Made by a program: the position numbers and the translations under genes. From assembly GCA_009859145.1 (NCBI GenBank), contig VRVR01000006.1:338596-402595 (forward strand): a DNA stretch of 64,000 nt. The letters run 5' to 3'. The notes below the pieces were generated by a model that was not told where the DNA came from, did no database searches, and worked only from the letters and a program-made list of their open reading frames with translations. This document shows, piece after piece, positions 1 through 64,000 of this stretch. The DNA is from Andalucia godoyi And28 (Eukaryota; Protista; Jakobida). How positions within the stretch are numbered: position 1 is the stretch's first letter; each line of letters starts with the position of its first letter.

Positions 1-9
1 TTTCCGTCG

Positions 10-48
10 CTCTCTCTCTCCTCCCCTCTCTCTCTCTCTCTCTCTCTC
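10..48. repeat. (TC)n microsatellite
   Basis: Read directly from the sequence. Confidence 0.9.
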
Positions 49-447
49 AAAATGGTTGTTTCTTTTGTTTCTTTTGTTTTCTTGTCTGTAACAGCAAACT
101 CTGGATTACATCGTGTCGTCGAATCGGAGGCTTTATTCGGAGAAACGGACGTTTCAAAAAAATCTCGATAAAATCTACTGTTTCCAGTCCTCCAGCTGCC
201 GGACCTTTTCCGGAGATTTTGACTTTTGAAATTATCAGTTAAGCTGCTGTAGAAAAAGAACGCATGGGAAGACTTTCGCGGACTTTCGCGTTTTCTGCGC
301 TTTTGTTTTTCTTAATCTCTCTCCTTTTTCCTTCTCCTTAATGGCAATGACGAACGATTTCTAATCCGTGTTTCACCTGATATTATGTGACGAGAAAGTT
401 TAACTGAGCCATTTCAAACCATTCCATACTTTTCTTCCCCTTAAACA

Positions 448-450
<3 letters not shown>

Positions 451-488
<38 letters not shown>

Positions 489-523
489 CACTCTCATTCA
501 GAGAGAGAGAGAAAGAGAGAGAG
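451..523. repeat. (CA)n followed by (GA)n microsatellite, downstream of the MFS gene
   Basis: Read directly from the sequence. Confidence 0.9.
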
Positions 524-663
524 ATACATGTACACAAGCCTCCCCAAAAAAGTACACATCCAGAAAAAGGCACAGTTACGTGGGGTGTTTACATCTTATT
601 AATATGTTTATATGATTATACATGCTGTACATGAGAAGGCAGTCAAGGTTAAAGATCATCACG

Positions 664-2256
664 TCACGGCTCACACGAAGCGATCGAATGCTGCAGAACT
701 TCATTGTCTGCATCATTCGCACCCTGTTGTTGTTCAAGACCCGTACTAGCAAGATCGACGTCAGATGCGGTGACAGTGATGATACTGGTGTCGCCTGGAA
801 AAGCCCTCTCACACTCGCCGTCTTGAGGGGAAACAGGGGCGCAGGCCATTTGGACGTCTTCAGACTTGACAGAATCTGGACTGCCGTCCTCCTGCACCTT
901 CTCGTCCTCCAGAGTAATCCGAAACGTCGTACCCGACGCCGACTTGTGAGCATCTTGTTTCTGCGCCTCCCGCAGACGTGTTAGAGGGTATTTTCTCGCA
1001 TACATGAAGAGAATGATGGCGACGCCCAAGCACGCAACACAGACCCAGAGCACCGTCGCTGCTTTTGCTGGATTTTCATCCTTTGCAGTTTCGCTGAGAA
1101 TCACACCCATGGTGATCCCTGCGACAAAGTACGCGAAAAACAGAATGGAGGTAAGATACGACTGGAACGGGCCTTGTTCGTGTTTTTCCAGCCGTTTTCC
1201 AACCATGTCCACAAGCGCAGTGGGCGCCATTGCAGTTGGAGAAGCGAACACCACAATCACCAGAAACGAAGTGACGGTGTTCGCGAATGCCAGACCGATG
1301 AATACAACAAACAGCCAGACAAGAGAAAACAAAAAGCACGTCGAAGAGCCAAACTTTCTGCAAAATGGACCTGCAAGAAGAAAGAACACTACACTCAGCA
1401 GTCCGACACCAAGTGCCACAGGGATATACACCGAGTATGCAAGCCCGAACTTAAAGTACGCGTAAAAGTACGAGAAGAACAGAACAAACGCAATGGAGTA
1501 ACCCCAGAGTCCATATGCAACGAACGCGCAATTGATGAAAGGGCGTGTGACCCATCGGTACAAAGGGACCAGAGGGTTCAGTTCGCGCCAGGAAAACACC
1601 ACTTTGGATTCCGGCCTCAGCGTCTCACGGAACGAGAAAAAGAACACGAAGCACGCGAGCAGGGCGAAGCATGCGAGCAACGTAAAGCACAACGGCCATG
1701 CAACCGTGTCGACCATGAACGACGCAATACCTGCGGCTATAATTGACGGCAGTGCCGAAGTGCACACGAGAATGACCGAGACGAATGTGGATCTCTTCCG
1801 TGGCGCCATCACATCTGTGGACAGGGCATAGTTGATAGCCGCCACACCAGATCCGAGTCCAATGAGTACCATGGCGATGAACAGGAGGAAGAGCATGGAT
1901 CGGCTCACCACAGGAATGAGACAGCAGCATCCAAGGAAGTTCAAAGTGTTTGCCACGAGATGCGCAGGTCGACGGCCACGAGACTGCGAAAACATGCCTA
2001 CCACAGGAAGCGTCACATACTGTGTCAGTGTCAGAACAGCAGTCAAAAGTCCATAAATCACTGCGCTGAACGAGCTTCCATCGTACAGCCAGATACAAAA
2101 CGGCGCGAGGAATATCTTTAGAAGCGATCCAGTAAGAGAGTAGCAAAGCTGGCCGAAAAACAAGTGATAGTACTGCTTCCACATCTCCACCGTCGAATCA
2201 ACAAGCGGGACTGCATTTTGCAACGTTGCATCGGTCCCTTCCATATCATTCGACAT
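664..2256 (-). CDS. MFS transporter (TetA/DHA1-like, about 12 TM)
   Basis: 530-aa ORF from the ATG at 2256 (the track used an upstream TTG). About 12 hydrophobic segments, motif-A-like 'GMFSQSRGRRP' after TM2, acidic tail. Confidence 0.85.
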   Translation of the reverse strand: MSNDMEGTDATLQNAVPLVDSTVEMWKQYYHLFFGQLCYSLTGSLLKIFLAPFCIWLYDGSSFSAVIYGLLTAVLTLTQYVTLPVVGMFSQSRGRRPAHLVANTLNFLGCCCLIPVVSRSMLFLLFIAMVLIGLGSGVAAINYALSTDVMAPRKRSTFVSVILVCTSALPSIIAAGIASFMVDTVAWPLCFTLLACFALLACFVFFFSFRETLRPESKVVFSWRELNPLVPLYRWVTRPFINCAFVAYGLWGYSIAFVLFFSYFYAYFKFGLAYSVYIPVALGVGLLSVVFFLLAGPFCRKFGSSTCFLFSLVWLFVVFIGLAFANTVTSFLVIVVFASPTAMAPTALVDMVGKRLEKHEQGPFQSYLTSILFFAYFVAGITMGVILSETAKDENPAKAATVLWVCVACLGVAIILFMYARKYPLTRLREAQKQDAHKSASGTTFRITLEDEKVQEDGSPDSVKSEDVQMACAPVSPQDGECERAFPGDTSIITVTASDVDLASTGLEQQQGANDADNEVLQHSIASCEP

Positions 2257-2461
2257 CAAAACAATAAATTAAATTTAAAAAAACTATAAAAAACAAATAA
2301 ATCAAAAAGAAGAAGAAATAATAATAATAATAACAACAATGATATAAGGTAACATAAATTAATCAATCCAAGAACTTAATAATTAGAACTCGCAGTTCAC
2401 GACACTTGATAAAACTCTTAACAACTGTACAAATGAACCATGTGAACGCAGGTGCACCACC

Positions 2462-2835
2462 ACCACTTACTGCGGTTTGATGAAGCAATCTAAAACGCAC
2501 GTAAACAGAACCACTGCCACGCGCCATGCGCATGCGTTTGTTATCTTGGCAACTCCGTCACACGATGCTCGATTCGTTTCGCCCCATTTTGATCATGAAA
2601 GCCTTATGCATACGCCGCCGCGTTGCATTCTCGCACACCGACGCTCATATCTTATTTTTATTTTTGTTGTTATTGTCCATGCAACGCATCTATCTATCTT
2701 GGGAACGTCGCTCATGCCGAGGAGCGTGTTGGGGGCCTACCCCCTTCCCAATCAATGCCATGCATGTTGTTGGGTTGCAACATTGACTATGGGTGGTCAG
2801 CGATGATTATCCGTGGTTAGTGTACAATGTAGGCG
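2462..2835 (+). mobile_element. Decayed IS607/Fanzor2 relic F2-a (C-terminal coding remnant plus right end / putative omegaRNA)
   Basis: Frameshifted remnant MMKQSK..NRTTA-RAM..LSW..H...FR..LIMKA resembles the Fanzor2/TnpB helix before RuvC-II. Then NASIYLGN, the hairpin ggggg-ccta-ccccc (2731-2744) and the terminus tgtacaatgtaggcg, shared with copies at 5.0, 32.2, 44.9 and 50.7 kb. Confidence 0.7.
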
Positions 2836-2949
2836 TGCATGTATTTTCGGAAGCAAAGAGGTGCTGCTTGTTTAGGTGGTTGGGGTCAGGATGAATGAAA
2901 GAAGAGAGAGAGAGAGTAGAGAGAATGAGCTACAGCTGACAGGTCTCTG

Positions 2950-4041
2950 TCAGTTCTGGGATGAGTCACAAGTCTTCGCGTAAATGTCGCTAACAGAAAC
3001 TGCCTCTGGCATCGACGCCTCCTCCAGATTGTTGTGGTGCAGTGCATATCGTCCAAGACGGTAGCGCAGAAAGTCACGGAATGTGGAAAATAGCAAAAAA
3101 TGGTCTTTTGCAGGCGGCGTGAACAGAGTGTCTGGCGGCAACTCCGCCGTCGGTTTCTGCGCAACCCATTCTTCTGCAAACCATTCTGGAAATTCGGAAA
3201 CGCTTCGCGTTCGGCGCCATCTTTTAGAAGACGCAGCGGTTGCGAGGTCTGTGTCCCCGACGCGGCTTATCACATTCTGGAATCCATGTTCAATGCACGC
3301 AAGCTCCAAGTCCCAGCGCTGCCGGCATTCTTTTCTCAGCATCGATTCAAACAGTTTTCTGCGCTTCATTTGAAACTGCAGCAGCCCAAACAAGGCTAGG
3401 GTTTTGTGCCGTAGACGGAGAACACGGGCTTCTGCTCGAGCATCTATGGCAACGGCTAGCGCATGGAGAATGCGTACCACTCTCCATAAACGCAGAATAA
3501 TAATGATGCCGACTAATTCTGTGATGCTGTGGAACGCAATGTCCACAACAAGACTCGTTGCAACGACAACGAGATCAATGACATACCCAACGTGCTTGAA
3601 AAACTGGACGCCAAGTCCAAACATGAGAACGAACAATTCAAGAAGAAACAAAGAGAGAATGGTCAACGATCCAATCAACAGACCCTCTCGAACGTCAGCT
3701 TCGTCGTGAATGGTACCCGTATCCATCAGCACTTCAGTGATCACAAGTGCCAGATCTGTTAGAATAAGAATGATCACAATCATCTGCACGGTTGACGATT
3801 CGATAAATCGCACTGCCCTTTCTCGGAAAGACAGCGCAGCCGAATGAACCCTTGTTGCAGCGCTGTACTCGTTCACAGCCTGGTTGATTTGAGAAACATC
3901 GTCGAGATCATTGCATATCCGCATCAGCGACTGAAATGCCACTGGATCCACCGCCAAGCCCGCTTCCAGCGTCTTCATCTTTTGCGCTGCCGCATTCTCA
4001 AAAACAAATGAAGGAAACCTGTGATGTTCTTCATCAGACAT
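2950..4041 (-). CDS. HVCN1: Voltage-gated proton channel Hv1-like with extended C-terminus
   Basis: Four TM helices, S1 Asp (ILTDLALVITE), S4 signature LRLWRVVRI (RxWRxxR), followed by a coiled-coil-like helix. Confidence 0.85.
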   Translation of the reverse strand: MSDEEHHRFPSFVFENAAAQKMKTLEAGLAVDPVAFQSLMRICNDLDDVSQINQAVNEYSAATRVHSAALSFRERAVRFIESSTVQMIVIILILTDLALVITEVLMDTGTIHDEADVREGLLIGSLTILSLFLLELFVLMFGLGVQFFKHVGYVIDLVVVATSLVVDIAFHSITELVGIIIILRLWRVVRILHALAVAIDARAEARVLRLRHKTLALFGLLQFQMKRRKLFESMLRKECRQRWDLELACIEHGFQNVISRVGDTDLATAASSKRWRRTRSVSEFPEWFAEEWVAQKPTAELPPDTLFTPPAKDHFLLFSTFRDFLRYRLGRYALHHNNLEEASMPEAVSVSDIYAKTCDSSQN

Positions 4042-4529
4042 GTTGTTTTGAGCGGACTCTGTGTGTATGTATGTATATATATATGTGTGGGTGTGTGTAT
4101 GTTTTGTCCTCGTTTCCGTCTATCTGATGTCCTGCATTGTACAGTGATACTCTGGGTGTCCGCTTTCAGAATTCTTTGTAAGCGGACTGGTGCATCGTTG
4201 GCAACTTGCAGTCGGGAATCAGAGTTTTCTCCTCCGGTATTTCTCCCCCCTGACAAGAAACACTCGAAGGCTCTGTTGGATTGTGAAACGCACACATGGT
4301 CCACAAATCCCGATGTGTGCGTGAGCAGATTGTCGTCATGTCTGAGCTCCCCGCACCCGGGTTTTGTCAATCGAATAGCCGTGCTTCCATCTGGCTACAC
4401 AAACTTCAGAACCTCTCTCCGCGAACCGCTCCTTCGCTATCCATCTTTAAACATCGTTATCCATTTTTTCAGTGTTTTTATTTTTTTCAAATTTTTCTTT
4501 TTTCCACCCTCATAAATGTTACGTCGTCT

Positions 4530-5041
4530 GTCTGCTGCGTGCAAGACACATGACATGCACCTCAAGCTTACGACACTGGGCCGCCGCGGGTCGTGTCCGA
4601 TTCTTGCACACCGGATCTCACAACGTGTACCACCTCGAGGACATCGAGAAAGTCGTCGGGCAAGCTCCCGTCGAGGCGAGGCCGTCGTGCTTCATGCTGT
4701 CGCGGGGGCCATTGCGAGTGTCAGCAGCGATTGTTGCATTAAGCACAAGAGCTTGGGGACTGCGAGATCTGGGCGCGGTCGTCACGGGAGAATGCACTTC
4801 CGGGACATGCGGCCATCCGTCACTTCAGTGGAAACAAGATCTTCACATGTCCCACAAAGTGCATGTTGGATGACGGATCGATTGTGATTATGGAGCGGTG
4901 GTGCACGCAGCTTTTTTTGTTTTTTTATCTTACAAACGCCGAGGCATGTGTTGGGATATATTCCCCTTCCCGAGACTACGTCGCAACATTTGGTTATGCA
5001 ATGTCAGCAATGGCTATGTATGATATGTGCACAATGGAGAC
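4530..5041 (+). mobile_element. IS607-type relic F2-b: degenerate serine-recombinase TnpA joined to the Fanzor2 right end
   Basis: SSLRHWAAAGRVRFLHTGSHNVYHLEDIEKVVG (4562-4660) resembles the MerR-like HTH of IS607 TnpA. IASVSS (4711-4728) resembles the YARVSS catalytic motif and TDRL (4873) resembles DRLxRFG; the motifs fall in different frames. 4925-5041 aligns with the right end of F2-a. Confidence 0.7.
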
Positions 5042-5047
5042 TATGCA

Positions 5048-6715
5048 CTATGCAGAAGGGCCAACGTCTTCCAGCCACAGATCCATGGTGGAAGAACTTG
5101 GCTGCACTCGGGGTTTTGTAAACATCTTTTTGAGACACGATGAACCGACTGGGAATGCCGCGATGGTCAAGACCAACGCGACTGCGGGGCAGGCACCGGC
5201 AACAGAGTACGCGGTGACCCATCCCATCTTGTCTACGGACTCTGACGCCCACAGCGAGCCGAGGATTCGAGAGAGGGAGCCAAGGGAGGACACATAGCCC
5301 GAGAGGGTGGCCTGCGGTCTGGCACCCAGTGTGTGGGACAGAAGGACGTTGATAAGATTCTGCGTGAGCGCAAATCCAACGGACCAGATCAAGAAGGCTC
5401 CAAGCATGAATCGCCATGGCGCAACCCACATGGAAGTGTTGCTCGCATTCATGGCGTCATGGTCTTCCGGTTCTTCAGACCATGGTGCTATCAGAAAGAA
5501 GCCGACACTCATCGCAAGCAAACCGATCCAAAAGAAGGCAGCCTCGACAATATTGATACCTGCGGGTTGTGCGTTCTTTTTGTTTTCCAGTTTTTCGAGC
5601 AAAGGCGGCAGACTGAGAATCAACAAAAGACCAATTCCTCCAAACCCAGAAATTATGCCCGAGTTTTCAGCGACGCTGAGATTGTACATCTTGCTGGTGT
5701 AGACCACAAACAGCGTTTCCATGACGGCCGTCGAAAATCTGGATGCAAGCATTGCAAACATCAGAGAGCCGATTATCAGCTTTTCTCGTGGTTGCAAGCC
5801 GACAGCTCCTTCTTCACTCAACTCAATGAACGTTCCTTGACTTTGAGAATCCGGCAGATCGTCGAACGGCTGCGTGTCTGGGATCGTAAACCGTGTCAGC
5901 GTCCAAACAAAACAGATCACGGCGAAGCAGAACAGAAACATCCCCGGCAACGTATACTTGTCGAACTTCATTCCCCAAAACGAAAAATCGGCAAAACTCA
6001 ACAATGCGCCAATTCCGGGTGCGACTGCCGCTGCTGCAAGCTGACTCGATGACAACCAAGAGACAAGTCTCGTCCGCTTCTGGCGAATTCGCTGTGCGGG
6101 TGCATCGTCTTCCGGGGATTCAGTCTGTGCCTTCACAAAGTCGTGGTACCCCAACCACTCGGAAGCGAGCGAGCAGTACCCGCGTGCCTGGCCAAGAGTA
6201 CTTGCTCCAACGCCAATCAGCAGCCGCGAAACCATGAACAACGGAATTGAGGGATATGTCGAATACAAGAGGTTACCTACTGCGAGCAGGAAGGAGCACA
6301 AGAGCAACACGGCGCGATGGCCGGTCCGGACCGCCTTGTCAGACCAGTATCCAAACAACGGAGCAAACACCATACGAGATGCACTGTACAGTGCATTGAA
6401 TACGCCGTACATCTGCAGCGTGCCGCCGTTCTGGTGAAAATACGGCCACAGGGAGGCAAGCACGAAGCTTCGGCTGGCCTCTCCAAGGAATGCAACAAAC
6501 ACAACAAGGGCATAGGAAAGCCAAATGTAGTGTCGTTGTGTCTGCAATGCCGCCTCCGCATCTGTCTTTCTTCTCTGTTTCGGATGTCGAACAGTCGCAC
6601 TGTCCTTCCAGTCTCCGGACCACCGACCAGTATTAACTGTCACCCTCTTGTCCTCGCCATCCGCAGATTCCTCCTCTGGCGCTCTACCTTGGTCAGGCCT
6701 GTACTCCAACTCCAT
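5048..6715 (-). CDS. MFS transporter, MFSD8/CLN7-like
   Basis: 555 aa, about 12 TM; SLWPY, 'APLFGYWSDK', 'SRLLIGVGAS' and 'DKYTLPG' motifs are typical of MFSD8-like proteins. Confidence 0.8.
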   Translation of the reverse strand: MELEYRPDQGRAPEEESADGEDKRVTVNTGRWSGDWKDSATVRHPKQRRKTDAEAALQTQRHYIWLSYALVVFVAFLGEASRSFVLASLWPYFHQNGGTLQMYGVFNALYSASRMVFAPLFGYWSDKAVRTGHRAVLLLCSFLLAVGNLLYSTYPSIPLFMVSRLLIGVGASTLGQARGYCSLASEWLGYHDFVKAQTESPEDDAPAQRIRQKRTRLVSWLSSSQLAAAAVAPGIGALLSFADFSFWGMKFDKYTLPGMFLFCFAVICFVWTLTRFTIPDTQPFDDLPDSQSQGTFIELSEEGAVGLQPREKLIIGSLMFAMLASRFSTAVMETLFVVYTSKMYNLSVAENSGIISGFGGIGLLLILSLPPLLEKLENKKNAQPAGINIVEAAFFWIGLLAMSVGFFLIAPWSEEPEDHDAMNASNTSMWVAPWRFMLGAFLIWSVGFALTQNLINVLLSHTLGARPQATLSGYVSSLGSLSRILGSLWASESVDKMGWVTAYSVAGACPAVALVLTIAAFPVGSSCLKKMFTKPRVQPSSSTMDLWLEDVGPSA

Positions 6716-7100
6716 CTTAATCTTTGTTTTAAAACGTCACTTTCTGTGGGAATATGAATGAGAACACTGCAACAAAAAAATTTCTTTTTTATATTTTATA
6801 ATTTTATTGCGAATTGCAAACCCCCCTTGACGTTGAAGAATCTTTTTTATTTTTTTCCATGTCGGTGTTTGCATAGCAATGTATCCACGGTGCATACATC
6901 GTTGCTCTTCGAGTGTCCTGGTGGAACCACCAATCTTGTATGAACACGATGCAGCACAAAGAAAACGCACTCGCACCGCCCGCAGGTTCTGTCTTCGAGC
7001 AACTGTCGTACGAAGAATCGTGGCAGAACCGTCATTGAAAAGCTCGCCTCTCTCTTCCTTTCTCTTTCGAAGGCTTTCCTGTTCATAATGCTGTCTTTGG

Positions 7101-8764
7101 TTGCCATTGCACCCAGTTCGGGAAGAGGGCTTCAGCATGCAGTATTTGTATCAATATGTGGATGTGCATGGCAGGAAGCTGTCGGAGCCTGCACTCTTCA
7201 AGGAAGATTATCCGGATGTTGGACTGCAGCGACTGCTATTTTCTGCAATGCCTGCACCGACTTTGACGGTCGAGCACTATGCGTCCGTGGAGTCAGTCAC
7301 GACGTCAGATCCACTCCGAACAGATACGTTTTCCTTTTCCGACGGACTTGATTTTCCAAACTGTCCGGTGACTCCAACATCCAACCAAAAGCCAAGATCC
7401 AATGAGGATGTTCCTTCGTTTCCGAGTTGTCTTCTTCGACAAAACCCAGGGGACTTTGCCTCTGTTGTGGGGTTCGGCCAGATCCAATCCGCGCTGTTTG
7501 GAAAAGCTCTCGTGAAGAGCAGAAAGAGACCTATTCCTCCCCACTTCGCTCTGGTGGAACTGTGCAAGCCGAAAAGCCGAGGCGGTGCGCATCCACGGAA
7601 GGCGTCCGTTGTGCTATCGTCACCGTCCCACAGCAGTTCCTATTCCGTATCTCTGGATCATCATTCAAGTAGTTTTCAAATTGCAACCGCCGGGTCATCC
7701 ACGTCATCTGCAGTTGTGGTCCAGGGCGCGTCTCCTTCTAATCCCAATGGAATGTTACCACAACAGCAACCACAACAGCAACCACAACAGCAACCCCAGC
7801 AACCACAACAACCACCACCACCACCACAACAGCAACAACAGCAGCAGCCGCGACAGCGACAGCAGGCGCAGGGCAGATCATCTGTTTCTCCCCAGAGTCG
7901 ACCCAAGAAGATGAGTCGTGTTGAAGTGCTTCCGACTGCAGTGCGACACGGACAGTCGAATCCGGCTTACGTTTCTACAGTGGCGTATCGCTCGCCGTCA
8001 ATTGATGTGTCGACGATCATCCGAGTTCGGTTGGTGGCTGCGCCCGACCAAGAACGTATCCGCGTGCACCTGATCGACTTGTCTGCTCATCTTGCTCAGA
8101 AAATTGCTCCGATATCGCATGCAACGGTGCGACAGGGTGGCTTATCGTCGGCGATGTCGTCGCAAAGTACGTGGGTCGGAGGCGGCAGCCCGCATGCCGG
8201 CCAGAGCGCAGCTGCAGGTGCAGGTGCGGCTGGGCGAAAACAATCCTATTCGGCCAACGGATTCCAAGGGATGGCGCAGGTGCTGAATTCCGGTCAGCAG
8301 TCCGCAGTTCCGCAATCATGTTTGCAGGCTTCTCAGATGTATACGTCTTCACAGTCCACGGTTCCAGGTGCCGCGCAGCAGCCACAACAGCAGCAGAAGC
8401 ATATGTCGCATGTATCGCGCCCTCAGCCCAAGTCCGCTCTTGTTCCATCTGTTCCTGGTATTTCCCAGCACCTGCAGCATGTTCACGCAACAATTGCAGT
8501 CCATCAGATTCAAGTCCAATTGCAGGCCGCCACACAGCAGCAACAACAAGCATTGCATCAGCACCAGGCCCAAGCGGTTGCGCAACTTCAGCAAGCACAG
8601 CAAGCAGCAGCAATGAAGAATAACCTTCATTTGTTGCACCAGCAGCAATCTCAGCGGTTGCCCCACATCCATCTTGCGCAGCATGTGCAAATATTGCAAC
8701 AACAACAACAACAACAACAGCAGCAGCAGCAGCAGCAGCAACAACAACAACAACAACAGCAACA

Positions 8765-8805
<41 letters not shown>

Positions 8806-9296
8806 CAGGTCACGTGCAAGCTGGTAGCCCTGCACAGTCCAGTGCTCATGGACAGCAAGCATGTTCGGATGATTCTCCTCAACAGCAGAATGCGGCTCAT
8901 GTTCCTCAGCCTGTGAGCGCTTCTCCCAGTCCAGCAGCACGTGCCAGTGTTCCGCAGCCTGCATCCCTGTCCCACGCCATACCGGTCGCATCTGCATTGC
9001 AGCAACAACATCAGCAACATCAGCAACATCAGCAACATCAGCAACATCAGCAACATCAGCAACATCAGCAACATCAGCAGCATCAGCAGCACCAACACCA
9101 ACATCAGCATCAGTTGCACCAATCTCCACAACTGTCACAGGTTCCCAAAGCATCTCCAATCGTTGGAGCGTCTGTGCCAGCAGATATTGAACCCGAAGCT
9201 GTCGGTGCGTCTGTCACCAGAATTGTACAAAAACTGAGTCTACCAAACACAGCTCCACCTGTTGTCGCCCTGAAACAGAAACCGCCAGGGAAATAG
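7101..9296 (+). CDS. Gln/His-rich low-complexity protein of unknown function
   Basis: 731-codon ORF with a short globular-looking N-terminus and polyQ tracts. The start is uncertain (TTG 7101 or the ATG near 7137) and an upstream exon is possible. Confidence 0.7.
8697..8804 (+). repeat. (CAA/CAG)n polyglutamine tract of about 36 Gln; a (CATCAGCAA)n HQQ repeat follows at about 9007-9117
   Basis: Read directly from the sequence. Confidence 0.9.
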
Positions 9297-9488
9297 GGTG
9301 CATTTATATATTATCAGTACCAGCTATTGCTCACTGTCTACTGTTTTTCGCCTGCATCCCGCGCTGCAGTCGTCTTTGCTCCTCTAAAGACGCAGCTGTC
9401 ATTGAGTTGTCTGACTTCCAGAAGGAAGCCATCAGACACCATGCATTTTTTCGGGCGGCGGTCTCCCCCCGCGATGCATAACAGCTTG

Positions 9489-9900
9489 ATGAACGACGGT
9501 CATTATTGATCATCGGCTAAGCTGTCACCGAAGACAGATCCAAGCCATATGCTGTTTTGTTTTTAATTGGGGGCGAGCACCAATTCTTTCAATGCAGATT
9601 GCTCTGCATCAGAGGGTCATCGCTACCACAAGTTTCTTGGTTTCTCGGCATCATCGGGCACGGCCGGTTTGCGTTTGTTGGGGAGATCCTCTCTTTGGAG
9701 CCATGAGATGTTTTTGCCTTTATCTCTGATGAAAGGTGCTGCTTGAGGGTTCGATTATAAAAAACAATCAAACAAAAAGAAAATAATAGAAGGAATAAAA
9801 AAATGAGGAATGAAGAAATTCTGGACAGGAAAGCTTTGTGTCGGCAAAAACACTTCCGGTATTTGTTTGATGCGCAAAACGGTCAGACCGTTATTCTGTT
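9489..9900 (-). mobile_element. Fanzor1-like relic F1-a (3' coding remnant plus structured right end)
   Basis: Homologous to 30235-30609 and 52130-52430. Remnant RDK-GK-NISWLQRE followed by TNANRPCP resembles RD.NAA.NI...RP. Hairpin atgcaga-gcaa-tctgcat on the minus strand (9592-9609). Confidence 0.65.
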
Positions 9901-9956
9901 TCTTCTTTTTGATTTCCAAGCGTGTGGGAGATTAGACAGAGAGAATACGCGGAGGG

Positions 9957-10682
9957 ATGTCAGAAAATGCCGTGCTGATATCTGCTGGCCTAAATTGCAC
10001 GATCCGATGGCAGCTGGATGTATGTGAACGTGGAGTCATCCCGCAGTCCAACCAAGATTCTGCTGGCCCGACGTACCCTTTCGATTGGATTGGGGTTACA
10101 ACGCCTGCACTGCCTCTGGTTCTTCGACATGGCATTGGTGACTGTTTTGAACCTAGCAAAACACGAATTGTGTTTGAAAAGTCAAATCTGGCAAATCCGC
10201 ACTTGTGGGTAGAGAGCGAAGCGCATGGACATCTTGTTGTGTCGATGCACGACGTTCCTCGCGAGTCCATTCGCGGCTACGAAGCGGAGATAAGTGACTT
10301 GAGGGCAAAGTTTCAACGACGGCTGGATCGACTGAGAAGCTTCATGGAGCAACGTGACGTGATTCTGATTCGGTACCAACGACGCGATGATCCCACCGAT
10401 CCTGCTTTGTGGACGGATGCGCTTCGCGATACGTGTGCATTCCTGAGAGAATCATTTCCATTGCGCAAGCATTTGTGCGTCGTAGTGATGCATGCGTCGG
10501 CTCCGATGCACGAAGTCCCGTCCGATGCATTTCGAATCGATATTGATTGCCTTCCTCTGGTCCAACAGCGGGATCCAGACAACTGGCAAGAACATCATTA
10601 CAATTGGCCGTTGGTGTTTCAGATGGCTCGCAATGAGCACTCTCGGCGCTGGAATCAGCAGCTTTTCTCACATTCTGCATAG
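9957..10682 (+). CDS. DUF1796 putative papain-like cysteine peptidase family protein
   Basis: N-terminal ISAGLNC...YPFDW motif, then 'SMHD' and 'KFQRRLDRLR', characteristic of DUF1796. Intronless. Confidence 0.75.
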   Translation: MSENAVLISAGLNCTIRWQLDVCERGVIPQSNQDSAGPTYPFDWIGVTTPALPLVLRHGIGDCFEPSKTRIVFEKSNLANPHLWVESEAHGHLVVSMHDVPRESIRGYEAEISDLRAKFQRRLDRLRSFMEQRDVILIRYQRRDDPTDPALWTDALRDTCAFLRESFPLRKHLCVVVMHASAPMHEVPSDAFRIDIDCLPLVQQRDPDNWQEHHYNWPLVFQMARNEHSRRWNQQLFSHSA

Positions 10683-10854
10683 TATCCTAAAGTAAACACA
10701 CCAATTTTATACCTTTGTTTTCTTCTTGAGCGGGCGATCCACGACATGCTACCATCTCGTCCAGCACCCGAAAAAGTCACTGCACCTCCGCGATCGTCGA
10801 ATTTTGCAGCCGGGATAGCGTAAAGTACATTATATGAACGCCGGATTCGCCGTA

Positions 10855-11910
10855 TTATGACGACGGGGGTTGGAATTGAAGCACCGACACAAACATCGGT
10901 CCAAAGCCTCCTTGGTTGCGATCTGGCATGATGTACAGCCCGCGCTCTGATCGATCAGGAGCAAGATCACTGAGTCCAACTCCACCGCAAGCGGACCTGC
11001 ACAGCCCGTGCCACTCCGGAGGAGCGTCAGAAACAATACGTACCGGCTGGTCGGTATCCAGCACACCATCCAGACCATACCTCTGCAGGTTCCTTTCCAA
11101 CTTGCGCGTAAAGTTGTCCACAACACTGTCGTTTTCTAATGGAGATATGGAGCACGTGCTGTACACGACGCGGCCGGACGGCTTGATCAGATGGGCAGCA
11201 GAAAGCAAGAGCTGAAGCTGCCTTTGTGCGTTCTGCACAGTTCGGGCAGGCGACCACTTTTCCATTTCGGCTGGATCGGCAAGCAGGTGTCGTTCGGAAG
11301 AACAGGGGGCGTCCACAAGGATGAAGTCAAATGAGTGCGGCGCAAACTTTGCGAATAGCTTCGACGGATTCGTAGCATCGATTCCGATGACACCGAGCTT
11401 ACCCATGCTCTGCGGCGCACCGACCATCCATTCCTCTATCACCCTTCTGAGCCGCACACGACGCTGTTGACTAACATCATTCGAGAAGATTTCAAAAGAC
11501 ATAGAAGAGTCCCTCGCAGCAAGTAAGTTAGCCAAGGCAACGGTCTTTCCACCCGGAGCTGCGCACATGTCCAAAACACGTACGAGTTTCCGTTCCGAGC
11601 TTGCCGCACCCCGAAATGCCGGACACGAGGACATGATCGGCGACAACAAGCTCACGCACGGCAACACAGACGCTGCATCCAAGTGGTACACCGGCTCCGA
11701 CAGACCGCTGTCGCGAGGCTCCTTAGTCGCAAGGACTCTGTCGTTGCTCGATCGAGCGTCGCCTTTGGATTCCGGCAGCAGTCGTGAAAAAGGGAACGGA
11801 ACTGCAATGTGAGTAACGGGTCTTTGCATCGCCCGGACGAGTGAATTCCATCGTGCTGCGCCGTAGATCCCGCTGTAGTACGCATGGAAGCCATCAAGCC
11901 CATAACGCAT
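10855..11910 (-). CDS. RNA m5C methyltransferase, RsmB/NOP2/NSUN family (NSUN3/NSUN4-like)
   Basis: YHLDAAS, VLDMCAAPGGKT (motif I), ILVDAPCSSE (motif IV), VVYSTCSISPLEN (motif VI) and GPMF. Confidence 0.9.
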   Translation of the reverse strand: MRYGLDGFHAYYSGIYGAARWNSLVRAMQRPVTHIAVPFPFSRLLPESKGDARSSNDRVLATKEPRDSGLSEPVYHLDAASVLPCVSLLSPIMSSCPAFRGAASSERKLVRVLDMCAAPGGKTVALANLLAARDSSMSFEIFSNDVSQQRRVRLRRVIEEWMVGAPQSMGKLGVIGIDATNPSKLFAKFAPHSFDFILVDAPCSSERHLLADPAEMEKWSPARTVQNAQRQLQLLLSAAHLIKPSGRVVYSTCSISPLENDSVVDNFTRKLERNLQRYGLDGVLDTDQPVRIVSDAPPEWHGLCRSACGGVGLSDLAPDRSERGLYIMPDRNQGGFGPMFVSVLQFQPPSS

Positions 11911-12465
11911 ACTTATGCTCCCACTTTGTGCTGCCCCAGAGCCTCTGCACGGGACGCCTCACCAGTCACACAGCGCACCTGTCTTCCTATGTTTCTCTCC
12001 AAAAAAGACCGCCCGTCGATTTCCAAGGACGCTTTTCCCCATTCAACAGAACAAAACAAACGAACAAACAAAGGAAAGAAAAGGAAAAAACCAGAATAAA
12101 CCGAAAATGGACCGTAGTCAGTTGTCAGCGTACGACAGGCCATCTTCTCATCCCCAGCATCAACGGGCAAATCCGCCGTCCAGACTGGACGTGACGTCAC
12201 CGTTTCCTATTTTGGGACGGACTTTACTGCAAAAGAGAAAAACTCCCGAAGAAAAAACCCGATTAGCAAGCAGCAACATCGACCAAGTTGAAAGCAAGAG
12301 AGAGAGAAAAAAACGTGATGTTTTTCGTTTGTCAAAGTGTGAATACGGAACAGTGGAGCAAAGAGTTGGGGGTTATCTGTGGTCTTCCTGCTTGTCTGAA
12401 CAACAAGGAATAAAACAATCAAACAAAACAAACAACAGCAACAACCACGGGTAGGATATAAGAGG

Positions 12466-13743
12466 ATGCCAGAAATCCAAGTGGAGACGATCGATGGAGA
12501 AGCATTCACCGTTGATCTGCCACATTCGTCGTCGGTACTGAGACTTAAAGAAGAGATTTCTCTGCACACATCGGTTCCTATTTTTGCACAACGGCTTGTT
12601 CTTCGCGGCCGGATTTTGGAAGATGCTGCGTCCACAGACACCTTGTTCTCGACTCTGCAGGTGTATGATCGGTTCGTGGTGATGCTCCATGTTGACTCGG
12701 TGTACATGAACAGACATGTGAATTGCGACAATTCAAATCCAGGACGTATGTATCTCTCTCTCTCTCTCTCTCTCTCTTCTTTCTCGATAAGTTTTTTTGA
12801 AATATATGTGTCACTAACCCGAATGATTTTTGGCGTGAAAGCAGAGGTGAATCTGCAGATGCCTGGGGTGCGGGTTGGCCATTGCATGGTTCGAGTGGAT
12901 GCTCGAACAGCCTTGTTGTTTGGAGGAGTGTCGCAGAAGGTGTACACCAATGATGCGTTCTTGTATGATGTGGAGACGTACAGATTTGAAAAGATCGCAA
13001 TGACGGGCGATTTGCCTGAACCGCGGTCCGATCATGCTGCGTTTGTGTATGGCCACAAGCTGTGGACCTGGGGTGGGCGATCGAGCAACCAGTTCTTTTC
13101 GAGGATTCATTGCATGGATCTGGACACACATCGATGGAGTATTGTGTACCAGAATGGCGGGTTGGAGCCTCCCGCACGAGCTCGGTTTTCATACACGGTT
13201 TTCCAGAACCTCTTCATTGTTTTTGGCGGATATGGACCGCGGTTTGACCTGATGCAGGATCTGTGGATCTTCAACTTGGATACGATGCGCTGGGTCCAAG
13301 CTGCGCAGCTTGGGAACGTTCCGCCTCCTATTGCCGGAATGTCAATGTGCGTTATGGAGGATGAAATTTGGGCATTTGGAGGTCTGTCTGCCAGCTTTTC
13401 AAATGCCGTGTACGTGCTGAATCCGCATTCATTCACTTGGAGGTTTGTGCAGACAAAGGGGATGCAGCCTGCTCCGCGAGGAGTGCATATTGCTTCTGCA
13501 TTCGACCGGAAAATCGTCGTGTTTGGAGGCTTCAGCTCGCAATCGAGATTCAACTCGTTCCATGTGCTGGATACGCGATCGCTCGAATGGACCAGACCAG
13601 AAGTCGACTTTGAGCTCCACGGTCGTTCTGCCCACGCTGGAGTACGGATGGGACGTCGACATTGGCTGATCTATGGCGGCGAAAACGGTGCTGTTGTGTT
13701 CTCGGATCTGGCAACATTGGAGTTGCACATGTCAGACTTGTAG
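12466..13743 (+). CDS. Ubiquitin-like domain plus kelch-repeat protein (2 exons, about 392 aa)
   Basis: N-terminal UBL (QRLVLRGRILED) and six kelch repeats (R..H...FGG...W). Intron 12746-12844. Confidence 0.85.
   Translation: MPEIQVETIDGEAFTVDLPHSSSVLRLKEEISLHTSVPIFAQRLVLRGRILEDAASTDTLFSTLQVYDRFVVMLHVDSVYMNRHVNCDNSNPGRMYLSLSLSLSSFSISFFEIYVSLTRMIFGVKAEVNLQMPGVRVGHCMVRVDARTALLFGGVSQKVYTNDAFLYDVETYRFEKIAMTGDLPEPRSDHAAFVYGHKLWTWGGRSSNQFFSRIHCMDLDTHRWSIVYQNGGLEPPARARFSYTVFQNLFIVFGGYGPRFDLMQDLWIFNLDTMRWVQAAQLGNVPPPIAGMSMCVMEDEIWAFGGLSASFSNAVYVLNPHSFTWRFVQTKGMQPAPRGVHIASAFDRKIVVFGGFSSQSRFNSFHVLDTRSLEWTRPEVDFELHGRSAHAGVRMGRRHWLIYGGENGAVVFSDLATLELHMSDL
12746..12844 (+). other. Spliceosomal intron (99 nt, in frame and stop-free)
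   Basis: GTATGT donor, (TC)n tract, CACTAAC branch site (12812-12818), CAG acceptor. Removal gives NPG-Q-VNLQMPGVRVGH. Confidence 0.8.
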
Positions 13744-13964
13744 AAGAAATACCATCATTTGCAAAAAGAACAGAACGCCGGGGTACGTACGAGCAAGCAT
13801 CTGCCTTTTCATTTATTTATTTACCCTCCCAATACCAATAAACGTGAAAAGAATACCAAAACATTGCACTGCCTGCCTGCCTGCACCCAGCACTTAAAAC
13901 AAAAACAAAAATTAAAAATTAAAATTAAAAAAAAATAATTAAAAGAAGAAGAAAGAGGCCAGGA

Positions 13965-16900
13965 TTACAAACCAAGACGCGCTCTGCGCTCTTCCATGGA
14001 CAACGAGTCCAAATCTTCAGAATTCCGACCGACCTGCAACCGGGGTCGGAAAATTCCTCTTCCAAAGTACTCGGCAATGGTACGGAAACCATCCTTTGAC
14101 TGCTCGAGGTTCTTGAAGAACTGTTCGTGTTGGTACGCAGCATTCTCGTGCTGCCGTCGGATATCCAGAAATCGCCGATTGCCCGGCGCACAGATCGGAC
14201 ATTCCGATTCATTGTCGCCCATGCAATGCAAATGGAAGGAATGCATGCACATAAAATGAACCGCAGGCAAGTCTAGAGTGGAGCCGCAACCTGTGCATTT
14301 CGACTGCTGGAAGATCCGAGCAGAAGTTCGAAGATCATCAATCTCCTGCTTCATCTTGCGTGTTTCCTCGCGGAACTTGGATATCGCCGCTTCATCGTCG
14401 GAAATGGAAGCCTGTTCCTTGGCCAGCAACTGCATCAAGTAGTCCTTAACCGACGCCAGAGTGAGGGCGTTCGATCGAGAAAGAACCTGGAGAACAGAGA
14501 GCGGAGGAAGCATGCCACCCTTGTCAATCGAATCCAGCATCCGACGGATGTTCCCCGAATAGTCTGCATCGGGATGGTTGGACGACAGGTCGGCAAAATA
14601 TGCCAACACCTGAATCCACATGTTTGGATCAGAGGCAGCATAAGCCTCGCACGTCTTGACGACATTCTCTGCATCATTTTCATCCATATACAGCTGCAAA
14701 ATGTCGTGGTAGAGCTGCATCTGCGTGTACAGAAACAGCGTTGCGGGCCGGAAACCACTCTCCTGCACAAGCATCAACGCATGCTGCGGATCGTAATTTG
14801 CAGAATCCGACTTCAAGAGCTTCATCGATTTCGTTGTGTCAGGATTGTTGAACGCAGCATCGCTGACAGCATCCTCTTTCAGGTAGACCTCAAGCATGGT
14901 GTGGAAGATACGTTGCGAACACTTGGGAACACGAGAAACGACAAATTCGAGGAACGCAATAAGCTCCTTTGGCTGATCAACAAAGCAATGCAAAAAATCT
15001 TCTGCGTTTGCCCGTTGCAACGTCGGAATAGGAGGGGTCGAAGGAACATCGTCACCTGACAGTAGCGCCGCAGAAGAAGGCTTCGCACGAGGAGCCGAAA
15101 ACAACTTGTCACGCGCAGATGCACTTGCAGTCGGAGTGGACTCCTCCGATTTAGCAGGCTGCAAAAGCTCGGCGAGACTGTGGACCTCTGAGCCTGATTG
15201 CTGATCCTTGCGAACGGGCTGCACCGTCTGCGATGGAGAGTTCTTCTTGATTTCCTCCGCAGCAAGTGCATTCTGCTTCGCAACGCTCGCATCCTCGCGG
15301 GGCTTCTCGCGTTCGCGCTCAGCAGGCTTTGGATCATCATCCTTGTCCCTAGACACGCGATACATGATATTCCGGAAAATGCCATTCATCTTTTTCCCGA
15401 GAGAGATCGAAGTGGAATCCTTCGGCTGCTGTTGCAATTGCGGATCTGATTTTCCCACTGCTGGTGCCGTTGCAGCTTGCTGATGAGGCTCCTTCTCTTC
15501 TCGCTCCTTCTCTGGAGCCGAAGGAGCTTGGGCAAAGGACTTTCTGCTCTTGGGCTTGTAATCTGTGCACAGCACCTGCAAAAATTCACGTGCATTCTTA
15601 GGAACAGCAGTGCACAACAGCGTGCCGTACTGTTTCATGAACGTTTCACAGTATGCAAATTCAAGAGTGCTCAGAAATTCGAGCGCATCGGAATACTGCT
15701 TGAGGTCGTCCAGCAAAATCTTCATGCACCAGTCATGTTCGTTGTGCTTCAAGGCGAGGAAAAGCGCGTGTTCATGGTAACTTGCCTGTCTGCAAACGCG
15801 AATGGCTGTATCAACATCGTAGTGGAGTTCCGAATTTCTCTTGATGAACGCGTCCAACTTGGCAACATCTTTGAGCTTCGTGTAGCAGTTGATCAGAAGC
15901 GTTGTATGATCTGCCGTCGCCTTGCTCTTGGTGTGCAATTCTTCCAGATACCGCGTCAAGTTGTGGATGCGCTGAGCATCCAAAAACTTCCGGATCACAT
16001 ATGACGGCTCGAGACGGCCAATCGTTCGAATATACTGCGATACCGCCTGATCGTAGTCTCCCTTGGAGTACGAATGGTCTCCAAACTTTCGGAAAATGTC
16101 CGCGACGAAGGCATCGTCGAGATTTGAAGACTGAGCCAAGTTAACCGCAATCTGGTACAAGTTCTTTCGAAAGAGAGTATCCAATTTCGTCTGGATGTCC
16201 TTCTCCTCCAACTGCACCATTCGCTGCACCGTGGTTCCGTCCGGCTTAAAGTCGTCGATCACCAAGAAGATCGAGCCCCATTCCGATACGACATGCTTGA
16301 CCGGTCCGAAGATTCCCGAGAATGCAATCAGCTTGTTTCGGAGATCGTACACATTCACCGACGATCTTCTTGGATCCTGCGCATCCTTTCCGATCACAAC
16401 CAAGTAACTTCGGAACCATCCGAGCTTCGTCTTTTCTCCCTCAAAGGCAAAGCAAGGGCCCCTGCCTTCCGCACCGAAGAAAAAGACCGCTTCTCGCTGC
16501 CCAACCGCGATGTCACGATCATCGGTGATTGTCGACAGACCAAGCGGGCATCCGCGCATGTCAAGCACCTCGTCGGACTCCCCACGGCTGGAAATGCGAA
16601 TGGAATGAACCTCATCCGTGGTACTGACCAGCAAAGCATACTCTGCACCCGGGATCTTTCGCAGCCCGATGTTGGTTACGGTTGCCCCTGGTCCAAAGAT
16701 GCATTTTCCAGCTTTGGTAACCTTTTCACGAGCAAGATCGCCGCGGAACAGATGGATTCTGCCGTCGCTCAACCCAACGGCAACAAGCGACAGATCCTCA
16801 GAGGCATCCAACGCAGTCACCGAAGGCAGCGGACTCGTTTGCTTTGTATTGAAAATCTTGATAGTTTTAACCAAATCAGGTTCGTCATTCTCCAAATTCC

Positions 16901-17365
16901 AAATCTTGATTGTTCCTTGGTTCACACCTTCGCCATCATCACCAACTGCAACCAAAAAGTTGCGTTGCTTGCACTGATGGACCAACGTAACAGCCGTCTG
17001 AAACGCTTGGAACGCTGTCAACGTGAAATTTCGCGAAAGAAACCGAATGCTACCCGTCGAATCTCCAAAAAGTATTCTTCCGCGTCCCGAAGAAACACAC
17101 GTCACATCAATCGCCTACAAAAATTCTCGCAATTTCAAAACAACAACGACAACGACAAATGCACAATACAATATTGTAGAAAAAACCAAACCCTTAGCAA
17201 CAATAACCCAACCAGTCCGAAACCAATGTACAAAAAATATACAAAAGGAAGGAAATCATCACAAAATAGAAAAGAACATACTTCAATTCCAGCATGAGGC
17301 TGAGTCTGACCCTCCTCCTTCACGATAGCCTTTTCAAAAAAGGCGAATTTTTTCCACTGAAACAT
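13965..17365 (-). CDS. VPS11: Vacuolar protein sorting 11 (HOPS/CORVET core), 2 exons, about 1077 aa
   Basis: Exon 1 (17365-17282) encodes MFQWKKFAFFEK. Beta-propeller, clathrin-like repeats (YVIRKFLDAQRI), C-terminal RING (CTGC...HFMCMHSFH..C...CPIC) and VPS11_C. Confidence 0.95.
17115..17281 (-). other. Spliceosomal intron (167 nt, phase 0) in VPS11
   Basis: GTATGT donor, T-rich body, TTTGTAG acceptor; joins HAGIE to AIDVTCVSSG in frame. Confidence 0.85.
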
Positions 17366-17860
17366 AAGACGGACAGCAGGGGGGAGAAGAAAGGGTGGAG
17401 AAAAAAGCACAATGAACCGACGCGGTGGGAGAAAAAAAAAGAAAAGAATGGGAAACAAAAACAATATATAATAAGATTAAGAAGACGAGGAAAACATAAG
17501 ATTGAAAGAGAAAAGAAAAAAACGAAAAGGACAGAAACGAGAGAAAAAGCCAAGACTGAAAAGCTCGGTCGAACTCTACGAGGCGCAGAGAGACACAGAG
17601 AGAGAGAGAGAGAGAGAGAGAAAGGGAGGGAGAGAGAGAGGGGCGCTGGGAAAGATGGGATGAACTACAGCCGTTGCTGCTGCTTGAGGCTCATGCGCGA
17701 TGTTTTTTCTTTTGTTTTTGCAAGAGGAAAGGAGGGTTTTATTGTTTTAAATCATGTTTTGTATAATAACAATAACAATAACAATAACAATAACAATAAC
17801 AATAACAATAATAATTCTTGGCTTCCTTTTTCTTTCAAGTGACGATTTTGATTTTGATTC

Positions 17861-20261
17861 ATGAGTGGGCCAAGTAGCCAGCCGTCTGCATCTCTCCCGG
17901 GAGACGTTACCAAGAATCTGACAGTCTCGGATCTGTTTGCAGTATGTGTCCAGTCGCTTTCCGTATTTTTATTTTATTTTTTAGATCTTGTTTCTGACAG
18001 AAAGTGCTCATGTTATTATTGATATGGGAGGAAATTAGGCTCGCGTCTCTGAGATTGACGAGTTCCGGAATGTAGTTGGTACATTTCAGGGTACGAAGCG
18101 GGTGTTTCAGCTGTTGCCACGATACATGCGGCGAAGAGCAATGAGCCATAATCCGCATCTGGTTCCCAAAAAGCTTCGTGCAGCTGCAATCCGAGAGGTT
18201 GACCAATCTGGACACGGAGTTCCGAACCGTACTCCAAGGAAGCTCCGCAGAAAACCAAAGAATCTAATGAGCGAGTATTCGCGGCGGTCAAGGGAATTCA
18301 AATGGCTTGAGACGCACATTTGGCATGCAAAACGTATGCACATGGTTCCTCTTTGGGGCTACAAGATTGCGCGAGAGACCTGTGCAAGGACCATTCGGTC
18401 TCTGATGTTCTCTCAACGAAACGGATGCTCCATTTACGACGCTTCGCATTTTTCTACGATCCAGATTTCTGCTGCGGACTCAATCGATGATTTGTGGTCG
18501 GTTCTGAGCACCATTGTTCCGGATTTTCAGATTGGAACGCTGAGAAGTGACAAGAGCTTTGTATCGGGGTCGCGGTTTGCAGAGGCATTACTGTATCAGC
18601 CCGGAAGGTATCCATTTGGGTTCTTGTGTCCATGCCACGTGCTGCTTCGACAATTCGACGGTGCCACCCAGAACCCTCAAATGTGGATCGTGGTGCACCC
18701 TAGCGCAGTCGATGCCGTCCGGAGTTTGCTGAGCACGATGGCTTCGACTCTCGATCCGTCGCGCAAGATTGCGATTGTTGTAGATGACTTGACATTGAAG
18801 GTGAACCGTTTTGAATTGCGAGGATCGCGCTCCCACGCAATTCTTCGTTCCGTGCTGCGTGTGAACGATGCAAAGTCGTCCAAACACTCTGTGGCGGTGT
18901 GGAATGCGCTGTCAATTTTGCAATCGACAGACATCCTTCCACCACACTCTGTTCTTGCTTTGGAAGTCGATGATCCTCGAGCTTCCTTTCCACCGGTTCC
19001 GCAGCGATTGGCGAAGCTTCCCCCGGCCGACACGTTGATGCGGGAACAGATGATTTTGGCGCGACTGGCAGCCAGCTGGCCACGATCGAAAGTTTGCGAT
19101 TCACCGCTCTGGGATGTTGACAAGAGGAACGCAGCTTCCTCTAAAATGCAAACAGAGCAGGAGCTGAACAAGCGACGACGGAGTCGCTTACTCCGGGGGC
19201 TGCCTCCCCGGCTCGAAGCCAAAGATGGGGATCTGATGCAGACCGTTCCCATTTTGCTCCTCCAGAATGGCAATGGATGGGATCTCATAGTGCCTTCCTG
19301 TTGGGGATTGGTGTTCTGGAGGTCTTTGTACGTCTGCGGTGGTCGTGCAGCGGCACTTGCCGACCGTCATCGACGGATGACTGATCGTTGCCTCCCGTCT
19401 TTCCCCGAAGATTCGATCGATACGGTTCCATACTTGTGGATGGCAAGCGAACGCTCGCTGCAGTTAGCGGAAATGTATCATCGAAAACCACCTTCGAAGC
19501 GCATCAACTTCGAACTCAAGAACATCGACTCGCCTTTCCTTCCAGAGTGGCAGAATGCAGTCGGCTCTCCGTGGCCATGGCCGCTGACTGTGGATGTGGA
19601 TCTGCTGCAAGTTCGCTCATTTATTACTGAAGCTCAGAAGTTCCGTATGTGCAAGGAAACAAGACGGATGCTTTGCAAGAAATCAGAACGCGAAGATCTC
19701 GAAGACGAGGGCGTGGTGGGTAATGTGTTCACGAGATTGCTGACGGCTGAGGAACACTTGAAGAAGGAAGTGCAGTATTTCGTCATTCGGGATCCCCCGA
19801 CGTTGAAGCTGCTGTCTGCCCCAGCGACTTTGCTGCAGTTCGTGGACTCAGCTCGCTCGCAAGTCCTTGAGCGGGCGTTTGTTCGGATTGCAGTCACCAT
19901 GATTAATCGCGGAAACCCTTCGGAAAATGCAATTTTGTGTGTCCCGCGTGCGGAAGATCTATCCCGACTGGATGCAACGTCTCGATCACAGCCGCTGCTG
20001 GATGGTGAGCTGGCGTGGGATGGCGCTCCCCTTGCGGAGCGGCTCATCGCTGGGTATCTGACATCGCAAATGATGTCCTTTACTAGCGGGTGCGGTGTGG
20101 GCGTGGGTTGTATTTCTCTGAAGCGATTGGCGCAGTGGGCCGCTTTTTGCCGTAGCGTCCAACGACTCGATGACATGTTTCTGATGTTGTGTTGCAATAA
20201 CGAATCTGACATTTGCAGATTCTGCAGATTCGAAGTCATCTCGCAAACGGATCGATTATAA
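17861..20261 (+). CDS. POP1: RNase P/MRP protein subunit POP1, 2 exons, about 767 aa
   Basis: FQLLPRYMRRRAMSHN and WLETHIWHAKRMHM motifs, POPLD-like GWDLIVP..W...FW. Exon 1 is 17861-17941. Confidence 0.92.
17942..18038 (+). other. Spliceosomal intron (97 nt, phase 0) in POP1
   Basis: GTATGT...ATTAG. Splicing gives SDLFA-ARVSEIDEF, matching the POP1 N-terminal pattern, in frame with the 18102 ORF. Confidence 0.8.
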
Positions 20262-20410
20262 ATAGAAATAAGAAGCAGATGCAGGAGAGGAACGACAAGA
20301 GAAATTCTATTTTACCCAATCTCGTTTGGCTTTCTTTTTTCTTTTTTTCCTCTTCTTCTTCTTCTTCTTCTTCTTTTTGCTTTGCTGTTTGGTTTGCTTT
20401 GAAAGTCGCG

Positions 20411-23116
20411 TTACACGCCCGCTGGGAAACTATTGATCTCGCCTTGCTCGACCCGGTGAGTTCCGTTTTCATCCCATTCCAACTTGATTCGCATAACTAC
20501 AGATTTTGTACCGTGCATCGAATTCGTGACACGAACTTCCTGGTGGACCCACGAAGAACCATTCGCGGGAAGATTCTTGCTGCTGGCAGTCTTCAATTCC
20601 AGTTTGATGTATTTGGGAACAGCAGCTTGGAATACAAAGTTTTCGATCTCGTGCGGGTTATCGTTCCGGAAAGCAAAGCGCATGGCAGTGATTTGCGGAT
20701 TCGTAGGGTGTTTCTTGAAGTCCGATCGGATTGTGATTCCGAACTGATTGAACAGGTCCTTTGCAGGAATGTCTCCAGAAGCAGCAGATGCGGCGGCATG
20801 TGATGGGCCACCAGAAGATGGGACTGTTGCATTTCCTGTGGGGGCCGCCGGCTGCACAACAGGTGCAGGCGCAGGCGCCACATGCGCAATAGGCATCGGT
20901 GTCAGCAAATCGGCTGTTGTGTCATGATAGGCAGACCGATACGGGGCCGGAATCGACCCAGCAGCGGAGGAAGTCGTCATCGACCCAAAGCCGCTGAGCA
21001 AATCATCAACCCCAAGTTGCTGAGACGGTTTTGCTGCGGGGGCACTAGCGGTAGTCGTAAGGCCCATACCGCCAAACAAGGATCCGCCAGTCAGCGGAAG
21101 TGCAGCCGCAGAGGATCCGCCAAAATCCAAAAGCGCATCAATATCCGATGCAAGATTGTTTGGCTTCGGAGCAGCAGCCGCAGTACTACCAGCAGGACCT
21201 GACGGCGAAACCGGCAGGAGATTGCCTTCCGCGAAGTTGTGTCCCGCATTTGATGAGCTCGGAGAACTGAGAGCCGCGAGATTTGCCTTTTCGTAGGCTG
21301 GTAACTTGTCAAGCAGACGGTTTCGGACAGACGGATCACGGTTCGTGACAATCAAGTAAAATTCGTGAGCACGCGATTGGAGTTCGAGAGGAACAGCTCG
21401 TCGGAATCGATCAATCATTTCTGCAATTCTGGTCCTTGACTCGCTGGATGGCAGTCTCACGACCAACTTGGTTGCGGCAGTCAACGCATACAGCTGAGAG
21501 CGCATTGACAACGGTGTGCGCAACACATAGTCTACAGCATCAAGAATCCTTGACTCGGTGACCGGAGAATTGGACTCCGGTTCCTCTGCTCCGCCATCCG
21601 GAAGTCTTGCTGCAGCCACGTTTGTTGGCGAGGCGTACGGAACCAGCAGGAGCTCTCCAAACTCTCCGATTGTCCAGCAGGCTAATTCAATCACCTTTGG
21701 CTGCGACACTTGTGTCTGGTATGCCTCCAAGTATCTGAACATCTTCCGAACAACATACGGTTGGATTTCGGGGGCTTTCGAAACAACAGACACGAGCATT
21801 GCGATGTGGTCGTATCCAACAAACCGCCCTGCAACGCGCAGCAAGTCCACTGCCCAGTCCACGTGCCACTTGGGAGAAGGTGCATATTGCTCAATCAATG
21901 TGCACAGCTTTGGAGCAATGTCTTCTTTCATGTCGTCCTTGGAAGCCTCCAAAAACAAAATCATCTCCGGAACCAGGATATCAACATTTGTGGACCTTGC
22001 AAGCGCACACACCAAGTCAGCAGCCCGCTTCTGAATGGAGACATCAGGATCACGCAGGCACTCGAGCACCGTTCCTCTGTGTTTCTGAATGGCAGCAGAA
22101 TCTCTCTGCACGACTCTTGAAAGAGAATGAAGAGCTGTATACCGCAGGTTGTTATCCTTGTTGGACAGAAACCGGCCAAGCACATTGACAGCGAGGACAC
22201 GCATCGGCTGCGGAGAGGCATCCAGCTCCATGATGGTGTGGCAGCATTCGTACAAGACTGCATTTCCTGCGTTCTTTCCCTGTTCTGTGTTGGTCGCTAC
22301 CAATGCCAAAATTTCAATGATGGCTTCTTGCTGGCTGCTTCCCATCTCCATCAGCAAACGCAGCAGGCGGATGATCTTAACCTGCAAAAACGGATCTGCA
22401 ACACCTCCCACATCGTGCTCGACAGCAGAATTCGAAGCAAGCAAGTTCCTAAGCAGCCGGCACAAAAACGGCACACATTTTCGGTCAATCAGCTCTGCAA
22501 TATCCGCATTCACGAGGCAGCATTCGTGGGCCAGCTGAACAGAGGCAACCAGCATTCCATGGTTCTTGTCTTGCAACATATTCACAATCTTCTCACCTAC
22601 CAAGTCCACCAAATCGGAGACTCTTCTTACCGTCCGAACAGCAGCCAAGGCAGCCTTTTTGCGAATGTACGCATTGGAATGATCGCACATTTTGAGTACT
22701 GCCGGCAGCAGATCCCTCAGCATGGACTCGTTTCCAATGTTTGCCAGCGTATGAATCGCCAGCGCTTGGACCAATGCATTCGTATCCAGCATATCCTTTG
22801 CAATCTGGTTTTGCACAAGCGTCAGCATATTGTCATCGTCTTCAAAAACAAGAGCAATTGCAAGGTATCCGACGCGCTTCTCAGGGAACTTCTCCGACGT
22901 AATAAGAGTAATAGCAGCCATCTTCCCCCAGCTGACGTCATATCCCAGCATATGCATGTACATGATCTTTGCGACATTCCGGGCTCGATAGGGGTTCTCG
23001 TCGTCCTTGATGGCCGTCCGAATCGATGCTCCTTCACGCGCAACAACGTCACGCTCTTCCGCAGCAGTCTTTGCCGCTCGCACTGCTCGAATCAACTCTC
23101 TTAATCGACTCGTCAT
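20411..23116 (-). CDS. AP1G1: AP-1 complex gamma adaptin
   Basis: RLRELIRAVRAAKTAAEER, EKRVGYL, DPFLQVKIIRLL, YECC.TI, ELQSRA.E and a gamma-ear domain. ATG at 23116. Confidence 0.95.
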   Translation of the reverse strand: MTSRLRELIRAVRAAKTAAEERDVVAREGASIRTAIKDDENPYRARNVAKIMYMHMLGYDVSWGKMAAITLITSEKFPEKRVGYLAIALVFEDDDNMLTLVQNQIAKDMLDTNALVQALAIHTLANIGNESMLRDLLPAVLKMCDHSNAYIRKKAALAAVRTVRRVSDLVDLVGEKIVNMLQDKNHGMLVASVQLAHECCLVNADIAELIDRKCVPFLCRLLRNLLASNSAVEHDVGGVADPFLQVKIIRLLRLLMEMGSSQQEAIIEILALVATNTEQGKNAGNAVLYECCHTIMELDASPQPMRVLAVNVLGRFLSNKDNNLRYTALHSLSRVVQRDSAAIQKHRGTVLECLRDPDVSIQKRAADLVCALARSTNVDILVPEMILFLEASKDDMKEDIAPKLCTLIEQYAPSPKWHVDWAVDLLRVAGRFVGYDHIAMLVSVVSKAPEIQPYVVRKMFRYLEAYQTQVSQPKVIELACWTIGEFGELLLVPYASPTNVAAARLPDGGAEEPESNSPVTESRILDAVDYVLRTPLSMRSQLYALTAATKLVVRLPSSESRTRIAEMIDRFRRAVPLELQSRAHEFYLIVTNRDPSVRNRLLDKLPAYEKANLAALSSPSSSNAGHNFAEGNLLPVSPSGPAGSTAAAAPKPNNLASDIDALLDFGGSSAAALPLTGGSLFGGMGLTTTASAPAAKPSQQLGVDDLLSGFGSMTTSSAAGSIPAPYRSAYHDTTADLLTPMPIAHVAPAPAPVVQPAAPTGNATVPSSGGPSHAAASAASGDIPAKDLFNQFGITIRSDFKKHPTNPQITAMRFAFRNDNPHEIENFVFQAAVPKYIKLELKTASSKNLPANGSSWVHQEVRVTNSMHGTKSVVMRIKLEWDENGTHRVEQGEINSFPAGV

Positions 23117-23649
23117 CCAAAGCAAACAAACCAAAACCAAAACCAAAACCAAAACCAAAATAACAATGATAGCAATGATAATAATAACAACAATAGTAAT
23201 AATTAAAATTGAGTCCCTTCTCTTTTCCCCCTCTTCTTTCTCTCTTCTTCTTCCTTCTTTCCTTGTTCGTGAGAAGCAGCGAGCGATAAGAATCTTTTCA
23301 ACAAGTATAAGAAACAGCCATCAACAGAGAAGGAAAAAGAAGAAAGCAGGAATGGAACGAAAGGATTTCACAGCCGGAAACAAAATGACTTGAAGGGAAA
23401 GTTTCCCTTTTGGCCGTGGCACAGGGGAAATTGGGGTATTACCCTCAAGCGAATGCCTCCTCCCAAAACATTTGGCTTACAGGCTGCGCCTCAAGCAGAT
23501 TATTTAATGAAAAAGCGCCCTTTTTTATTATTATAGATTTACAATCAGCATCAGCGCCCATCCAAATGAGTTCCCCCTTTGAGTGGGACATCCGTGGGTC
23601 TGCGCACCCCAAAACACCGACAGCCTATTCTTTCGTCAAAGCTCTCGAA

Positions 23650-24200
23650 TTGATCAATTAGTACATTCGTCAGAAACCGTTTGGACTCTGGGAACCAAAA
23701 AGAGGAAGACGGGAAAGGCGCACCATCGGGCGTTCAAGCAGGCCTTGGAGAATATGGTAACGAATATCAGCAAAATCTCTTGGAACGCGTCCATTCTGTT
23801 CAATCAGCTTCTTCTGTTCCATATGCGAAACGGAACCAGAGTCCCAAACTTGGTTCCTGGAGGGATTCGACACTGCGCACGGTGGGCAACATCGATCCAC
23901 GCAAAGAATTGCTCTGGACACGGAAGCCATCAAGCCTCATTCCCCAGTAGTACAATACAAGACAAACTTTTTTAACTATCATTCCAGCATCCTTCTCAAA
24001 AGGACCCAAGCCATCGTCTCCGGGAGGGGCGGTTTGCGATGCTGTGAATCCGCCCATTGCACGGCTCGGCGCTGGAAGTCCCGAGACAAGAATGCGGCTC
24101 TCAATGTTCGACAGTGTCTCATTGGGCCTCGACACTGCACACGTGCGCCGCTGCGGCAACGACAGCAACAACGACGACTGCAATCAGTAGCAGCAATCGG
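23650..24200 (+). mobile_element. Internally deleted Fanzor1-like relic F1-b
   Basis: N-terminal helix KQALENMVTNISKISWNASILFNQLLLFHMRNGTRVPNL (about 23736-23852). After a stop and frame change comes GGLRCCESAHCTARRWKSRDKNAALNV (about 24028-24108), the zinc finger plus RuvC-III RD.NAA.N motif. Confidence 0.75.
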
Positions 24201-24954
24201 GCAGAAGAAAAAGGTCGGCCTTCATTCAACAGCGACGTTGACGACTGTCAAACTCAGCTGTACTATCCGATGGTATTCACAAGACGGGAGGATTACATTG
24301 AGGTTTCGTCGGACAACAGGTGTCAGAGGCTTTTTTTTTCTTCTGTAGCCTCCATTGATGCTGCAGTTCGGCCTTTTTATTACTATTTTTTAAATTTTTT
24401 TTGCTAAGGGAGCTGTCTGTCCCCTTCATCTGAATGAATGCTTGGGCCTGTTTGACCTCTCTTCTTATTTTCTCCATTCACGCTTTTCGGATTCTTTTTT
24501 GTCCTATTTTCTCATTCACTCCCACGCTCACTTGCTCACTCTCTGTTTACTGTTGTTTGTACTCCGCGAATCCGAGTTAGAACACTCCGTCTTCCCGTCC
24601 AAGGAAGAAGAAGAAAGAAAGAAAGAAAGAAAGGGGGGAAAGAAAGAGATTGGACAGATATTGTACTTCTGGTTGTCGTAGGGTTTTTGCTGCATCCTTC
24701 GTCTTTCTTTTCTGGGTTTCAGGCTCTCTTTGGTGGCAGAACTCGAGCAGACGAAAGAACCTTGGACTGAGGCACTGTTCATTTCATCTTTTTTTAATTA
24801 TCAATTCTTGGTGTTGCTCTTTTTCTTTTCAATTTAAACAGAGCGTGCGTGTTTTTGTTTTCTTTTTTTCAAAAGGGGAAAACAAAAACAAAAAAAAAGA
24901 AATCTTTAAATAGGTGTGGGGATTCTTAATTTCTGAGGTTTGACAAGTGAGAGG

Positions 24955-26244
24955 ATGGAGATCAGTGTGGATGAAAAGCGAAGTTCGTCGGGCGATATGC
25001 CGAGTCCTATGGAGGCGTCTCGAAAGCTTGCTCTTTCCGACTTTGAGATTGGAGATCAGCTTGGAGAGGGATCGTTTGGGCGTGTGGTGAAGGCCAAGCT
25101 GAAAGGTACTGGGGAGACATTTGCGCTCAAAATCGTGAACAAGGCGATGATTGTGAAGCTGAACAAGCTGGGCACTGTCAAGGCGGAAAAGGAGATACTC
25201 AATTCAATCAAGCATCCATTCATCATTGAGCTTCGCGGGACGTTCCAAGACGAGGAGAACTTGTACTTTTGCTTGGAATTGGCCACTCGAGGCGAGCTGT
25301 TTTACTACATTCGCAAGTATGGGCCGTGTTCCATGACGGCAGCACGACACTATGCCGCCGAAGTCATCTGTGCACTGGAGTATCTGCACGCACGGGGCAT
25401 TATTCACCGTGATTTGAAGCCGGAGAACATCCTGCTTTCGGAGAACTGGCACATCAAGCTTACAGACTTTGGAACTGCAAAGGCAGTCGATGAAAATGCT
25501 GCAGGACAGAGAGCCACGTTTGTTGGAACTGCGCAGTACGTGGCTCCGGAAACGCTCGAGAACAACATCACGTCTCACCATTCCGACCTGTGGGCCCTTG
25601 GCTGTGTGATCTTCCAGCTCATGGCTGGAAAGCCTCCATTTGAAGCTGAGTCGGAGTATTTGGTTTTCCAGAAGATCCTCGGACTCGAGTATGTGTTTCC
25701 GGAAACGGTCTCCGAATCTGGTCGCGATCTCGTTTCTAGTTTGTTGCAGAAGGATCCGCAAAAGAGACTAGGCGCCACGTCGTACGCCGAGCTTAAAGAT
25801 CACCCTTTCTTTTCGGGGTTGCAGTGGGATAAGCTGCAGGATATGACTCCTCCGACGCTAGTCAAGGCCGAGGTCGATGAAAAGGTGAAGCGGCAAAGAT
25901 CCCAGTCTGTTATTGATCCCAAGGAAGTTGCTCGCTGGTCAGCCTTCCTTTTACCTGGAGAATCGATACTGGAACTTGGGTTGGTTGTGAAGAGACGAAA
26001 GATGACGTCTAAGAAGAGAACGCTGATTCTGACGGATACCCCGAGGCTCTTCTATGTTGCCCCAGATACAATGGAGCAAAAGGGAGAGATTCCATGGAGC
26101 CCCGAACTCTGGTGTGAGCTGAAGAACGACCGCGACATCATTGTGCACGTCCCCGGAAGAAACTATGTCCTGGAGTGCTCCGACAATCGTGCAAACTCTT
26201 GGGCTTCTGCCATCAACAAACTGAAGATTGCGGCGAATAAGTAG
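24955..26244 (+). CDS. PDPK1: 3-phosphoinositide-dependent protein kinase 1 (AGC kinase plus C-terminal PH domain)
   Basis: GEGSFG, HRDLKPEN, DFGTAK, TFVGTAQYVAPE; PH domain KRTLILTDTPRLFYV...KGEIPWS. Confidence 0.95.
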   Translation: MEISVDEKRSSSGDMPSPMEASRKLALSDFEIGDQLGEGSFGRVVKAKLKGTGETFALKIVNKAMIVKLNKLGTVKAEKEILNSIKHPFIIELRGTFQDEENLYFCLELATRGELFYYIRKYGPCSMTAARHYAAEVICALEYLHARGIIHRDLKPENILLSENWHIKLTDFGTAKAVDENAAGQRATFVGTAQYVAPETLENNITSHHSDLWALGCVIFQLMAGKPPFEAESEYLVFQKILGLEYVFPETVSESGRDLVSSLLQKDPQKRLGATSYAELKDHPFFSGLQWDKLQDMTPPTLVKAEVDEKVKRQRSQSVIDPKEVARWSAFLLPGESILELGLVVKRRKMTSKKRTLILTDTPRLFYVAPDTMEQKGEIPWSPELWCELKNDRDIIVHVPGRNYVLECSDNRANSWASAINKLKIAANK

Positions 26245-26660
26245 TCGTTCTTCCTTTCCCCCAGTTTTCTTTTTGATTTCTTGACGTGTTCTTTCTGGTG
26301 CTCCTTGTCTTTTGTTCACTGCCGTGTCGAAAACGACTATTGTCTGATGTGTTTTTCATTTTTCTTCTGCTTTTATAATTTTTAATTTTTAACTGTTTAA
26401 ATCAATCCCCCCCCCCCCCCCCCCGTCGAGCCTGGCGCTCCTCTTACCAAAACGAGGATTTCCTGGATGCTCTCGACTGAAACTCGTCAACTTTAATTGT
26501 CTGTTCTTCCATGTCCTTCATTTTTGTGATGTCGTGTGTTTTTTTAATTATTTTTTTGTATGCCATTTTTATTAAAAAGAAAAAGGCCTCCTCCGAGTTT
26601 GTTCTGCAAATGGAAAGTCTTTTCTGTTATTTTATTCTACATTGTATTATATTATATAAT

Positions 26661-26870
26661 ATTCTTCGGGGAATGGGTTCACCATGTTGGGCTGAAGAAC
26701 ATCTCATGTCTGCAGAACGACTGCATGTTCCCCCACCCCACTTTCCTTCGCACAGTAAATCAGAAGAAGACAAGAAACACGGTCTGTCGCCACCCTTGTG
26801 AAAAACGGTTGTAGTGCAAGTCGGCTTCTGTTGGCGAATCGAAAAAGTCGAGCACCAAACGCTCAGCATC
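26661..26870 (+). mobile_element. Highly decayed Fanzor1-like fragment F1-f
   Basis: Collinear motifs LRGMGSPC, AERLH, HGLSPP and CSASR...KSRAPNA, matching LRGYTQPC and HERS at 47.5-47.6 kb, ERSMH and DGLTP at 30.2 kb, and KSRDKNA at 24.08 kb. Confidence 0.45.
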
Positions 26871-27041
26871 AAGCCGATGTCAGCCCAACCCTTTTTTGCA
26901 GTCGTGTTTCTCATTTTACCAAAATCTACCATATATTTTTTTTTCGACTCTTTAATTCCGGATGCGTCATGAATAATTGTTAATATTAGTGATTCTGCGT
27001 TGTTCACTGGGACGAGAGTGTGGTTTGGAGGGGGAAGGGAA

Positions 27042-29234
27042 ATGGCACAGAACAGCGAGACGGAGCGAAACCTGGAGCAGACTGTGTTTCAGTATTTGCG
27101 TGAGCGAGGATATTCAAAGACTGCGGAGGCCCTGAAGGTGGAAGCGAAGGCGCTCTCGTACGACGAGTTCGTGAATGCGGCTGCTCCAGCTGAGATGCGT
27201 GCGCGCTTACAGCAGCATCTGATGCTGTTCACGACACGACCGGCAGCTGAAAAGTACGACGAGTCGTTCTGTGCTCTACGAGACTGGATTGCTTCGGCCA
27301 TTGACGTGTACCAGGCGGAGCTTGTTGTTGTGTTGTATCCTTTGTTTGTGCACTGTTTTCTCGATATGATCCGAAGAGACTATTCGGATCTTGCGCGGAA
27401 CTTTTTGATGAAGCACGCGCGAGCATTTCAAAAGTTCCACAAGGATGAAATTCGAGATTTGGAAATGGTGCTACTTCCAGAGCATTTTTCGTCGTCACTG
27501 ACTGCAAAGAAGATGCTGGATAAGCGAGTGGCTGTGCGGTTGTGTGACTATTCGTTTGAATCTCTCTTTTTCTTTCTGCATGAATCAGACTCGTTCTTGA
27601 TGATGTCGCTTCTGAATAACCATTTTGCGTTCAAGGTGTATGCTGGTGCGCCGGATTTTCATCATTCATTGTCGATTGCTGCAGTTACGGCACCGACGGC
27701 AAAGGAGGAAGAGGGAATGGGTGAGGCGCTTCGTTGGGATCCGGTTGATTTCGAGGGCACTGTGCGGGAAAAGTGGACGGCTGCGCAGGAGGCGCTCCAG
27801 CAGCAGCAATCTGGTACAGCGGCCCCTGCTCCAAAGAAGATCAAGAAGGAGCAGGATGCAGACAAGACGACAGGAGCATCGACGCAGCTGTTTGCTGCAT
27901 TTGGATCCACTGGTGTTGCAAGGAGTACTCCCGCGTCGTTATTTATGAAGGATTCATCTTTGTATGCGCTTTTCAAGGAACTTGAGGCCAAGATGAAGGT
28001 GTCCAAGTCGTCGTTGCCCTCAGCGTGCTTCTTTACTTTGCTGAATTCTGCCAACCGGCTCACTTGTTCTGCTTCTTCCTTGATGGGGAACGTCCTTGCT
28101 GCCGGATTCAGCGATTCTACAGTCAAGATTTGGGAGTTAAAGTATCGAACGAGCGCTGCAGAAGATGCGATCGCCGCGATTCACACTGCTGCGCAGACGG
28201 GCCAAGTTGCAAAAAATGCCCAGCAGAACTTGCAGAAAGCACAACAAGCAAATGTCAAGCCTTCCATGCAGTCCCAGGCCCAACTACAACAACAGCAACT
28301 ACAACAATCATCCAAGGCAGGATCCGCCGCTGCACAGACGCAAGACTCCATCATGAGCGACTATTCGTGCCTTGTTGGACATGCGGGGCCAGTGTACTCA
28401 CTGTCATTCTCTCCAGACGGTCGATACCTGCTCTCGGCGTCTGAGGACGGCACCGTGCGATTATGGGCGATGCTGACCCACCGAAACATGGTAGTGTACC
28501 GCGGCCACGGATATCCAGTGTTTGACGTGTGTTTCTCTCCGCTCGGATACTACTTTGCTACTGCCTCTGCAGATCGCACTGCACGTCTTTGGTGCACTTC
28601 GCACATCCAACCGATTCGCATTTTCGTTGGACACACCTCCGACGTAACCTGCGTTGCGTTCCATCCAAACTCCGAGTACGTTGCCACCGGCTCTGACGAT
28701 CGTTCCGTTCGAATCTGGGAAAACCGATCTGGCAACTGCAAGCGCATCCTTCTGGGTCATCAAGGCTCTGTTTCTAAGGTTGCATTTTCTCCTCGAGGCA
28801 ATATTCTTGCTTCCGCTGGGTGGGACAACACCGTGCGCGTTTGGGATATCCTTGCTGGATCGCAGATTGCCGTGCTGCATGGTCATGGTGCACCCGTCTA
28901 CACTCTGGACTTTTCGCTGGATGGGTCCTTGCTTGTATCCGGTGGTTCTGACAATTCAGTCTGTGTATGGGATGCTGCCAAATTTTCAGAGTTGCTCGTT
29001 GAGCGCCCCCAGGATGCCGATGTGGATGTGGTCATGAAGGACACTGGATCCGATACAGCAGGAATTGATAGCGAAGATGCATCCAACAGCGCTCCTCCTC
29101 AGGCACCCTCTCCGTTCCTGCTTACGCAATGGTTCACCAAGAACACGCCCGTGTTTTCGCTCAAATTTACAGCCCGGAATATTCTTCTTGGCTCTGGTCC
29201 GTTCTTTTCCGAGAAGCAGCAACAATCTTCCTGA
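27042..29234 (+). CDS. TAF5: TFIID subunit 5 (LisH-like motif, NTD2, WD40 repeats)
   Basis: VFQYLRERGY, VLYPLFVHCFLDMI (NTD2), GHAGPVY, YRGHGYPVFDV, and RIFVGH WD40 repeats. Confidence 0.95.
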   Translation: MAQNSETERNLEQTVFQYLRERGYSKTAEALKVEAKALSYDEFVNAAAPAEMRARLQQHLMLFTTRPAAEKYDESFCALRDWIASAIDVYQAELVVVLYPLFVHCFLDMIRRDYSDLARNFLMKHARAFQKFHKDEIRDLEMVLLPEHFSSSLTAKKMLDKRVAVRLCDYSFESLFFFLHESDSFLMMSLLNNHFAFKVYAGAPDFHHSLSIAAVTAPTAKEEEGMGEALRWDPVDFEGTVREKWTAAQEALQQQQSGTAAPAPKKIKKEQDADKTTGASTQLFAAFGSTGVARSTPASLFMKDSSLYALFKELEAKMKVSKSSLPSACFFTLLNSANRLTCSASSLMGNVLAAGFSDSTVKIWELKYRTSAAEDAIAAIHTAAQTGQVAKNAQQNLQKAQQANVKPSMQSQAQLQQQQLQQSSKAGSAAAQTQDSIMSDYSCLVGHAGPVYSLSFSPDGRYLLSASEDGTVRLWAMLTHRNMVVYRGHGYPVFDVCFSPLGYYFATASADRTARLWCTSHIQPIRIFVGHTSDVTCVAFHPNSEYVATGSDDRSVRIWENRSGNCKRILLGHQGSVSKVAFSPRGNILASAGWDNTVRVWDILAGSQIAVLHGHGAPVYTLDFSLDGSLLVSGGSDNSVCVWDAAKFSELLVERPQDADVDVVMKDTGSDTAGIDSEDASNSAPPQAPSPFLLTQWFTKNTPVFSLKFTARNILLGSGPFFSEKQQQSS

Positions 29235-30029
29235 TTCCCGTGTCGAAACGCATCCAATAAAGAAGAAGAAGAAAAGGTATTTTTTTGGCTGCATCGTTGC
29301 GTCTGACGTAACTATGGGCTTACGCCTCCGCAGTGCATGCCGCGCGTTTATATACATACGTATGTATTGTATATCTCTGTGAACACGGCACATTTCTTTC
29401 AGTTATCACTGCTTTTGAAACTGCATACGAGAAAATGTCGCAAATGGATGAAATCATTCGGGACAAGCATGCTCTGACCCTTGCGTCGCCGTCCGACATC
29501 ACCTTGCTTGCGATATCTCGCGGCGTCGTATGTTTGCGTTTTCCTCCACCTGCAATTGTGATTTTCTTCCATCACCCATCACTCAGTCATTCATTCAGAC
29601 ACTCGCATGCAATCATCTCTCTAACCTTTGCACCAATTATTCATATGCCTCCGAGTTCACAATAATGACGACGACGACATAGTCTTATGCTCAAGTGTAT
29701 CAAGAGCTGGAATGCTATGCAACTGGCCGAAATGCATCGCAGCCGCTCTCTGCCGATGGTGCATCCAGTCTTCTCCCTACCACTGCTGCTGCGAATGGAG
29801 ATCATGACGGCCATGTGGATGCTGTCAGGATTGTGAAGAAAATCACCCGTGCACAGGCTGCCGCCACTTATCAGCCTTTGCTCCAACCACCGCAAAATAC
29901 TTCGTCTGCGTCTTCGTCAAGCACAAGCACAAGCACAAAAGACACACATTCACGAAAACGCACGACTCGATCTGATCATTTGTAAGTTACAAACTGCCCT
30001 CGGCCTCCTTCCTTTATGCCGTATGCTCC

Positions 30030-30609
30030 CAGTTCGGGGTAATGTACCAAGCTGCCCGTTCTATGCATCGTGTAAACTAGAGTCGTTTCCCTCATTTTAT
30101 TTTATTATACATAATTGTGCCCGTATGCATTCCTCTTTAATTTATCGAGTTCATCAACCCTACTGTTTACGAGAGCGGTCGATGCACTGCTGCTCCAATG
30201 CCCCGCTGCCGAATAACCGCGCAGTGCGAAAAGGACGACGGTCTGACACCTTTGTGTATCAACATTGAACGAGATCAAGCAATACGATCTCTTACGGTAG
30301 TCAAGTCCAGAATTTCTTTATTCTTCACTTTTCTTCTTCTCTCTATTATTTTTCGTTTGTGTTTTATGTATAATCGAATTCCATGGCTCCAAGGAGGGGA
30401 TCTTCCCAACAAACGCAAACCGGCCATGACCGACGATGCCGAGAACCAAGAAACTCGTGGTTGCGACGACCCTCTGATGCAGAGCAATCTGCATTGAAGA
30501 GGGTGATGCTCGTCCCAATTAAAGAAACAAAACAAAAACAAGTGGCTTGGATCTGTCTTCGGTGACAGCTTAGCCGATGATCAATAATGGTTCGTGTTTT
30601 GGCGAGCGG
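30030..30609 (+). mobile_element. Fanzor1-like relic F1-c (RuvC-II/zinc-finger remnant plus structured right end)
   Basis: FYASCKLESFP, RERSMHCCSN, DGLTPLC, then the shared block cttcccaacaaacgcaaaccggcc, a GCAA hairpin (30477-30494), a ctgtc/gacag hairpin (30553-30568) and caataatgg. Confidence 0.65.
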
Positions 30610-30818
30610 AAGCGATACTTTTCCTTCCAGTCGTAAATAAAAAAAGAAAAAAACAAATGCGCACTGGGCCACAAAACGACTTCAGAAGGCCGCATACAGT
30701 GCAATACTTTACAACATTTGAAACAGAGAGAAAGAAAGAAAGAAAACAAAAGAGACAGAGAGAGACAGGGAGACAGAGAGAGAAGCTCAGTCAGGAGGAG
30801 GAACAAAAGGAGAAAAGA

Positions 30819-30920
30819 ATGTCAGATGCAGACGAAGCCTATGTAGATTTGTACGGTGTGTCGCGGCCGCCTCCGCCGCCTCCCATTGAAAAGAAAGCCG
30901 TCTTGGCCGCCGCCCAAGCC

Positions 30921-30973
<53 letters not shown>

Positions 30974-32006
30974 ACAAGGACAAGGGCAGTCAGCGCAAGG
31001 CGGTCATCCGGAAGAGTCGTCTGCGGCGACGACCGCAACTGCCGTGCAGTCCGGCAAGTCATCCGATGGAAAAGATCAGAGCAGCAGCGACAAGGTCGGG
31101 GACGATGATGAGGATGAGGATGATGATGAGGATGAGGATGATGATGATGAAAAGGAGGGTTCAAAGGTTCGAATTACGTTAAAGTCGATTAATGTGCGAC
31201 TTCCAACAAGCGCAAATGCAAACACTCACGCACCAACGACCGCTGCGAACCCTGCTGCGAACCCTTCGTCCGCGACGGTGGTGGGTGGCGCGACATCGTC
31301 TTCTGCAACGACTGTGGTTCGAGCGAGTGGGGCGACGTCGTCTCTTGTTCCGCTGATTCCTGGTTACGACCAGCCTGTGATTGCACTGGATGTGTACGAA
31401 GAGGAGCTCGATACACATGCGGACAAGCCCTGGCGAAAGCCTGGGGCACATGCGCCTGACTTTTTCAACTACGGCTTCACCGAGGACACGTGGCGGCTGT
31501 ACTGCCACAAACAGCGTGTGCTGCGACACGAACGCAACAAGGGTTCTGCGTGGTCACAGGCGGACGAGCAGCTGTATCTGCAGACCCAACAGGCGATTGC
31601 CAGTGGGCAGAGAAAGCCGTGGGCCGAGTTTGATGCAGAGTTTGCAGAGGAACGGAGAGCAAGAGGACAAGCTGCGCCGATCGGCTACGCGCGGACGGTC
31701 AATACCCAGGATGCTACCATGGCGTCAGCTCCCCAATCGCAAGGACATTCCCAATCCCAGTCTCAAGGACAGTTCCAAGGACAAGGACAAGGACAGGGAC
31801 AGGGGTATGGTGGGTATCATCGAGGTGGATACGGTGGTGGTAACCGGGATCGCGATCGCGATCGAGATGGTGGAGGAGGAGGTGGTGGTAGAGGTGGGTA
31901 CAACAGGGATTCGAACCGAGGAGGGTATGAAAACAGAGGAGGAGGAGGGTTCAAAAGAGAACAGAGAGATTGGGACCAGGATAGAGATGCCAAGAGGCGA
32001 AGATAG
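30819..32006 (+). CDS. FIP1L1: Pre-mRNA 3' end processing factor FIP1
   Basis: Fip1 motif DKPWRKPGAHAPDFFNYGFTEDTWRLYC, acidic N-terminus, RD/RGG-rich tail. ATG at 30819. Confidence 0.93.
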
Positions 32007-32190
32007 CCGATCACGCATCTTATGTCGTTCACTCAATCACTTTTTATTCGCTCACTCTGTGCGTTCTCTTTGTGGAATAATACAATGTTTGCGATGTAGT
32101 AAAACCGAAATGGAAACCAAAAACTCAATGTGCTCAAACAGAGAGAACGACGGAGTCTCAGGAGGTGGTGATATTGAAAGAAAGTTTACA

Positions 32191-32500
32191 CGCCTGCATT
32201 GTACAATAAGCATGCGCTGATCTTTGCTAACCATCCACATGCAGTCTTGCGTCGGAACGGAACGTGAATTCAATCCAGGACGGGGTAGGCCCCAGTGCAC
32301 CGAAGCGTTTTTCCAATGGATGTTGCGCGATCCATTCCAATCTCGATCCAGACATGTAGCGGACATGACGAGGACATCGGAGTGCCGAATGGAACTGGTG
32401 TGAATTGGGAAAACGCGAAGGGAATAGCACAGTCTGAAATTTCTCGATGAGCGGGGTAACGCAGGGTAAAGCAGACTAGGTTATCTTTAGAAAACGTAAT
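32191..32500 (-). mobile_element. IS607/Fanzor2 relic F2-c (zinc finger, RuvC-III remnant and right end)
   Basis: HSALRCPRH / frameshift / SATCLDRDWNGSRNIHWKN; hairpin gggg-ccta-cccc; terminus tgtacaatgcaggcg. Confidence 0.8.
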
Positions 32501-32562
32501 GTGGTTTTGCTTATGCACGCAGAACGATGGATGGCACTGCTCACTTGGCTGCCAACGGTCTA

Positions 32563-34056
32563 TTAATAAGGATGATATGTGTGGCCACCTTGATGAAACT
32601 GCTGCTGCTGCTGCTGCTGTCGAAGCTGGTTGTTGAATGAGTCAAACGCCGCAAGATTCGCCAACGTGGACATGTTGAGAACACCGGGCTGGAGAGAATC
32701 CAAGGTATCTTGAGAACCAGTTGGTGCGCTCTGTGAAAACAACGCTTCCTGATGCCCCGGAAGCGAGTGCTGGTGTTGCTGATGCTGTACTTGGTGCGCA
32801 TGCGGAAGCGGATGGAGATGCGGATGGTGTGCATGGTGCAGTGTGGGAAGCAGATGAGAATGTCCCACTATTGACGATTGCGGTGCCATTTGTTGTTGTT
32901 GTTGCTGTTGTTGCTGTTGTTGTTGCTGTTGTTGTTGTGACTGTTGTGGTTGCTGGTGATGGTGGTGATGTTGTTGTTGCTGCTGTGATGGGAGTGGCAC
33001 CTGTTGCTGCTGCTGCTGCTGTTGAGATCGACGTGCCTGATCAAGCATCTTGCGCTTGTATCGCATTCGTTTGTTGCCGAACCAGTTGTTACACTGAGCT
33101 AGCGTTAGCCCGGTCTCATCCGACAGCCGCTGTTTCTCCTCGTCCGTTGGATACGGGTCATGAAGATGCAAAAAGAACCACCGATTAAGCACTTCCGTTG
33201 CGTTTTTCGACAAGCTTTTTTTCCTCTTGCTGGGACTCGATCCGCCATGGCCACCACTGTGTGTACGATGGTGATGGTGCCGACGGAGATGATGGTGCGG
33301 ATCCGAGTCCGAGTGATCATCAGAACGATCATCGTTTCCGGACGAGGAGTCCGAGTCCGAATGAAACTCGTCTGGGAACTCGCTCGACTCTGCTGCACTG
33401 CCTACCGCAGAGGGAATCCGAGATGCCAGCCCATGAATTTGTCCCGGGGGCTGCGAAAGAAAGTGGTGGTGCAGCGGATGTGCAGAAGAAACAGAAGAAG
33501 ACGACACGGAAGAAGAAGAAGAAGCCGGCAGCGATGCACCCGCTGTTGCTGAAGCAGAAGAGACCTGTGTATCAAGAGGCATGCGGGCGAGGGAGTCTGC
33601 CAGCATGGCGCAGTACTCGGCGCATGCGCGGTCCAGAGAGTCGAGCTCGAGGCTTCCAGCAAGCATCACATCCAGATATTCGTGAAACAGGCTCGTTTCG
33701 CTTGACATTTCCAATTGGAAGGGATCCGCGGTGTTCTGTGGGAGCTGGAAGAACTCGGCGGCGGTCGGCAGGATAGTCGGGAGATCGCTGCCGGGGCGCA
33801 GCGACTGAGACGCACACGCAGCCTGGTGAGCTGCATGGACGGCCGCGAGTCCAGGCCACGTGTACAGCCCTGTATCAACGCCCTTGAGATTGCGAGGGGG
33901 CACCGAAGCGGCAGGAGCAGCAGACGACGACGACGAGGCGCTGGAGCTTGCCACCGCCTGCACAGGAAGCGTTTGGTGCGGCACCGGGCGGACCGCAGAC
34001 GTCAAGGCAACCGCAAGCGGGAACAGCACGTGTTGTGACAACGGATCCGGATGCAT
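32563..34056 (-). CDS. TALE homeodomain protein, PBX/PBC-like
   Basis: Homeodomain SLSKNATEVLNRWFFLHLHDPYPTDEEKQRLSDETGLTLAQCNNWFGNKRMRYKRK (PYP TALE loop; WFGNKR.RYK is the PBX signature). ELDSLDRACAEY resembles PBC-B. Confidence 0.88.
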   Translation of the reverse strand: MHPDPLSQHVLFPLAVALTSAVRPVPHQTLPVQAVASSSASSSSSAAPAASVPPRNLKGVDTGLYTWPGLAAVHAAHQAACASQSLRPGSDLPTILPTAAEFFQLPQNTADPFQLEMSSETSLFHEYLDVMLAGSLELDSLDRACAEYCAMLADSLARMPLDTQVSSASATAGASLPASSSSSVSSSSVSSAHPLHHHFLSQPPGQIHGLASRIPSAVGSAAESSEFPDEFHSDSDSSSGNDDRSDDHSDSDPHHHLRRHHHHRTHSGGHGGSSPSKRKKSLSKNATEVLNRWFFLHLHDPYPTDEEKQRLSDETGLTLAQCNNWFGNKRMRYKRKMLDQARRSQQQQQQQQVPLPSQQQQQHHHHHQQPQQSQQQQQQQQQQQQQQQQMAPQSSIVGHSHLLPTLHHAHHPHLHPLPHAHQVQHQQHQHSLPGHQEALFSQSAPTGSQDTLDSLQPGVLNMSTLANLAAFDSFNNQLRQQQQQQQFHQGGHTYHPY

Positions 34057-35080
34057 ATCGTCAGGTACAGTGGATCAGATGTTCTTACCTTTTCCTTTTC
34101 TTCTTCTACTTCTTGGAGTTCCGAAATGCACGCACCGCAAAACGCAAAAGCTCGGAGTAACAGGCGCAACAAAAAAGGACTGCGAGGGAGAAAGAAATGT
34201 GAAATTTAAATTAAAATAATTATGATAATAAGAAAAAACGAGAAAAAAACAGTAAAAATAAATTAAGGAATTCTTTTTTTCCGGATGCAGATGTCGCAGT
34301 TCTCTAGAGGCTGGAAGAAAGTCTGTCTAAGAAAATTATGGGGGGAAAAATTAACACCAATATAACAACATGCGCACATACGCAGAAAACGTGCGGAAAA
34401 GTGTAAAAATATAGCCAAAAGCAAATAAAGTATGGTATCAGAAAAGCACACACACATACACACACATACACATACACACACACACAGAGACACAGACACA
34501 GACACAGAGGCGCCAATGAATAAATGTGGCAAAATGATGCAAGTGATGGGCCTGAGGGGGTCGAGAAAAGGCAGGTTGGGGCGGGGAATTGGATATTTGT
34601 GGGCCCCCAACTGTCACATTGAAAGTGACGAGAGTGACTGACATCTGACAGGTTTGTCATGGAGGAAATAAGCGACTCAAGCAAAACTTGTCCAAAAAAA
34701 GAAGAAACGGAAAAACAAGCTGCTGTAAAAAAAAAGACCATCATTACGCTAACGAAAAATTCATTAAAAAAGAATCCGCCCATTTCGGAGAAAATGGTGC
34801 AGGTTTGCACAAAAGGGAAATTAAAGAAACAAAAAGAAAAAGAAGACCTAGGGCAAACGCCTAACCCTAGGTGTCTCCATTTTTCTCAATTGCATTTTAT
34901 TTTCTCAATTGCTTGCACTAGGTCGTCAACCCTCTCCTGAGCACACCATTTGGAAACGCAATTGCTTCCTTCGTGGTTATTTCATATTTCTTCCTTCCTT
35001 CCTCTCTTTCTTTTTCTCTCTCTTCTTTTTCTTTCTTGTGCCTATTTTTCAAAATTTGTGTATCATTTGCGTAATTCAAG

Positions 35081-35563
35081 ATGGTTAACTCGAAGGGCTA
35101 CCGCGCACGTACTCGCCACACTTTCCAGCGTGGCTTCCGCAAGCACGGCACCATCAAGCTGAGCACGTATTTCACGGACTTCCGTCTGGGAGATGTTGTT
35201 GACGTCAAGGCGAACGGAGCGATCCACAAGGGTATGCCGCACAAGTTCTACCACGGCAAGACCGGAGTTGTGTGGAACATCTCCCCGCAGGCGATTGGAG
35301 TGGAGCTGAACAAGCAGGTCCGCAACCGCATTGTCAAGAAGCGCATCCATGTCCGTGTGGAGCACCTCAAGAAGTCGCGTTCGTCCCTCGACTTCATTGC
35401 CCGCCGTGCCCGCAACGAGCAACTCAAGCGTGATGCAAAGAAGACTGGAGTCAAGGCCGTCATCAAGCGCCAGCCCATCCAGCCCCGCGAAGGAGAGATC
35501 ATCAAGAGCCAGCTCACCTCCATCGAGACCATCCACGCTATCCCGTACGAACTTGTTGCGTAA
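35081..35563 (+). CDS. RPL21: 60S ribosomal protein eL21
   Basis: SKGYRARTRHTF, AIHKGMPHKFYHGKTG.VWN and KRIHVRVEH. Confidence 0.98.
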   Translation: MVNSKGYRARTRHTFQRGFRKHGTIKLSTYFTDFRLGDVVDVKANGAIHKGMPHKFYHGKTGVVWNISPQAIGVELNKQVRNRIVKKRIHVRVEHLKKSRSSLDFIARRARNEQLKRDAKKTGVKAVIKRQPIQPREGEIIKSQLTSIETIHAIPYELVA

Positions 35564-35776
35564 AGAATAGAAGTGAAAATTGGCCAACTTCTGCGTCTTC
35601 ACCTTCCTCCACGTCCTTTTTTACTTGCCATCTTCAGTCTTTCCGTCCTTGTTCATGTATGCGTTTTTGGGCGCTCGTTTTTTTAAAATTATTATTACGT
35701 AACTTAAATATCCGTTTGGTGTTGCATTGCACTGCAGGGACACCGGTCACTGGGAGCCGTCCGTCCGCGGTCGGCG

Positions 35777-36910
35777 CTAGGACATCCAGGACTGCATCAG
35801 CTCATGATCGCTGCCTTTGGTCTCCTTGTCCCATGACGACTGCCAGATCGAGTCGAGGTCATCCAGCGACAGTGCATCTTCGCTGTGACACTGACTCTGG
35901 CTGCTGGAGCTTCTGCTCGAGGAGCTGTTGATGGTGTTGCTCGGGTCGCCATCCAGTACAGCCTTGTCGCCATCCGCAGCAGCAGCGGTATCTTGTCGTT
36001 CATTCGAGCACAGGTCGAACAATATCGGCAAGAACGAAGAAGAACCTTGCGTGGGAGCTGCTGTGCGGTCCGTCGGTGGCTGCTGTTGCGAATTCTGATG
36101 ATGTGTCGTGAGAACAACACCGCCACCACCGACAGACATGTACGGCACTTCCAGTCCGGTTGATTCTTGGTCCTCGGGTTCAGGGCATACAACATCTCTT
36201 CTGCGCTTCTGGCTGCGAATCAGTTGTTCACAATCACTCAGAAACGTCGGCATAAAGGAAAGCAGCTCTCGAACCGTGCGAAGAATGCGTTCGTCTTGGG
36301 AAGCATCCTGCATGGACACTCGTTTCCGGCTTGGCTGCGGGGACGCAAGAACGGGGCCGATCGAGGCTGCTCTAGCTCGGGACCGCATGTCGAACACGGC
36401 CTTGATCGACGCGCTCGCTTCATGGACAATCTGGACTGTTCTCTGTTCCGTGCGCTTTTGCAGGAGATCTGTCTTTTCGGACAGCCTCAGAACTGCTTCA
36501 TTGACCTTATTGATGTAGCTCTGCAAGCGAGCAGTTCGCGCGTTCATCGCGTCCACAAGTTCTCGATCATACTGGTCCGCGTTGGTTGAGACTGACGACG
36601 GCCGCGCTCGACAGAGTGCTTGCAGATGAGCCGCAGAGAGTATTTGGCATGCAATCAGCAGTTTGCGAAGCAGCAGCTCGCCGTACGATCCAGGAGCAAT
36701 CCTTCCTGCCGTCGATGTGCGCTTGCTGTCGTTAGCAGCATTTGCAGACCCGGTCGCGGACTGCAAGGAAGAGCTGTGTCGGGACGCATGCGGCAGCTGG
36801 TGGTCGCAGGAGGAGGACGGGGTCCATTGGCTGGTGGTGCCGTCGATCGAGTGGTTGAATGGCGACGTGCAGAACAAGGATACTGCGGCTGCAGCTTCCA
36901 CCGGATTCAT
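35777..36910 (-). CDS. Hypothetical protein with a central coiled-coil and disordered tail (about 377 aa)
   Basis: Long ORF; the ATG at 36910 follows an AT-rich UTR-like tract. No family recognised. Confidence 0.6.
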   Translation of the reverse strand: MNPVEAAAAVSLFCTSPFNHSIDGTTSQWTPSSSCDHQLPHASRHSSSLQSATGSANAANDSKRTSTAGRIAPGSYGELLLRKLLIACQILSAAHLQALCRARPSSVSTNADQYDRELVDAMNARTARLQSYINKVNEAVLRLSEKTDLLQKRTEQRTVQIVHEASASIKAVFDMRSRARAASIGPVLASPQPSRKRVSMQDASQDERILRTVRELLSFMPTFLSDCEQLIRSQKRRRDVVCPEPEDQESTGLEVPYMSVGGGGVVLTTHHQNSQQQPPTDRTAAPTQGSSSFLPILFDLCSNERQDTAAAADGDKAVLDGDPSNTINSSSSRSSSSQSQCHSEDALSLDDLDSIWQSSWDKETKGSDHELMQSWMS

Positions 36911-37535
36911 GTCTTTAGAAAAATACACTAAACGTACATTTGGTTTTTTGTTTTTGTTTTTTGGTTCTTGTTGAAGAGAAAAGGGGAACAAGTATATATG
37001 CAAACAATGAGAGTGGGGCAGAGATTCGGGCCAGATATCCAGATGCGTACTTTTGCCATGCTCAGCGTGACTGCGCAGTTTACACGAATCGATCGACAGC
37101 AAGTCAGGATGTGACGACCCATCATCCGATTCTTGCGGCCTCGGGGGCCAAGGCATCACATCACATTTTTGGAAACTGTGCCGCGGGACTGCGGGAGCGC
37201 GGGGTTTCTGTGAAATATGATGGGGAAGAGATTCGTCACGTCTGCACCACATTCGTGCTGCACTTCACGAATCCCGTATCATGCACCGCTCTAAAGAGCG
37301 GATCGCCCGCCAAGCTCCTGGAAACAGCAGCGTCACTTTTTTTTCTCTTCTGCCTCTTCGTTCTGTTTTCTTCTTTTTTCCCTTTGGAACATCCCATCTA
37401 TCGAAAAAACTTCTCTTTGTGCCCTGTGAAGCGGGAAAAGATATATATATATATATATATATAACGAGATTCGCACTTGCTGTGTATCTGTGTGCGTTTT
37501 TTATCTTCTTTCCGTGCGTGTCTACCAGCTCAAGC

Positions 37536-38744
37536 ATGAACACCGCCACGAGGATCGTCAGCAGTGAAGACCCCGAGTTCCTGCCGATTGCGTCGCTTTC
37601 GATGTCGATGCTGAATAACTCTGTTTCCTCTGTATTGATGTCGTCTTCCTTGAGCAGTTCATTTGCAAGACTCCAAGAGTCGCTTCTGAGGCATCCTGAC
37701 GCACCAGAAATCGAAGGGCTGCTGGCAGAAATCGCAGTGTCTGACTGCGCTGCTGGCGCTGCATGCTGCGCCGCCTTGACTTCGGGTAACCTCTGTTGGG
37801 AAGCAGAGTTTGCGGCACTGGTCCAACAAGTGTTTTCACAGTATCCGCTGGTAGCCATCGCAGAGGAAACGAAAAGCGTTGTTCAGGATCTGGAAAATGT
37901 GTTCCGCACACAAGCAGCAAAACTGCAGTCCACTCGGCAGCGGTCGCTGGAACTGCTGGATCGCTTTATGAACGAGGCGCCGATCTCATCAGTATCATCA
38001 CAATGCGCAGCACCGTCCGATGCTTACTGGAAGAACTGTGAACAGCAAATGAAATGCAGGATGACGGAGCAAATCTTTCAGGACGCTTTGCGTGCGATCC
38101 TGGCACAAATCGCCCATTCATTGCAGGACTACTGCAGGGCAGAACAAGAGACATTGATGCAATCGTCGAATGCCGGTCATCTCGCCTGCATGTTTCAACA
38201 AACCCTTCCAACACCGCCCTCGCTTGCAGAAATTCAGAATCATCTTCCTTTCTGTGACGAGCGCACCGTGCACAACAATTATTCGTCGGGGTATGTCGGA
38301 CGGCGTGCCGAGTTTGGTTCGACACATCAGGACCTCATGGTCAGAAAGGCGGAGTCCGCTGAGCCAGAGGGAGCAGTATCGGTCCAAAGCAACTTCGCCC
38401 CTGGGAGTGCAAGTAAGACCAAGAAGCTCCCGAAGGCGGCAGTCGAATATTTCAAGAAATGGATGGTTGATCACTGTGACAACCCTTATCCTTCAGAGGA
38501 CGAAAAGGCTGAATTCTGTCAGCAGTTCTCCATCACGGTTGCACAGGTCAATAATTGGTTCATCAATAGCAGAGTGCGGACATGGAGACCGCTGATGAAG
38601 CAAATGGCAGGGAAAACCGAAAAAATGGTCAAGAATTCGCAGCAGGAAGACCTGTGCAAACATCTGCAGCAGCGATTGTATGGCCGCGGAGTAGGACGCC
38701 CGTCGAATTCTTCACTCCACGCATCCGCAGTGACATATTCCTGA
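37536..38744 (+). CDS. TALE homeodomain protein with MEINOX-like N-terminus (MEIS/KNOX/BEL-related)
   Basis: KLPKAAVEYFKKWMVDHCDNPYPSEDEK...VNNWFINSRVRTWRP. LLRHPDAPEI resembles the KNOX1/MEIS-A HP motif and LELLDRFM resembles KNOX2/MEIS-B ELDxFM. Confidence 0.88.
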   Translation: MNTATRIVSSEDPEFLPIASLSMSMLNNSVSSVLMSSSLSSSFARLQESLLRHPDAPEIEGLLAEIAVSDCAAGAACCAALTSGNLCWEAEFAALVQQVFSQYPLVAIAEETKSVVQDLENVFRTQAAKLQSTRQRSLELLDRFMNEAPISSVSSQCAAPSDAYWKNCEQQMKCRMTEQIFQDALRAILAQIAHSLQDYCRAEQETLMQSSNAGHLACMFQQTLPTPPSLAEIQNHLPFCDERTVHNNYSSGYVGRRAEFGSTHQDLMVRKAESAEPEGAVSVQSNFAPGSASKTKKLPKAAVEYFKKWMVDHCDNPYPSEDEKAEFCQQFSITVAQVNNWFINSRVRTWRPLMKQMAGKTEKMVKNSQQEDLCKHLQQRLYGRGVGRPSNSSLHASAVTYS

Positions 38745-39149
38745 CATTTTGCAGTTCATGCTGCCCTATCCCCCCCACCCCCACCCTCCCCGCGTTCCCC
38801 AACTGTGCCGAGCAATATAAAAACTGGAAGCGGACGTTCTCCGAAGTACTGTTTTAATTCTTTTAAAAATGACGTCTCGCCGATTATTTTTGAGATGATA
38901 ATTTTGCTGCGGGGGCGCTTATTTACCGCGTAAGGAAGTGGAACGCGTTAATGGAAGTGCAAAACAAAACAAAAAAAGGTTGGGCTTTGGCGGCATTCTT
39001 CGTCACAAACCTTGCGACGCACTCGGTCCGTCTCCAATGCTGGTCTGACTTCTTGTTTTTTGTTTGTTGTTAAGTTTTTGTTCGTTTTGGTTCTCCCCCG
39101 CTTCCTAATTGAGAACCTTTTTACTTGTAGTCTTTAAAAAGTGGATTAC

Positions 39150-39494
39150 ATGCAGATGCTTCGAAGAACTGCTGGGTCACTATCACGATTCAATGCAGTG
39201 ATTGTTCGTTCTCTTACGAGACGGTCCATGGGGACGCTTTCGAATCAGTCGCCGCTGGGGAAATCGAAAAGAAATGGCAGTGGAAATGTGACGCTTGAAA
39301 ATACAAGTGCAGATTCGTTTACGCCACGCTCAAGGGTCACAGATGATGCGTTTATTCCAGAAGATGTGGAGCTTGCCTCCAATTCTGCAACTCCGAAAAT
39401 CCGTGGAACACCGCGATCAGCAGCATCGCATTCTTCCTCGATTAGGCGAGCAGACGAAAACCCTCGCACTGAGCCATGGCACAGTGGACCTTGA
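39150..39494 (+). CDS. Possible small protein with a mitochondrial-presequence-like N-terminus
   Basis: MQMLRRTAGSLSRFNAVIVRSLTRRSM is Arg/Ser-rich and lacks acidic residues; flanked by AT-rich spacers. No homology recognised. Confidence 0.3.
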   Translation: MQMLRRTAGSLSRFNAVIVRSLTRRSMGTLSNQSPLGKSKRNGSGNVTLENTSADSFTPRSRVTDDAFIPEDVELASNSATPKIRGTPRSAASHSSSIRRADENPRTEPWHSGP

Positions 39495-39571
39495 ATGTAA
39501 TTATTTTAATTGTATTGTTTTTAATCTAAAAAATCCACGCAATGCACACAAATATGCGCATCTAGACTTGG

Positions 39572-41680
39572 CTACCACGGATCGGTCTCTGCAGGTTCGA
39601 ATCCATTGTGTACGAAAGTGTGCTCGCGGAGGCGGAGCGTGTGCATTATTGGGTGTGCGATAGCATTTGTGAGTGCCGGTCCGTGACGGCACTCCGAATC
39701 TGATCCATGGATCATTGCCACTATTTCAGAAATTACGGCATGTATCTCTGGCTTTTGCAAGCAGAAACAGTCGTCTAAATCCAGCCTGAGAACGGACAGA
39801 CGCTTCATAGAACGCACAAACGAACCGTGTGCATTCATGGCAGAGTGCAGCTGGTGAGCAGAAAACCAAGTGACTGGAGATAACATAACGAGCTCCTGGA
39901 GATTCACAAAGTTGCCGGATAACAGCAGGTTGCGGAAGCCATCGAGGCAGACCGCATGGTTTTCCAGGACGAGTTTTTCAATCTGCGATGATAATGGAGC
40001 GTTGGAAAGATTTTGAATTCCCGTGGACGAAACGACCGAGACGAAGTGGACAGTGCGAAGGTATGGAAACGTGCACTTTCCAAGTTCTGAAATCAGACGA
40101 TCTCCAAGGGAGTTCTCCACGTGCAAACAAACATGCTGAAGTTTCGTGGTGTTGCTCAGATGAAGCATAGCCTTTCCGAGGGACAGTGCAATGCATCCGT
40201 TGCGTTCAGCAGTTGTCAGTTCAGCGTACGAAGGATCGTCGAGATCGACACGAAACGAGGCGCGCAGTTTTCGGAGTTCTGGAGCCTGGATTGCAGGACA
40301 TAGAGCGTCAATCGAGAAAACGTGTCCTGGCCTCGAGACCAGGCTCAGTTTTCTGAGAGATGGCCAGGGAAGCGCGAACAGTTCTGCAATGCGGTCGTTC
40401 GAATCTGCAATGTAGAATAGATCCAGGTTTTCAATCTTGTGTCGCAAAACTGCGAAGCTGTCTCGAAGTGATTTGCAGCTCATCCATTTTGGAATGTCGA
40501 AATGACCAGAAGATATTGGAGATTCTCGAATTCCGCAGCACCATCTTGTGCTTGTCAGTTGCTGTCCCCAGCGGGACGACGCAACTGCGTAGACGACCGT
40601 CTCGGGAATGGATTGCCGCTGGCCCATCGCAAGTTCGCGAAGGCTCGTTTGCGAGAAGTCTGCATGATAGACGATGCCAGGTGGAATAGTTTGCCACAGC
40701 GAGGGGTCTTCTATCGAAAGCGCCTCCAAGGACGGAAACCATGCCCGTGCTCCAGCAGGAGCCACGAAGAGAGGCTCGTATCCTCCGTGCGAGAAGTCCA
40801 GGGACGAAATTTTCAGCCTTTTCAGCCCGAGAGCTCGAGTTCCGAGGGCGCAGAAAAACGTGTACATTTGCCTTGAGAAAACCGCGGTGGAGGCGCAGGA
40901 TTCGCATCGAGGACGATCTTGCAGCTTCGGACAGGTCAGTGGAAGACCGAATTCCAGATCTTCAAGCGTGGTCAGGAAGAACGCCTCTGCGAGGGACTGC
41001 AGGTGGTGCATGGTTGTCCAGCAATGCGATGTGCTGGCACTGCACGCATAGTGGTCAGGCAGTAACTGGTGACCGTACTCGTACACCAGTCTTCGCAGAT
41101 GCCGAAACTGCACTTGGCAGAGCACCCGAAACTGCATCCCAGCTTCCAGAAACAGCAATGGGCGCTCATCACGTCCCGAGTCACAGAATGCAAACCTCTG
41201 CAGGACGACATCGTTCACGGATTCTCGAAAGCTGTCGGTTCTCGAAAGAATTTGGAATAGACCGGGCTCTTCGGATGCTGCTGCGTTCGTTTCAATCTTC
41301 ACGTCTTGAACTTTGAAATCAGAAAGATGCCGGAAGGCTCTCTTTGCGGTTGTCCACCAGTTCACAATGTCGTTTGTATTTGTTTTTGAGAAACCGTGCA
41401 AGGTGCCTAGGGGGCAGCTTGTCGACCGAACCTGCTCGCGAATGGCTTCCCGGAAGGAAAACAGAGATTCTGTCAGCATCTTCTGGGGAAGCTGCCTACC
41501 GAGGTGTCCACGCAAGGATCTCCAAAAATTAGCTTCGACAAGCAAACCCTTTGCTTTCGTTGCGATCCATTCTGTTCTTCTGCATACCGCTCCAAAGTGA
41601 ACCAAATCACTGAGTGGCAGGAAGGAAGCAACTCGCTTCGGCATGTCGCTGTTCATGAACAGCAGCCCACCCAGTGACAT
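39572..41680 (-). CDS. F-box-like plus leucine-rich-repeat (RNI-like) protein
   Basis: MPKRVASFLPLSDLVHFGAVCRR resembles an F-box; repeated LxxLxL (LKRLKI, LEALSI, LRKLSL, LQELVM). The frame is open upstream to 41788, so the start is uncertain. Confidence 0.7.
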   Translation of the reverse strand: MSLGGLLFMNSDMPKRVASFLPLSDLVHFGAVCRRTEWIATKAKGLLVEANFWRSLRGHLGRQLPQKMLTESLFSFREAIREQVRSTSCPLGTLHGFSKTNTNDIVNWWTTAKRAFRHLSDFKVQDVKIETNAAASEEPGLFQILSRTDSFRESVNDVVLQRFAFCDSGRDERPLLFLEAGMQFRVLCQVQFRHLRRLVYEYGHQLLPDHYACSASTSHCWTTMHHLQSLAEAFFLTTLEDLEFGLPLTCPKLQDRPRCESCASTAVFSRQMYTFFCALGTRALGLKRLKISSLDFSHGGYEPLFVAPAGARAWFPSLEALSIEDPSLWQTIPPGIVYHADFSQTSLRELAMGQRQSIPETVVYAVASSRWGQQLTSTRWCCGIRESPISSGHFDIPKWMSCKSLRDSFAVLRHKIENLDLFYIADSNDRIAELFALPWPSLRKLSLVSRPGHVFSIDALCPAIQAPELRKLRASFRVDLDDPSYAELTTAERNGCIALSLGKAMLHLSNTTKLQHVCLHVENSLGDRLISELGKCTFPYLRTVHFVSVVSSTGIQNLSNAPLSSQIEKLVLENHAVCLDGFRNLLLSGNFVNLQELVMLSPVTWFSAHQLHSAMNAHGSFVRSMKRLSVLRLDLDDCFCLQKPEIHAVISEIVAMIHGSDSECRHGPALTNAIAHPIMHTLRLREHTFVHNGFEPAETDPW

Positions 41681-42251
41681 GCTCTGATTGCAGTCACACA
41701 AAACCTGCAAGACGTACTTCACAGCAAACAAAGTTCTGAAAAGCAGGTTTCTTCCTTCCCACGAGTCGGAAGTGTTCAGAAAGAGCAATTAATAACAACA
41801 AAACAAAAACAAAAACAAAAAAAACGTGATTTTCTGTGAGACACGTGCTTCTTATTTTTCGTTTTGTTTGAACGTGCGTTTAACGCTGACGTGATTTTCT
41901 TTGTCTTCGTATTTTTGTTCTAGTTATTATGATGATTATGATTATCATTGTCTCTTTTCCTGACTCGTAAACTTTCTGTCGAATCGCGGAAGTTGATAGG
42001 ATGCAGATCACGGAGCATCCCTTGACTGGCATGCTACTGGAAAAACAGCAACATATATCATCAGCAATAAAATTTTTTTAATTAAAAATAAATAAATAGC
42101 ATTTTTAAAATTCTACGAGACTGTAAAGCGTCTCCAGCACTTCTGAAAGTTGCGCACAATGTATCGTTTCCAGCCAATGCACATACTGCGCATGGCAGCC
42201 GGCCCCGCCTGTGCAAACATGCATTCCAAAAAACGGTTGGCTGATTTGCTT

Positions 42252-43955
42252 TCAGGAATATGGAGTCGAACGCTGCTGACGCACAAGGGGCAGTGCGCTC
42301 GGAGGAGGGGAATACAAGACCGAGAGCGGGTTTAGAGTCGGTGGTATATCAACCAGAGGGATATTCTCTGACAACATCGCTCTTGACTGCTTGACTCTCA
42401 GTCTGCGTTTTCGAATGTAGAAAAACGTCGCCACTCCGCCGATGCAAGAAACTGCTGCCACTGCACCGACTGTTGAGCCTGCGATGATGGCAGTGTCATC
42501 CGAGGACGAAGACGAGTCGCCTGAGTTTGGTCCGACATTCGGTGCGAATGAAATCCTTCTGACGAGCACCAGTGAAAATGTGCCAGCATACGGAAATGGA
42601 ATGAAGATGGAATAGAGACATCCATCGACATTGTGCAGATATGTCTCGACGCTCATCAGAACATTCTGAACGCTGATCCCTGAGCCGTTCGTGAAGATCC
42701 ACTGAAGAGTGTGGTTTGCTGGCAACGACGCAATTGAGCAGTAGTTGCCGACTTTGGTTACGTAGGAGGCTCCCAGACTGGCTGAGACCAGCGATGCCGC
42801 TGAGAAGCTGACTCGATACGAAATTGGCAAACGGTCGGGAACACGAACTACAGGATCAGGAAACGAAAAGTTCAGGTAGATTGACCGACTGGCGAGAACT
42901 CGCAGAGACGGATCGCTAACATTGAAAGATGCATTTGCCACAGTAGAATTGAACTCTTGCGAAATTCTGGAAACAACTCGCATGGATTCATCCATCGGTT
43001 TGCCATCGTTCTTTGCAGTTGCAAAAGAGGGAGGGAAGACCACAGAATCGTTTGCTGCCCCGTAGAAGGCCAGCATGGATGCGTTTCCAGATTGAACAAA
43101 GTCGCTAAATTCGCCATCCGTAACATTGATGTACTGTGGAGCAATCACAGGAAGCAGAGTCGAGCAGTAATTCGACGTTCCATGAATGGGAACCCTTGTG
43201 TGGCACAGAGCAAAGTATGCAGTGTTGCGTCTATTAAGAAAGATTCCCCCAGTCGTTCCGTTTGCACTCAATCGATCCGCTGGCTGCGTCGATTTGGACG
43301 AGGACAAGTAAGCGGTGGCGTCGTAGAGTTCTGATTGACTGGCATTGAATCCTCTTAGGATTACGAACTCGCCCCCAAATACCCTCGCAGCTGTCCCGTT
43401 CAAGAACCACTGTACTGGGTCCAAGCTGCATTTTCCTGCTTCGATATCCTCATCCGCACACATGACGACGCGTGGAATGATCGTGGAAAGCCCTCGAACC
43501 TCCAAAGAGTAGATTTCCGGCGGAAATGAGAAGGAGGTGCTGCAAGGATTGGGGCCATGCACGTTTCCAGAAGTAAACGTGAACCAGAACCGAATCAAGT
43601 ACGAAGCGTAGGTTCGGGAGTCAGCAGGTTTCACATCATCAAACCGAATGACCACGTCTTCTCCCGTCGCATTAAATTGAAATGACGTTGAAATGCTGCT
43701 GAACGACGAGATTGCGCTGTTGTTGTTGAAGCACTGCAAAACGCTGAAGATCCCATCCCCAATGAACATCTGGACTCTGACACTGCTCAGCGTAGCCTTT
43801 GTTTCGGATGACAATGCAAAGACTTGTGTGATGTTCGGAAACCTAACAGTGAATGCATCTGCCCAGAGAAACACGGGGGGCTCAGCATACAGACCAGGTA
43901 TGGGAATCCCATGCACACCGACACAAAATAGCAAAACCACCAAAACGAACTTCAT
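42252..43955 (-). CDS. Type I single-pass membrane protein of unknown function
   Basis: Signal peptide MKFVLVVLLFCVGVHG, beta-rich ectodomain with many N-x-S/T sites, TM helix IIAGSTVGAVAAVSCIGGVATFFYI, basic stop-transfer RKRR. Confidence 0.8.
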   Translation of the reverse strand: MKFVLVVLLFCVGVHGIPIPGLYAEPPVFLWADAFTVRFPNITQVFALSSETKATLSSVRVQMFIGDGIFSVLQCFNNNSAISSFSSISTSFQFNATGEDVVIRFDDVKPADSRTYASYLIRFWFTFTSGNVHGPNPCSTSFSFPPEIYSLEVRGLSTIIPRVVMCADEDIEAGKCSLDPVQWFLNGTAARVFGGEFVILRGFNASQSELYDATAYLSSSKSTQPADRLSANGTTGGIFLNRRNTAYFALCHTRVPIHGTSNYCSTLLPVIAPQYINVTDGEFSDFVQSGNASMLAFYGAANDSVVFPPSFATAKNDGKPMDESMRVVSRISQEFNSTVANASFNVSDPSLRVLASRSIYLNFSFPDPVVRVPDRLPISYRVSFSAASLVSASLGASYVTKVGNYCSIASLPANHTLQWIFTNGSGISVQNVLMSVETYLHNVDGCLYSIFIPFPYAGTFSLVLVRRISFAPNVGPNSGDSSSSSDDTAIIAGSTVGAVAAVSCIGGVATFFYIRKRRLRVKQSRAMLSENIPLVDIPPTLNPLSVLYSPPPSALPLVRQQRSTPYS

Positions 43956-44852
43956 CCTTTGAAAAAGGAGGGGGATAAATTAAAAAAAAAACCAACAGCA
44001 ATACCTCCCCGAGTACAGATCTTCAGAAAAAGACAGTGTGTGTTTAAAATTCGCAAAAGTTGCAGAGCTTTGACTCTTTTCGGTGATTCCCGTGGTGTCC
44101 ATGAAAAGAGAAAGAGAGAAAGAGAGAAAGAGTGAGAGAAAGAGCGTATGCATGCATGCGTGTGTATGTGTGTGTGTGTATATGTGTGTGTGTATATGTG
44201 TGTGTGGGCGGGTGTGTTGAGTGAGCGAAAGGGGTGTTCGTGTGCTGGGGCACACAGACAACGGAGATTCGCGGTAGGAACTGCTTGCCTTGATTTCACA
44301 GCACTCGTTCGTCTGCTTGTCTGCCCAAGCATCCGGCCTGAAAGGATGGACTCGTTCTCATGCTTCATTTTGTCAGCGGCTACGAAGACCTCAGGCAGCC
44401 GTAGCCTTTTATGGGGATCGGAGCACCCACATCTGCTCCACACCCGGATTCACCGCCCGAGCGAAAAACATTGCGGCGCAGGCACCCCCGTACCAGCTAG
44501 GGATAGGGAAGAATTATTGTTTTTTTACAGTACAAATGTCGGCAGCAAACGAGTGCATCATGGTATCGGGTCCAGAGAGAGCACTACCCCGTATTAACGT
44601 CCATACAGAAAAGGTGGACAGGTGCGCGGGGCGTGTGGCAACGACATCACTCAGAGGAGATGAGGCTAGCGGCTCACAGGCTGGTTCGGAAACGAAACGA
44701 CAGCTTCTGCTCTTCTCTGTTCTTGCAACGAGGCAAGAAACCCACGTACACAGAGCTGGGGCGCGCCAACAAGCGGTGAAGTTGCAGATGACTTCTCTTT
44801 TGAGGTTTCCCACTTTTCATCCCCCTTGTTATGCTCGTGCGCATCAATCAGG

Positions 44853-44945
44853 CGCCTACATTATCCACTGAACATGCTGCATATCTACGAATAGACATGC
44901 ATATTCAGTCTTGCATCCCGTTGCCGGAAACGGGACAGGCCCCAA
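44853..44945 (-). ncRNA. Candidate Fanzor2 omegaRNA scaffold (best-folding copy)
   Basis: Hairpins gggg-cctg-tccc and gcatgtcta-TTCG-tagatatgc (44879-44900) downstream of RuvC-III, where TnpB/Fanzor omegaRNAs map. No expression evidence. Confidence 0.5.
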
Positions 44946-45380
44946 CACGTCTCACGGCGTTCTTCAGATAAATGTTCCGCGCTCCGTTCCCAATCTCGAT
45001 CAATCGGTGAGCCACTTTCTCAGCGTGACGCGTTGTTCCTGAGAAGGGTGCATTTTGATTCTGACGGCCCTAGCAGCAGGCGTAGTGACACGCGGTCTCT
45101 TAGGAGGTCTGCGGGACCTAGGAGGCCCTGTATCGAGCGGCGCAGGCACAGGCGAATGCGTCATCGCAGCGCACCCATGCCCACATTTGAATAAAAACGT
45201 GAAACCAACGAATGACAGAATAGATGGCTACGGATGTTGCGTTAAAGAGCGTCGAAAAAGCGGAGCCTGTGCCACCGGCTGAATTTTGGCCGAGCGCGCG
45301 TAAGCACGAATGCCTGTGAAACAAAAACGTGCTTGTGTCGGCCAGTATTTGACCGTCTCTGTTTATGGATACTTCCGTAT
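44853..45380 (-). mobile_element. Internally deleted Fanzor2 relic F2-d (N-terminus fused to C-terminus plus right end)
   Basis: RAVRIKMHPSQEQRVTLRKWL (TnpB N-terminal RlyPt.eQ motif, about 45070-45008) abuts IDRDW(g)NGARNIYLKN (from about 45004); terminus tggataatgtaggcg. Confidence 0.85.
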
Positions 45381-45558
45381 GCATGACAATGATGTGTTAT
45401 TATTCAACGGCGCGTGAGGAGAGCGACGGGGGAAAAAGCTTCCTTTCAAGCTCTTGGTTCCACCCGCCCGCCTGACGATTGCCAGTGCTTTTTTCATGTT
45501 CCCCCCCGACAAATTTTCTTTTTCTTTTTCGCTGCCGTTCGTTTAACCTGTGTATCGA

Positions 45559-46493
45559 ATGGAGAGTTTTGACGCGCTCATCATTGGAGGATCCGTTGGC
45601 GGCCTCTGTGCAGCCCTGCCGCTAGCCCGAGCATGCAAGCGAGTACTGCTCGTCGATTTTTGCGAGCCATGCAACAGATTTTCGGAGGAATCGCATACAT
45701 TCGGCTCGCACGATGGATCCCCGCCGTCCAGTGTCCGTGCCACCATACTGCGTGACGTCGTATCCTATTCAAATGTCACTGTTGCAGAGAATGACAAGGT
45801 TCTCTCTGTCAAAAGAACAGGCTCTGATGGAACATCGCCGCATTTTGCGTTTGAAACGCAGTCTGGACGACTCTTGGCGTCATTTTCGCAACCGGAGTCA
45901 TCGACTTGCTTCCGTTGGACGTCCCAGGAATCAAGGAAAACGCCGGCCTGTGGGGCAAGCTCATTCTGCAGTGCCCGTTCTGCCACGGCTACGAGCTGAG
46001 AGACCAACACTGGGGTGTGCTATATGACTGTCCGCATTCCATCTTTGCCGCCAAGCTTTGTCGATCTTGGACTGCCAACATTTCGTTCTTCGCCAATGGT
46101 ATGCAGGTTTCCAATGAAGACCGTGCAGTACTTACGGCGATGGGTGTAAGGATCGTGGACTCCAAAGTAGCGTCCATGTCCTCGGCCGCTGCGCATTCCT
46201 TAACTGTCCACACAGAAGATTCTGCAGCTTTCGACCTTGCGGCGCTTTTTATCAAACCGAAGAACGTTGTTGCTTCTGCGGATCTTGCAACGGGATTGGG
46301 GGTGGAGCTTACGCCCACGGGGCTCCTCGCCGTAACATTTCCGTTTAACGAGACCAATGTCAAGGGGGTTTATGCTGCTGGAGACTGTGCAAACCCGGTC
46401 CGACAACTGGCTGTGGCTTCAGGAGATGGAAACCGTGCAGGAGCTGGCCTGGTGATGCACCTGACACTTGAACGCCAGTCTGTCCGCGCGTAA
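45559..46493 (+). pseudogene. Thioredoxin-reductase-like (TrxB/GliT-type) FAD oxidoreductase split by a frameshift near 45870
   Basis: Frame 1: DALIIGGSVGGL...NRF..SH...DG..P to QSGR. Frame 2: VIFATGVIDLLP...WGK..QCPFCHGYE...TNVKGVYAAGD. Confidence 0.75.
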
Positions 46494-46646
46494 TCGCAAC
46501 AAGAATTGCCGAGTAGAAATACACCATTCACTCACTCACCCACTCTTTTATCGCAACAACGACAGGAACAACAACAAAGACTAATGGAATTTAAAAAGAA
46601 ACAAACACCGTGCAATCGAAAAGTACAACCCAAACATAATTCAAGA

Positions 46647-46683
<37 letters not shown>

Positions 46684-46725
46684 CAACCCCTCAAAAAATA
46701 AAATAATGGAAAAAGAAATGGTCCA

Positions 46726-47283
46726 CTAATTGAAGCCAAACACACGATAGCCCACAAAATCCGAATAGTTGTAAGCAGCTCTGTCGAAACCAGGGTCATT
46801 GACGTAGAACAGATCTTGGTTCGTCGAGTCCCAACCCGTTCCCAATACGAAATGGTGTCCCTGGTCGACATTGAAAATGAGAGCAACCTTATCGTTCGCG
46901 ATCATCTTTTGGATGTCCTGACGGCTCAGTGCATCGCCCGAGTGGATCGGCCCAACATACTGAATACTCGGATTCAGCTTTCCGACAACGGTTTCTTCAA
47001 AATCATTGCTGGAGTCATACCCGCCATTGGCTTTCAACCAAGCATTGAACGTCCCCGGGTTAGAGGTCTGCCCATCGATGGTGATTTGGTGATATCCAAT
47101 CGCCATCGACGTTGACGACATTAAACATCCAACCTTGCAAACGGTCGTTGTCACCATAATGTCGTTTCCCCACCGCGGATCGCACTGCTTGTAGAGAGGA
47201 TACGTGTGCGGAATGATCGGCGTCGCGAGTGCCACGGCAACACAAATGCCTGCAAGGGCAGCAACCAAGACACAACGGCGCAT
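46726..47283 (-). CDS. Secreted peptidase C39-like protein
   Basis: Signal peptide; YKQCDPRWG...VGCLMSSTSM (catalytic Cys), HHFVL (His) and VNDPG (Asp). ATG at 47283. Confidence 0.75.
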   Translation of the reverse strand: MRRCVLVAALAGICVAVALATPIIPHTYPLYKQCDPRWGNDIMVTTTVCKVGCLMSSTSMAIGYHQITIDGQTSNPGTFNAWLKANGGYDSSNDFEETVVGKLNPSIQYVGPIHSGDALSRQDIQKMIANDKVALIFNVDQGHHFVLGTGWDSTNQDLFYVNDPGFDRAAYNYSDFVGYRVFGFN

Positions 47284-47429
47284 TTTCGTAACACAGAGGA
47301 GAAGAATAGCCAACCAAATAATAACGATATGAAAAAAATAAATGATAATAAATAAATAAATAAATAAAATTAATTAATTAAAAAATATTTAGTGAACAAA
47401 CTTGGGAAAGCACAGTCAATCAACAGCAA

Positions 47430-47645
47430 AACATTTCCGCCCGCCTTGCGGAGCTACATCAGGCAGACGAAAGACATCCGTTTCGAAAACGTTGGTCTGC
47501 ATCTGGTCTACCGACTACTGGGTGCAGCGCAGCGGCTTGCGAGGATACACACAGCCTTGCAAGAGCAGATATTATTTACGATTATGCTACATCTCATTGA
47601 GGCATGAGCGATCATGGGGTGTGTGGAAGAGAGGGACTCTGGGAT
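47430..47645 (+). mobile_element. Decayed Fanzor1-like internal fragment F1-d
   Basis: LRSYIRQT matches LKSYIRQT at 52081 through synonymous codon changes; then LVCIWS, LRGYTQPC and HERS in a shifted frame. Confidence 0.5.
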
Positions 47646-47649
47646 TACA

Positions 47650-50337
47650 TTAGAATTCATCCACAGGGATCAGATCTCCATTTTCCGCAACAAGCTGGTC
47701 GGGAACAACAACAACCGAGGTCGAGCTTTCCGTGCTGGACGAACTCGAACTCGACGTCTGTTCGATTCCACGAAGTTCAAGGAGCAGGATATCGTCGTGA
47801 CACAGGCCTTTGTGTCGGCCAATATGCTCTGGAAGCAGGACACTTCCGCACAGCCAGCACCAGTTTGCCCCGCAAGTGCAAGCCATGTGCTGACACCCGT
47901 CGCTCCTGGTGGTTGCAATCCGGCACTCCGGACACGTTCTCGTCCTGCCGCTTTCCATAATGCGGAAGAATCGTTTCCCATCACAGTCCTCGCCGTGGTG
48001 GGCAAATCGCCGACAATTTGCACAATGCAGGGCGTTGCAGTCCCGGCATTGCACGTCAAACGAAGTCTGCACAGCACTGTACAATGACGGGACATAGTGC
48101 GAAAGAAGCCTGCCGCAGTCCGGCGTATTGCACGGAAAGCTGTTTGGCGGACGAGACAAGCGGCCAGCGAGTACTCTGACCGCATCATTCTGAAATAAAG
48201 TGATCCAAAAAAACGGCGAAGGAAATTTGCAGCAAATTGAACACGCAAGAGATGGCGCAAAGGAACCAAGCGACGCAATCAGGTGTTCCAACTGCGCATG
48301 GATGCAGCAGAAGCAGCCGAGGTGCCCGCAAGGAAGTTCCACTGCTCGATACACAGTGTCTGAACAGATGGAAAGGCACATGCTGAGCAGTCCCTTGTCT
48401 AGCGTCGCGATTGAATACGGCGGCGGGCTGTCTTCTCCACCCGACAGCCCCTCTTCCGACAGAGATTGCATTTCCTGAACAGAAATCACCGAACGAATGG
48501 CCTTGCGCATGCAGGCAATCCAAGCCAGCGTGCGGTATCCTTGAGCCACAGGATGTCCCAAAGTGGGGTACATGACCGCAAACGCATGCGGACGGCCAGG
48601 AACATCCGTAATGACAATCAATTTCTCGTCGATTGAAGGATGGATCGTGTACAATTCGACGATCTTTTGCTGGAGGTCGCGGCGTTTATCCTCGGAGAGT
48701 GCCGCGAATCGTAAATGACGATAGTGAGTGTTTCCCAAAAACCAGTCATCGCCCACCGAGCGCATGTCAAATGCTCGACCACAGAGCGATGCAGCAACAA
48801 ACGTACACGCATGCTCGAACGAATCCCAGGTGATGGATTCAATCAAAATAGAGCCGGCATCCGCGCCACGAAGGTAACGGACAGACAGGAACTCCGCAGC
48901 ATCGTTCAACAAACACTTAATCATCCTGTTGATGAAATCACATCTGATCGCGGCTGGTATATGCTTCCCGACGGGTAGTGTTTTCGAAAATATAGGAATC
49001 ACACGAAGGGCAACAGTGTCGGACTGCAATGCGCGAAGACCGGATAGATCTTTCTTGGAAACTCTGCAACCTGCGCTCCACCGGACCCACATTTCGTGGG
49101 ACCTTTCAAACCGCACGGAGTCGTTGCGTTTTCGGGAGCATTCAAAGCGAAGATCGTGAAATATCCCCCGAAATTTGCTGCAGATGGCGGTAGCCAACGG
49201 ACTCGCGGGCTTGAGCAGGGACGGCGTCAAAATGCGAGGACAGTGCAATTGAAATCGAGAAGCCGGCGACACCTCCTCTTCGGTGTCCTCGCTCTGACTT
49301 GCCTTTCCAAGTTCTCGGTAGACATACTGCCCCAAGAGACGACGTGGGACTGCTTTCGCATCTCCAAACGGATCGTGCGCTTTAATCGACAATGGCAGCA
49401 TAGAAGATACAGCTCCTCTGGCCAGTTTCAAATCCGCCTTCGTAGCTAACAGAACCGCCGCTACAGACCCTGACTCGTCAGCGTCGTCGATGAACAAGTC
49501 AAATCGACGGGGGTGAACTACACCTGTTTTATCAGGGGAGGACACGTGCCGCGGAAACGCAAACACCACACATCCACTGACATCCGCATCCGCCACCGCC
49601 ACATGAGAGTAGAATTCATCCCAGTCGGCCCAAACGGGGTCCTCATACGGCGGCTCGTTGTTCACAGCAGTTTCAGTTTCCGATTGCAGCAAACGATTCA
49701 GTTCAATCTCGAACCCAGACTCGAACCCAGGCCCGGGTCCAGCAGCCGCCAACAGCCTATCTCTCATGCTCGGAACTGCTGCAGGACTCGGCGAATACGA
49801 GATGAAGCTCCATCCACTCGACCAATTGAAGTGCAAAGAGTAACATCGAGACTTTGCAGGCACTTCATTTACTGCTCTTCGAACCGAAGCATCATTCAAT
49901 GGCAGCGTTTCCGAGGTAATCTGGAATTCGTCAAACGCAAAATCAGATTCCGCCAGCCTGTTGCACACGACCCTGAGGTTCCTATCCATGTATGCCGTCT
50001 GGCCAACAGAGGGGCAGTTTTCCAGTTTTGCGATTCCCTGGAAGAACTTGTGAAATGCAGCATTTGCAAGCTGCAGAAGCGACAGAACCAGTGGAACCTC
50101 CTCGCGGCGCTCCACGAAAATATGTACATTTTCAGCGGCAACAAGTTCGCACATCGCGTGTTCAGAAACGTGTGTATCTGCAAGATTCACAGACGGAACC
50201 AGGTCGTATGGACAGTGCGTGAAGTAGTGATGCACTTTGAGACACGCCTTTTTGGTTCTCTGGCGAATGAGAACGTTCGCCAGATTCAGTGCTCCCCAAG
50301 CATGCGAAGCACTCTGAAACTCGCTCAACAGCAACAT
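47650..50337 (-). CDS. RBR-type (RING-IBR-RING) E3 ubiquitin ligase with a long uncharacterised N-terminus
   Basis: CSIC...LPCGHLGC.CC (RING1), CNTPDC...C.DC...HC..C...H (IBR), CPEC...TRSDGCQHMACTCGANWCWLC (RING2). Confidence 0.85.
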   Translation of the reverse strand: MLLLSEFQSASHAWGALNLANVLIRQRTKKACLKVHHYFTHCPYDLVPSVNLADTHVSEHAMCELVAAENVHIFVERREEVPLVLSLLQLANAAFHKFFQGIAKLENCPSVGQTAYMDRNLRVVCNRLAESDFAFDEFQITSETLPLNDASVRRAVNEVPAKSRCYSLHFNWSSGWSFISYSPSPAAVPSMRDRLLAAAGPGPGFESGFEIELNRLLQSETETAVNNEPPYEDPVWADWDEFYSHVAVADADVSGCVVFAFPRHVSSPDKTGVVHPRRFDLFIDDADESGSVAAVLLATKADLKLARGAVSSMLPLSIKAHDPFGDAKAVPRRLLGQYVYRELGKASQSEDTEEEVSPASRFQLHCPRILTPSLLKPASPLATAICSKFRGIFHDLRFECSRKRNDSVRFERSHEMWVRWSAGCRVSKKDLSGLRALQSDTVALRVIPIFSKTLPVGKHIPAAIRCDFINRMIKCLLNDAAEFLSVRYLRGADAGSILIESITWDSFEHACTFVAASLCGRAFDMRSVGDDWFLGNTHYRHLRFAALSEDKRRDLQQKIVELYTIHPSIDEKLIVITDVPGRPHAFAVMYPTLGHPVAQGYRTLAWIACMRKAIRSVISVQEMQSLSEEGLSGGEDSPPPYSIATLDKGLLSMCLSICSDTVYRAVELPCGHLGCFCCIHAQLEHLIASLGSFAPSLACSICCKFPSPFFWITLFQNDAVRVLAGRLSRPPNSFPCNTPDCGRLLSHYVPSLYSAVQTSFDVQCRDCNALHCANCRRFAHHGEDCDGKRFFRIMESGRTRTCPECRIATTRSDGCQHMACTCGANWCWLCGSVLLPEHIGRHKGLCHDDILLLELRGIEQTSSSSSSSTESSTSVVVVPDQLVAENGDLIPVDEF

Positions 50338-50345
50338 TAGCCGTG

Positions 50346-50348
<3 letters not shown>

Positions 50349-50435
<87 letters not shown>
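50349..50435. repeat. (CT)n microsatellite of about 43 units
   Basis: Read directly from the sequence. Confidence 0.95.
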
Positions 50436-50436
<1 letters not shown>

Positions 50437-50684
50437 ATACATGAAACTCGACCAGAGCCTACTTTTAATAAATTGACTTGCTCTCTTCTGTCTGCCTTTC
50501 CTTTAGCGCCCGGAATTGCATTGCGAGTTCCAATAATTTCAAAAGATCCATACGCGCATTCCCCGTTTTGTATCGGAAATTTCATGAATATATCTCCGCT
50601 TGAGTATTAAAAACTGCCGAGTGGCTTTTTTAGATACGAGCCCACCTACGTGCGTTTCCTTCCATGGAACTGAGCAACAAAGAA

Positions 50685-50880
50685 CGCCTGCATTGCACAC
50701 CGAGTATGCATGATCATCGTTAGTCATGCCATAATCAAGTGTTGCAACCTCCGGGCCATATCGCCATGGACGGGGGAGGGAGGGTAGACCCCCAGCATGC
50801 CTTGCCGCCGTTCTTAAAATAAATGTTGTTGCGTGGCGTGGTAGGGGATTCACGTGCACTGGCATCGCGTGCACAAAGAA
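50685..50880 (-). mobile_element. IS607/Fanzor2 relic F2-e (zinc-finger remnant plus right end)
   Basis: LCTRCQC (50873-50856), RNNIYFKN, ggggg-tcta-ccctc hairpin, ggttgcaacacttgattatgg, terminus gtgtgcaatgcaggcg. May extend to about 51100. Confidence 0.7.
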
Positions 50881-51353
50881 GAAGAAAAACAAAGGAGGTA
50901 AATCAGCGTCTGAACAATTTGGTTAAACGAGCAAATCTGGATTCTCATTTTTCGTCTGCCTGTTGTTCACGCACGTGTTTATGCATGTTGCTTGTTGTCG
51001 TCTTTGAGAGAAACGGTGCAAATCAGTGTTGTGCAGCCAGTCAGTGTTTGTGTTCCTTTCCCCTGTGTACCTTGGATGAACATCGGAGTGGGTGAGTACA
51101 GAAGCCCAAACCGCGGACTCGGACATCTTTCAAGATTGTTATGTTCCCGCGGTCTGTGCGCGTCATAGTTGCATCGGATCTTCCTGCTGAAAGATGATCC
51201 AACCACGAAACACAGCAACGACTGTTGCCGACAAACCAGTGCTCGCGCCCGCCCCCTCCACTGTATCGCAGATGCATGCTGTTCTGTATTTCTTCAGTTT
51301 ATTTCTTTGATGTTGCTGCTGTGAATGCACCAAAATAGGATAAGAAACACGTG

Positions 51354-51815
51354 CTAGGCATCCGACTTGCCGTCAAGCACTTGGTCCGTGAGCTGGTCGG
51401 CGTATGCAACCGCCTTGAGGACGGCTCTTCTGGAAGACTCCTGCAGCTCACCAGCAAGCACGATTTCATCCAGCATGTAGTATGCCTTGTGGAAATTGAA
51501 TATAAGATCCAACTCGCAAACATTCCCAAAATACCGATCCAGAACTTCCACATACTGATGCAGAATCTCAAGTGCCAAAAGCTCGTTGTCATCCGGGTCA
51601 ATTCCAACGCAAAAGTACAGCGACGCATATCTCTTGTACACAAGCTTCACATCCGTCCGATATTCAATCATGTTGCACATTTTGGATGTCCTCGATAGAA
51701 TCAGCGAGCACACATCTCGCAGTATCCGCGGACGCTCAGACGGAACTACCGGAACATACCATTTCGACAAGCGAACCTTGCCTTGCCTCGATACTAGGAC
51801 AAGAAATTGAATCAT
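51354..51815 (-). CDS. AP1S1: AP-1 complex sigma subunit
   Basis: MIQFLVLVSRQGKVRLSKWY, VYKRYASLYF, NELLALE, VCELDLIFNFHKAYY. Confidence 0.93.
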   Translation of the reverse strand: MIQFLVLVSRQGKVRLSKWYVPVVPSERPRILRDVCSLILSRTSKMCNMIEYRTDVKLVYKRYASLYFCVGIDPDDNELLALEILHQYVEVLDRYFGNVCELDLIFNFHKAYYMLDEIVLAGELQESSRRAVLKAVAYADQLTDQVLDGKSDA

Positions 51816-52026
51816 TGTTTTATGTTTTTTGTGTTCTTGCCAAAGCCTTTGCACCCCACCGCCGTGACAATTCGACGACGACCACCGTTGCTACTGATGC
51901 TGTTTCTGATGTTTTGCTGTTTTTGTCTGTGGACTGAGCGTTAGGCCTCTGGCTCCTTTGATATCGTCGAATGGGGTAACTCTCAAAAATGAAAGGGAAA
52001 AAATAAGAAAAAAAGTCCAGAACACG

Positions 52027-52430
52027 ATTCTACACTTCCAGAAGAACTCAAAGTCAGCTTTTCCTTTTACGAGATTCTCTTTGAAGTCCTACATACGACA
52101 GACGGAGCAAGACAGCACGCTACGACCTTCTGTCGGAATTTCTTTCATTCTTTACCTTTTTGTCTTTCTGTTTAATTGTTTTAATCATCGAACCCTCAAG
52201 CAGCACCTTTCATCAGAGACAAAATATCTCACGGCTTCAAAGAGAGATCTTCCCAACAAACGCAAACCGGCCATGCCCGACCCTCTCGTCGAAGGCCGAG
52301 AGCAAGAAGAAGCGACGACCCTCTGATGCAGAGCAATCTGCATTGAAGAGTTGGTGCTCGCCCCAAATTGAATCTGTCTTCGTGGACAGCTTAGCCGATG
52401 ACCAATAATGGTTCATGTTTTGGTGAGCGG
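52027..52430 (+). mobile_element. Fanzor1-like relic F1-e (bridge-helix remnant, C-terminus and structured right end)
   Basis: LHFQKNSKSAFPFTRFSLKSYIRQTEQDSTL, then TFHQR-QNISRLQREIFPTNANRPCP; shares the structured block with 9.5 and 30.4 kb. Confidence 0.7.
52202..52430 (+). ncRNA. Candidate Fanzor1 omegaRNA scaffold (three-way junction)
   Basis: agcacc/ggtgct, ttca/tgaa and tcagag/ctctga helices enclose tgcaga-GCAA-tctgca; a ctgtc/gacag hairpin follows. No expression evidence. Confidence 0.5.
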
Positions 52431-52808
52431 TTGACTGAGAGTGTTTACACCTTGGAGCAAAAAGACCGGACCGAAGAAGAACCGGATCGAAGAGCACAGT
52501 ATTCAGTTTATTTCCTGCCTGTTTGCAGGAATTTCAGGAAAAGAAAAAGAAGAAAGAGAAAGAGAAAGAGAAGACCAACAAGACCCCATATGCACTTCGT
52601 TTTGGAAATCTTTCATTTCAAAATACTCGAGTTAACAAAATATATCAGCGCTATTCAGTGAACACTCTAAAAGTAGTGCTATACAAAACGCCAGCGTTGG
52701 CAACTGCTAGTTTTTTTTCTTTTTCTTCTTCTTCTCACCCTCCTGTGCCCCACGCTCTTCCGCTCTCTTGTCTCCACTTGTTGATTGGTTATTGGTCGAC
52801 TATTGCAG

Positions 52809-53864
52809 TCACGTTGATTTCTTTTGCGCTGAAGTGGATGGAGCTGCGAGTTCTTGGTCCAATGGCTGACCGGCTCCGGAATTCTTCTTTCCGGCCGACA
52901 GAAGCGATTCCGGGTAGACCATGCGTCTGTGCAATCCCATGTCATCTCTCATGATGAAGTCCCAGATGACGCGCACGTAGCTTGTGTGATGAGGCAGGTT
53001 ATTGTACCACTCTGGAGCAATCGCCCTGATTTTCGGCAGATTGTTGTGGTTCACAAAGCGGAAGTCATGGTGTTCCACATGATATCCTACATTGTACGCA
53101 AGCAAGTTCCAGAATCCATAGTACGAAAACGTCTCTGGGACACGCTGGTTCTTGTCATCGACGAAATGGTAGTGTTCTGCAATGAAATGGCCAGCAAGCG
53201 GGTGCAGCCCCATTCCCAAGAACGATCCAGCGGCAAGCCACACGACGGCCCAGATTCCTGCAACCGAGTAGAGAGCGTAGTTGAAGAGGATGCACGACAC
53301 CCAATTTGCGAGTTCCCACGCAGTAGCGGGCTGCGGATCGACCAAGAACGGTCGGAGCGCATAGAACGCCGGCTGCAAAAACACCCAAACCAGCTTGAGC
53401 AGGCGAGACTTTTGAAACAATGCGACTTCCCACAGAGACGGGATGTCCGTGTCCATCGCGTACACGGAGATGTACTCGTGGTGTCGTCTGTGGTACTTCT
53501 GGAACGACATTGCAGTCGGGAGCCCCATTGCCCAGTTTCCAATCAGCAGCAGGATCTGGTTTGCAAAAATGCCCTTGAATGCAAGATTATGTGACACCTC
53601 GTGCAGCGCAAGTGCAATCGTGTGGTTCACTGTCCCAGCAATCGCCCAGCATGACAGCCAGTACATCGGTGACGAGAGCGTGGGTGCCCAGCACGCTGCC
53701 AGAAGGATCACAAACAACCCACGAACAAGACAGTCAACCGCCATCCATGGATCGGGCCCATACAGCTTGCGAATCTCAGGATGCTGCTCCAGAATCTGAA
53801 TTCGACGCTCAGGATGCGTCCACTTCGAATGCGCTATAAACGGACTCTTCGTTGCGCTCGACAT
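52809..53864 (-). CDS. DEGS1: Sphingolipid delta(4)-desaturase
   Basis: HPERRIQIL..HPEIRKLYGPDP, His boxes HEVSH, HRRHH and HVEHH, NVGYH. ATG at 53864. Confidence 0.95.
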   Translation of the reverse strand: MSSATKSPFIAHSKWTHPERRIQILEQHPEIRKLYGPDPWMAVDCLVRGLFVILLAACWAPTLSSPMYWLSCWAIAGTVNHTIALALHEVSHNLAFKGIFANQILLLIGNWAMGLPTAMSFQKYHRRHHEYISVYAMDTDIPSLWEVALFQKSRLLKLVWVFLQPAFYALRPFLVDPQPATAWELANWVSCILFNYALYSVAGIWAVVWLAAGSFLGMGLHPLAGHFIAEHYHFVDDKNQRVPETFSYYGFWNLLAYNVGYHVEHHDFRFVNHNNLPKIRAIAPEWYNNLPHHTSYVRVIWDFIMRDDMGLHRRMVYPESLLSAGKKNSGAGQPLDQELAAPSTSAQKKST

Positions 53865-54319
53865 TTTCCACACCAACAAGACGCACCACTCCAGCCTGTC
53901 TGATCTCTCGAGTACGCAATCAGCTGAAAAAAAAAAGACCAAAAAACAAAACGAAAAATAAAAAACGAAAAAAAACCCACGAGACAATTAAAGATGGAAT
54001 TTAAAAAAGAAAAAAGAAAAAGGAAAAAAGAAAAGCAAAGTGGAATTTACAACATTCGTGGTTCAAAGAGCAACTTCAAAAGGGAGACAGACAGATTTGG
54101 TCAAAAACAATTATGGAAAGGAGATTTGTTTTCAAGGACATCAAGAGCGAGCGAGGAAAGCGCCAAAAACCAGCAGGCACGCAGAAACAGAGAGATTTCT
54201 CATGAGTGCGGGGGGGATATGATCACGGAGATTTTTTTTTCCGGGTAATTGGTTCCATGATTATTCATTGAGACAAAAAGACAGAAACGGGGAAAAATGC
54301 CCGCTACAGTCTTTGCCTT

Positions 54320-55108
54320 TCATGGGCCATTTACAACTGATGTGGACCGTTGGGGGTTCTTTGCAGTGTTGAATATCCCTCTTGTGTCGCGGTTGCAGAC
54401 TGCGCATTTCAGAGTTGTCCGCGATCGTTGAAGTGCGCAAGCCTCGCAAAAGTAGTGTTTGCACTCTGTGACGACCATCGCCTTTGTGCTTGTTGCAAAT
54501 ACTTCTTTGCATATCGGACATGCAGCAGGCACCACCACATCATCATCATTATTGTAACTGCCAGCGACAGAACGACCACCCAATGCTGATGCTGATGCTG
54601 ATGCTGGTTTGAACATGCGGACATCCACCCCGACTCGATTCATCGTTCCGTGATGGCGATTCAGGCGACTCCCTTCGTTTCCTTTTTGTTCTTGTTCTTG
54701 CGATGGTCTGCGATCTGACGAGTCCCCCCAATCGCGATCGAGCTGCCATCCTTGTTTGTAGTCTTCGCGGATGTGCGCAAACTTGCATGTGTCGCCCCAC
54801 GGGCAGTATCCAGTGTCCTTGAAATCTTTGCACATATCCGGCTGATAATCCATGCGAATGCTCGTCCGAATTGTCCCTCGCTTCGACCCAATCACCACCG
54901 GCTCTTTTTCTGTTTCCGTCCCTTCTGTACGCTTGTCCGCTCCATTGTGAGGTTCCAACTGAACCTGCAGCTTGCTCAGCTTTGCCGCTTTTGCTGGAAC
55001 TTCAGCAACATCACCACCGTCGCCGTCACTGCTTTCCTTGCCTGTGGGCTCATCACGCTCAACAGCAATCGCACTCGTTCTCACCGCCGTCGATCGTTTC
55101 CGAAACAT
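54320..55108 (-). CDS. CWC24: Splicing factor CWC24/RNF113 (CCCH zinc finger plus RING)
   Basis: IRMDYQPDMCKDFKDTGYCPWGDTCKFAHIREDYKQGWQLDRDW; RING CPIC...TECKHYFCEACA...C.VC. Confidence 0.95.
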   Translation of the reverse strand: MFRKRSTAVRTSAIAVERDEPTGKESSDGDGGDVAEVPAKAAKLSKLQVQLEPHNGADKRTEGTETEKEPVVIGSKRGTIRTSIRMDYQPDMCKDFKDTGYCPWGDTCKFAHIREDYKQGWQLDRDWGDSSDRRPSQEQEQKGNEGSRLNRHHGTMNRVGVDVRMFKPASASASALGGRSVAGSYNNDDDVVVPAACPICKEVFATSTKAMVVTECKHYFCEACALQRSRTTLKCAVCNRDTRGIFNTAKNPQRSTSVVNGP

Positions 55109-55262
55109 TCCACCCAACAAGGGGAAACACTGGAGAAAGAAAACACGGACAGGCCTGAAACGGGGGGTTTCTTATCCTTTTATTCTCTTCTTGTTTTACA
55201 GTATATATTATTTTCTTTATCATTTTACATTATAATAACAGTGCAAGGGAAAAAGAAAAGAC

Positions 55263-56405
55263 TCAAGTTGGACTCGACTGGATGGCAGAAAAGTCGAGGA
55301 ACGAGGCGAGTGGCCTGCGGAGGCTGATGGCTTCGAGGGGCGGGTCGTCCGAGTAGCCGACGCGGAGGACAATCGCTGGGATCCTTGTGCCGAGCCCGAG
55401 GACAGTGATGAGTTCCTGGTTGAATGGCGATTCCTGGAGGATGGCCGAGTAGGTGTGGGATCGGATGCCCAAGTGGCCGAAGAGCAGGAGGAGGTCCATG
55501 TACAGGAATCCGACCTCGACCATGCTCTGGGGCGATTGGTCTTCTGCATACAGGACGACGAATCCCGCGACGGCTTCGACCTTGATTTTTGAGTCCGGGA
55601 CAGAAAACCCTGCAAAGGTCGTTGACGCCATGAATGACTTTGTGAAGACGGTGTAGAAGAGGTTGCGCAGAAACCACGGGATGCCAAGTGCCTCGGGCGT
55701 GAGTCCTGCCTGCGACGTTTTGGCGGCGGAAAAGCTGTTTGTGATCCAGCGGGACAGCTCTTTCTGCTTGCCGCTGTCCTTTGACTGCTTCTCAAACGCG
55801 CGAAACGATCCCTGTGCGATCCACCGCCCTTCGTCCGAGTCCGCTGCATAGTACAACACTGCCGGCGAGAGCTCTGTCATCGCACGCACGTGACTCTCGA
55901 GAAGCGGCCGCTTGCTGTCGTATGCCCGGCGGTCTGTCGTCCGAGTCGCAAGCAGCTGCAGCGTCCCGGTGTCCTGCGTCATCAAGTCCGCCGGGGCTGC
56001 CGGCGGCGCAAGGACAGCCACGCGGACGACGTCCGTGTCGACGGCAGACGTGGAGATAATCTCATAGTTCACCGTTAGGCCCTTTGCACGCCCTGCCAGA
56101 ACGACAGACTGCAAAAATGCGCCGATGGAATGAAGCATTTCCCGGTTGTGCGGATCAGTGTGCGGAATCACGCGCGAAGAGTCGATCTGGATCACAAAGG
56201 ACCGCCGGCCCGTAAGCCTGACTTTCCATGGCTGCACATTGTGCGACGACGGTGCAAGAGAGCCGTACACCAGAAGATCCGCAACATCCTCATCAATCTT
56301 CGCCGCCGACTCCGCATCCAGCGCACGAAGCTCCGACCACGGCAACCGCTTCGAAATGAATCCGCCGCTCAAAATCACCGGATAACTCTTGATGAACTGG
56401 AACAT
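55263..56405 (-). CDS. Acg-family (Rv2032/Rv3131-like) FMN-binding nitroreductase
   Basis: LAPSSHNVQPW motif, RTTDRRAY, second domain with E.G..Y..L.L and VLRVGY. Intronless. Confidence 0.8.
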   Translation of the reverse strand: MFQFIKSYPVILSGGFISKRLPWSELRALDAESAAKIDEDVADLLVYGSLAPSSHNVQPWKVRLTGRRSFVIQIDSSRVIPHTDPHNREMLHSIGAFLQSVVLAGRAKGLTVNYEIISTSAVDTDVVRVAVLAPPAAPADLMTQDTGTLQLLATRTTDRRAYDSKRPLLESHVRAMTELSPAVLYYAADSDEGRWIAQGSFRAFEKQSKDSGKQKELSRWITNSFSAAKTSQAGLTPEALGIPWFLRNLFYTVFTKSFMASTTFAGFSVPDSKIKVEAVAGFVVLYAEDQSPQSMVEVGFLYMDLLLLFGHLGIRSHTYSAILQESPFNQELITVLGLGTRIPAIVLRVGYSDDPPLEAISLRRPLASFLDFSAIQSSPT

Positions 56406-56964
56406 TCCCTATTCTCTTCTTCTTCTTCTTCTTCTTCTTCTTCTTCTTCTTCTTCTTCTTCTTTTGAGGCAGTGTCCGGCGTTGCTGTGTCCAAGGGTAC
56501 TCTCGAGTGTGTGCGCTCTCCTTTTGAAATGGTCCACGGAGAGAAGCTCGGAGTGTTTCTCTGTTCTGCTTGTCGGAACTCGCAAGTCCGACAATTGGCC
56601 ATTTCGAGTTCCCTCTGGTCCTGACGACATTCTTTCGAAGAGTTGATGCTAGCCACCTGGGACGCCCTCCCCAGCAACCGTCGTCATTCCTCGACGTCCG
56701 GGCGTTTCTCTTTTTCCGTTTTGTCGTTGAGAGTTCTGTTTTTTTTTTTTTTTGGGTATTTTTCTTCCTTTGATTTGTTGGGTATTCTCTTTTCTGCCTC
56801 TGCTTGGATCTTTGCTCGTTTACCCCCACCTCAATCAAGGATCAAACACAAAGCTAAAAAGGAAGGAAAAGAAGAGAGAAACAAGAAAAGGAAGGGGAGG
56901 AAGGAAAAAAAAAACAACAACAAGCAAACAAAAACACAGAAGCAAAAGGAAACAGCAGAAGGAA

Positions 56965-57285
56965 ATGGGAGGCTGTATGTGCAAGTGTTGTGGATGCTGC
57001 GGCGGAGCGTCTCTTGCGGTGCAGGGAGTTCCCGAGAAGGGATCGTCGTTTGTGGTTCGGTATTTCAGCGCCAATCCGCAGTCGGGAGATTGGATCGGAA
57101 TTTTTCCTGTTTCGGCTGTCGGGTCCTCGGGATATCTGTCATGGACATCCATTGATGCCACGCAGAAAAGCGGTACCGTCACAATGACCGCTCCCTATGA
57201 CACCGGATCCTACGAGGTCCGGTACATTTCCAATGGGGCAAGCGGAGAACAGGTCGTCACCACCCGCGGATTCAAGGTCGTCTAA
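56965..57285 (+). CDS. Small acylated protein with a SKICH-like Ig-fold domain (106 aa)
   Basis: MGGCMCKCCGCC (Gly2 plus Cys cluster); DWIGIFPV...YLSW...AP..TGSYEVRY. Confidence 0.75.
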   Translation: MGGCMCKCCGCCGGASLAVQGVPEKGSSFVVRYFSANPQSGDWIGIFPVSAVGSSGYLSWTSIDATQKSGTVTMTAPYDTGSYEVRYISNGASGEQVVTTRGFKVV

Positions 57286-57383
57286 AACACGCCCGTGTCT
57301 GCTGTTGCACGGATTGTTCGAATTCAGTTTGTGAAAAACATTAAACAAAATTAAAAAGAAGAAAGGAAAGAATAATACCGCTG

Positions 57384-57585
57384 CCACTTATTGCGAGATG
57401 ATGAAGCAATCTAGAGCGCATGTAAAACATAAAAACACTGCCACGCGCCATGCCGCATGCTTTTGTTATCTTCACAACACCGTCCACACGATGCCCGATT
57501 CGTTTCCCCCCATTTTGATCATGAAATCCCTATAACATACGCCGCCGCGTTGCATTATGCATGTTGTTGGGCTGCAACATGAAAA
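57384..57585 (+). mobile_element. IS607/Fanzor2 relic F2-f (deletion derivative of the F2-a type)
   Basis: High identity to 2464-2628, joined directly to the catgttg...caacatg hairpin homologous to 2763-2783. Confidence 0.75.
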
Positions 57586-57774
57586 ATGTAAATAATAGGT
57601 AAATCAAACACGACGGGCGACTGTAGTTAGCTTCCGATATGTTGTTTTTGTTTGGTGTTCATATACACAAAACAGTCAGTCCTATCATTTCCTCTCGTTT
57701 TTTTCAAACATATTTGAATTTTTTTTTGCTCCTCTTCTCATCAAGACATATATACATATACACGCGGATCCTAT

Positions 57775-59292
57775 ATGGTGTACACGAAATGGTGGGATTC
57801 TTCTGCGCTGGAGGAAATACAGGTGGTTTCTTCGCATTCGGTGATTTCGAAAGTGAGACTGAGTGCGAACTGCATGGACCAGGCATTTCGGAGAGTCGCA
57901 GAAGGATGCACGCCGTTCTTTATGCTCGGCTCGGTTGCACAATCGCGATCGCGAGAGACTGAGCATGTTCAAGAACTTGTGCTGGACCGCGTTGATGCTG
58001 GAATCAATCTTGCTGAACGCGGATGGGAACCTTCGTTTCGGATGGATTATGAAATCCCGTGCTTTGTGTCCTCCACATTTTCATCCACTCTTTCATCATC
58101 TTCACACTCGTCACCGAGCCAGGAGGGACTTGATGTGCTCTCACTGTCTTCCGTCATGTACAAATCACCACCGAAAATTATCGCATTGTCTGCCACGATC
58201 CAGCATGAGGAAGACCCGCAGTCACACCGCAGCAGCGGCGATCATCGTCTTCCTCTTCTCCGTCTGTCGGTTCGATTGCTTCCTTTTGAGTTTTCGCTGA
58301 AACGAATTGCTGCGATTCCGCTCGATGCACCGTCTGCGGCGGCTTCCTTCTCGCCGAACTTGCTTTGTTTTGGATTTCTGGCCTCGGACTCGGCTGCGCG
58401 GAAGTTATCGTGCTTGAGCGTGTCGAGTCCGCAGCGAGCAACGGCTGCTGCGTTGTGTGGCGTGTGGATCTCTGGGACCGCATCGACGACACATCCGTCG
58501 GTTCTCGGTTGGATGTCCTTCTTTTCACTGTCCACAAGACTCGCGAATCGGACAAATGGGCCCTGGATCCTGGTGCTGGCGCAAAGTGCAGTTTCGCACA
58601 TGTGCTTTGAGTTTTCATATCGCCCGCTGAACTCAGGGTTGCCAGTCGCGCACGAAGTTCTACTCCGTCCAAACGAGTCCTCGTATGATCTTTGCCCGCA
58701 GTCGCCAAACGAAGGTCTCCACACAGATTCCGAGCAGTCGAATCGTAATGAACCGCAGCAGGCGCGTCTGCCGTGCAGTCTGGAGATCCCAAACGCGAGC
58801 TTCTTCTTAGCTCGCATCAAAGAGCTGGAGGAAATCGTGCGACACCAGCGACTGGAAATCGAGCAACTGAAGATGCAGCAGTGCCAGACACGTCCCCCGA
58901 ATCCTGAGGTCGCTTCCGCAGCAGTAGTTCCAGGATCACCAATCGTCACCTCTGCTGTCGGGCACGTGGCAAAGTGCTCCGAAGATGCAGTTCCGAACAT
59001 ACGCCATACTGCAAATGCGGCGCGAAGGAGGACTCCATCTCCAATCTTGTCTGACGTGTCGTCTGACGTGCCAGACGAGATGTATGCATCGCAGTCGGAC
59101 GATGACACTTCGATTGCGGACAGCCATTCTGTGCTTCTTCCGAGCATTCGCAGTGGCGGTGTCAGCGGGTCGAGTGCTTCTGCAAGTCTGGTGATTCCAA
59201 AAATGGTGGACGACTGCCCTGTGGACAATCTGGATGCCCTGCTCGAACCAGATACGATTGATCTCAAATACATGGGAATTCGATCGCGATAA
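57775..59292 (+). CDS. STIL/SAS-5/Ana2-like centriole assembly protein
   Basis: STIL_N-like WD...AFRR...FFMLGS...LVLDRVDAG and GVWISG...HP; central coiled-coil RIKELEEIVRHQRLEIEQL; C-terminal IDLKYM resembles the STAN motif end. Confidence 0.65.
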   Translation: MVYTKWWDSSALEEIQVVSSHSVISKVRLSANCMDQAFRRVAEGCTPFFMLGSVAQSRSRETEHVQELVLDRVDAGINLAERGWEPSFRMDYEIPCFVSSTFSSTLSSSSHSSPSQEGLDVLSLSSVMYKSPPKIIALSATIQHEEDPQSHRSSGDHRLPLLRLSVRLLPFEFSLKRIAAIPLDAPSAAASFSPNLLCFGFLASDSAARKLSCLSVSSPQRATAAALCGVWISGTASTTHPSVLGWMSFFSLSTRLANRTNGPWILVLAQSAVSHMCFEFSYRPLNSGLPVAHEVLLRPNESSYDLCPQSPNEGLHTDSEQSNRNEPQQARLPCSLEIPNASFFLARIKELEEIVRHQRLEIEQLKMQQCQTRPPNPEVASAAVVPGSPIVTSAVGHVAKCSEDAVPNIRHTANAARRRTPSPILSDVSSDVPDEMYASQSDDDTSIADSHSVLLPSIRSGGVSGSSASASLVIPKMVDDCPVDNLDALLEPDTIDLKYMGIRSR

Positions 59293-59420
59293 TTTACAAA
59301 TGACACATTCGGTAAAAACGGCATCAGAAGACGTTCAGGAATGGCCCAAGGAAACGAAATTTGCAAGGAAACGATGAAGAAAAGGAAAAAGGAGAAGGGG
59401 AGAGAAACAAGACAAGCATG

Positions 59421-62400
59421 CTACGAAAATGGCTGTTCGCCAGTCAAGGTGCAAAAGAGTTGCTGGAGAGTCTTGGAAACGGTCACATATTTCTCGTTTT
59501 CCGCAGCCATCTGCGCAAGAACGGCTCGACTTCGACGAAAACGCAAAGCAGACAAGTCTGCAGAGGGCCGACTAAGCGGGGGAATGTACTGCTTCGCTGG
59601 ATCACGTGCGGATGAATTCAACCTCTGCACAACGTCCATTTCATCATCATTCAGGAATAGGAGCACGAATATGCTGCCCGTAATCGACATCGTAATGGCG
59701 CCGCTCCGCAGAGTTCCCAGACAGTCAATGTCGATCTTGCGCATCCGACCACATGCTTCTCCAACATTAAAATACTCGGACTCAGCGTCGCCAGCGATGG
59801 GAGACGCGCGAATCGAGCCCAGTTTGTCCGTATGCAAAAGCCATCGTGCGGAATCTAAAAACACCATATCGAGAGGGACACTCATTCTCTTGAAATTAGC
59901 AACCGTCTTTGCTTGTATTGGAATACCGGGCAAACTGCTCTTTGCGAGTTGCAGGACGCTCGTCCCTGCGAACCGCGAAGAAATGGCAACGGTCGATCCC
60001 GAACTTCTCATCAGTTCAACCTCGATTGTCGGAGGACTCACTCGGAACTTTGACGAACCTCCGTCGCCCATATTATTGCCGCCGCCGTCATCACTTCCGC
60101 TGCTAGCGACAGACATTCCAAATATTCCATCATCTGTGGAAAATAATATAAACGCTTCTTCTCCAAGTGAGACGCAACAGAAGCCATCCACACGAACAAC
60201 CGAGTCGTATTGTACGAGAGGCCTGACGATGCCGTCGCCAAGATTGATAGAACGTGTCTTCAGTTTGAAGTCGTTCGTTTCCACTTGTAGGAGAAAGGAA
60301 AACACAAAACATGCACTGTCTCCTATCCGAACGGGAGGGTCGCTGAAAGCCAGCAACCTGCCCTCGCACGTTTCCAGCCGTTGCCATGAGGCAGAAGGAT
60401 CCGTTCTCAGATAAAACACGGTGGAGTTCGACGCATCATTGTAGCTCGACAGTATCATGGCACCACCCGGAAATGGAAGCAGCCTCCTGAGCATGCCATC
60501 AAAGCAGATGTCCGATTCTTCTTTGGTAAGATGGAGAGATTGATCCACCGATAACAACAGAAGTTCCCCGGATTCATTGACCAGTGACAACACCGTGTCC
60601 GCGCTGTGTCCACAGTAGCCAGAAAAAGGAAGCAGCGACGGGCTCGAGCCGAGTGAAGGAATCAGAAGCGACGAGAAAAAAACCCGGTCGTCGAACAAGT
60701 GCCCAATCCAAAAGGCACCACAGTACGCAAAGCACCGCCCCGTAGTGTAGTCCGCAACGAACAGTGAAACGGGGTCCGAGCCGAGCACAGAAGTATGAAC
60801 GACAGAAAGATGCGTTGAAGATTGATCCAGAGACAACTCCACAACAGCCCCGTTTCGCAGCCCAACGAGGACATGAACAGACTCGGCGCCATCGAACAAC
60901 TGTGCAGAGTGCGGAATGAATGAAATCAGAGCGTCGTCCCGCTCAGTGTCCGCCACAGGCACGGGACACACACCTTCTGCGATTACTTGCACATTCGCCG
61001 AGACGCGTGAGAATTCAAGAAGAAGCACGCGACCCGAGTACGTGCAAACAACGCCGAAATTCCGTCCATGTTTCTTCGACAAGTATGAGTGCATGCATGA
61101 AATTTCAGCGTCCGTTTCTAAACATGCAGCCAGAGAAAAGAAGACAGTCGAAGACGGGACAGAGGGAAGAGAGCAGTAAAACAGCTGTCGAGGATGCTTC
61201 GCACACGACAGTAAGACGGAATTGCCCAACACGCACGAGTGCTGGAATGCATAATTCAAATCGTCAAACTCAAATCGCTGTCCACTGAAAAATGCAACAC
61301 TAAACCCAGACCGGAATACCTGCACGCAGTATGTCTTCATTGCACAAAAGCTGATCGAAGCCACCTCTTTCCGTATCAAAACGTTTCCCGTGTCGGACAT
61401 GACGTCACCAGACAGACGCAGCAAGACGCTATCAGATACGAAAGACACGAGAATGAAAACGTCACCTTCCGATGCTGCGCTGCAAAACACACCGCTGCAT
61501 AGTTGGAACTCTGGAAGCGACCGAGACAACTCCAGCGCACAAAATGCTTTTGAAAGGCTTGTCAATCGCTCTGCACCGGGCACAATGGAGAGGTATTTCG
61601 GAGACGCATTTTGCCGGAGAATTGCCTCACCGGAAACCGCAAAATCAACAACAGGAGGACAGCTCCCCGATTCCGACACGATGCTGAATGTTGTGATACT
61701 CGCAACCGGATGGACCGAGGGATTAAGAGAACTCAAAGCGACCGAATTGGAAAAACGATCAAAAACCATCATTGTGTCCGTCATGGCTGATACACGGCAT
61801 CCGAATGAAAAGTTCTTGCAATTCAAATCAATGCGACGACGGGGCTGCAGCTGCGGTACGCTGTTCCCGGGCACAGTGCCCACCGTAACTTCCACGATCT
61901 TGCCATCGGCGTACAACAGCACAAATGATTCAACAATAGCATTCTCTGTCGGGGCGTACGAGGTGTAAGAGAGCGGGGCATCAAGATAGCACTCGAATGG
62001 AAAGCACTCCTCCAGAACGCCACAGTCTAAGTGAAGTGCTGCTTGAATTACACATGGATCTTGAATACATACGAGATAGAGGACCGTAGAACTGAAGGAA
62101 AGAAGATAATTGGAGATGCTTCGAAGCGGGAAAAGAAATCTCGGAAACGTGGCATTGTCCTCTTTCCGGACCGATGGAAATGGGACTGAAGAAAAAGGCA
62201 TGAGACTGGAGTCCGCGGGTAAATACATCATCACATCAAGCGACACGACCGGAATGCCAATGTGCGGTCCAATCAACGTCGTGACCGCACACACACAATC
62301 CGAGCCCTCGGAAGCATACAGCTCGACGTTTGGAATGCGCTGCATCGTGTGAATGCATCGGGAAGGAGAAAAAAGGTCGGTTGCCGATGCTAGTCCCGCA

Positions 62401-62897
62401 CCAGGCGAGCTAAACTCAAATTCTGGCCATTCAGACGACGGTTTCAAAATGTCCACGTGACGCATGTGGAGCATTGAGCTGTACAAGAATCCCTTGGAGA
62501 GAGGCAGAATCGAAGTGCAAAATCGCGTTCTTGACGACTCTGCGATCGCAAGCGGCGATACGCAATGGACTGAAACTTGCAGAGTCCTGGCGTCGATTGC
62601 CAAAAACCACAAATCATGACTGGTAGCAAGCAGCACTTGAAACGGCAATGTTGCATACCCTGCATCTGGTACTTGTTGCATGCACGACCTCAAGATTGCG
62701 CTTCCGGCATCCACGGACTCCAGAGAAACAAGAGAGTATCGCGCAGACAAGTATCCGACGTGAAGCTCGGATCGTGTGGTCCATGCAAACAGAGGTTCTT
62801 GCCGAGGACTCGTCGCGGGGTCAACGCACAAATTGACACACCAAGTCACAGCAGGAGAAGAATGCACTCTCAACAACGCAGGCCGCAGAATTGTCAT
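59421..62897 (-). CDS. Divergent DDB1/RSE1(SF3B3)/CPSF1/MMS1-family triple beta-propeller protein
   Basis: 1158 aa; PPVVDF, ILVSFVSDSVLL, HVLVGLRNG, FNVGE and GAITMSITGSI correspond to family motifs. Confidence 0.7.
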   Translation of the reverse strand: MTILRPALLRVHSSPAVTWCVNLCVDPATSPRQEPLFAWTTRSELHVGYLSARYSLVSLESVDAGSAILRSCMQQVPDAGYATLPFQVLLATSHDLWFLAIDARTLQVSVHCVSPLAIAESSRTRFCTSILPLSKGFLYSSMLHMRHVDILKPSSEWPEFEFSSPGAGLASATDLFSPSRCIHTMQRIPNVELYASEGSDCVCAVTTLIGPHIGIPVVSLDVMMYLPADSSLMPFSSVPFPSVRKEDNATFPRFLFPLRSISNYLLSFSSTVLYLVCIQDPCVIQAALHLDCGVLEECFPFECYLDAPLSYTSYAPTENAIVESFVLLYADGKIVEVTVGTVPGNSVPQLQPRRRIDLNCKNFSFGCRVSAMTDTMMVFDRFSNSVALSSLNPSVHPVASITTFSIVSESGSCPPVVDFAVSGEAILRQNASPKYLSIVPGAERLTSLSKAFCALELSRSLPEFQLCSGVFCSAASEGDVFILVSFVSDSVLLRLSGDVMSDTGNVLIRKEVASISFCAMKTYCVQVFRSGFSVAFFSGQRFEFDDLNYAFQHSCVLGNSVLLSCAKHPRQLFYCSLPSVPSSTVFFSLAACLETDAEISCMHSYLSKKHGRNFGVVCTYSGRVLLLEFSRVSANVQVIAEGVCPVPVADTERDDALISFIPHSAQLFDGAESVHVLVGLRNGAVVELSLDQSSTHLSVVHTSVLGSDPVSLFVADYTTGRCFAYCGAFWIGHLFDDRVFFSSLLIPSLGSSPSLLPFSGYCGHSADTVLSLVNESGELLLLSVDQSLHLTKEESDICFDGMLRRLLPFPGGAMILSSYNDASNSTVFYLRTDPSASWQRLETCEGRLLAFSDPPVRIGDSACFVFSFLLQVETNDFKLKTRSINLGDGIVRPLVQYDSVVRVDGFCCVSLGEEAFILFSTDDGIFGMSVASSGSDDGGGNNMGDGGSSKFRVSPPTIEVELMRSSGSTVAISSRFAGTSVLQLAKSSLPGIPIQAKTVANFKRMSVPLDMVFLDSARWLLHTDKLGSIRASPIAGDAESEYFNVGEACGRMRKIDIDCLGTLRSGAITMSITGSIFVLLFLNDDEMDVVQRLNSSARDPAKQYIPPLSRPSADLSALRFRRSRAVLAQMAAENEKYVTVSKTLQQLFCTLTGEQPFS

Positions 62898-63300
62898 AGC
62901 TCACTGCTATCCACACCCTCCAAAAATATCAAAAAACAATAATATTATAATAATGAATATATTTGAAATCCAAAAAGATAAGTGATTTTTTTAAAAATTA
63001 ATAATGAACAAAGAAAAAACAAAAAACCAACAAAAATAAAAGACACGAGAAAAGCACGGACTCGAGCAGCCTCAAAGATGCGCTTCCCGCCATTTTTCTC
63101 TCTCTCTCTACTCCCCACAGCCTCCTCCCATTTCATTCATTTCATTTATTATTTTCAGGACTTGCTTTTGACACTTGCCCTATGTGTAATATTGTTTTTA
63201 TATTTGGTTATGATATATGTAATTTTTCTTCTTCTTCCTCCTTTTGAAAAGACTCATTCATTTATTTTCGGTGTTGTTGTGCGAACTGCAAGAGACAAAG

Positions 63301-64000
63301 ATGGATGCGTTTCAAGCTGCTAATGCGCGACTAGCCAGCAGTTGCGCAACGTTCCAAAAGGCGGCCGAGTCGTTGCATTTTTCAGCGGTCGAGAGCAGCC
63401 ATGTGCTGAAACGAATTCCAGTGCAGCACAAGCGTTCGTTGATCCCGGAATCTACGCTTGCCGGGATCCGAGAGAGCATATCGTCGAGTGCAAAGACCAA
63501 GTTCATGCTGATTCACGAGCGCGTGTCACAGGGACTGGTGGAGTTGCAATCGGAAATTGAGACGTTGGAGCGCAAACGGAGAAGGATGAGCGATGATGTG
63601 CGGGTGGAAGTTACTCGATTTGTGGAAGACAGGAACGCATCTCTTGCGTCGCAAATTCATGCATCCATGGAACGGCAGCGCGATTTGCGAAGTGCGCTCA
63701 ACGAGCTTGAAGCAGAACTGCATCATTTGAGGCAGTTTATTCTTCCGGACTGGAGACAAAAGCTGGAAGAAGCTCCTGGCCCCGTTCAGCAACGCAAGGC
63801 CGCGCTCGATGGCCGAAGAAATCAAGTCAACCAACTCAAAGAACGATCCGTCGCCTTGGATCACGATGTGGCTGCAATCCAAAAGGAGATTGAAGATCGC
63901 AAAGCGGCACTGCGGCAGAAAGTCGAAGTCCGCAAGCAAGTTGTCTTGTCGACGCAGCAAAAGCTCGACTCTTCTCGACAACAGGCAGACATTCTGCGTC
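63301..64000 (+). CDS. Coiled-coil protein, runs off the window end (N-terminus possibly Spc19-like)
   Basis: Hand translation from ATG 63301: MDAFQAANARLASSCATFQKAAESL...SLIPESTL...ELQSEIETLERK..., with no stop up to 64000. Absent from the ORF track. Confidence 0.75.
   Translation, partial: MDAFQAANARLASSCATFQKAAESLHFSAVESSHVLKRIPVQHKRSLIPESTLAGIRESISSSAKTKFMLIHERVSQGLVELQSEIETLERKRRRMSDDVRVEVTRFVEDRNASLASQIHASMERQRDLRSALNELEAELHHLRQFILPDWRQKLEEAPGPVQQRKAALDGRRNQVNQLKERSVALDHDVAAIQKEIEDRKAALRQKVEVRKQVVLSTQQKLDSSRQQADILR

Follow-up and report, generated by a model that had tools for sequence, protein, structure and literature searches.

What does it mean that two TALE homeobox genes lie within a few kilobases of each other in the jakobid Andalucia godoyi? 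The two genes, TALE1 and TALE2, are found on contig VRVR01000006.1, in a stretch of 64 kb that was analysed as a whole (the window). An exact match of the RPL21 protein assigns the window to this contig of assembly GCA_009859145.1, VRVR00000000 being the A. godoyi genome. Heterodimers of TALE proteins are regarded as an ancestral switch by which eukaryotes pass from the haploid to the diploid state, and jakobids are placed near proposed eukaryotic roots; the locus offers a candidate pair that is compact, free of introns and simple to handle in experiments. The initial annotation proposed a linked pair of partners of ancestral type, possibly controlling sex or life cycle. We consider it probable, with moderate confidence, that the two genes encode a TALE heterodimer pair in an old, small syntenic block, and that their linkage is inherited and does not mark a mating-type locus. 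The block comprises five genes:

30819–32006, plus strand: Fip1, a pre-mRNA 3′ processing factor (Pfam Fip1, E = 5e-19)
32563–34056, minus strand: TALE1, 497 aa, TALE homeobox gene encoding a PBX-type homeodomain (Pfam Homeobox_KN, E = 9e-16)
35081–35563, plus strand: RPL21 (eL21), 160 aa, between TALE1 and TALE2 (Ribosomal_L21e, E = 9e-42)
35777–36910, minus strand: unnamed 'orphan' gene, an ORF divergent from TALE2
37536–38744, plus strand: TALE2, 402 aa, TALE homeobox gene, public model P0017 (Homeobox_KN, E = 1e-17)

Fip1 is convergent with TALE1 and belongs to the conserved block. Its reading frame reaches back to 30594; the likely ATG at 30819 was picked by matching the N-terminus encoded on contig L002 of a relative (see below). 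The orphan frame runs on to 37252, with a probable start at 36910, and has no Pfam match. TALE2 lies in a frame at 37281–38744 (plus strand), of which the part upstream of 37536 is low-complexity sequence, and P0017 is 100% identical to it. Both TALE genes are intron-less, and both are also matched by the Pfam Homeodomain model. As the initial annotation stated, they are divergent, with starts about 3.5 kb apart (3,480 bp), and are separated by RPL21 and one unnamed ORF. A six-frame scan of the window gave no further homeodomain-like match to WF.N.R; one extra match to this expression was discarded, as it has in-frame stops.

The following features were recognized in TALE1:

33040–33228, minus strand: Gly50 homeodomain with PYP loop extension (NNWFGNKRMRYKRK), as seen in the sequence itself
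34003–34038, minus strand: motif A, residues ~7–18 (SQHVLFPLAVAL), of MEIS-A/KN-A/PBC-A type, from the alignment with relatives
33586–33702, minus strand: motif B helix, residues 119–157 (...LELDSLDRACAEYCAMLADSL), from hhalign and AlphaFold2

The three-residue loop extension that characterizes the TALE superclass is present between helices 1 and 2 of the TALE1 homeodomain ('HDPYPT'), which also has the PBC-class Gly50 and a NWFGNKRIRYKK-type helix 3. The label 'PBX-like' given to the minus-strand gene is borne out: among solved structures PBX1/Exd are the best matches (73 bits, versus 63 for MEIS), and in a small neighbour-joining tree TALE1 and PBX form one clade with 97% bootstrap, TALE2 falling outside. 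Of the 50 nucleotide differences between the homeoboxes of TALE1 and its L002 orthologue, 39 are at third codon positions; codon-position patterns indicate purifying selection on the homeoboxes of both TALE1 and TALE2.

The N-terminus of TALE1 is kept in five relatives. Motif A aligns with 'SHPLLPL', 'SHPMF', 'HHPLFPSLL' and 'AHPLFPTT' in relatives, and matches the published KN-A alignment with E = 5e-5 to 1e-4 (hhalign). Motif B corresponds to the MEINOX motif common to MEIS-B, KN-B and the first half of PBC-B, and AlphaFold2 predicts a helix at residues 119–157. In hhalign the N-terminal family matched PBC references, which themselves pass the Pfam PBC model, with E = 1e-5, and MEIS/PKNOX with E = 4e-6, the latter a provisional value against hand-entered MEIS1 and PKNOX1 reference sequences. 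The scores of about 40 compare with 13–20 for unrelated helical alignments and were reached by 0 of 99 valid column shuffles. Of the PBC domain, profile–profile comparison recovers just motif A and the N-terminal half of PBC-B in TALE1 (E = 1e-5). The C-terminal half of PBC-B is lacking, the stretch past motif B being of low complexity and not conserved, and the complete PBC domain (PBC-A plus PBC-B, PF03792) is absent, with no match even at E ≤ 10. In Pfam searches with the N-termini of TALE1 and TALE2, no match to Meis_PKNOX_N, KNOX1/2, PBC or POX was obtained, again even at E ≤ 10.

The features of TALE2 are as follows:

38421–38609, plus strand: Ile50 homeodomain with PYP loop extension (NNWFINSRVRTWRP), as seen in the sequence itself
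37647–38165, plus strand: N-terminal helical domain, residues ~38–210, from AlphaFold2, profile search and hhalign
38634–38681, plus strand: conserved helix C-terminal to the homeodomain (EDLCKHLQQRLYG), conserved in P0018

The TALE2 homeodomain likewise carries the loop extension between helices 1 and 2 ('DNPYPS'). Its Ile50 and WFIN type are those of the MEIS/KNOX class, and among solved structures it matches MEIS2/PKNOX1 best (57 bits; TGIF and PBX, 49). In the tree it forms a clade of its own with 100% bootstrap and is placed within no class, MEIS, KNOX and BELL included. The helix that follows the homeodomain is predicted by AlphaFold2 at residues 367–382 with pLDDT about 86. The orthologues of TALE2 are P0018 and P0021; the N-terminal regions are about 33% identical, versus about 72% for the homeodomains, so that the N-termini evolve much faster.

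The N-terminal domain of TALE2 has about 170 residues and is predicted to be helical, with pLDDT about 80–89. When 1.84 billion representative proteins were searched exhaustively with profiles, only three members were retrieved; one of them, P0021, was found by the N-terminal-domain profile alone, yet bears the same homeodomain as TALE2. By this search the domain is lineage-restricted, being confined to three related organisms. Its match to the published PBL alignment of six sequences is weak (hhalign probability 39%, E = 3e-4, 56 columns, score 27); this score was reached by 0 of 100 shuffles, and unrelated helical alignments score up to 20. The match to PBC references has E = 3e-3, and that to the hand-entered MEIS references is weaker (E = 8e-3, score 23, 97 collinear columns), lying above 60 of 60 shuffles but near the unrelated helical alignments. 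No significant match was found to KN-A or KN-B HMMs and profiles, nor any to the MEINOX Pfam models PF16493, PF03790 and PF03791. For the pattern of the C-terminal half of PBL, '...Q..(F)R.V(S/T)..E......F', LMDQRSVISPVSSQE in P0021 may be compared with LLRDQSTTRPVHEQE in L013. The N-terminal domain of TALE2 may go back to the PBC-B-like (PBL) domain found in non-KNOX TALEs. TALE2 has no match to POX (SKY + BELL, PF07526), the domain of the BELL class, and four BELL N-termini gave E = 0.6 in hhalign.

The class labels proposed initially were thus half right. The PBX-like label of TALE1 stands. The plus-strand gene had been called MEINOX-bearing; the clear MEINOX/PBC-type signal (E = 4e-6 to 1e-5) is found instead in the family of the minus-strand gene, while TALE2, with its lineage-specific N-terminal domain, shows a weak resemblance, and the label therefore fits TALE1 better. 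Recent tandem duplication, which had been named as an outcome that would count against a partner pair, does not agree with the data: the two homeodomains are 34% identical, and TALE1 groups with PBX to the exclusion of TALE2. By these comparisons TALE1 and TALE2 are deeply diverged TALE paralogues of different deep classes.

Two diverged TALE proteins, both with a conserved helical stretch ahead of the homeodomain, are what a partner pair calls for, and to that extent the initial reading holds; the sequence data support an anatomy like that of known heterodimerising TALE pairs. In the explanation that we propose, TALE1 would be the PBX-type partner, with Gly50 in its homeodomain and a short N-terminus of MEINOX/PBC type (motif A and the long helix of motif B), and TALE2 the Ile50 partner, with a larger, lineage-specific helical domain at its N-terminus. 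The two would most likely pair via the helical regions at their N-termini and bind jointly to DNA as a heterodimeric transcription factor. We infer this heterodimerisation by analogy with PBX–MEIS, KNOX–BELL and GSM1–GSP1, on grounds of homology only. The linkage would be old synteny inherited in a compact genome, and the block possibly a trace of an old local duplication.

The age of the block was judged from partial contigs of two related uncultured organisms, L002 and L003 being separate short contigs of one metagenome. The order on L002 is TALE1 (+), Fip1 (−; 2452–3630) and the start of RPL21 (+), of which the first 25 codons are present at the contig end. On L004 it is Fip1 (−; 143–1312), RPL21 (+; 2342–2821, 61% identical), orphan (−; 3011–4006) and TALE2 (+; about 40% identical where the sequences align), and the contig stops 142 bp past Fip1. 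The L004 orphan has the same position and orientation as in A. godoyi, with 25% identity and a blastp E-value of 0.12; L003 has a possible N-terminal orphan fragment upstream of TALE2 (p about 0.06). The gene to the right of TALE2 is different in each of the three organisms. The five-gene block (TALE1, Fip1, RPL21, orphan, TALE2) is whole in A. godoyi only, each half recurring in a relative, and none of the partial contigs L002, L003 and L004 carries both TALE genes. The linkage thus holds in so far as each TALE gene is tied to the same neighbours in the relatives. Its divergent orientation is not kept: on L002 TALE1 is oriented like RPL21, with Fip1 between them, and L004 has the same Fip1–RPL21 arrangement, so that the Fip1–TALE1 part is inverted in A. 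godoyi. We found no earlier report of linkage of the TALE1/TALE2 type in the literature.

The genes may be functionally unrelated or merely paralogous, their linkage being incidental and the shared block a case of ordinary slow gene-order decay; this seems unlikely, although several observations agree with it. Housekeeping genes, RPL21 and (in the relatives) Fip1, lie between the TALE genes, and the wider neighbourhood also consists of housekeeping genes. The orientation differs between A. godoyi and the relatives, and neither shared repeats nor special sequence features were found. Four TALE1-type genes elsewhere (L006, L011, L012 and L090) have no second TALE gene in flanks of up to ~10 kb. 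Against incidental linkage, the block persists despite identities of 61% for RPL21 and about 40% for TALE2, while the right-hand neighbour of TALE2 changes. The A. godoyi genome is compact and intron-poor, with a size of ~20 Mb (A. godoyi genome paper). Two given genes would fall within ~5 kb of each other in it with a probability near 5e-4, or ~0.5% for ten candidate pairs; these are rough bounds that we estimated from the genome size.

It is distinctly unlikely that the linkage has survived as a relic from a local duplication that made both genes, be it the ancient event that separated the two heterodimerising TALE classes or an old one in Discoba followed by strong divergence of TALE2. The position of the TALE2 homeodomain outside every known class, the confinement of its N-terminal domain to three organisms and the PBC/MEINOX-type similarity of both N-termini would fit such an origin, and same-class tandem TALE duplicates are known elsewhere (L062/L063). 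However, the N-terminal families of TALE1 and TALE2 are not detectably closer to each other (E = 0.04–0.08, hhalign) than to outside references, the TALE1 homeodomain is firmly placed with PBX to the exclusion of TALE2, and it would be exceptional for linkage to have persisted from a time before the last eukaryotic common ancestor.

It is very improbable that the pair forms a locus of mating-type kind or a life-cycle switch, in which linkage would keep compatible or incompatible allele pairs together in inheritance, as in the HD locus of basidiomycetes, and the heterodimer would signal gamete fusion. Known TALE pairs do govern the haploid-to-diploid transition (PMC6219170), the genes are divergent in A. 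godoyi and their N-termini evolve much faster than the homeodomains, but the two genes do not adjoin each other, their orientation varies between A. godoyi and the relatives, both are of the TALE class, unlike HD1/HD2, the window holds no other mating-related genes and no inverted repeats suggesting a switching mechanism, and the A. godoyi genome paper makes no mention of sex and reports very few polymorphisms in the strain. Such a role finds no support in a locus with housekeeping neighbours and no flanking repeats, seen in one strain and one haplotype.

If the linkage is only neutral synteny, A. godoyi would be one more lineage with an already-published TALE pair. Conserved linkage, should complete genomes of jakobids bear it out, would add something new to what is known of TALE partner genes, and might indicate that they are co-inherited or arose long ago in tandem. 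That partner genes are linked throughout this deep-branching lineage, as a trace of the duplication that created the pair or as a sex or life-cycle locus in jakobids, is in our estimation quite improbable.

Comparison with animals shows a mixed pattern. The TALE1 homeodomain shares the PBC signature of PBX/Exd (ATEVLN...NWFGNKRxRYK, Gly50) and clusters with PBX, and its N-terminus matches both PBC and MEIS profiles; unlike animal PBX, TALE1 has no C-terminal half of PBC-B and is not matched by the Pfam PBC model. TALE2 resembles MEIS/PKNOX in Ile50 and in its best solved-structure matches; unlike them it fails Meis_PKNOX_N, and its weak N-terminal match is nearer PBC-B than MEIS. The animal PBX and MEIS genes are not known to be linked. 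Basidiomycete HD1/HD2 genes are adjacent and multiallelic, and consist of one TALE-like and one typical homeodomain gene. The A. godoyi locus is similar in having two homeodomain genes, divergent in this species, in one small region. The initial parallel with an adjacent divergent pair of this kind does not hold: both genes are TALE, the unrelated RPL21 and orphan genes intervene, and the relatives have TALE1 reversed, with Fip1 also between the TALE genes.

An ancestral-type pair in a protist is not new in itself. Joo et al. (2018; PMC6219170) trace heterodimerising TALE pairs back to near the eukaryotic root and describe the PBC type as well as the MEIS/KNOX type in the excavate Naegleria, a member of Discoba, as is A. 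godoyi; in the text of that paper that was consulted, no linkage of partner genes is mentioned. Heterodimerisation was tested there by yeast two-hybrid; for the A. godoyi pair it is proposed from sequence. Archaeplastida KNOX and non-KNOX proteins (PBL-bearing GLX, PBX-Red, GSP1 and BELL) combine one KN-A/KN-B-like partner with one PBL-like helical partner, as the A. godoyi pair may do, and in the alignment WFINSRVRTWRP of TALE2 resembles WFINARVRLWKP of BELL. Unlike in the Archaeplastida pairs, the KN-A/KN-B-like motifs of A. godoyi belong to the protein whose homeodomain is of PBX type, and the possible PBL-like domain to the Ile50 protein. As predicted from the sequences, this combination of MEINOX/PBC motifs on a Gly50 protein with a possible PBC-B-like domain on an Ile50 protein is unusual, and it bears on the origin of the two partner classes from one ancestor.

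Two genes of the TALE homeobox class lie close to each other in A. godoyi: a minus-strand PBX-like gene (TALE1) and a plus-strand gene with isoleucine at homeodomain position 50 (TALE2). They are divergent, their starts are separated by 3,480 bp, and both match the Pfam families Homeobox_KN and Homeodomain, which bears out the initial annotation of two divergent TALE genes at these positions. With Fip1, RPL21 and an unnamed ORF (the orphan), they form a small block.

Genes of the TALE block (window coordinates)
30594-32006, plus strand: Fip1 ORF, likely start 30819 (ORF and Pfam scan)
34056..32563, minus strand: TALE1, 497 aa (Pfam Homeobox_KN and Homeodomain)
35081-35563, plus strand: RPL21 (Pfam scan)
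37252..35777, minus strand: orphan ORF, likely start 36910, no family match (Pfam)
37281-38744, plus strand: TALE2 ORF; public model P0017 (402 aa) begins at 37536 (Pfam Homeobox_KN and Homeodomain)

A six-frame motif scan of the 64 kb found no third homeodomain; the one extra regular-expression match, near 42342, contains in-frame stops. The RPL21 protein has a single exact match in the public gene-position index, on contig VRVR01000006.1 of assembly GCA_009859145.1. The draft genome (VRVR00000000; PMC7050145) is described as about 20 Mb in size, with compactly arranged genes, few introns and very few polymorphisms. The window has long uninterrupted ORFs and about 50% G+C, consistent with this compact, intron-poor description (PMC7050145). 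Within TALE1, a CAG-type repeat (32890-32979) encodes a long poly-Gln run directly after the homeodomain, and the TALE1-RPL21 spacer contains a (CA)n microsatellite (34447-34506).

The TALE1 orthologue is a 587-aa ORF on the metagenome contig L002 (protein P0001 is a shorter gene call inside the same ORF). Identity between the two homeodomains is 92% at the protein level and 73% at the DNA level, third codon positions accounting for 39 of the 50 nucleotide differences. The TALE2 orthologue is P0018, on contig L003, with 74% homeodomain identity and 35 of 57 differences at third positions. A motif that five relatives keep at 7-20 residues from their N-termini supports the start codon of TALE1. 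A search of the protein collection returned no identical or near-identical TALE1 protein, and the gene may be absent from public annotation.

The homeodomain of TALE1 carries the PBC signature 'ATEVLN...NNWFGNKRMRYKRK' and glycine at position 50. Its top match among solved structures is PBX1/Exd (73 bits, against 63 bits for MEIS), and in a small neighbour-joining tree its family clusters with PBX and with P0022/L008, which is encoded by a gene with an exon matching Pfam PBC (97% bootstrap). For the TALE2 homeodomain ('NNWFINSRVRTWRP') the top solved structures are MEIS2 and PKNOX1 (57 bits), followed by TGIF and PBX (49 bits). With its two orthologues it constitutes a separate clade in the same tree (100% bootstrap), placed beside BELL without support. 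The homeodomains of TALE1 and TALE2 are 34% identical; given this divergence and their separate positions in the tree, they do not fall in one recent tandem-duplicate clade. Both are real TALE homeobox genes, and they have diverged deeply from each other. Past the TALE2 homeodomain there is a short helix, 'EDLCKHLQQRLYG' (38634-38681, plus strand; predicted pLDDT about 86), which is kept in P0018 and partly in P0021, the second orthologue.

The N-terminal halves of TALE1, TALE2 and their closest relatives have no match to the Pfam families PBC, Meis_PKNOX_N, KNOX1, KNOX2 or POX at E<=10. They were compared with published alignments (Joo et al. 2018) of the KNOX motifs KN-A and KN-B and PBL, the PBC-B-like domain of non-KNOX TALEs (six sequences: human PBX1, Acanthamoeba, Guillardia, Naegleria 78561 and two glaucophytes). 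The other references were six non-animal metagenome TALEs, two animal PBX, four BELL and one KNOX; human MEIS1 and PKNOX1 served for the MEIS/PKNOX comparisons and are a weaker reference. HMMs of the KN-A, KN-B and PBL alignments gave marginal matches only, the best being that of KN-B to the orthologue on L002 (10.9 bits). Among the hhalign controls, one column shuffle scored about 130 with each of two templates, on just 2-11 aligned columns, and was set aside as a software artefact. The six metagenome TALEs (transcripts or contigs L013, L015, L016, L019, L041 and L024) have the homeodomain 'NNWFGNKRIRYKRKCLE' and are clearly not animal PBX; the four scanned (L013, L019, L041 and L024) contain a full PBC domain (Pfam PBC, E 1e-16 to 1e-26), and L015 and L016 are near-identical sequences.

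The TALE1 family alignment comprised TALE1, its L002 orthologue, P0002, P0003 and L006, with L064 and L011 added later. Two N-terminal motifs are shared: motif A, which reads 'SQHVLFPLAVAL', 'SSHPLLPLCVSL', 'SHPMF', 'HHPLFPSLLA' and 'AHPLFPTTVASVLAC' across the family, and motif B, a long helix ('...LELDSLDRACAEYCAMLADSL'). In hhalign, the family matches the PBC references with probability 82% (E 1e-5, 109 columns), the MEIS/PKNOX sequences with 87% (E 4e-6) and KN-A with 55-67% (E about 1e-4). The corresponding scores are about 40, where unrelated helical alignments reach 13-20 and column shuffles about 10; the TALE1 N-terminus is therefore genuinely of MEINOX/PBC type. The C-terminal half of PBC-B is absent from TALE1; the sequence past motif B is low-complexity, unconserved and predicted to be disordered. 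This architecture extends beyond the jakobids, since it is also carried by P0003, from transcriptome GECH01 of Pharyngomonas kirbyi (Heterolobosea), and by L006 and L011, from AT-rich, Asn-rich organisms. The TALE1-type gene of L006 (4083-5426, plus strand, Logan SRR29240419) has motifs A and B similar to those of TALE1 and an intron in the homeobox directly after 'HLH' (homeodomain position 23/24); there is no second TALE gene in the 15 kb examined.

The N-terminal domain of TALE2 has a very narrow distribution. An exhaustive search of 1.84 billion representative proteins, with a profile built from this domain alone, returned the two query members and P0021 only (E 7e-6), and P0021 independently has a TALE2-type homeodomain. 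In metagenomes, none of 490 pattern matches was confirmed as a further family member. AlphaFold2, run on a three-sequence alignment, predicts a helical domain at residues ~38-210 (pLDDT mostly 80-89), together with the homeodomain and the conserved C-terminal helix; in a fold search of this model against the PDB, the homeodomain alone was matched. In hhalign, the six-sequence PBL alignment is matched over 56 columns (probability 39%, E 3e-4), the PBC references over 92 columns (E 3e-3) and the MEIS reference over 97 collinear columns (E 8e-3). These scores top every shuffle, yet are only modestly above the 13-20 of unrelated helical alignments, so the domain is graded as possibly PBL-like. The strongest local agreement, between 'LMDQRSVISPVSSQE' of P0021 and 'LLRDQSTTRPVHEQE' of L013, lies in the C-terminal half of PBC-B.

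The class labels of the initial annotation, PBX-like for the minus-strand gene and MEINOX-bearing for the plus-strand gene, therefore need correction. They hold for the homeodomains but are misleading for the N-termini: the clear MEINOX motif sits on the PBX-like gene.

The linkage of the two genes was compared with three contigs from related organisms. L002 (4,173 bp, JGI metagenome 3300042934) carries TALE1 (plus strand, 541-2304), Fip1 (minus, 2452-3630) and, from 4098 to the contig end, the start of RPL21 (plus; 25 codons, 80% identical). L004 (6,735 bp, 59.5% G+C, Logan assembly of SRR15116022) carries Fip1 (minus, 143-1312), RPL21 (plus, 2342-2821, 61% identical) and P0021, the orthologue of TALE2 (plus, 4856-5890); between these two, an ORF occupies the orphan's place and orientation (minus, 3011-4006; blastp E 0.12, 25% identity). 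L003 (2,801 bp, same metagenome as L002) covers TALE2 and about 900 bp upstream, where a minus-strand ORF running off the contig end (3-209) matches the orphan weakly (p about 0.06) and may be an N-terminal fragment of its counterpart. Put together, these pieces suggest the order TALE1 (plus), Fip1 (minus), RPL21 (plus), orphan (minus), TALE2 (plus). Against the arrangement in L002 (541-3630) and L004 (143-1312), A. godoyi has its convergent Fip1/TALE1 pair (30594-34056) flipped as one unit relative to RPL21, and the divergent TALE1/TALE2 orientation is specific to A. godoyi. A search for inverted repeats able to explain this inversion or a flip-flop switch found low-complexity matches only, and none at the block ends.

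TALE1 and TALE2 are linked in a small block, each half of which is conserved in a relative; among the contigs compared, that of A. godoyi alone carries both, L004 stopping 142 bp past Fip1, at the expected place of TALE1. A purely trivial linkage is disfavoured on two counts: TALE2's right-hand neighbour differs in A. godoyi, L003 and L004, and in a genome of 20 Mb two given genes would be spaced ~5 kb apart with a chance near 5e-4, an estimate that scales with the number of TALE gene pairs. The closeness of the L004 organism is not readable from eL21, which was rejected as a distance yardstick because it scores 180-190 bits even against animal and fungal eL21 in a solved-structure search.

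The orphan (35777-36910, minus strand) belongs to no Pfam family, is fast-evolving and looks helical or coiled-coil from its sequence; with TALE2 it forms the divergent pair that is the best-conserved adjacency of the block. Just downstream of TALE2, two minus-strand ORFs (39572-41788, 738 aa; 42252-43955, 567 aa) have no Pfam match, and neither adjoins TALE2 in L003 or L004.

A wider metagenome scan with the TALE1 homeodomain gave 80 loci, mostly intron-split PBC genes or short transcripts, none with a linked second TALE of another class, RPL21 or Fip1; a protein search with the homeodomain profile returned short fragments only. There is no second TALE gene, RPL21 or Fip1 in the flanks (up to about 10 kb) of L006, L011, L012 and L090, and no linked TALE partner in the contexts of L006, L008, L090 and L091. 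An intron-rich genome of 34% G+C has two PBX-type homeobox regions (L062 756-2201 / L063 10001-11446) that share one orientation and are separated by 1.2 kb; these are a same-class tandem duplicate and differ in this from the A. godoyi pair.

The suggestion that the locus resembles a mating-type locus is unsupported. Its neighbours are housekeeping genes, it has no flanking inverted repeats, and the divergent orientation is not conserved. The composite PBX-MEIS site TGATTGACAG has three one-mismatch matches in 64 kb, against 7.3 expected, and none in the block or its spacers. The products of the other window ORFs of at least 200 aa are of a housekeeping kind: MFS transporters, VPS11, POP1, an adaptin, TAF5, a PDK1-like kinase, a sphingolipid desaturase, an IBR-type E3 ligase and the like. 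One ORF (12466-13743, plus strand) encodes Kelch repeats together with a ubiquitin domain at the N-terminus. Another (57775-59292, plus strand, 505 aa) weakly matches the STIL N-terminal domain (E 1e-5, under the Pfam cut-off), and its product is a possible candidate for a centriole-duplication factor in a jakobid.

Full-text searches found no literature joining jakobids with TALE homeodomains and no report of linked TALE partner genes in Discoba. Three things are new here: the tight TALE1-TALE2 linkage, each half of which is seen again in a related organism; the unusual way in which types of N-terminus and homeodomain are combined; and the very narrow distribution of the TALE2 N-terminal domain. 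The existence of a TALE pair in a jakobid will not surprise a specialist. It is expected from the work of Joo et al. 2018 (PMC6219170), in which Naegleria gruberi has TALEs with PBC homology and TALEs with MEIS/KNOX homology, and heterodimerising TALE pairs are placed near the eukaryotic root. By homology, a TALE1-TALE2 heterodimer is plausible. Unlike the basidiomycete HD1/HD2 pair, with which the locus had been compared, both A. godoyi genes are of the TALE class.
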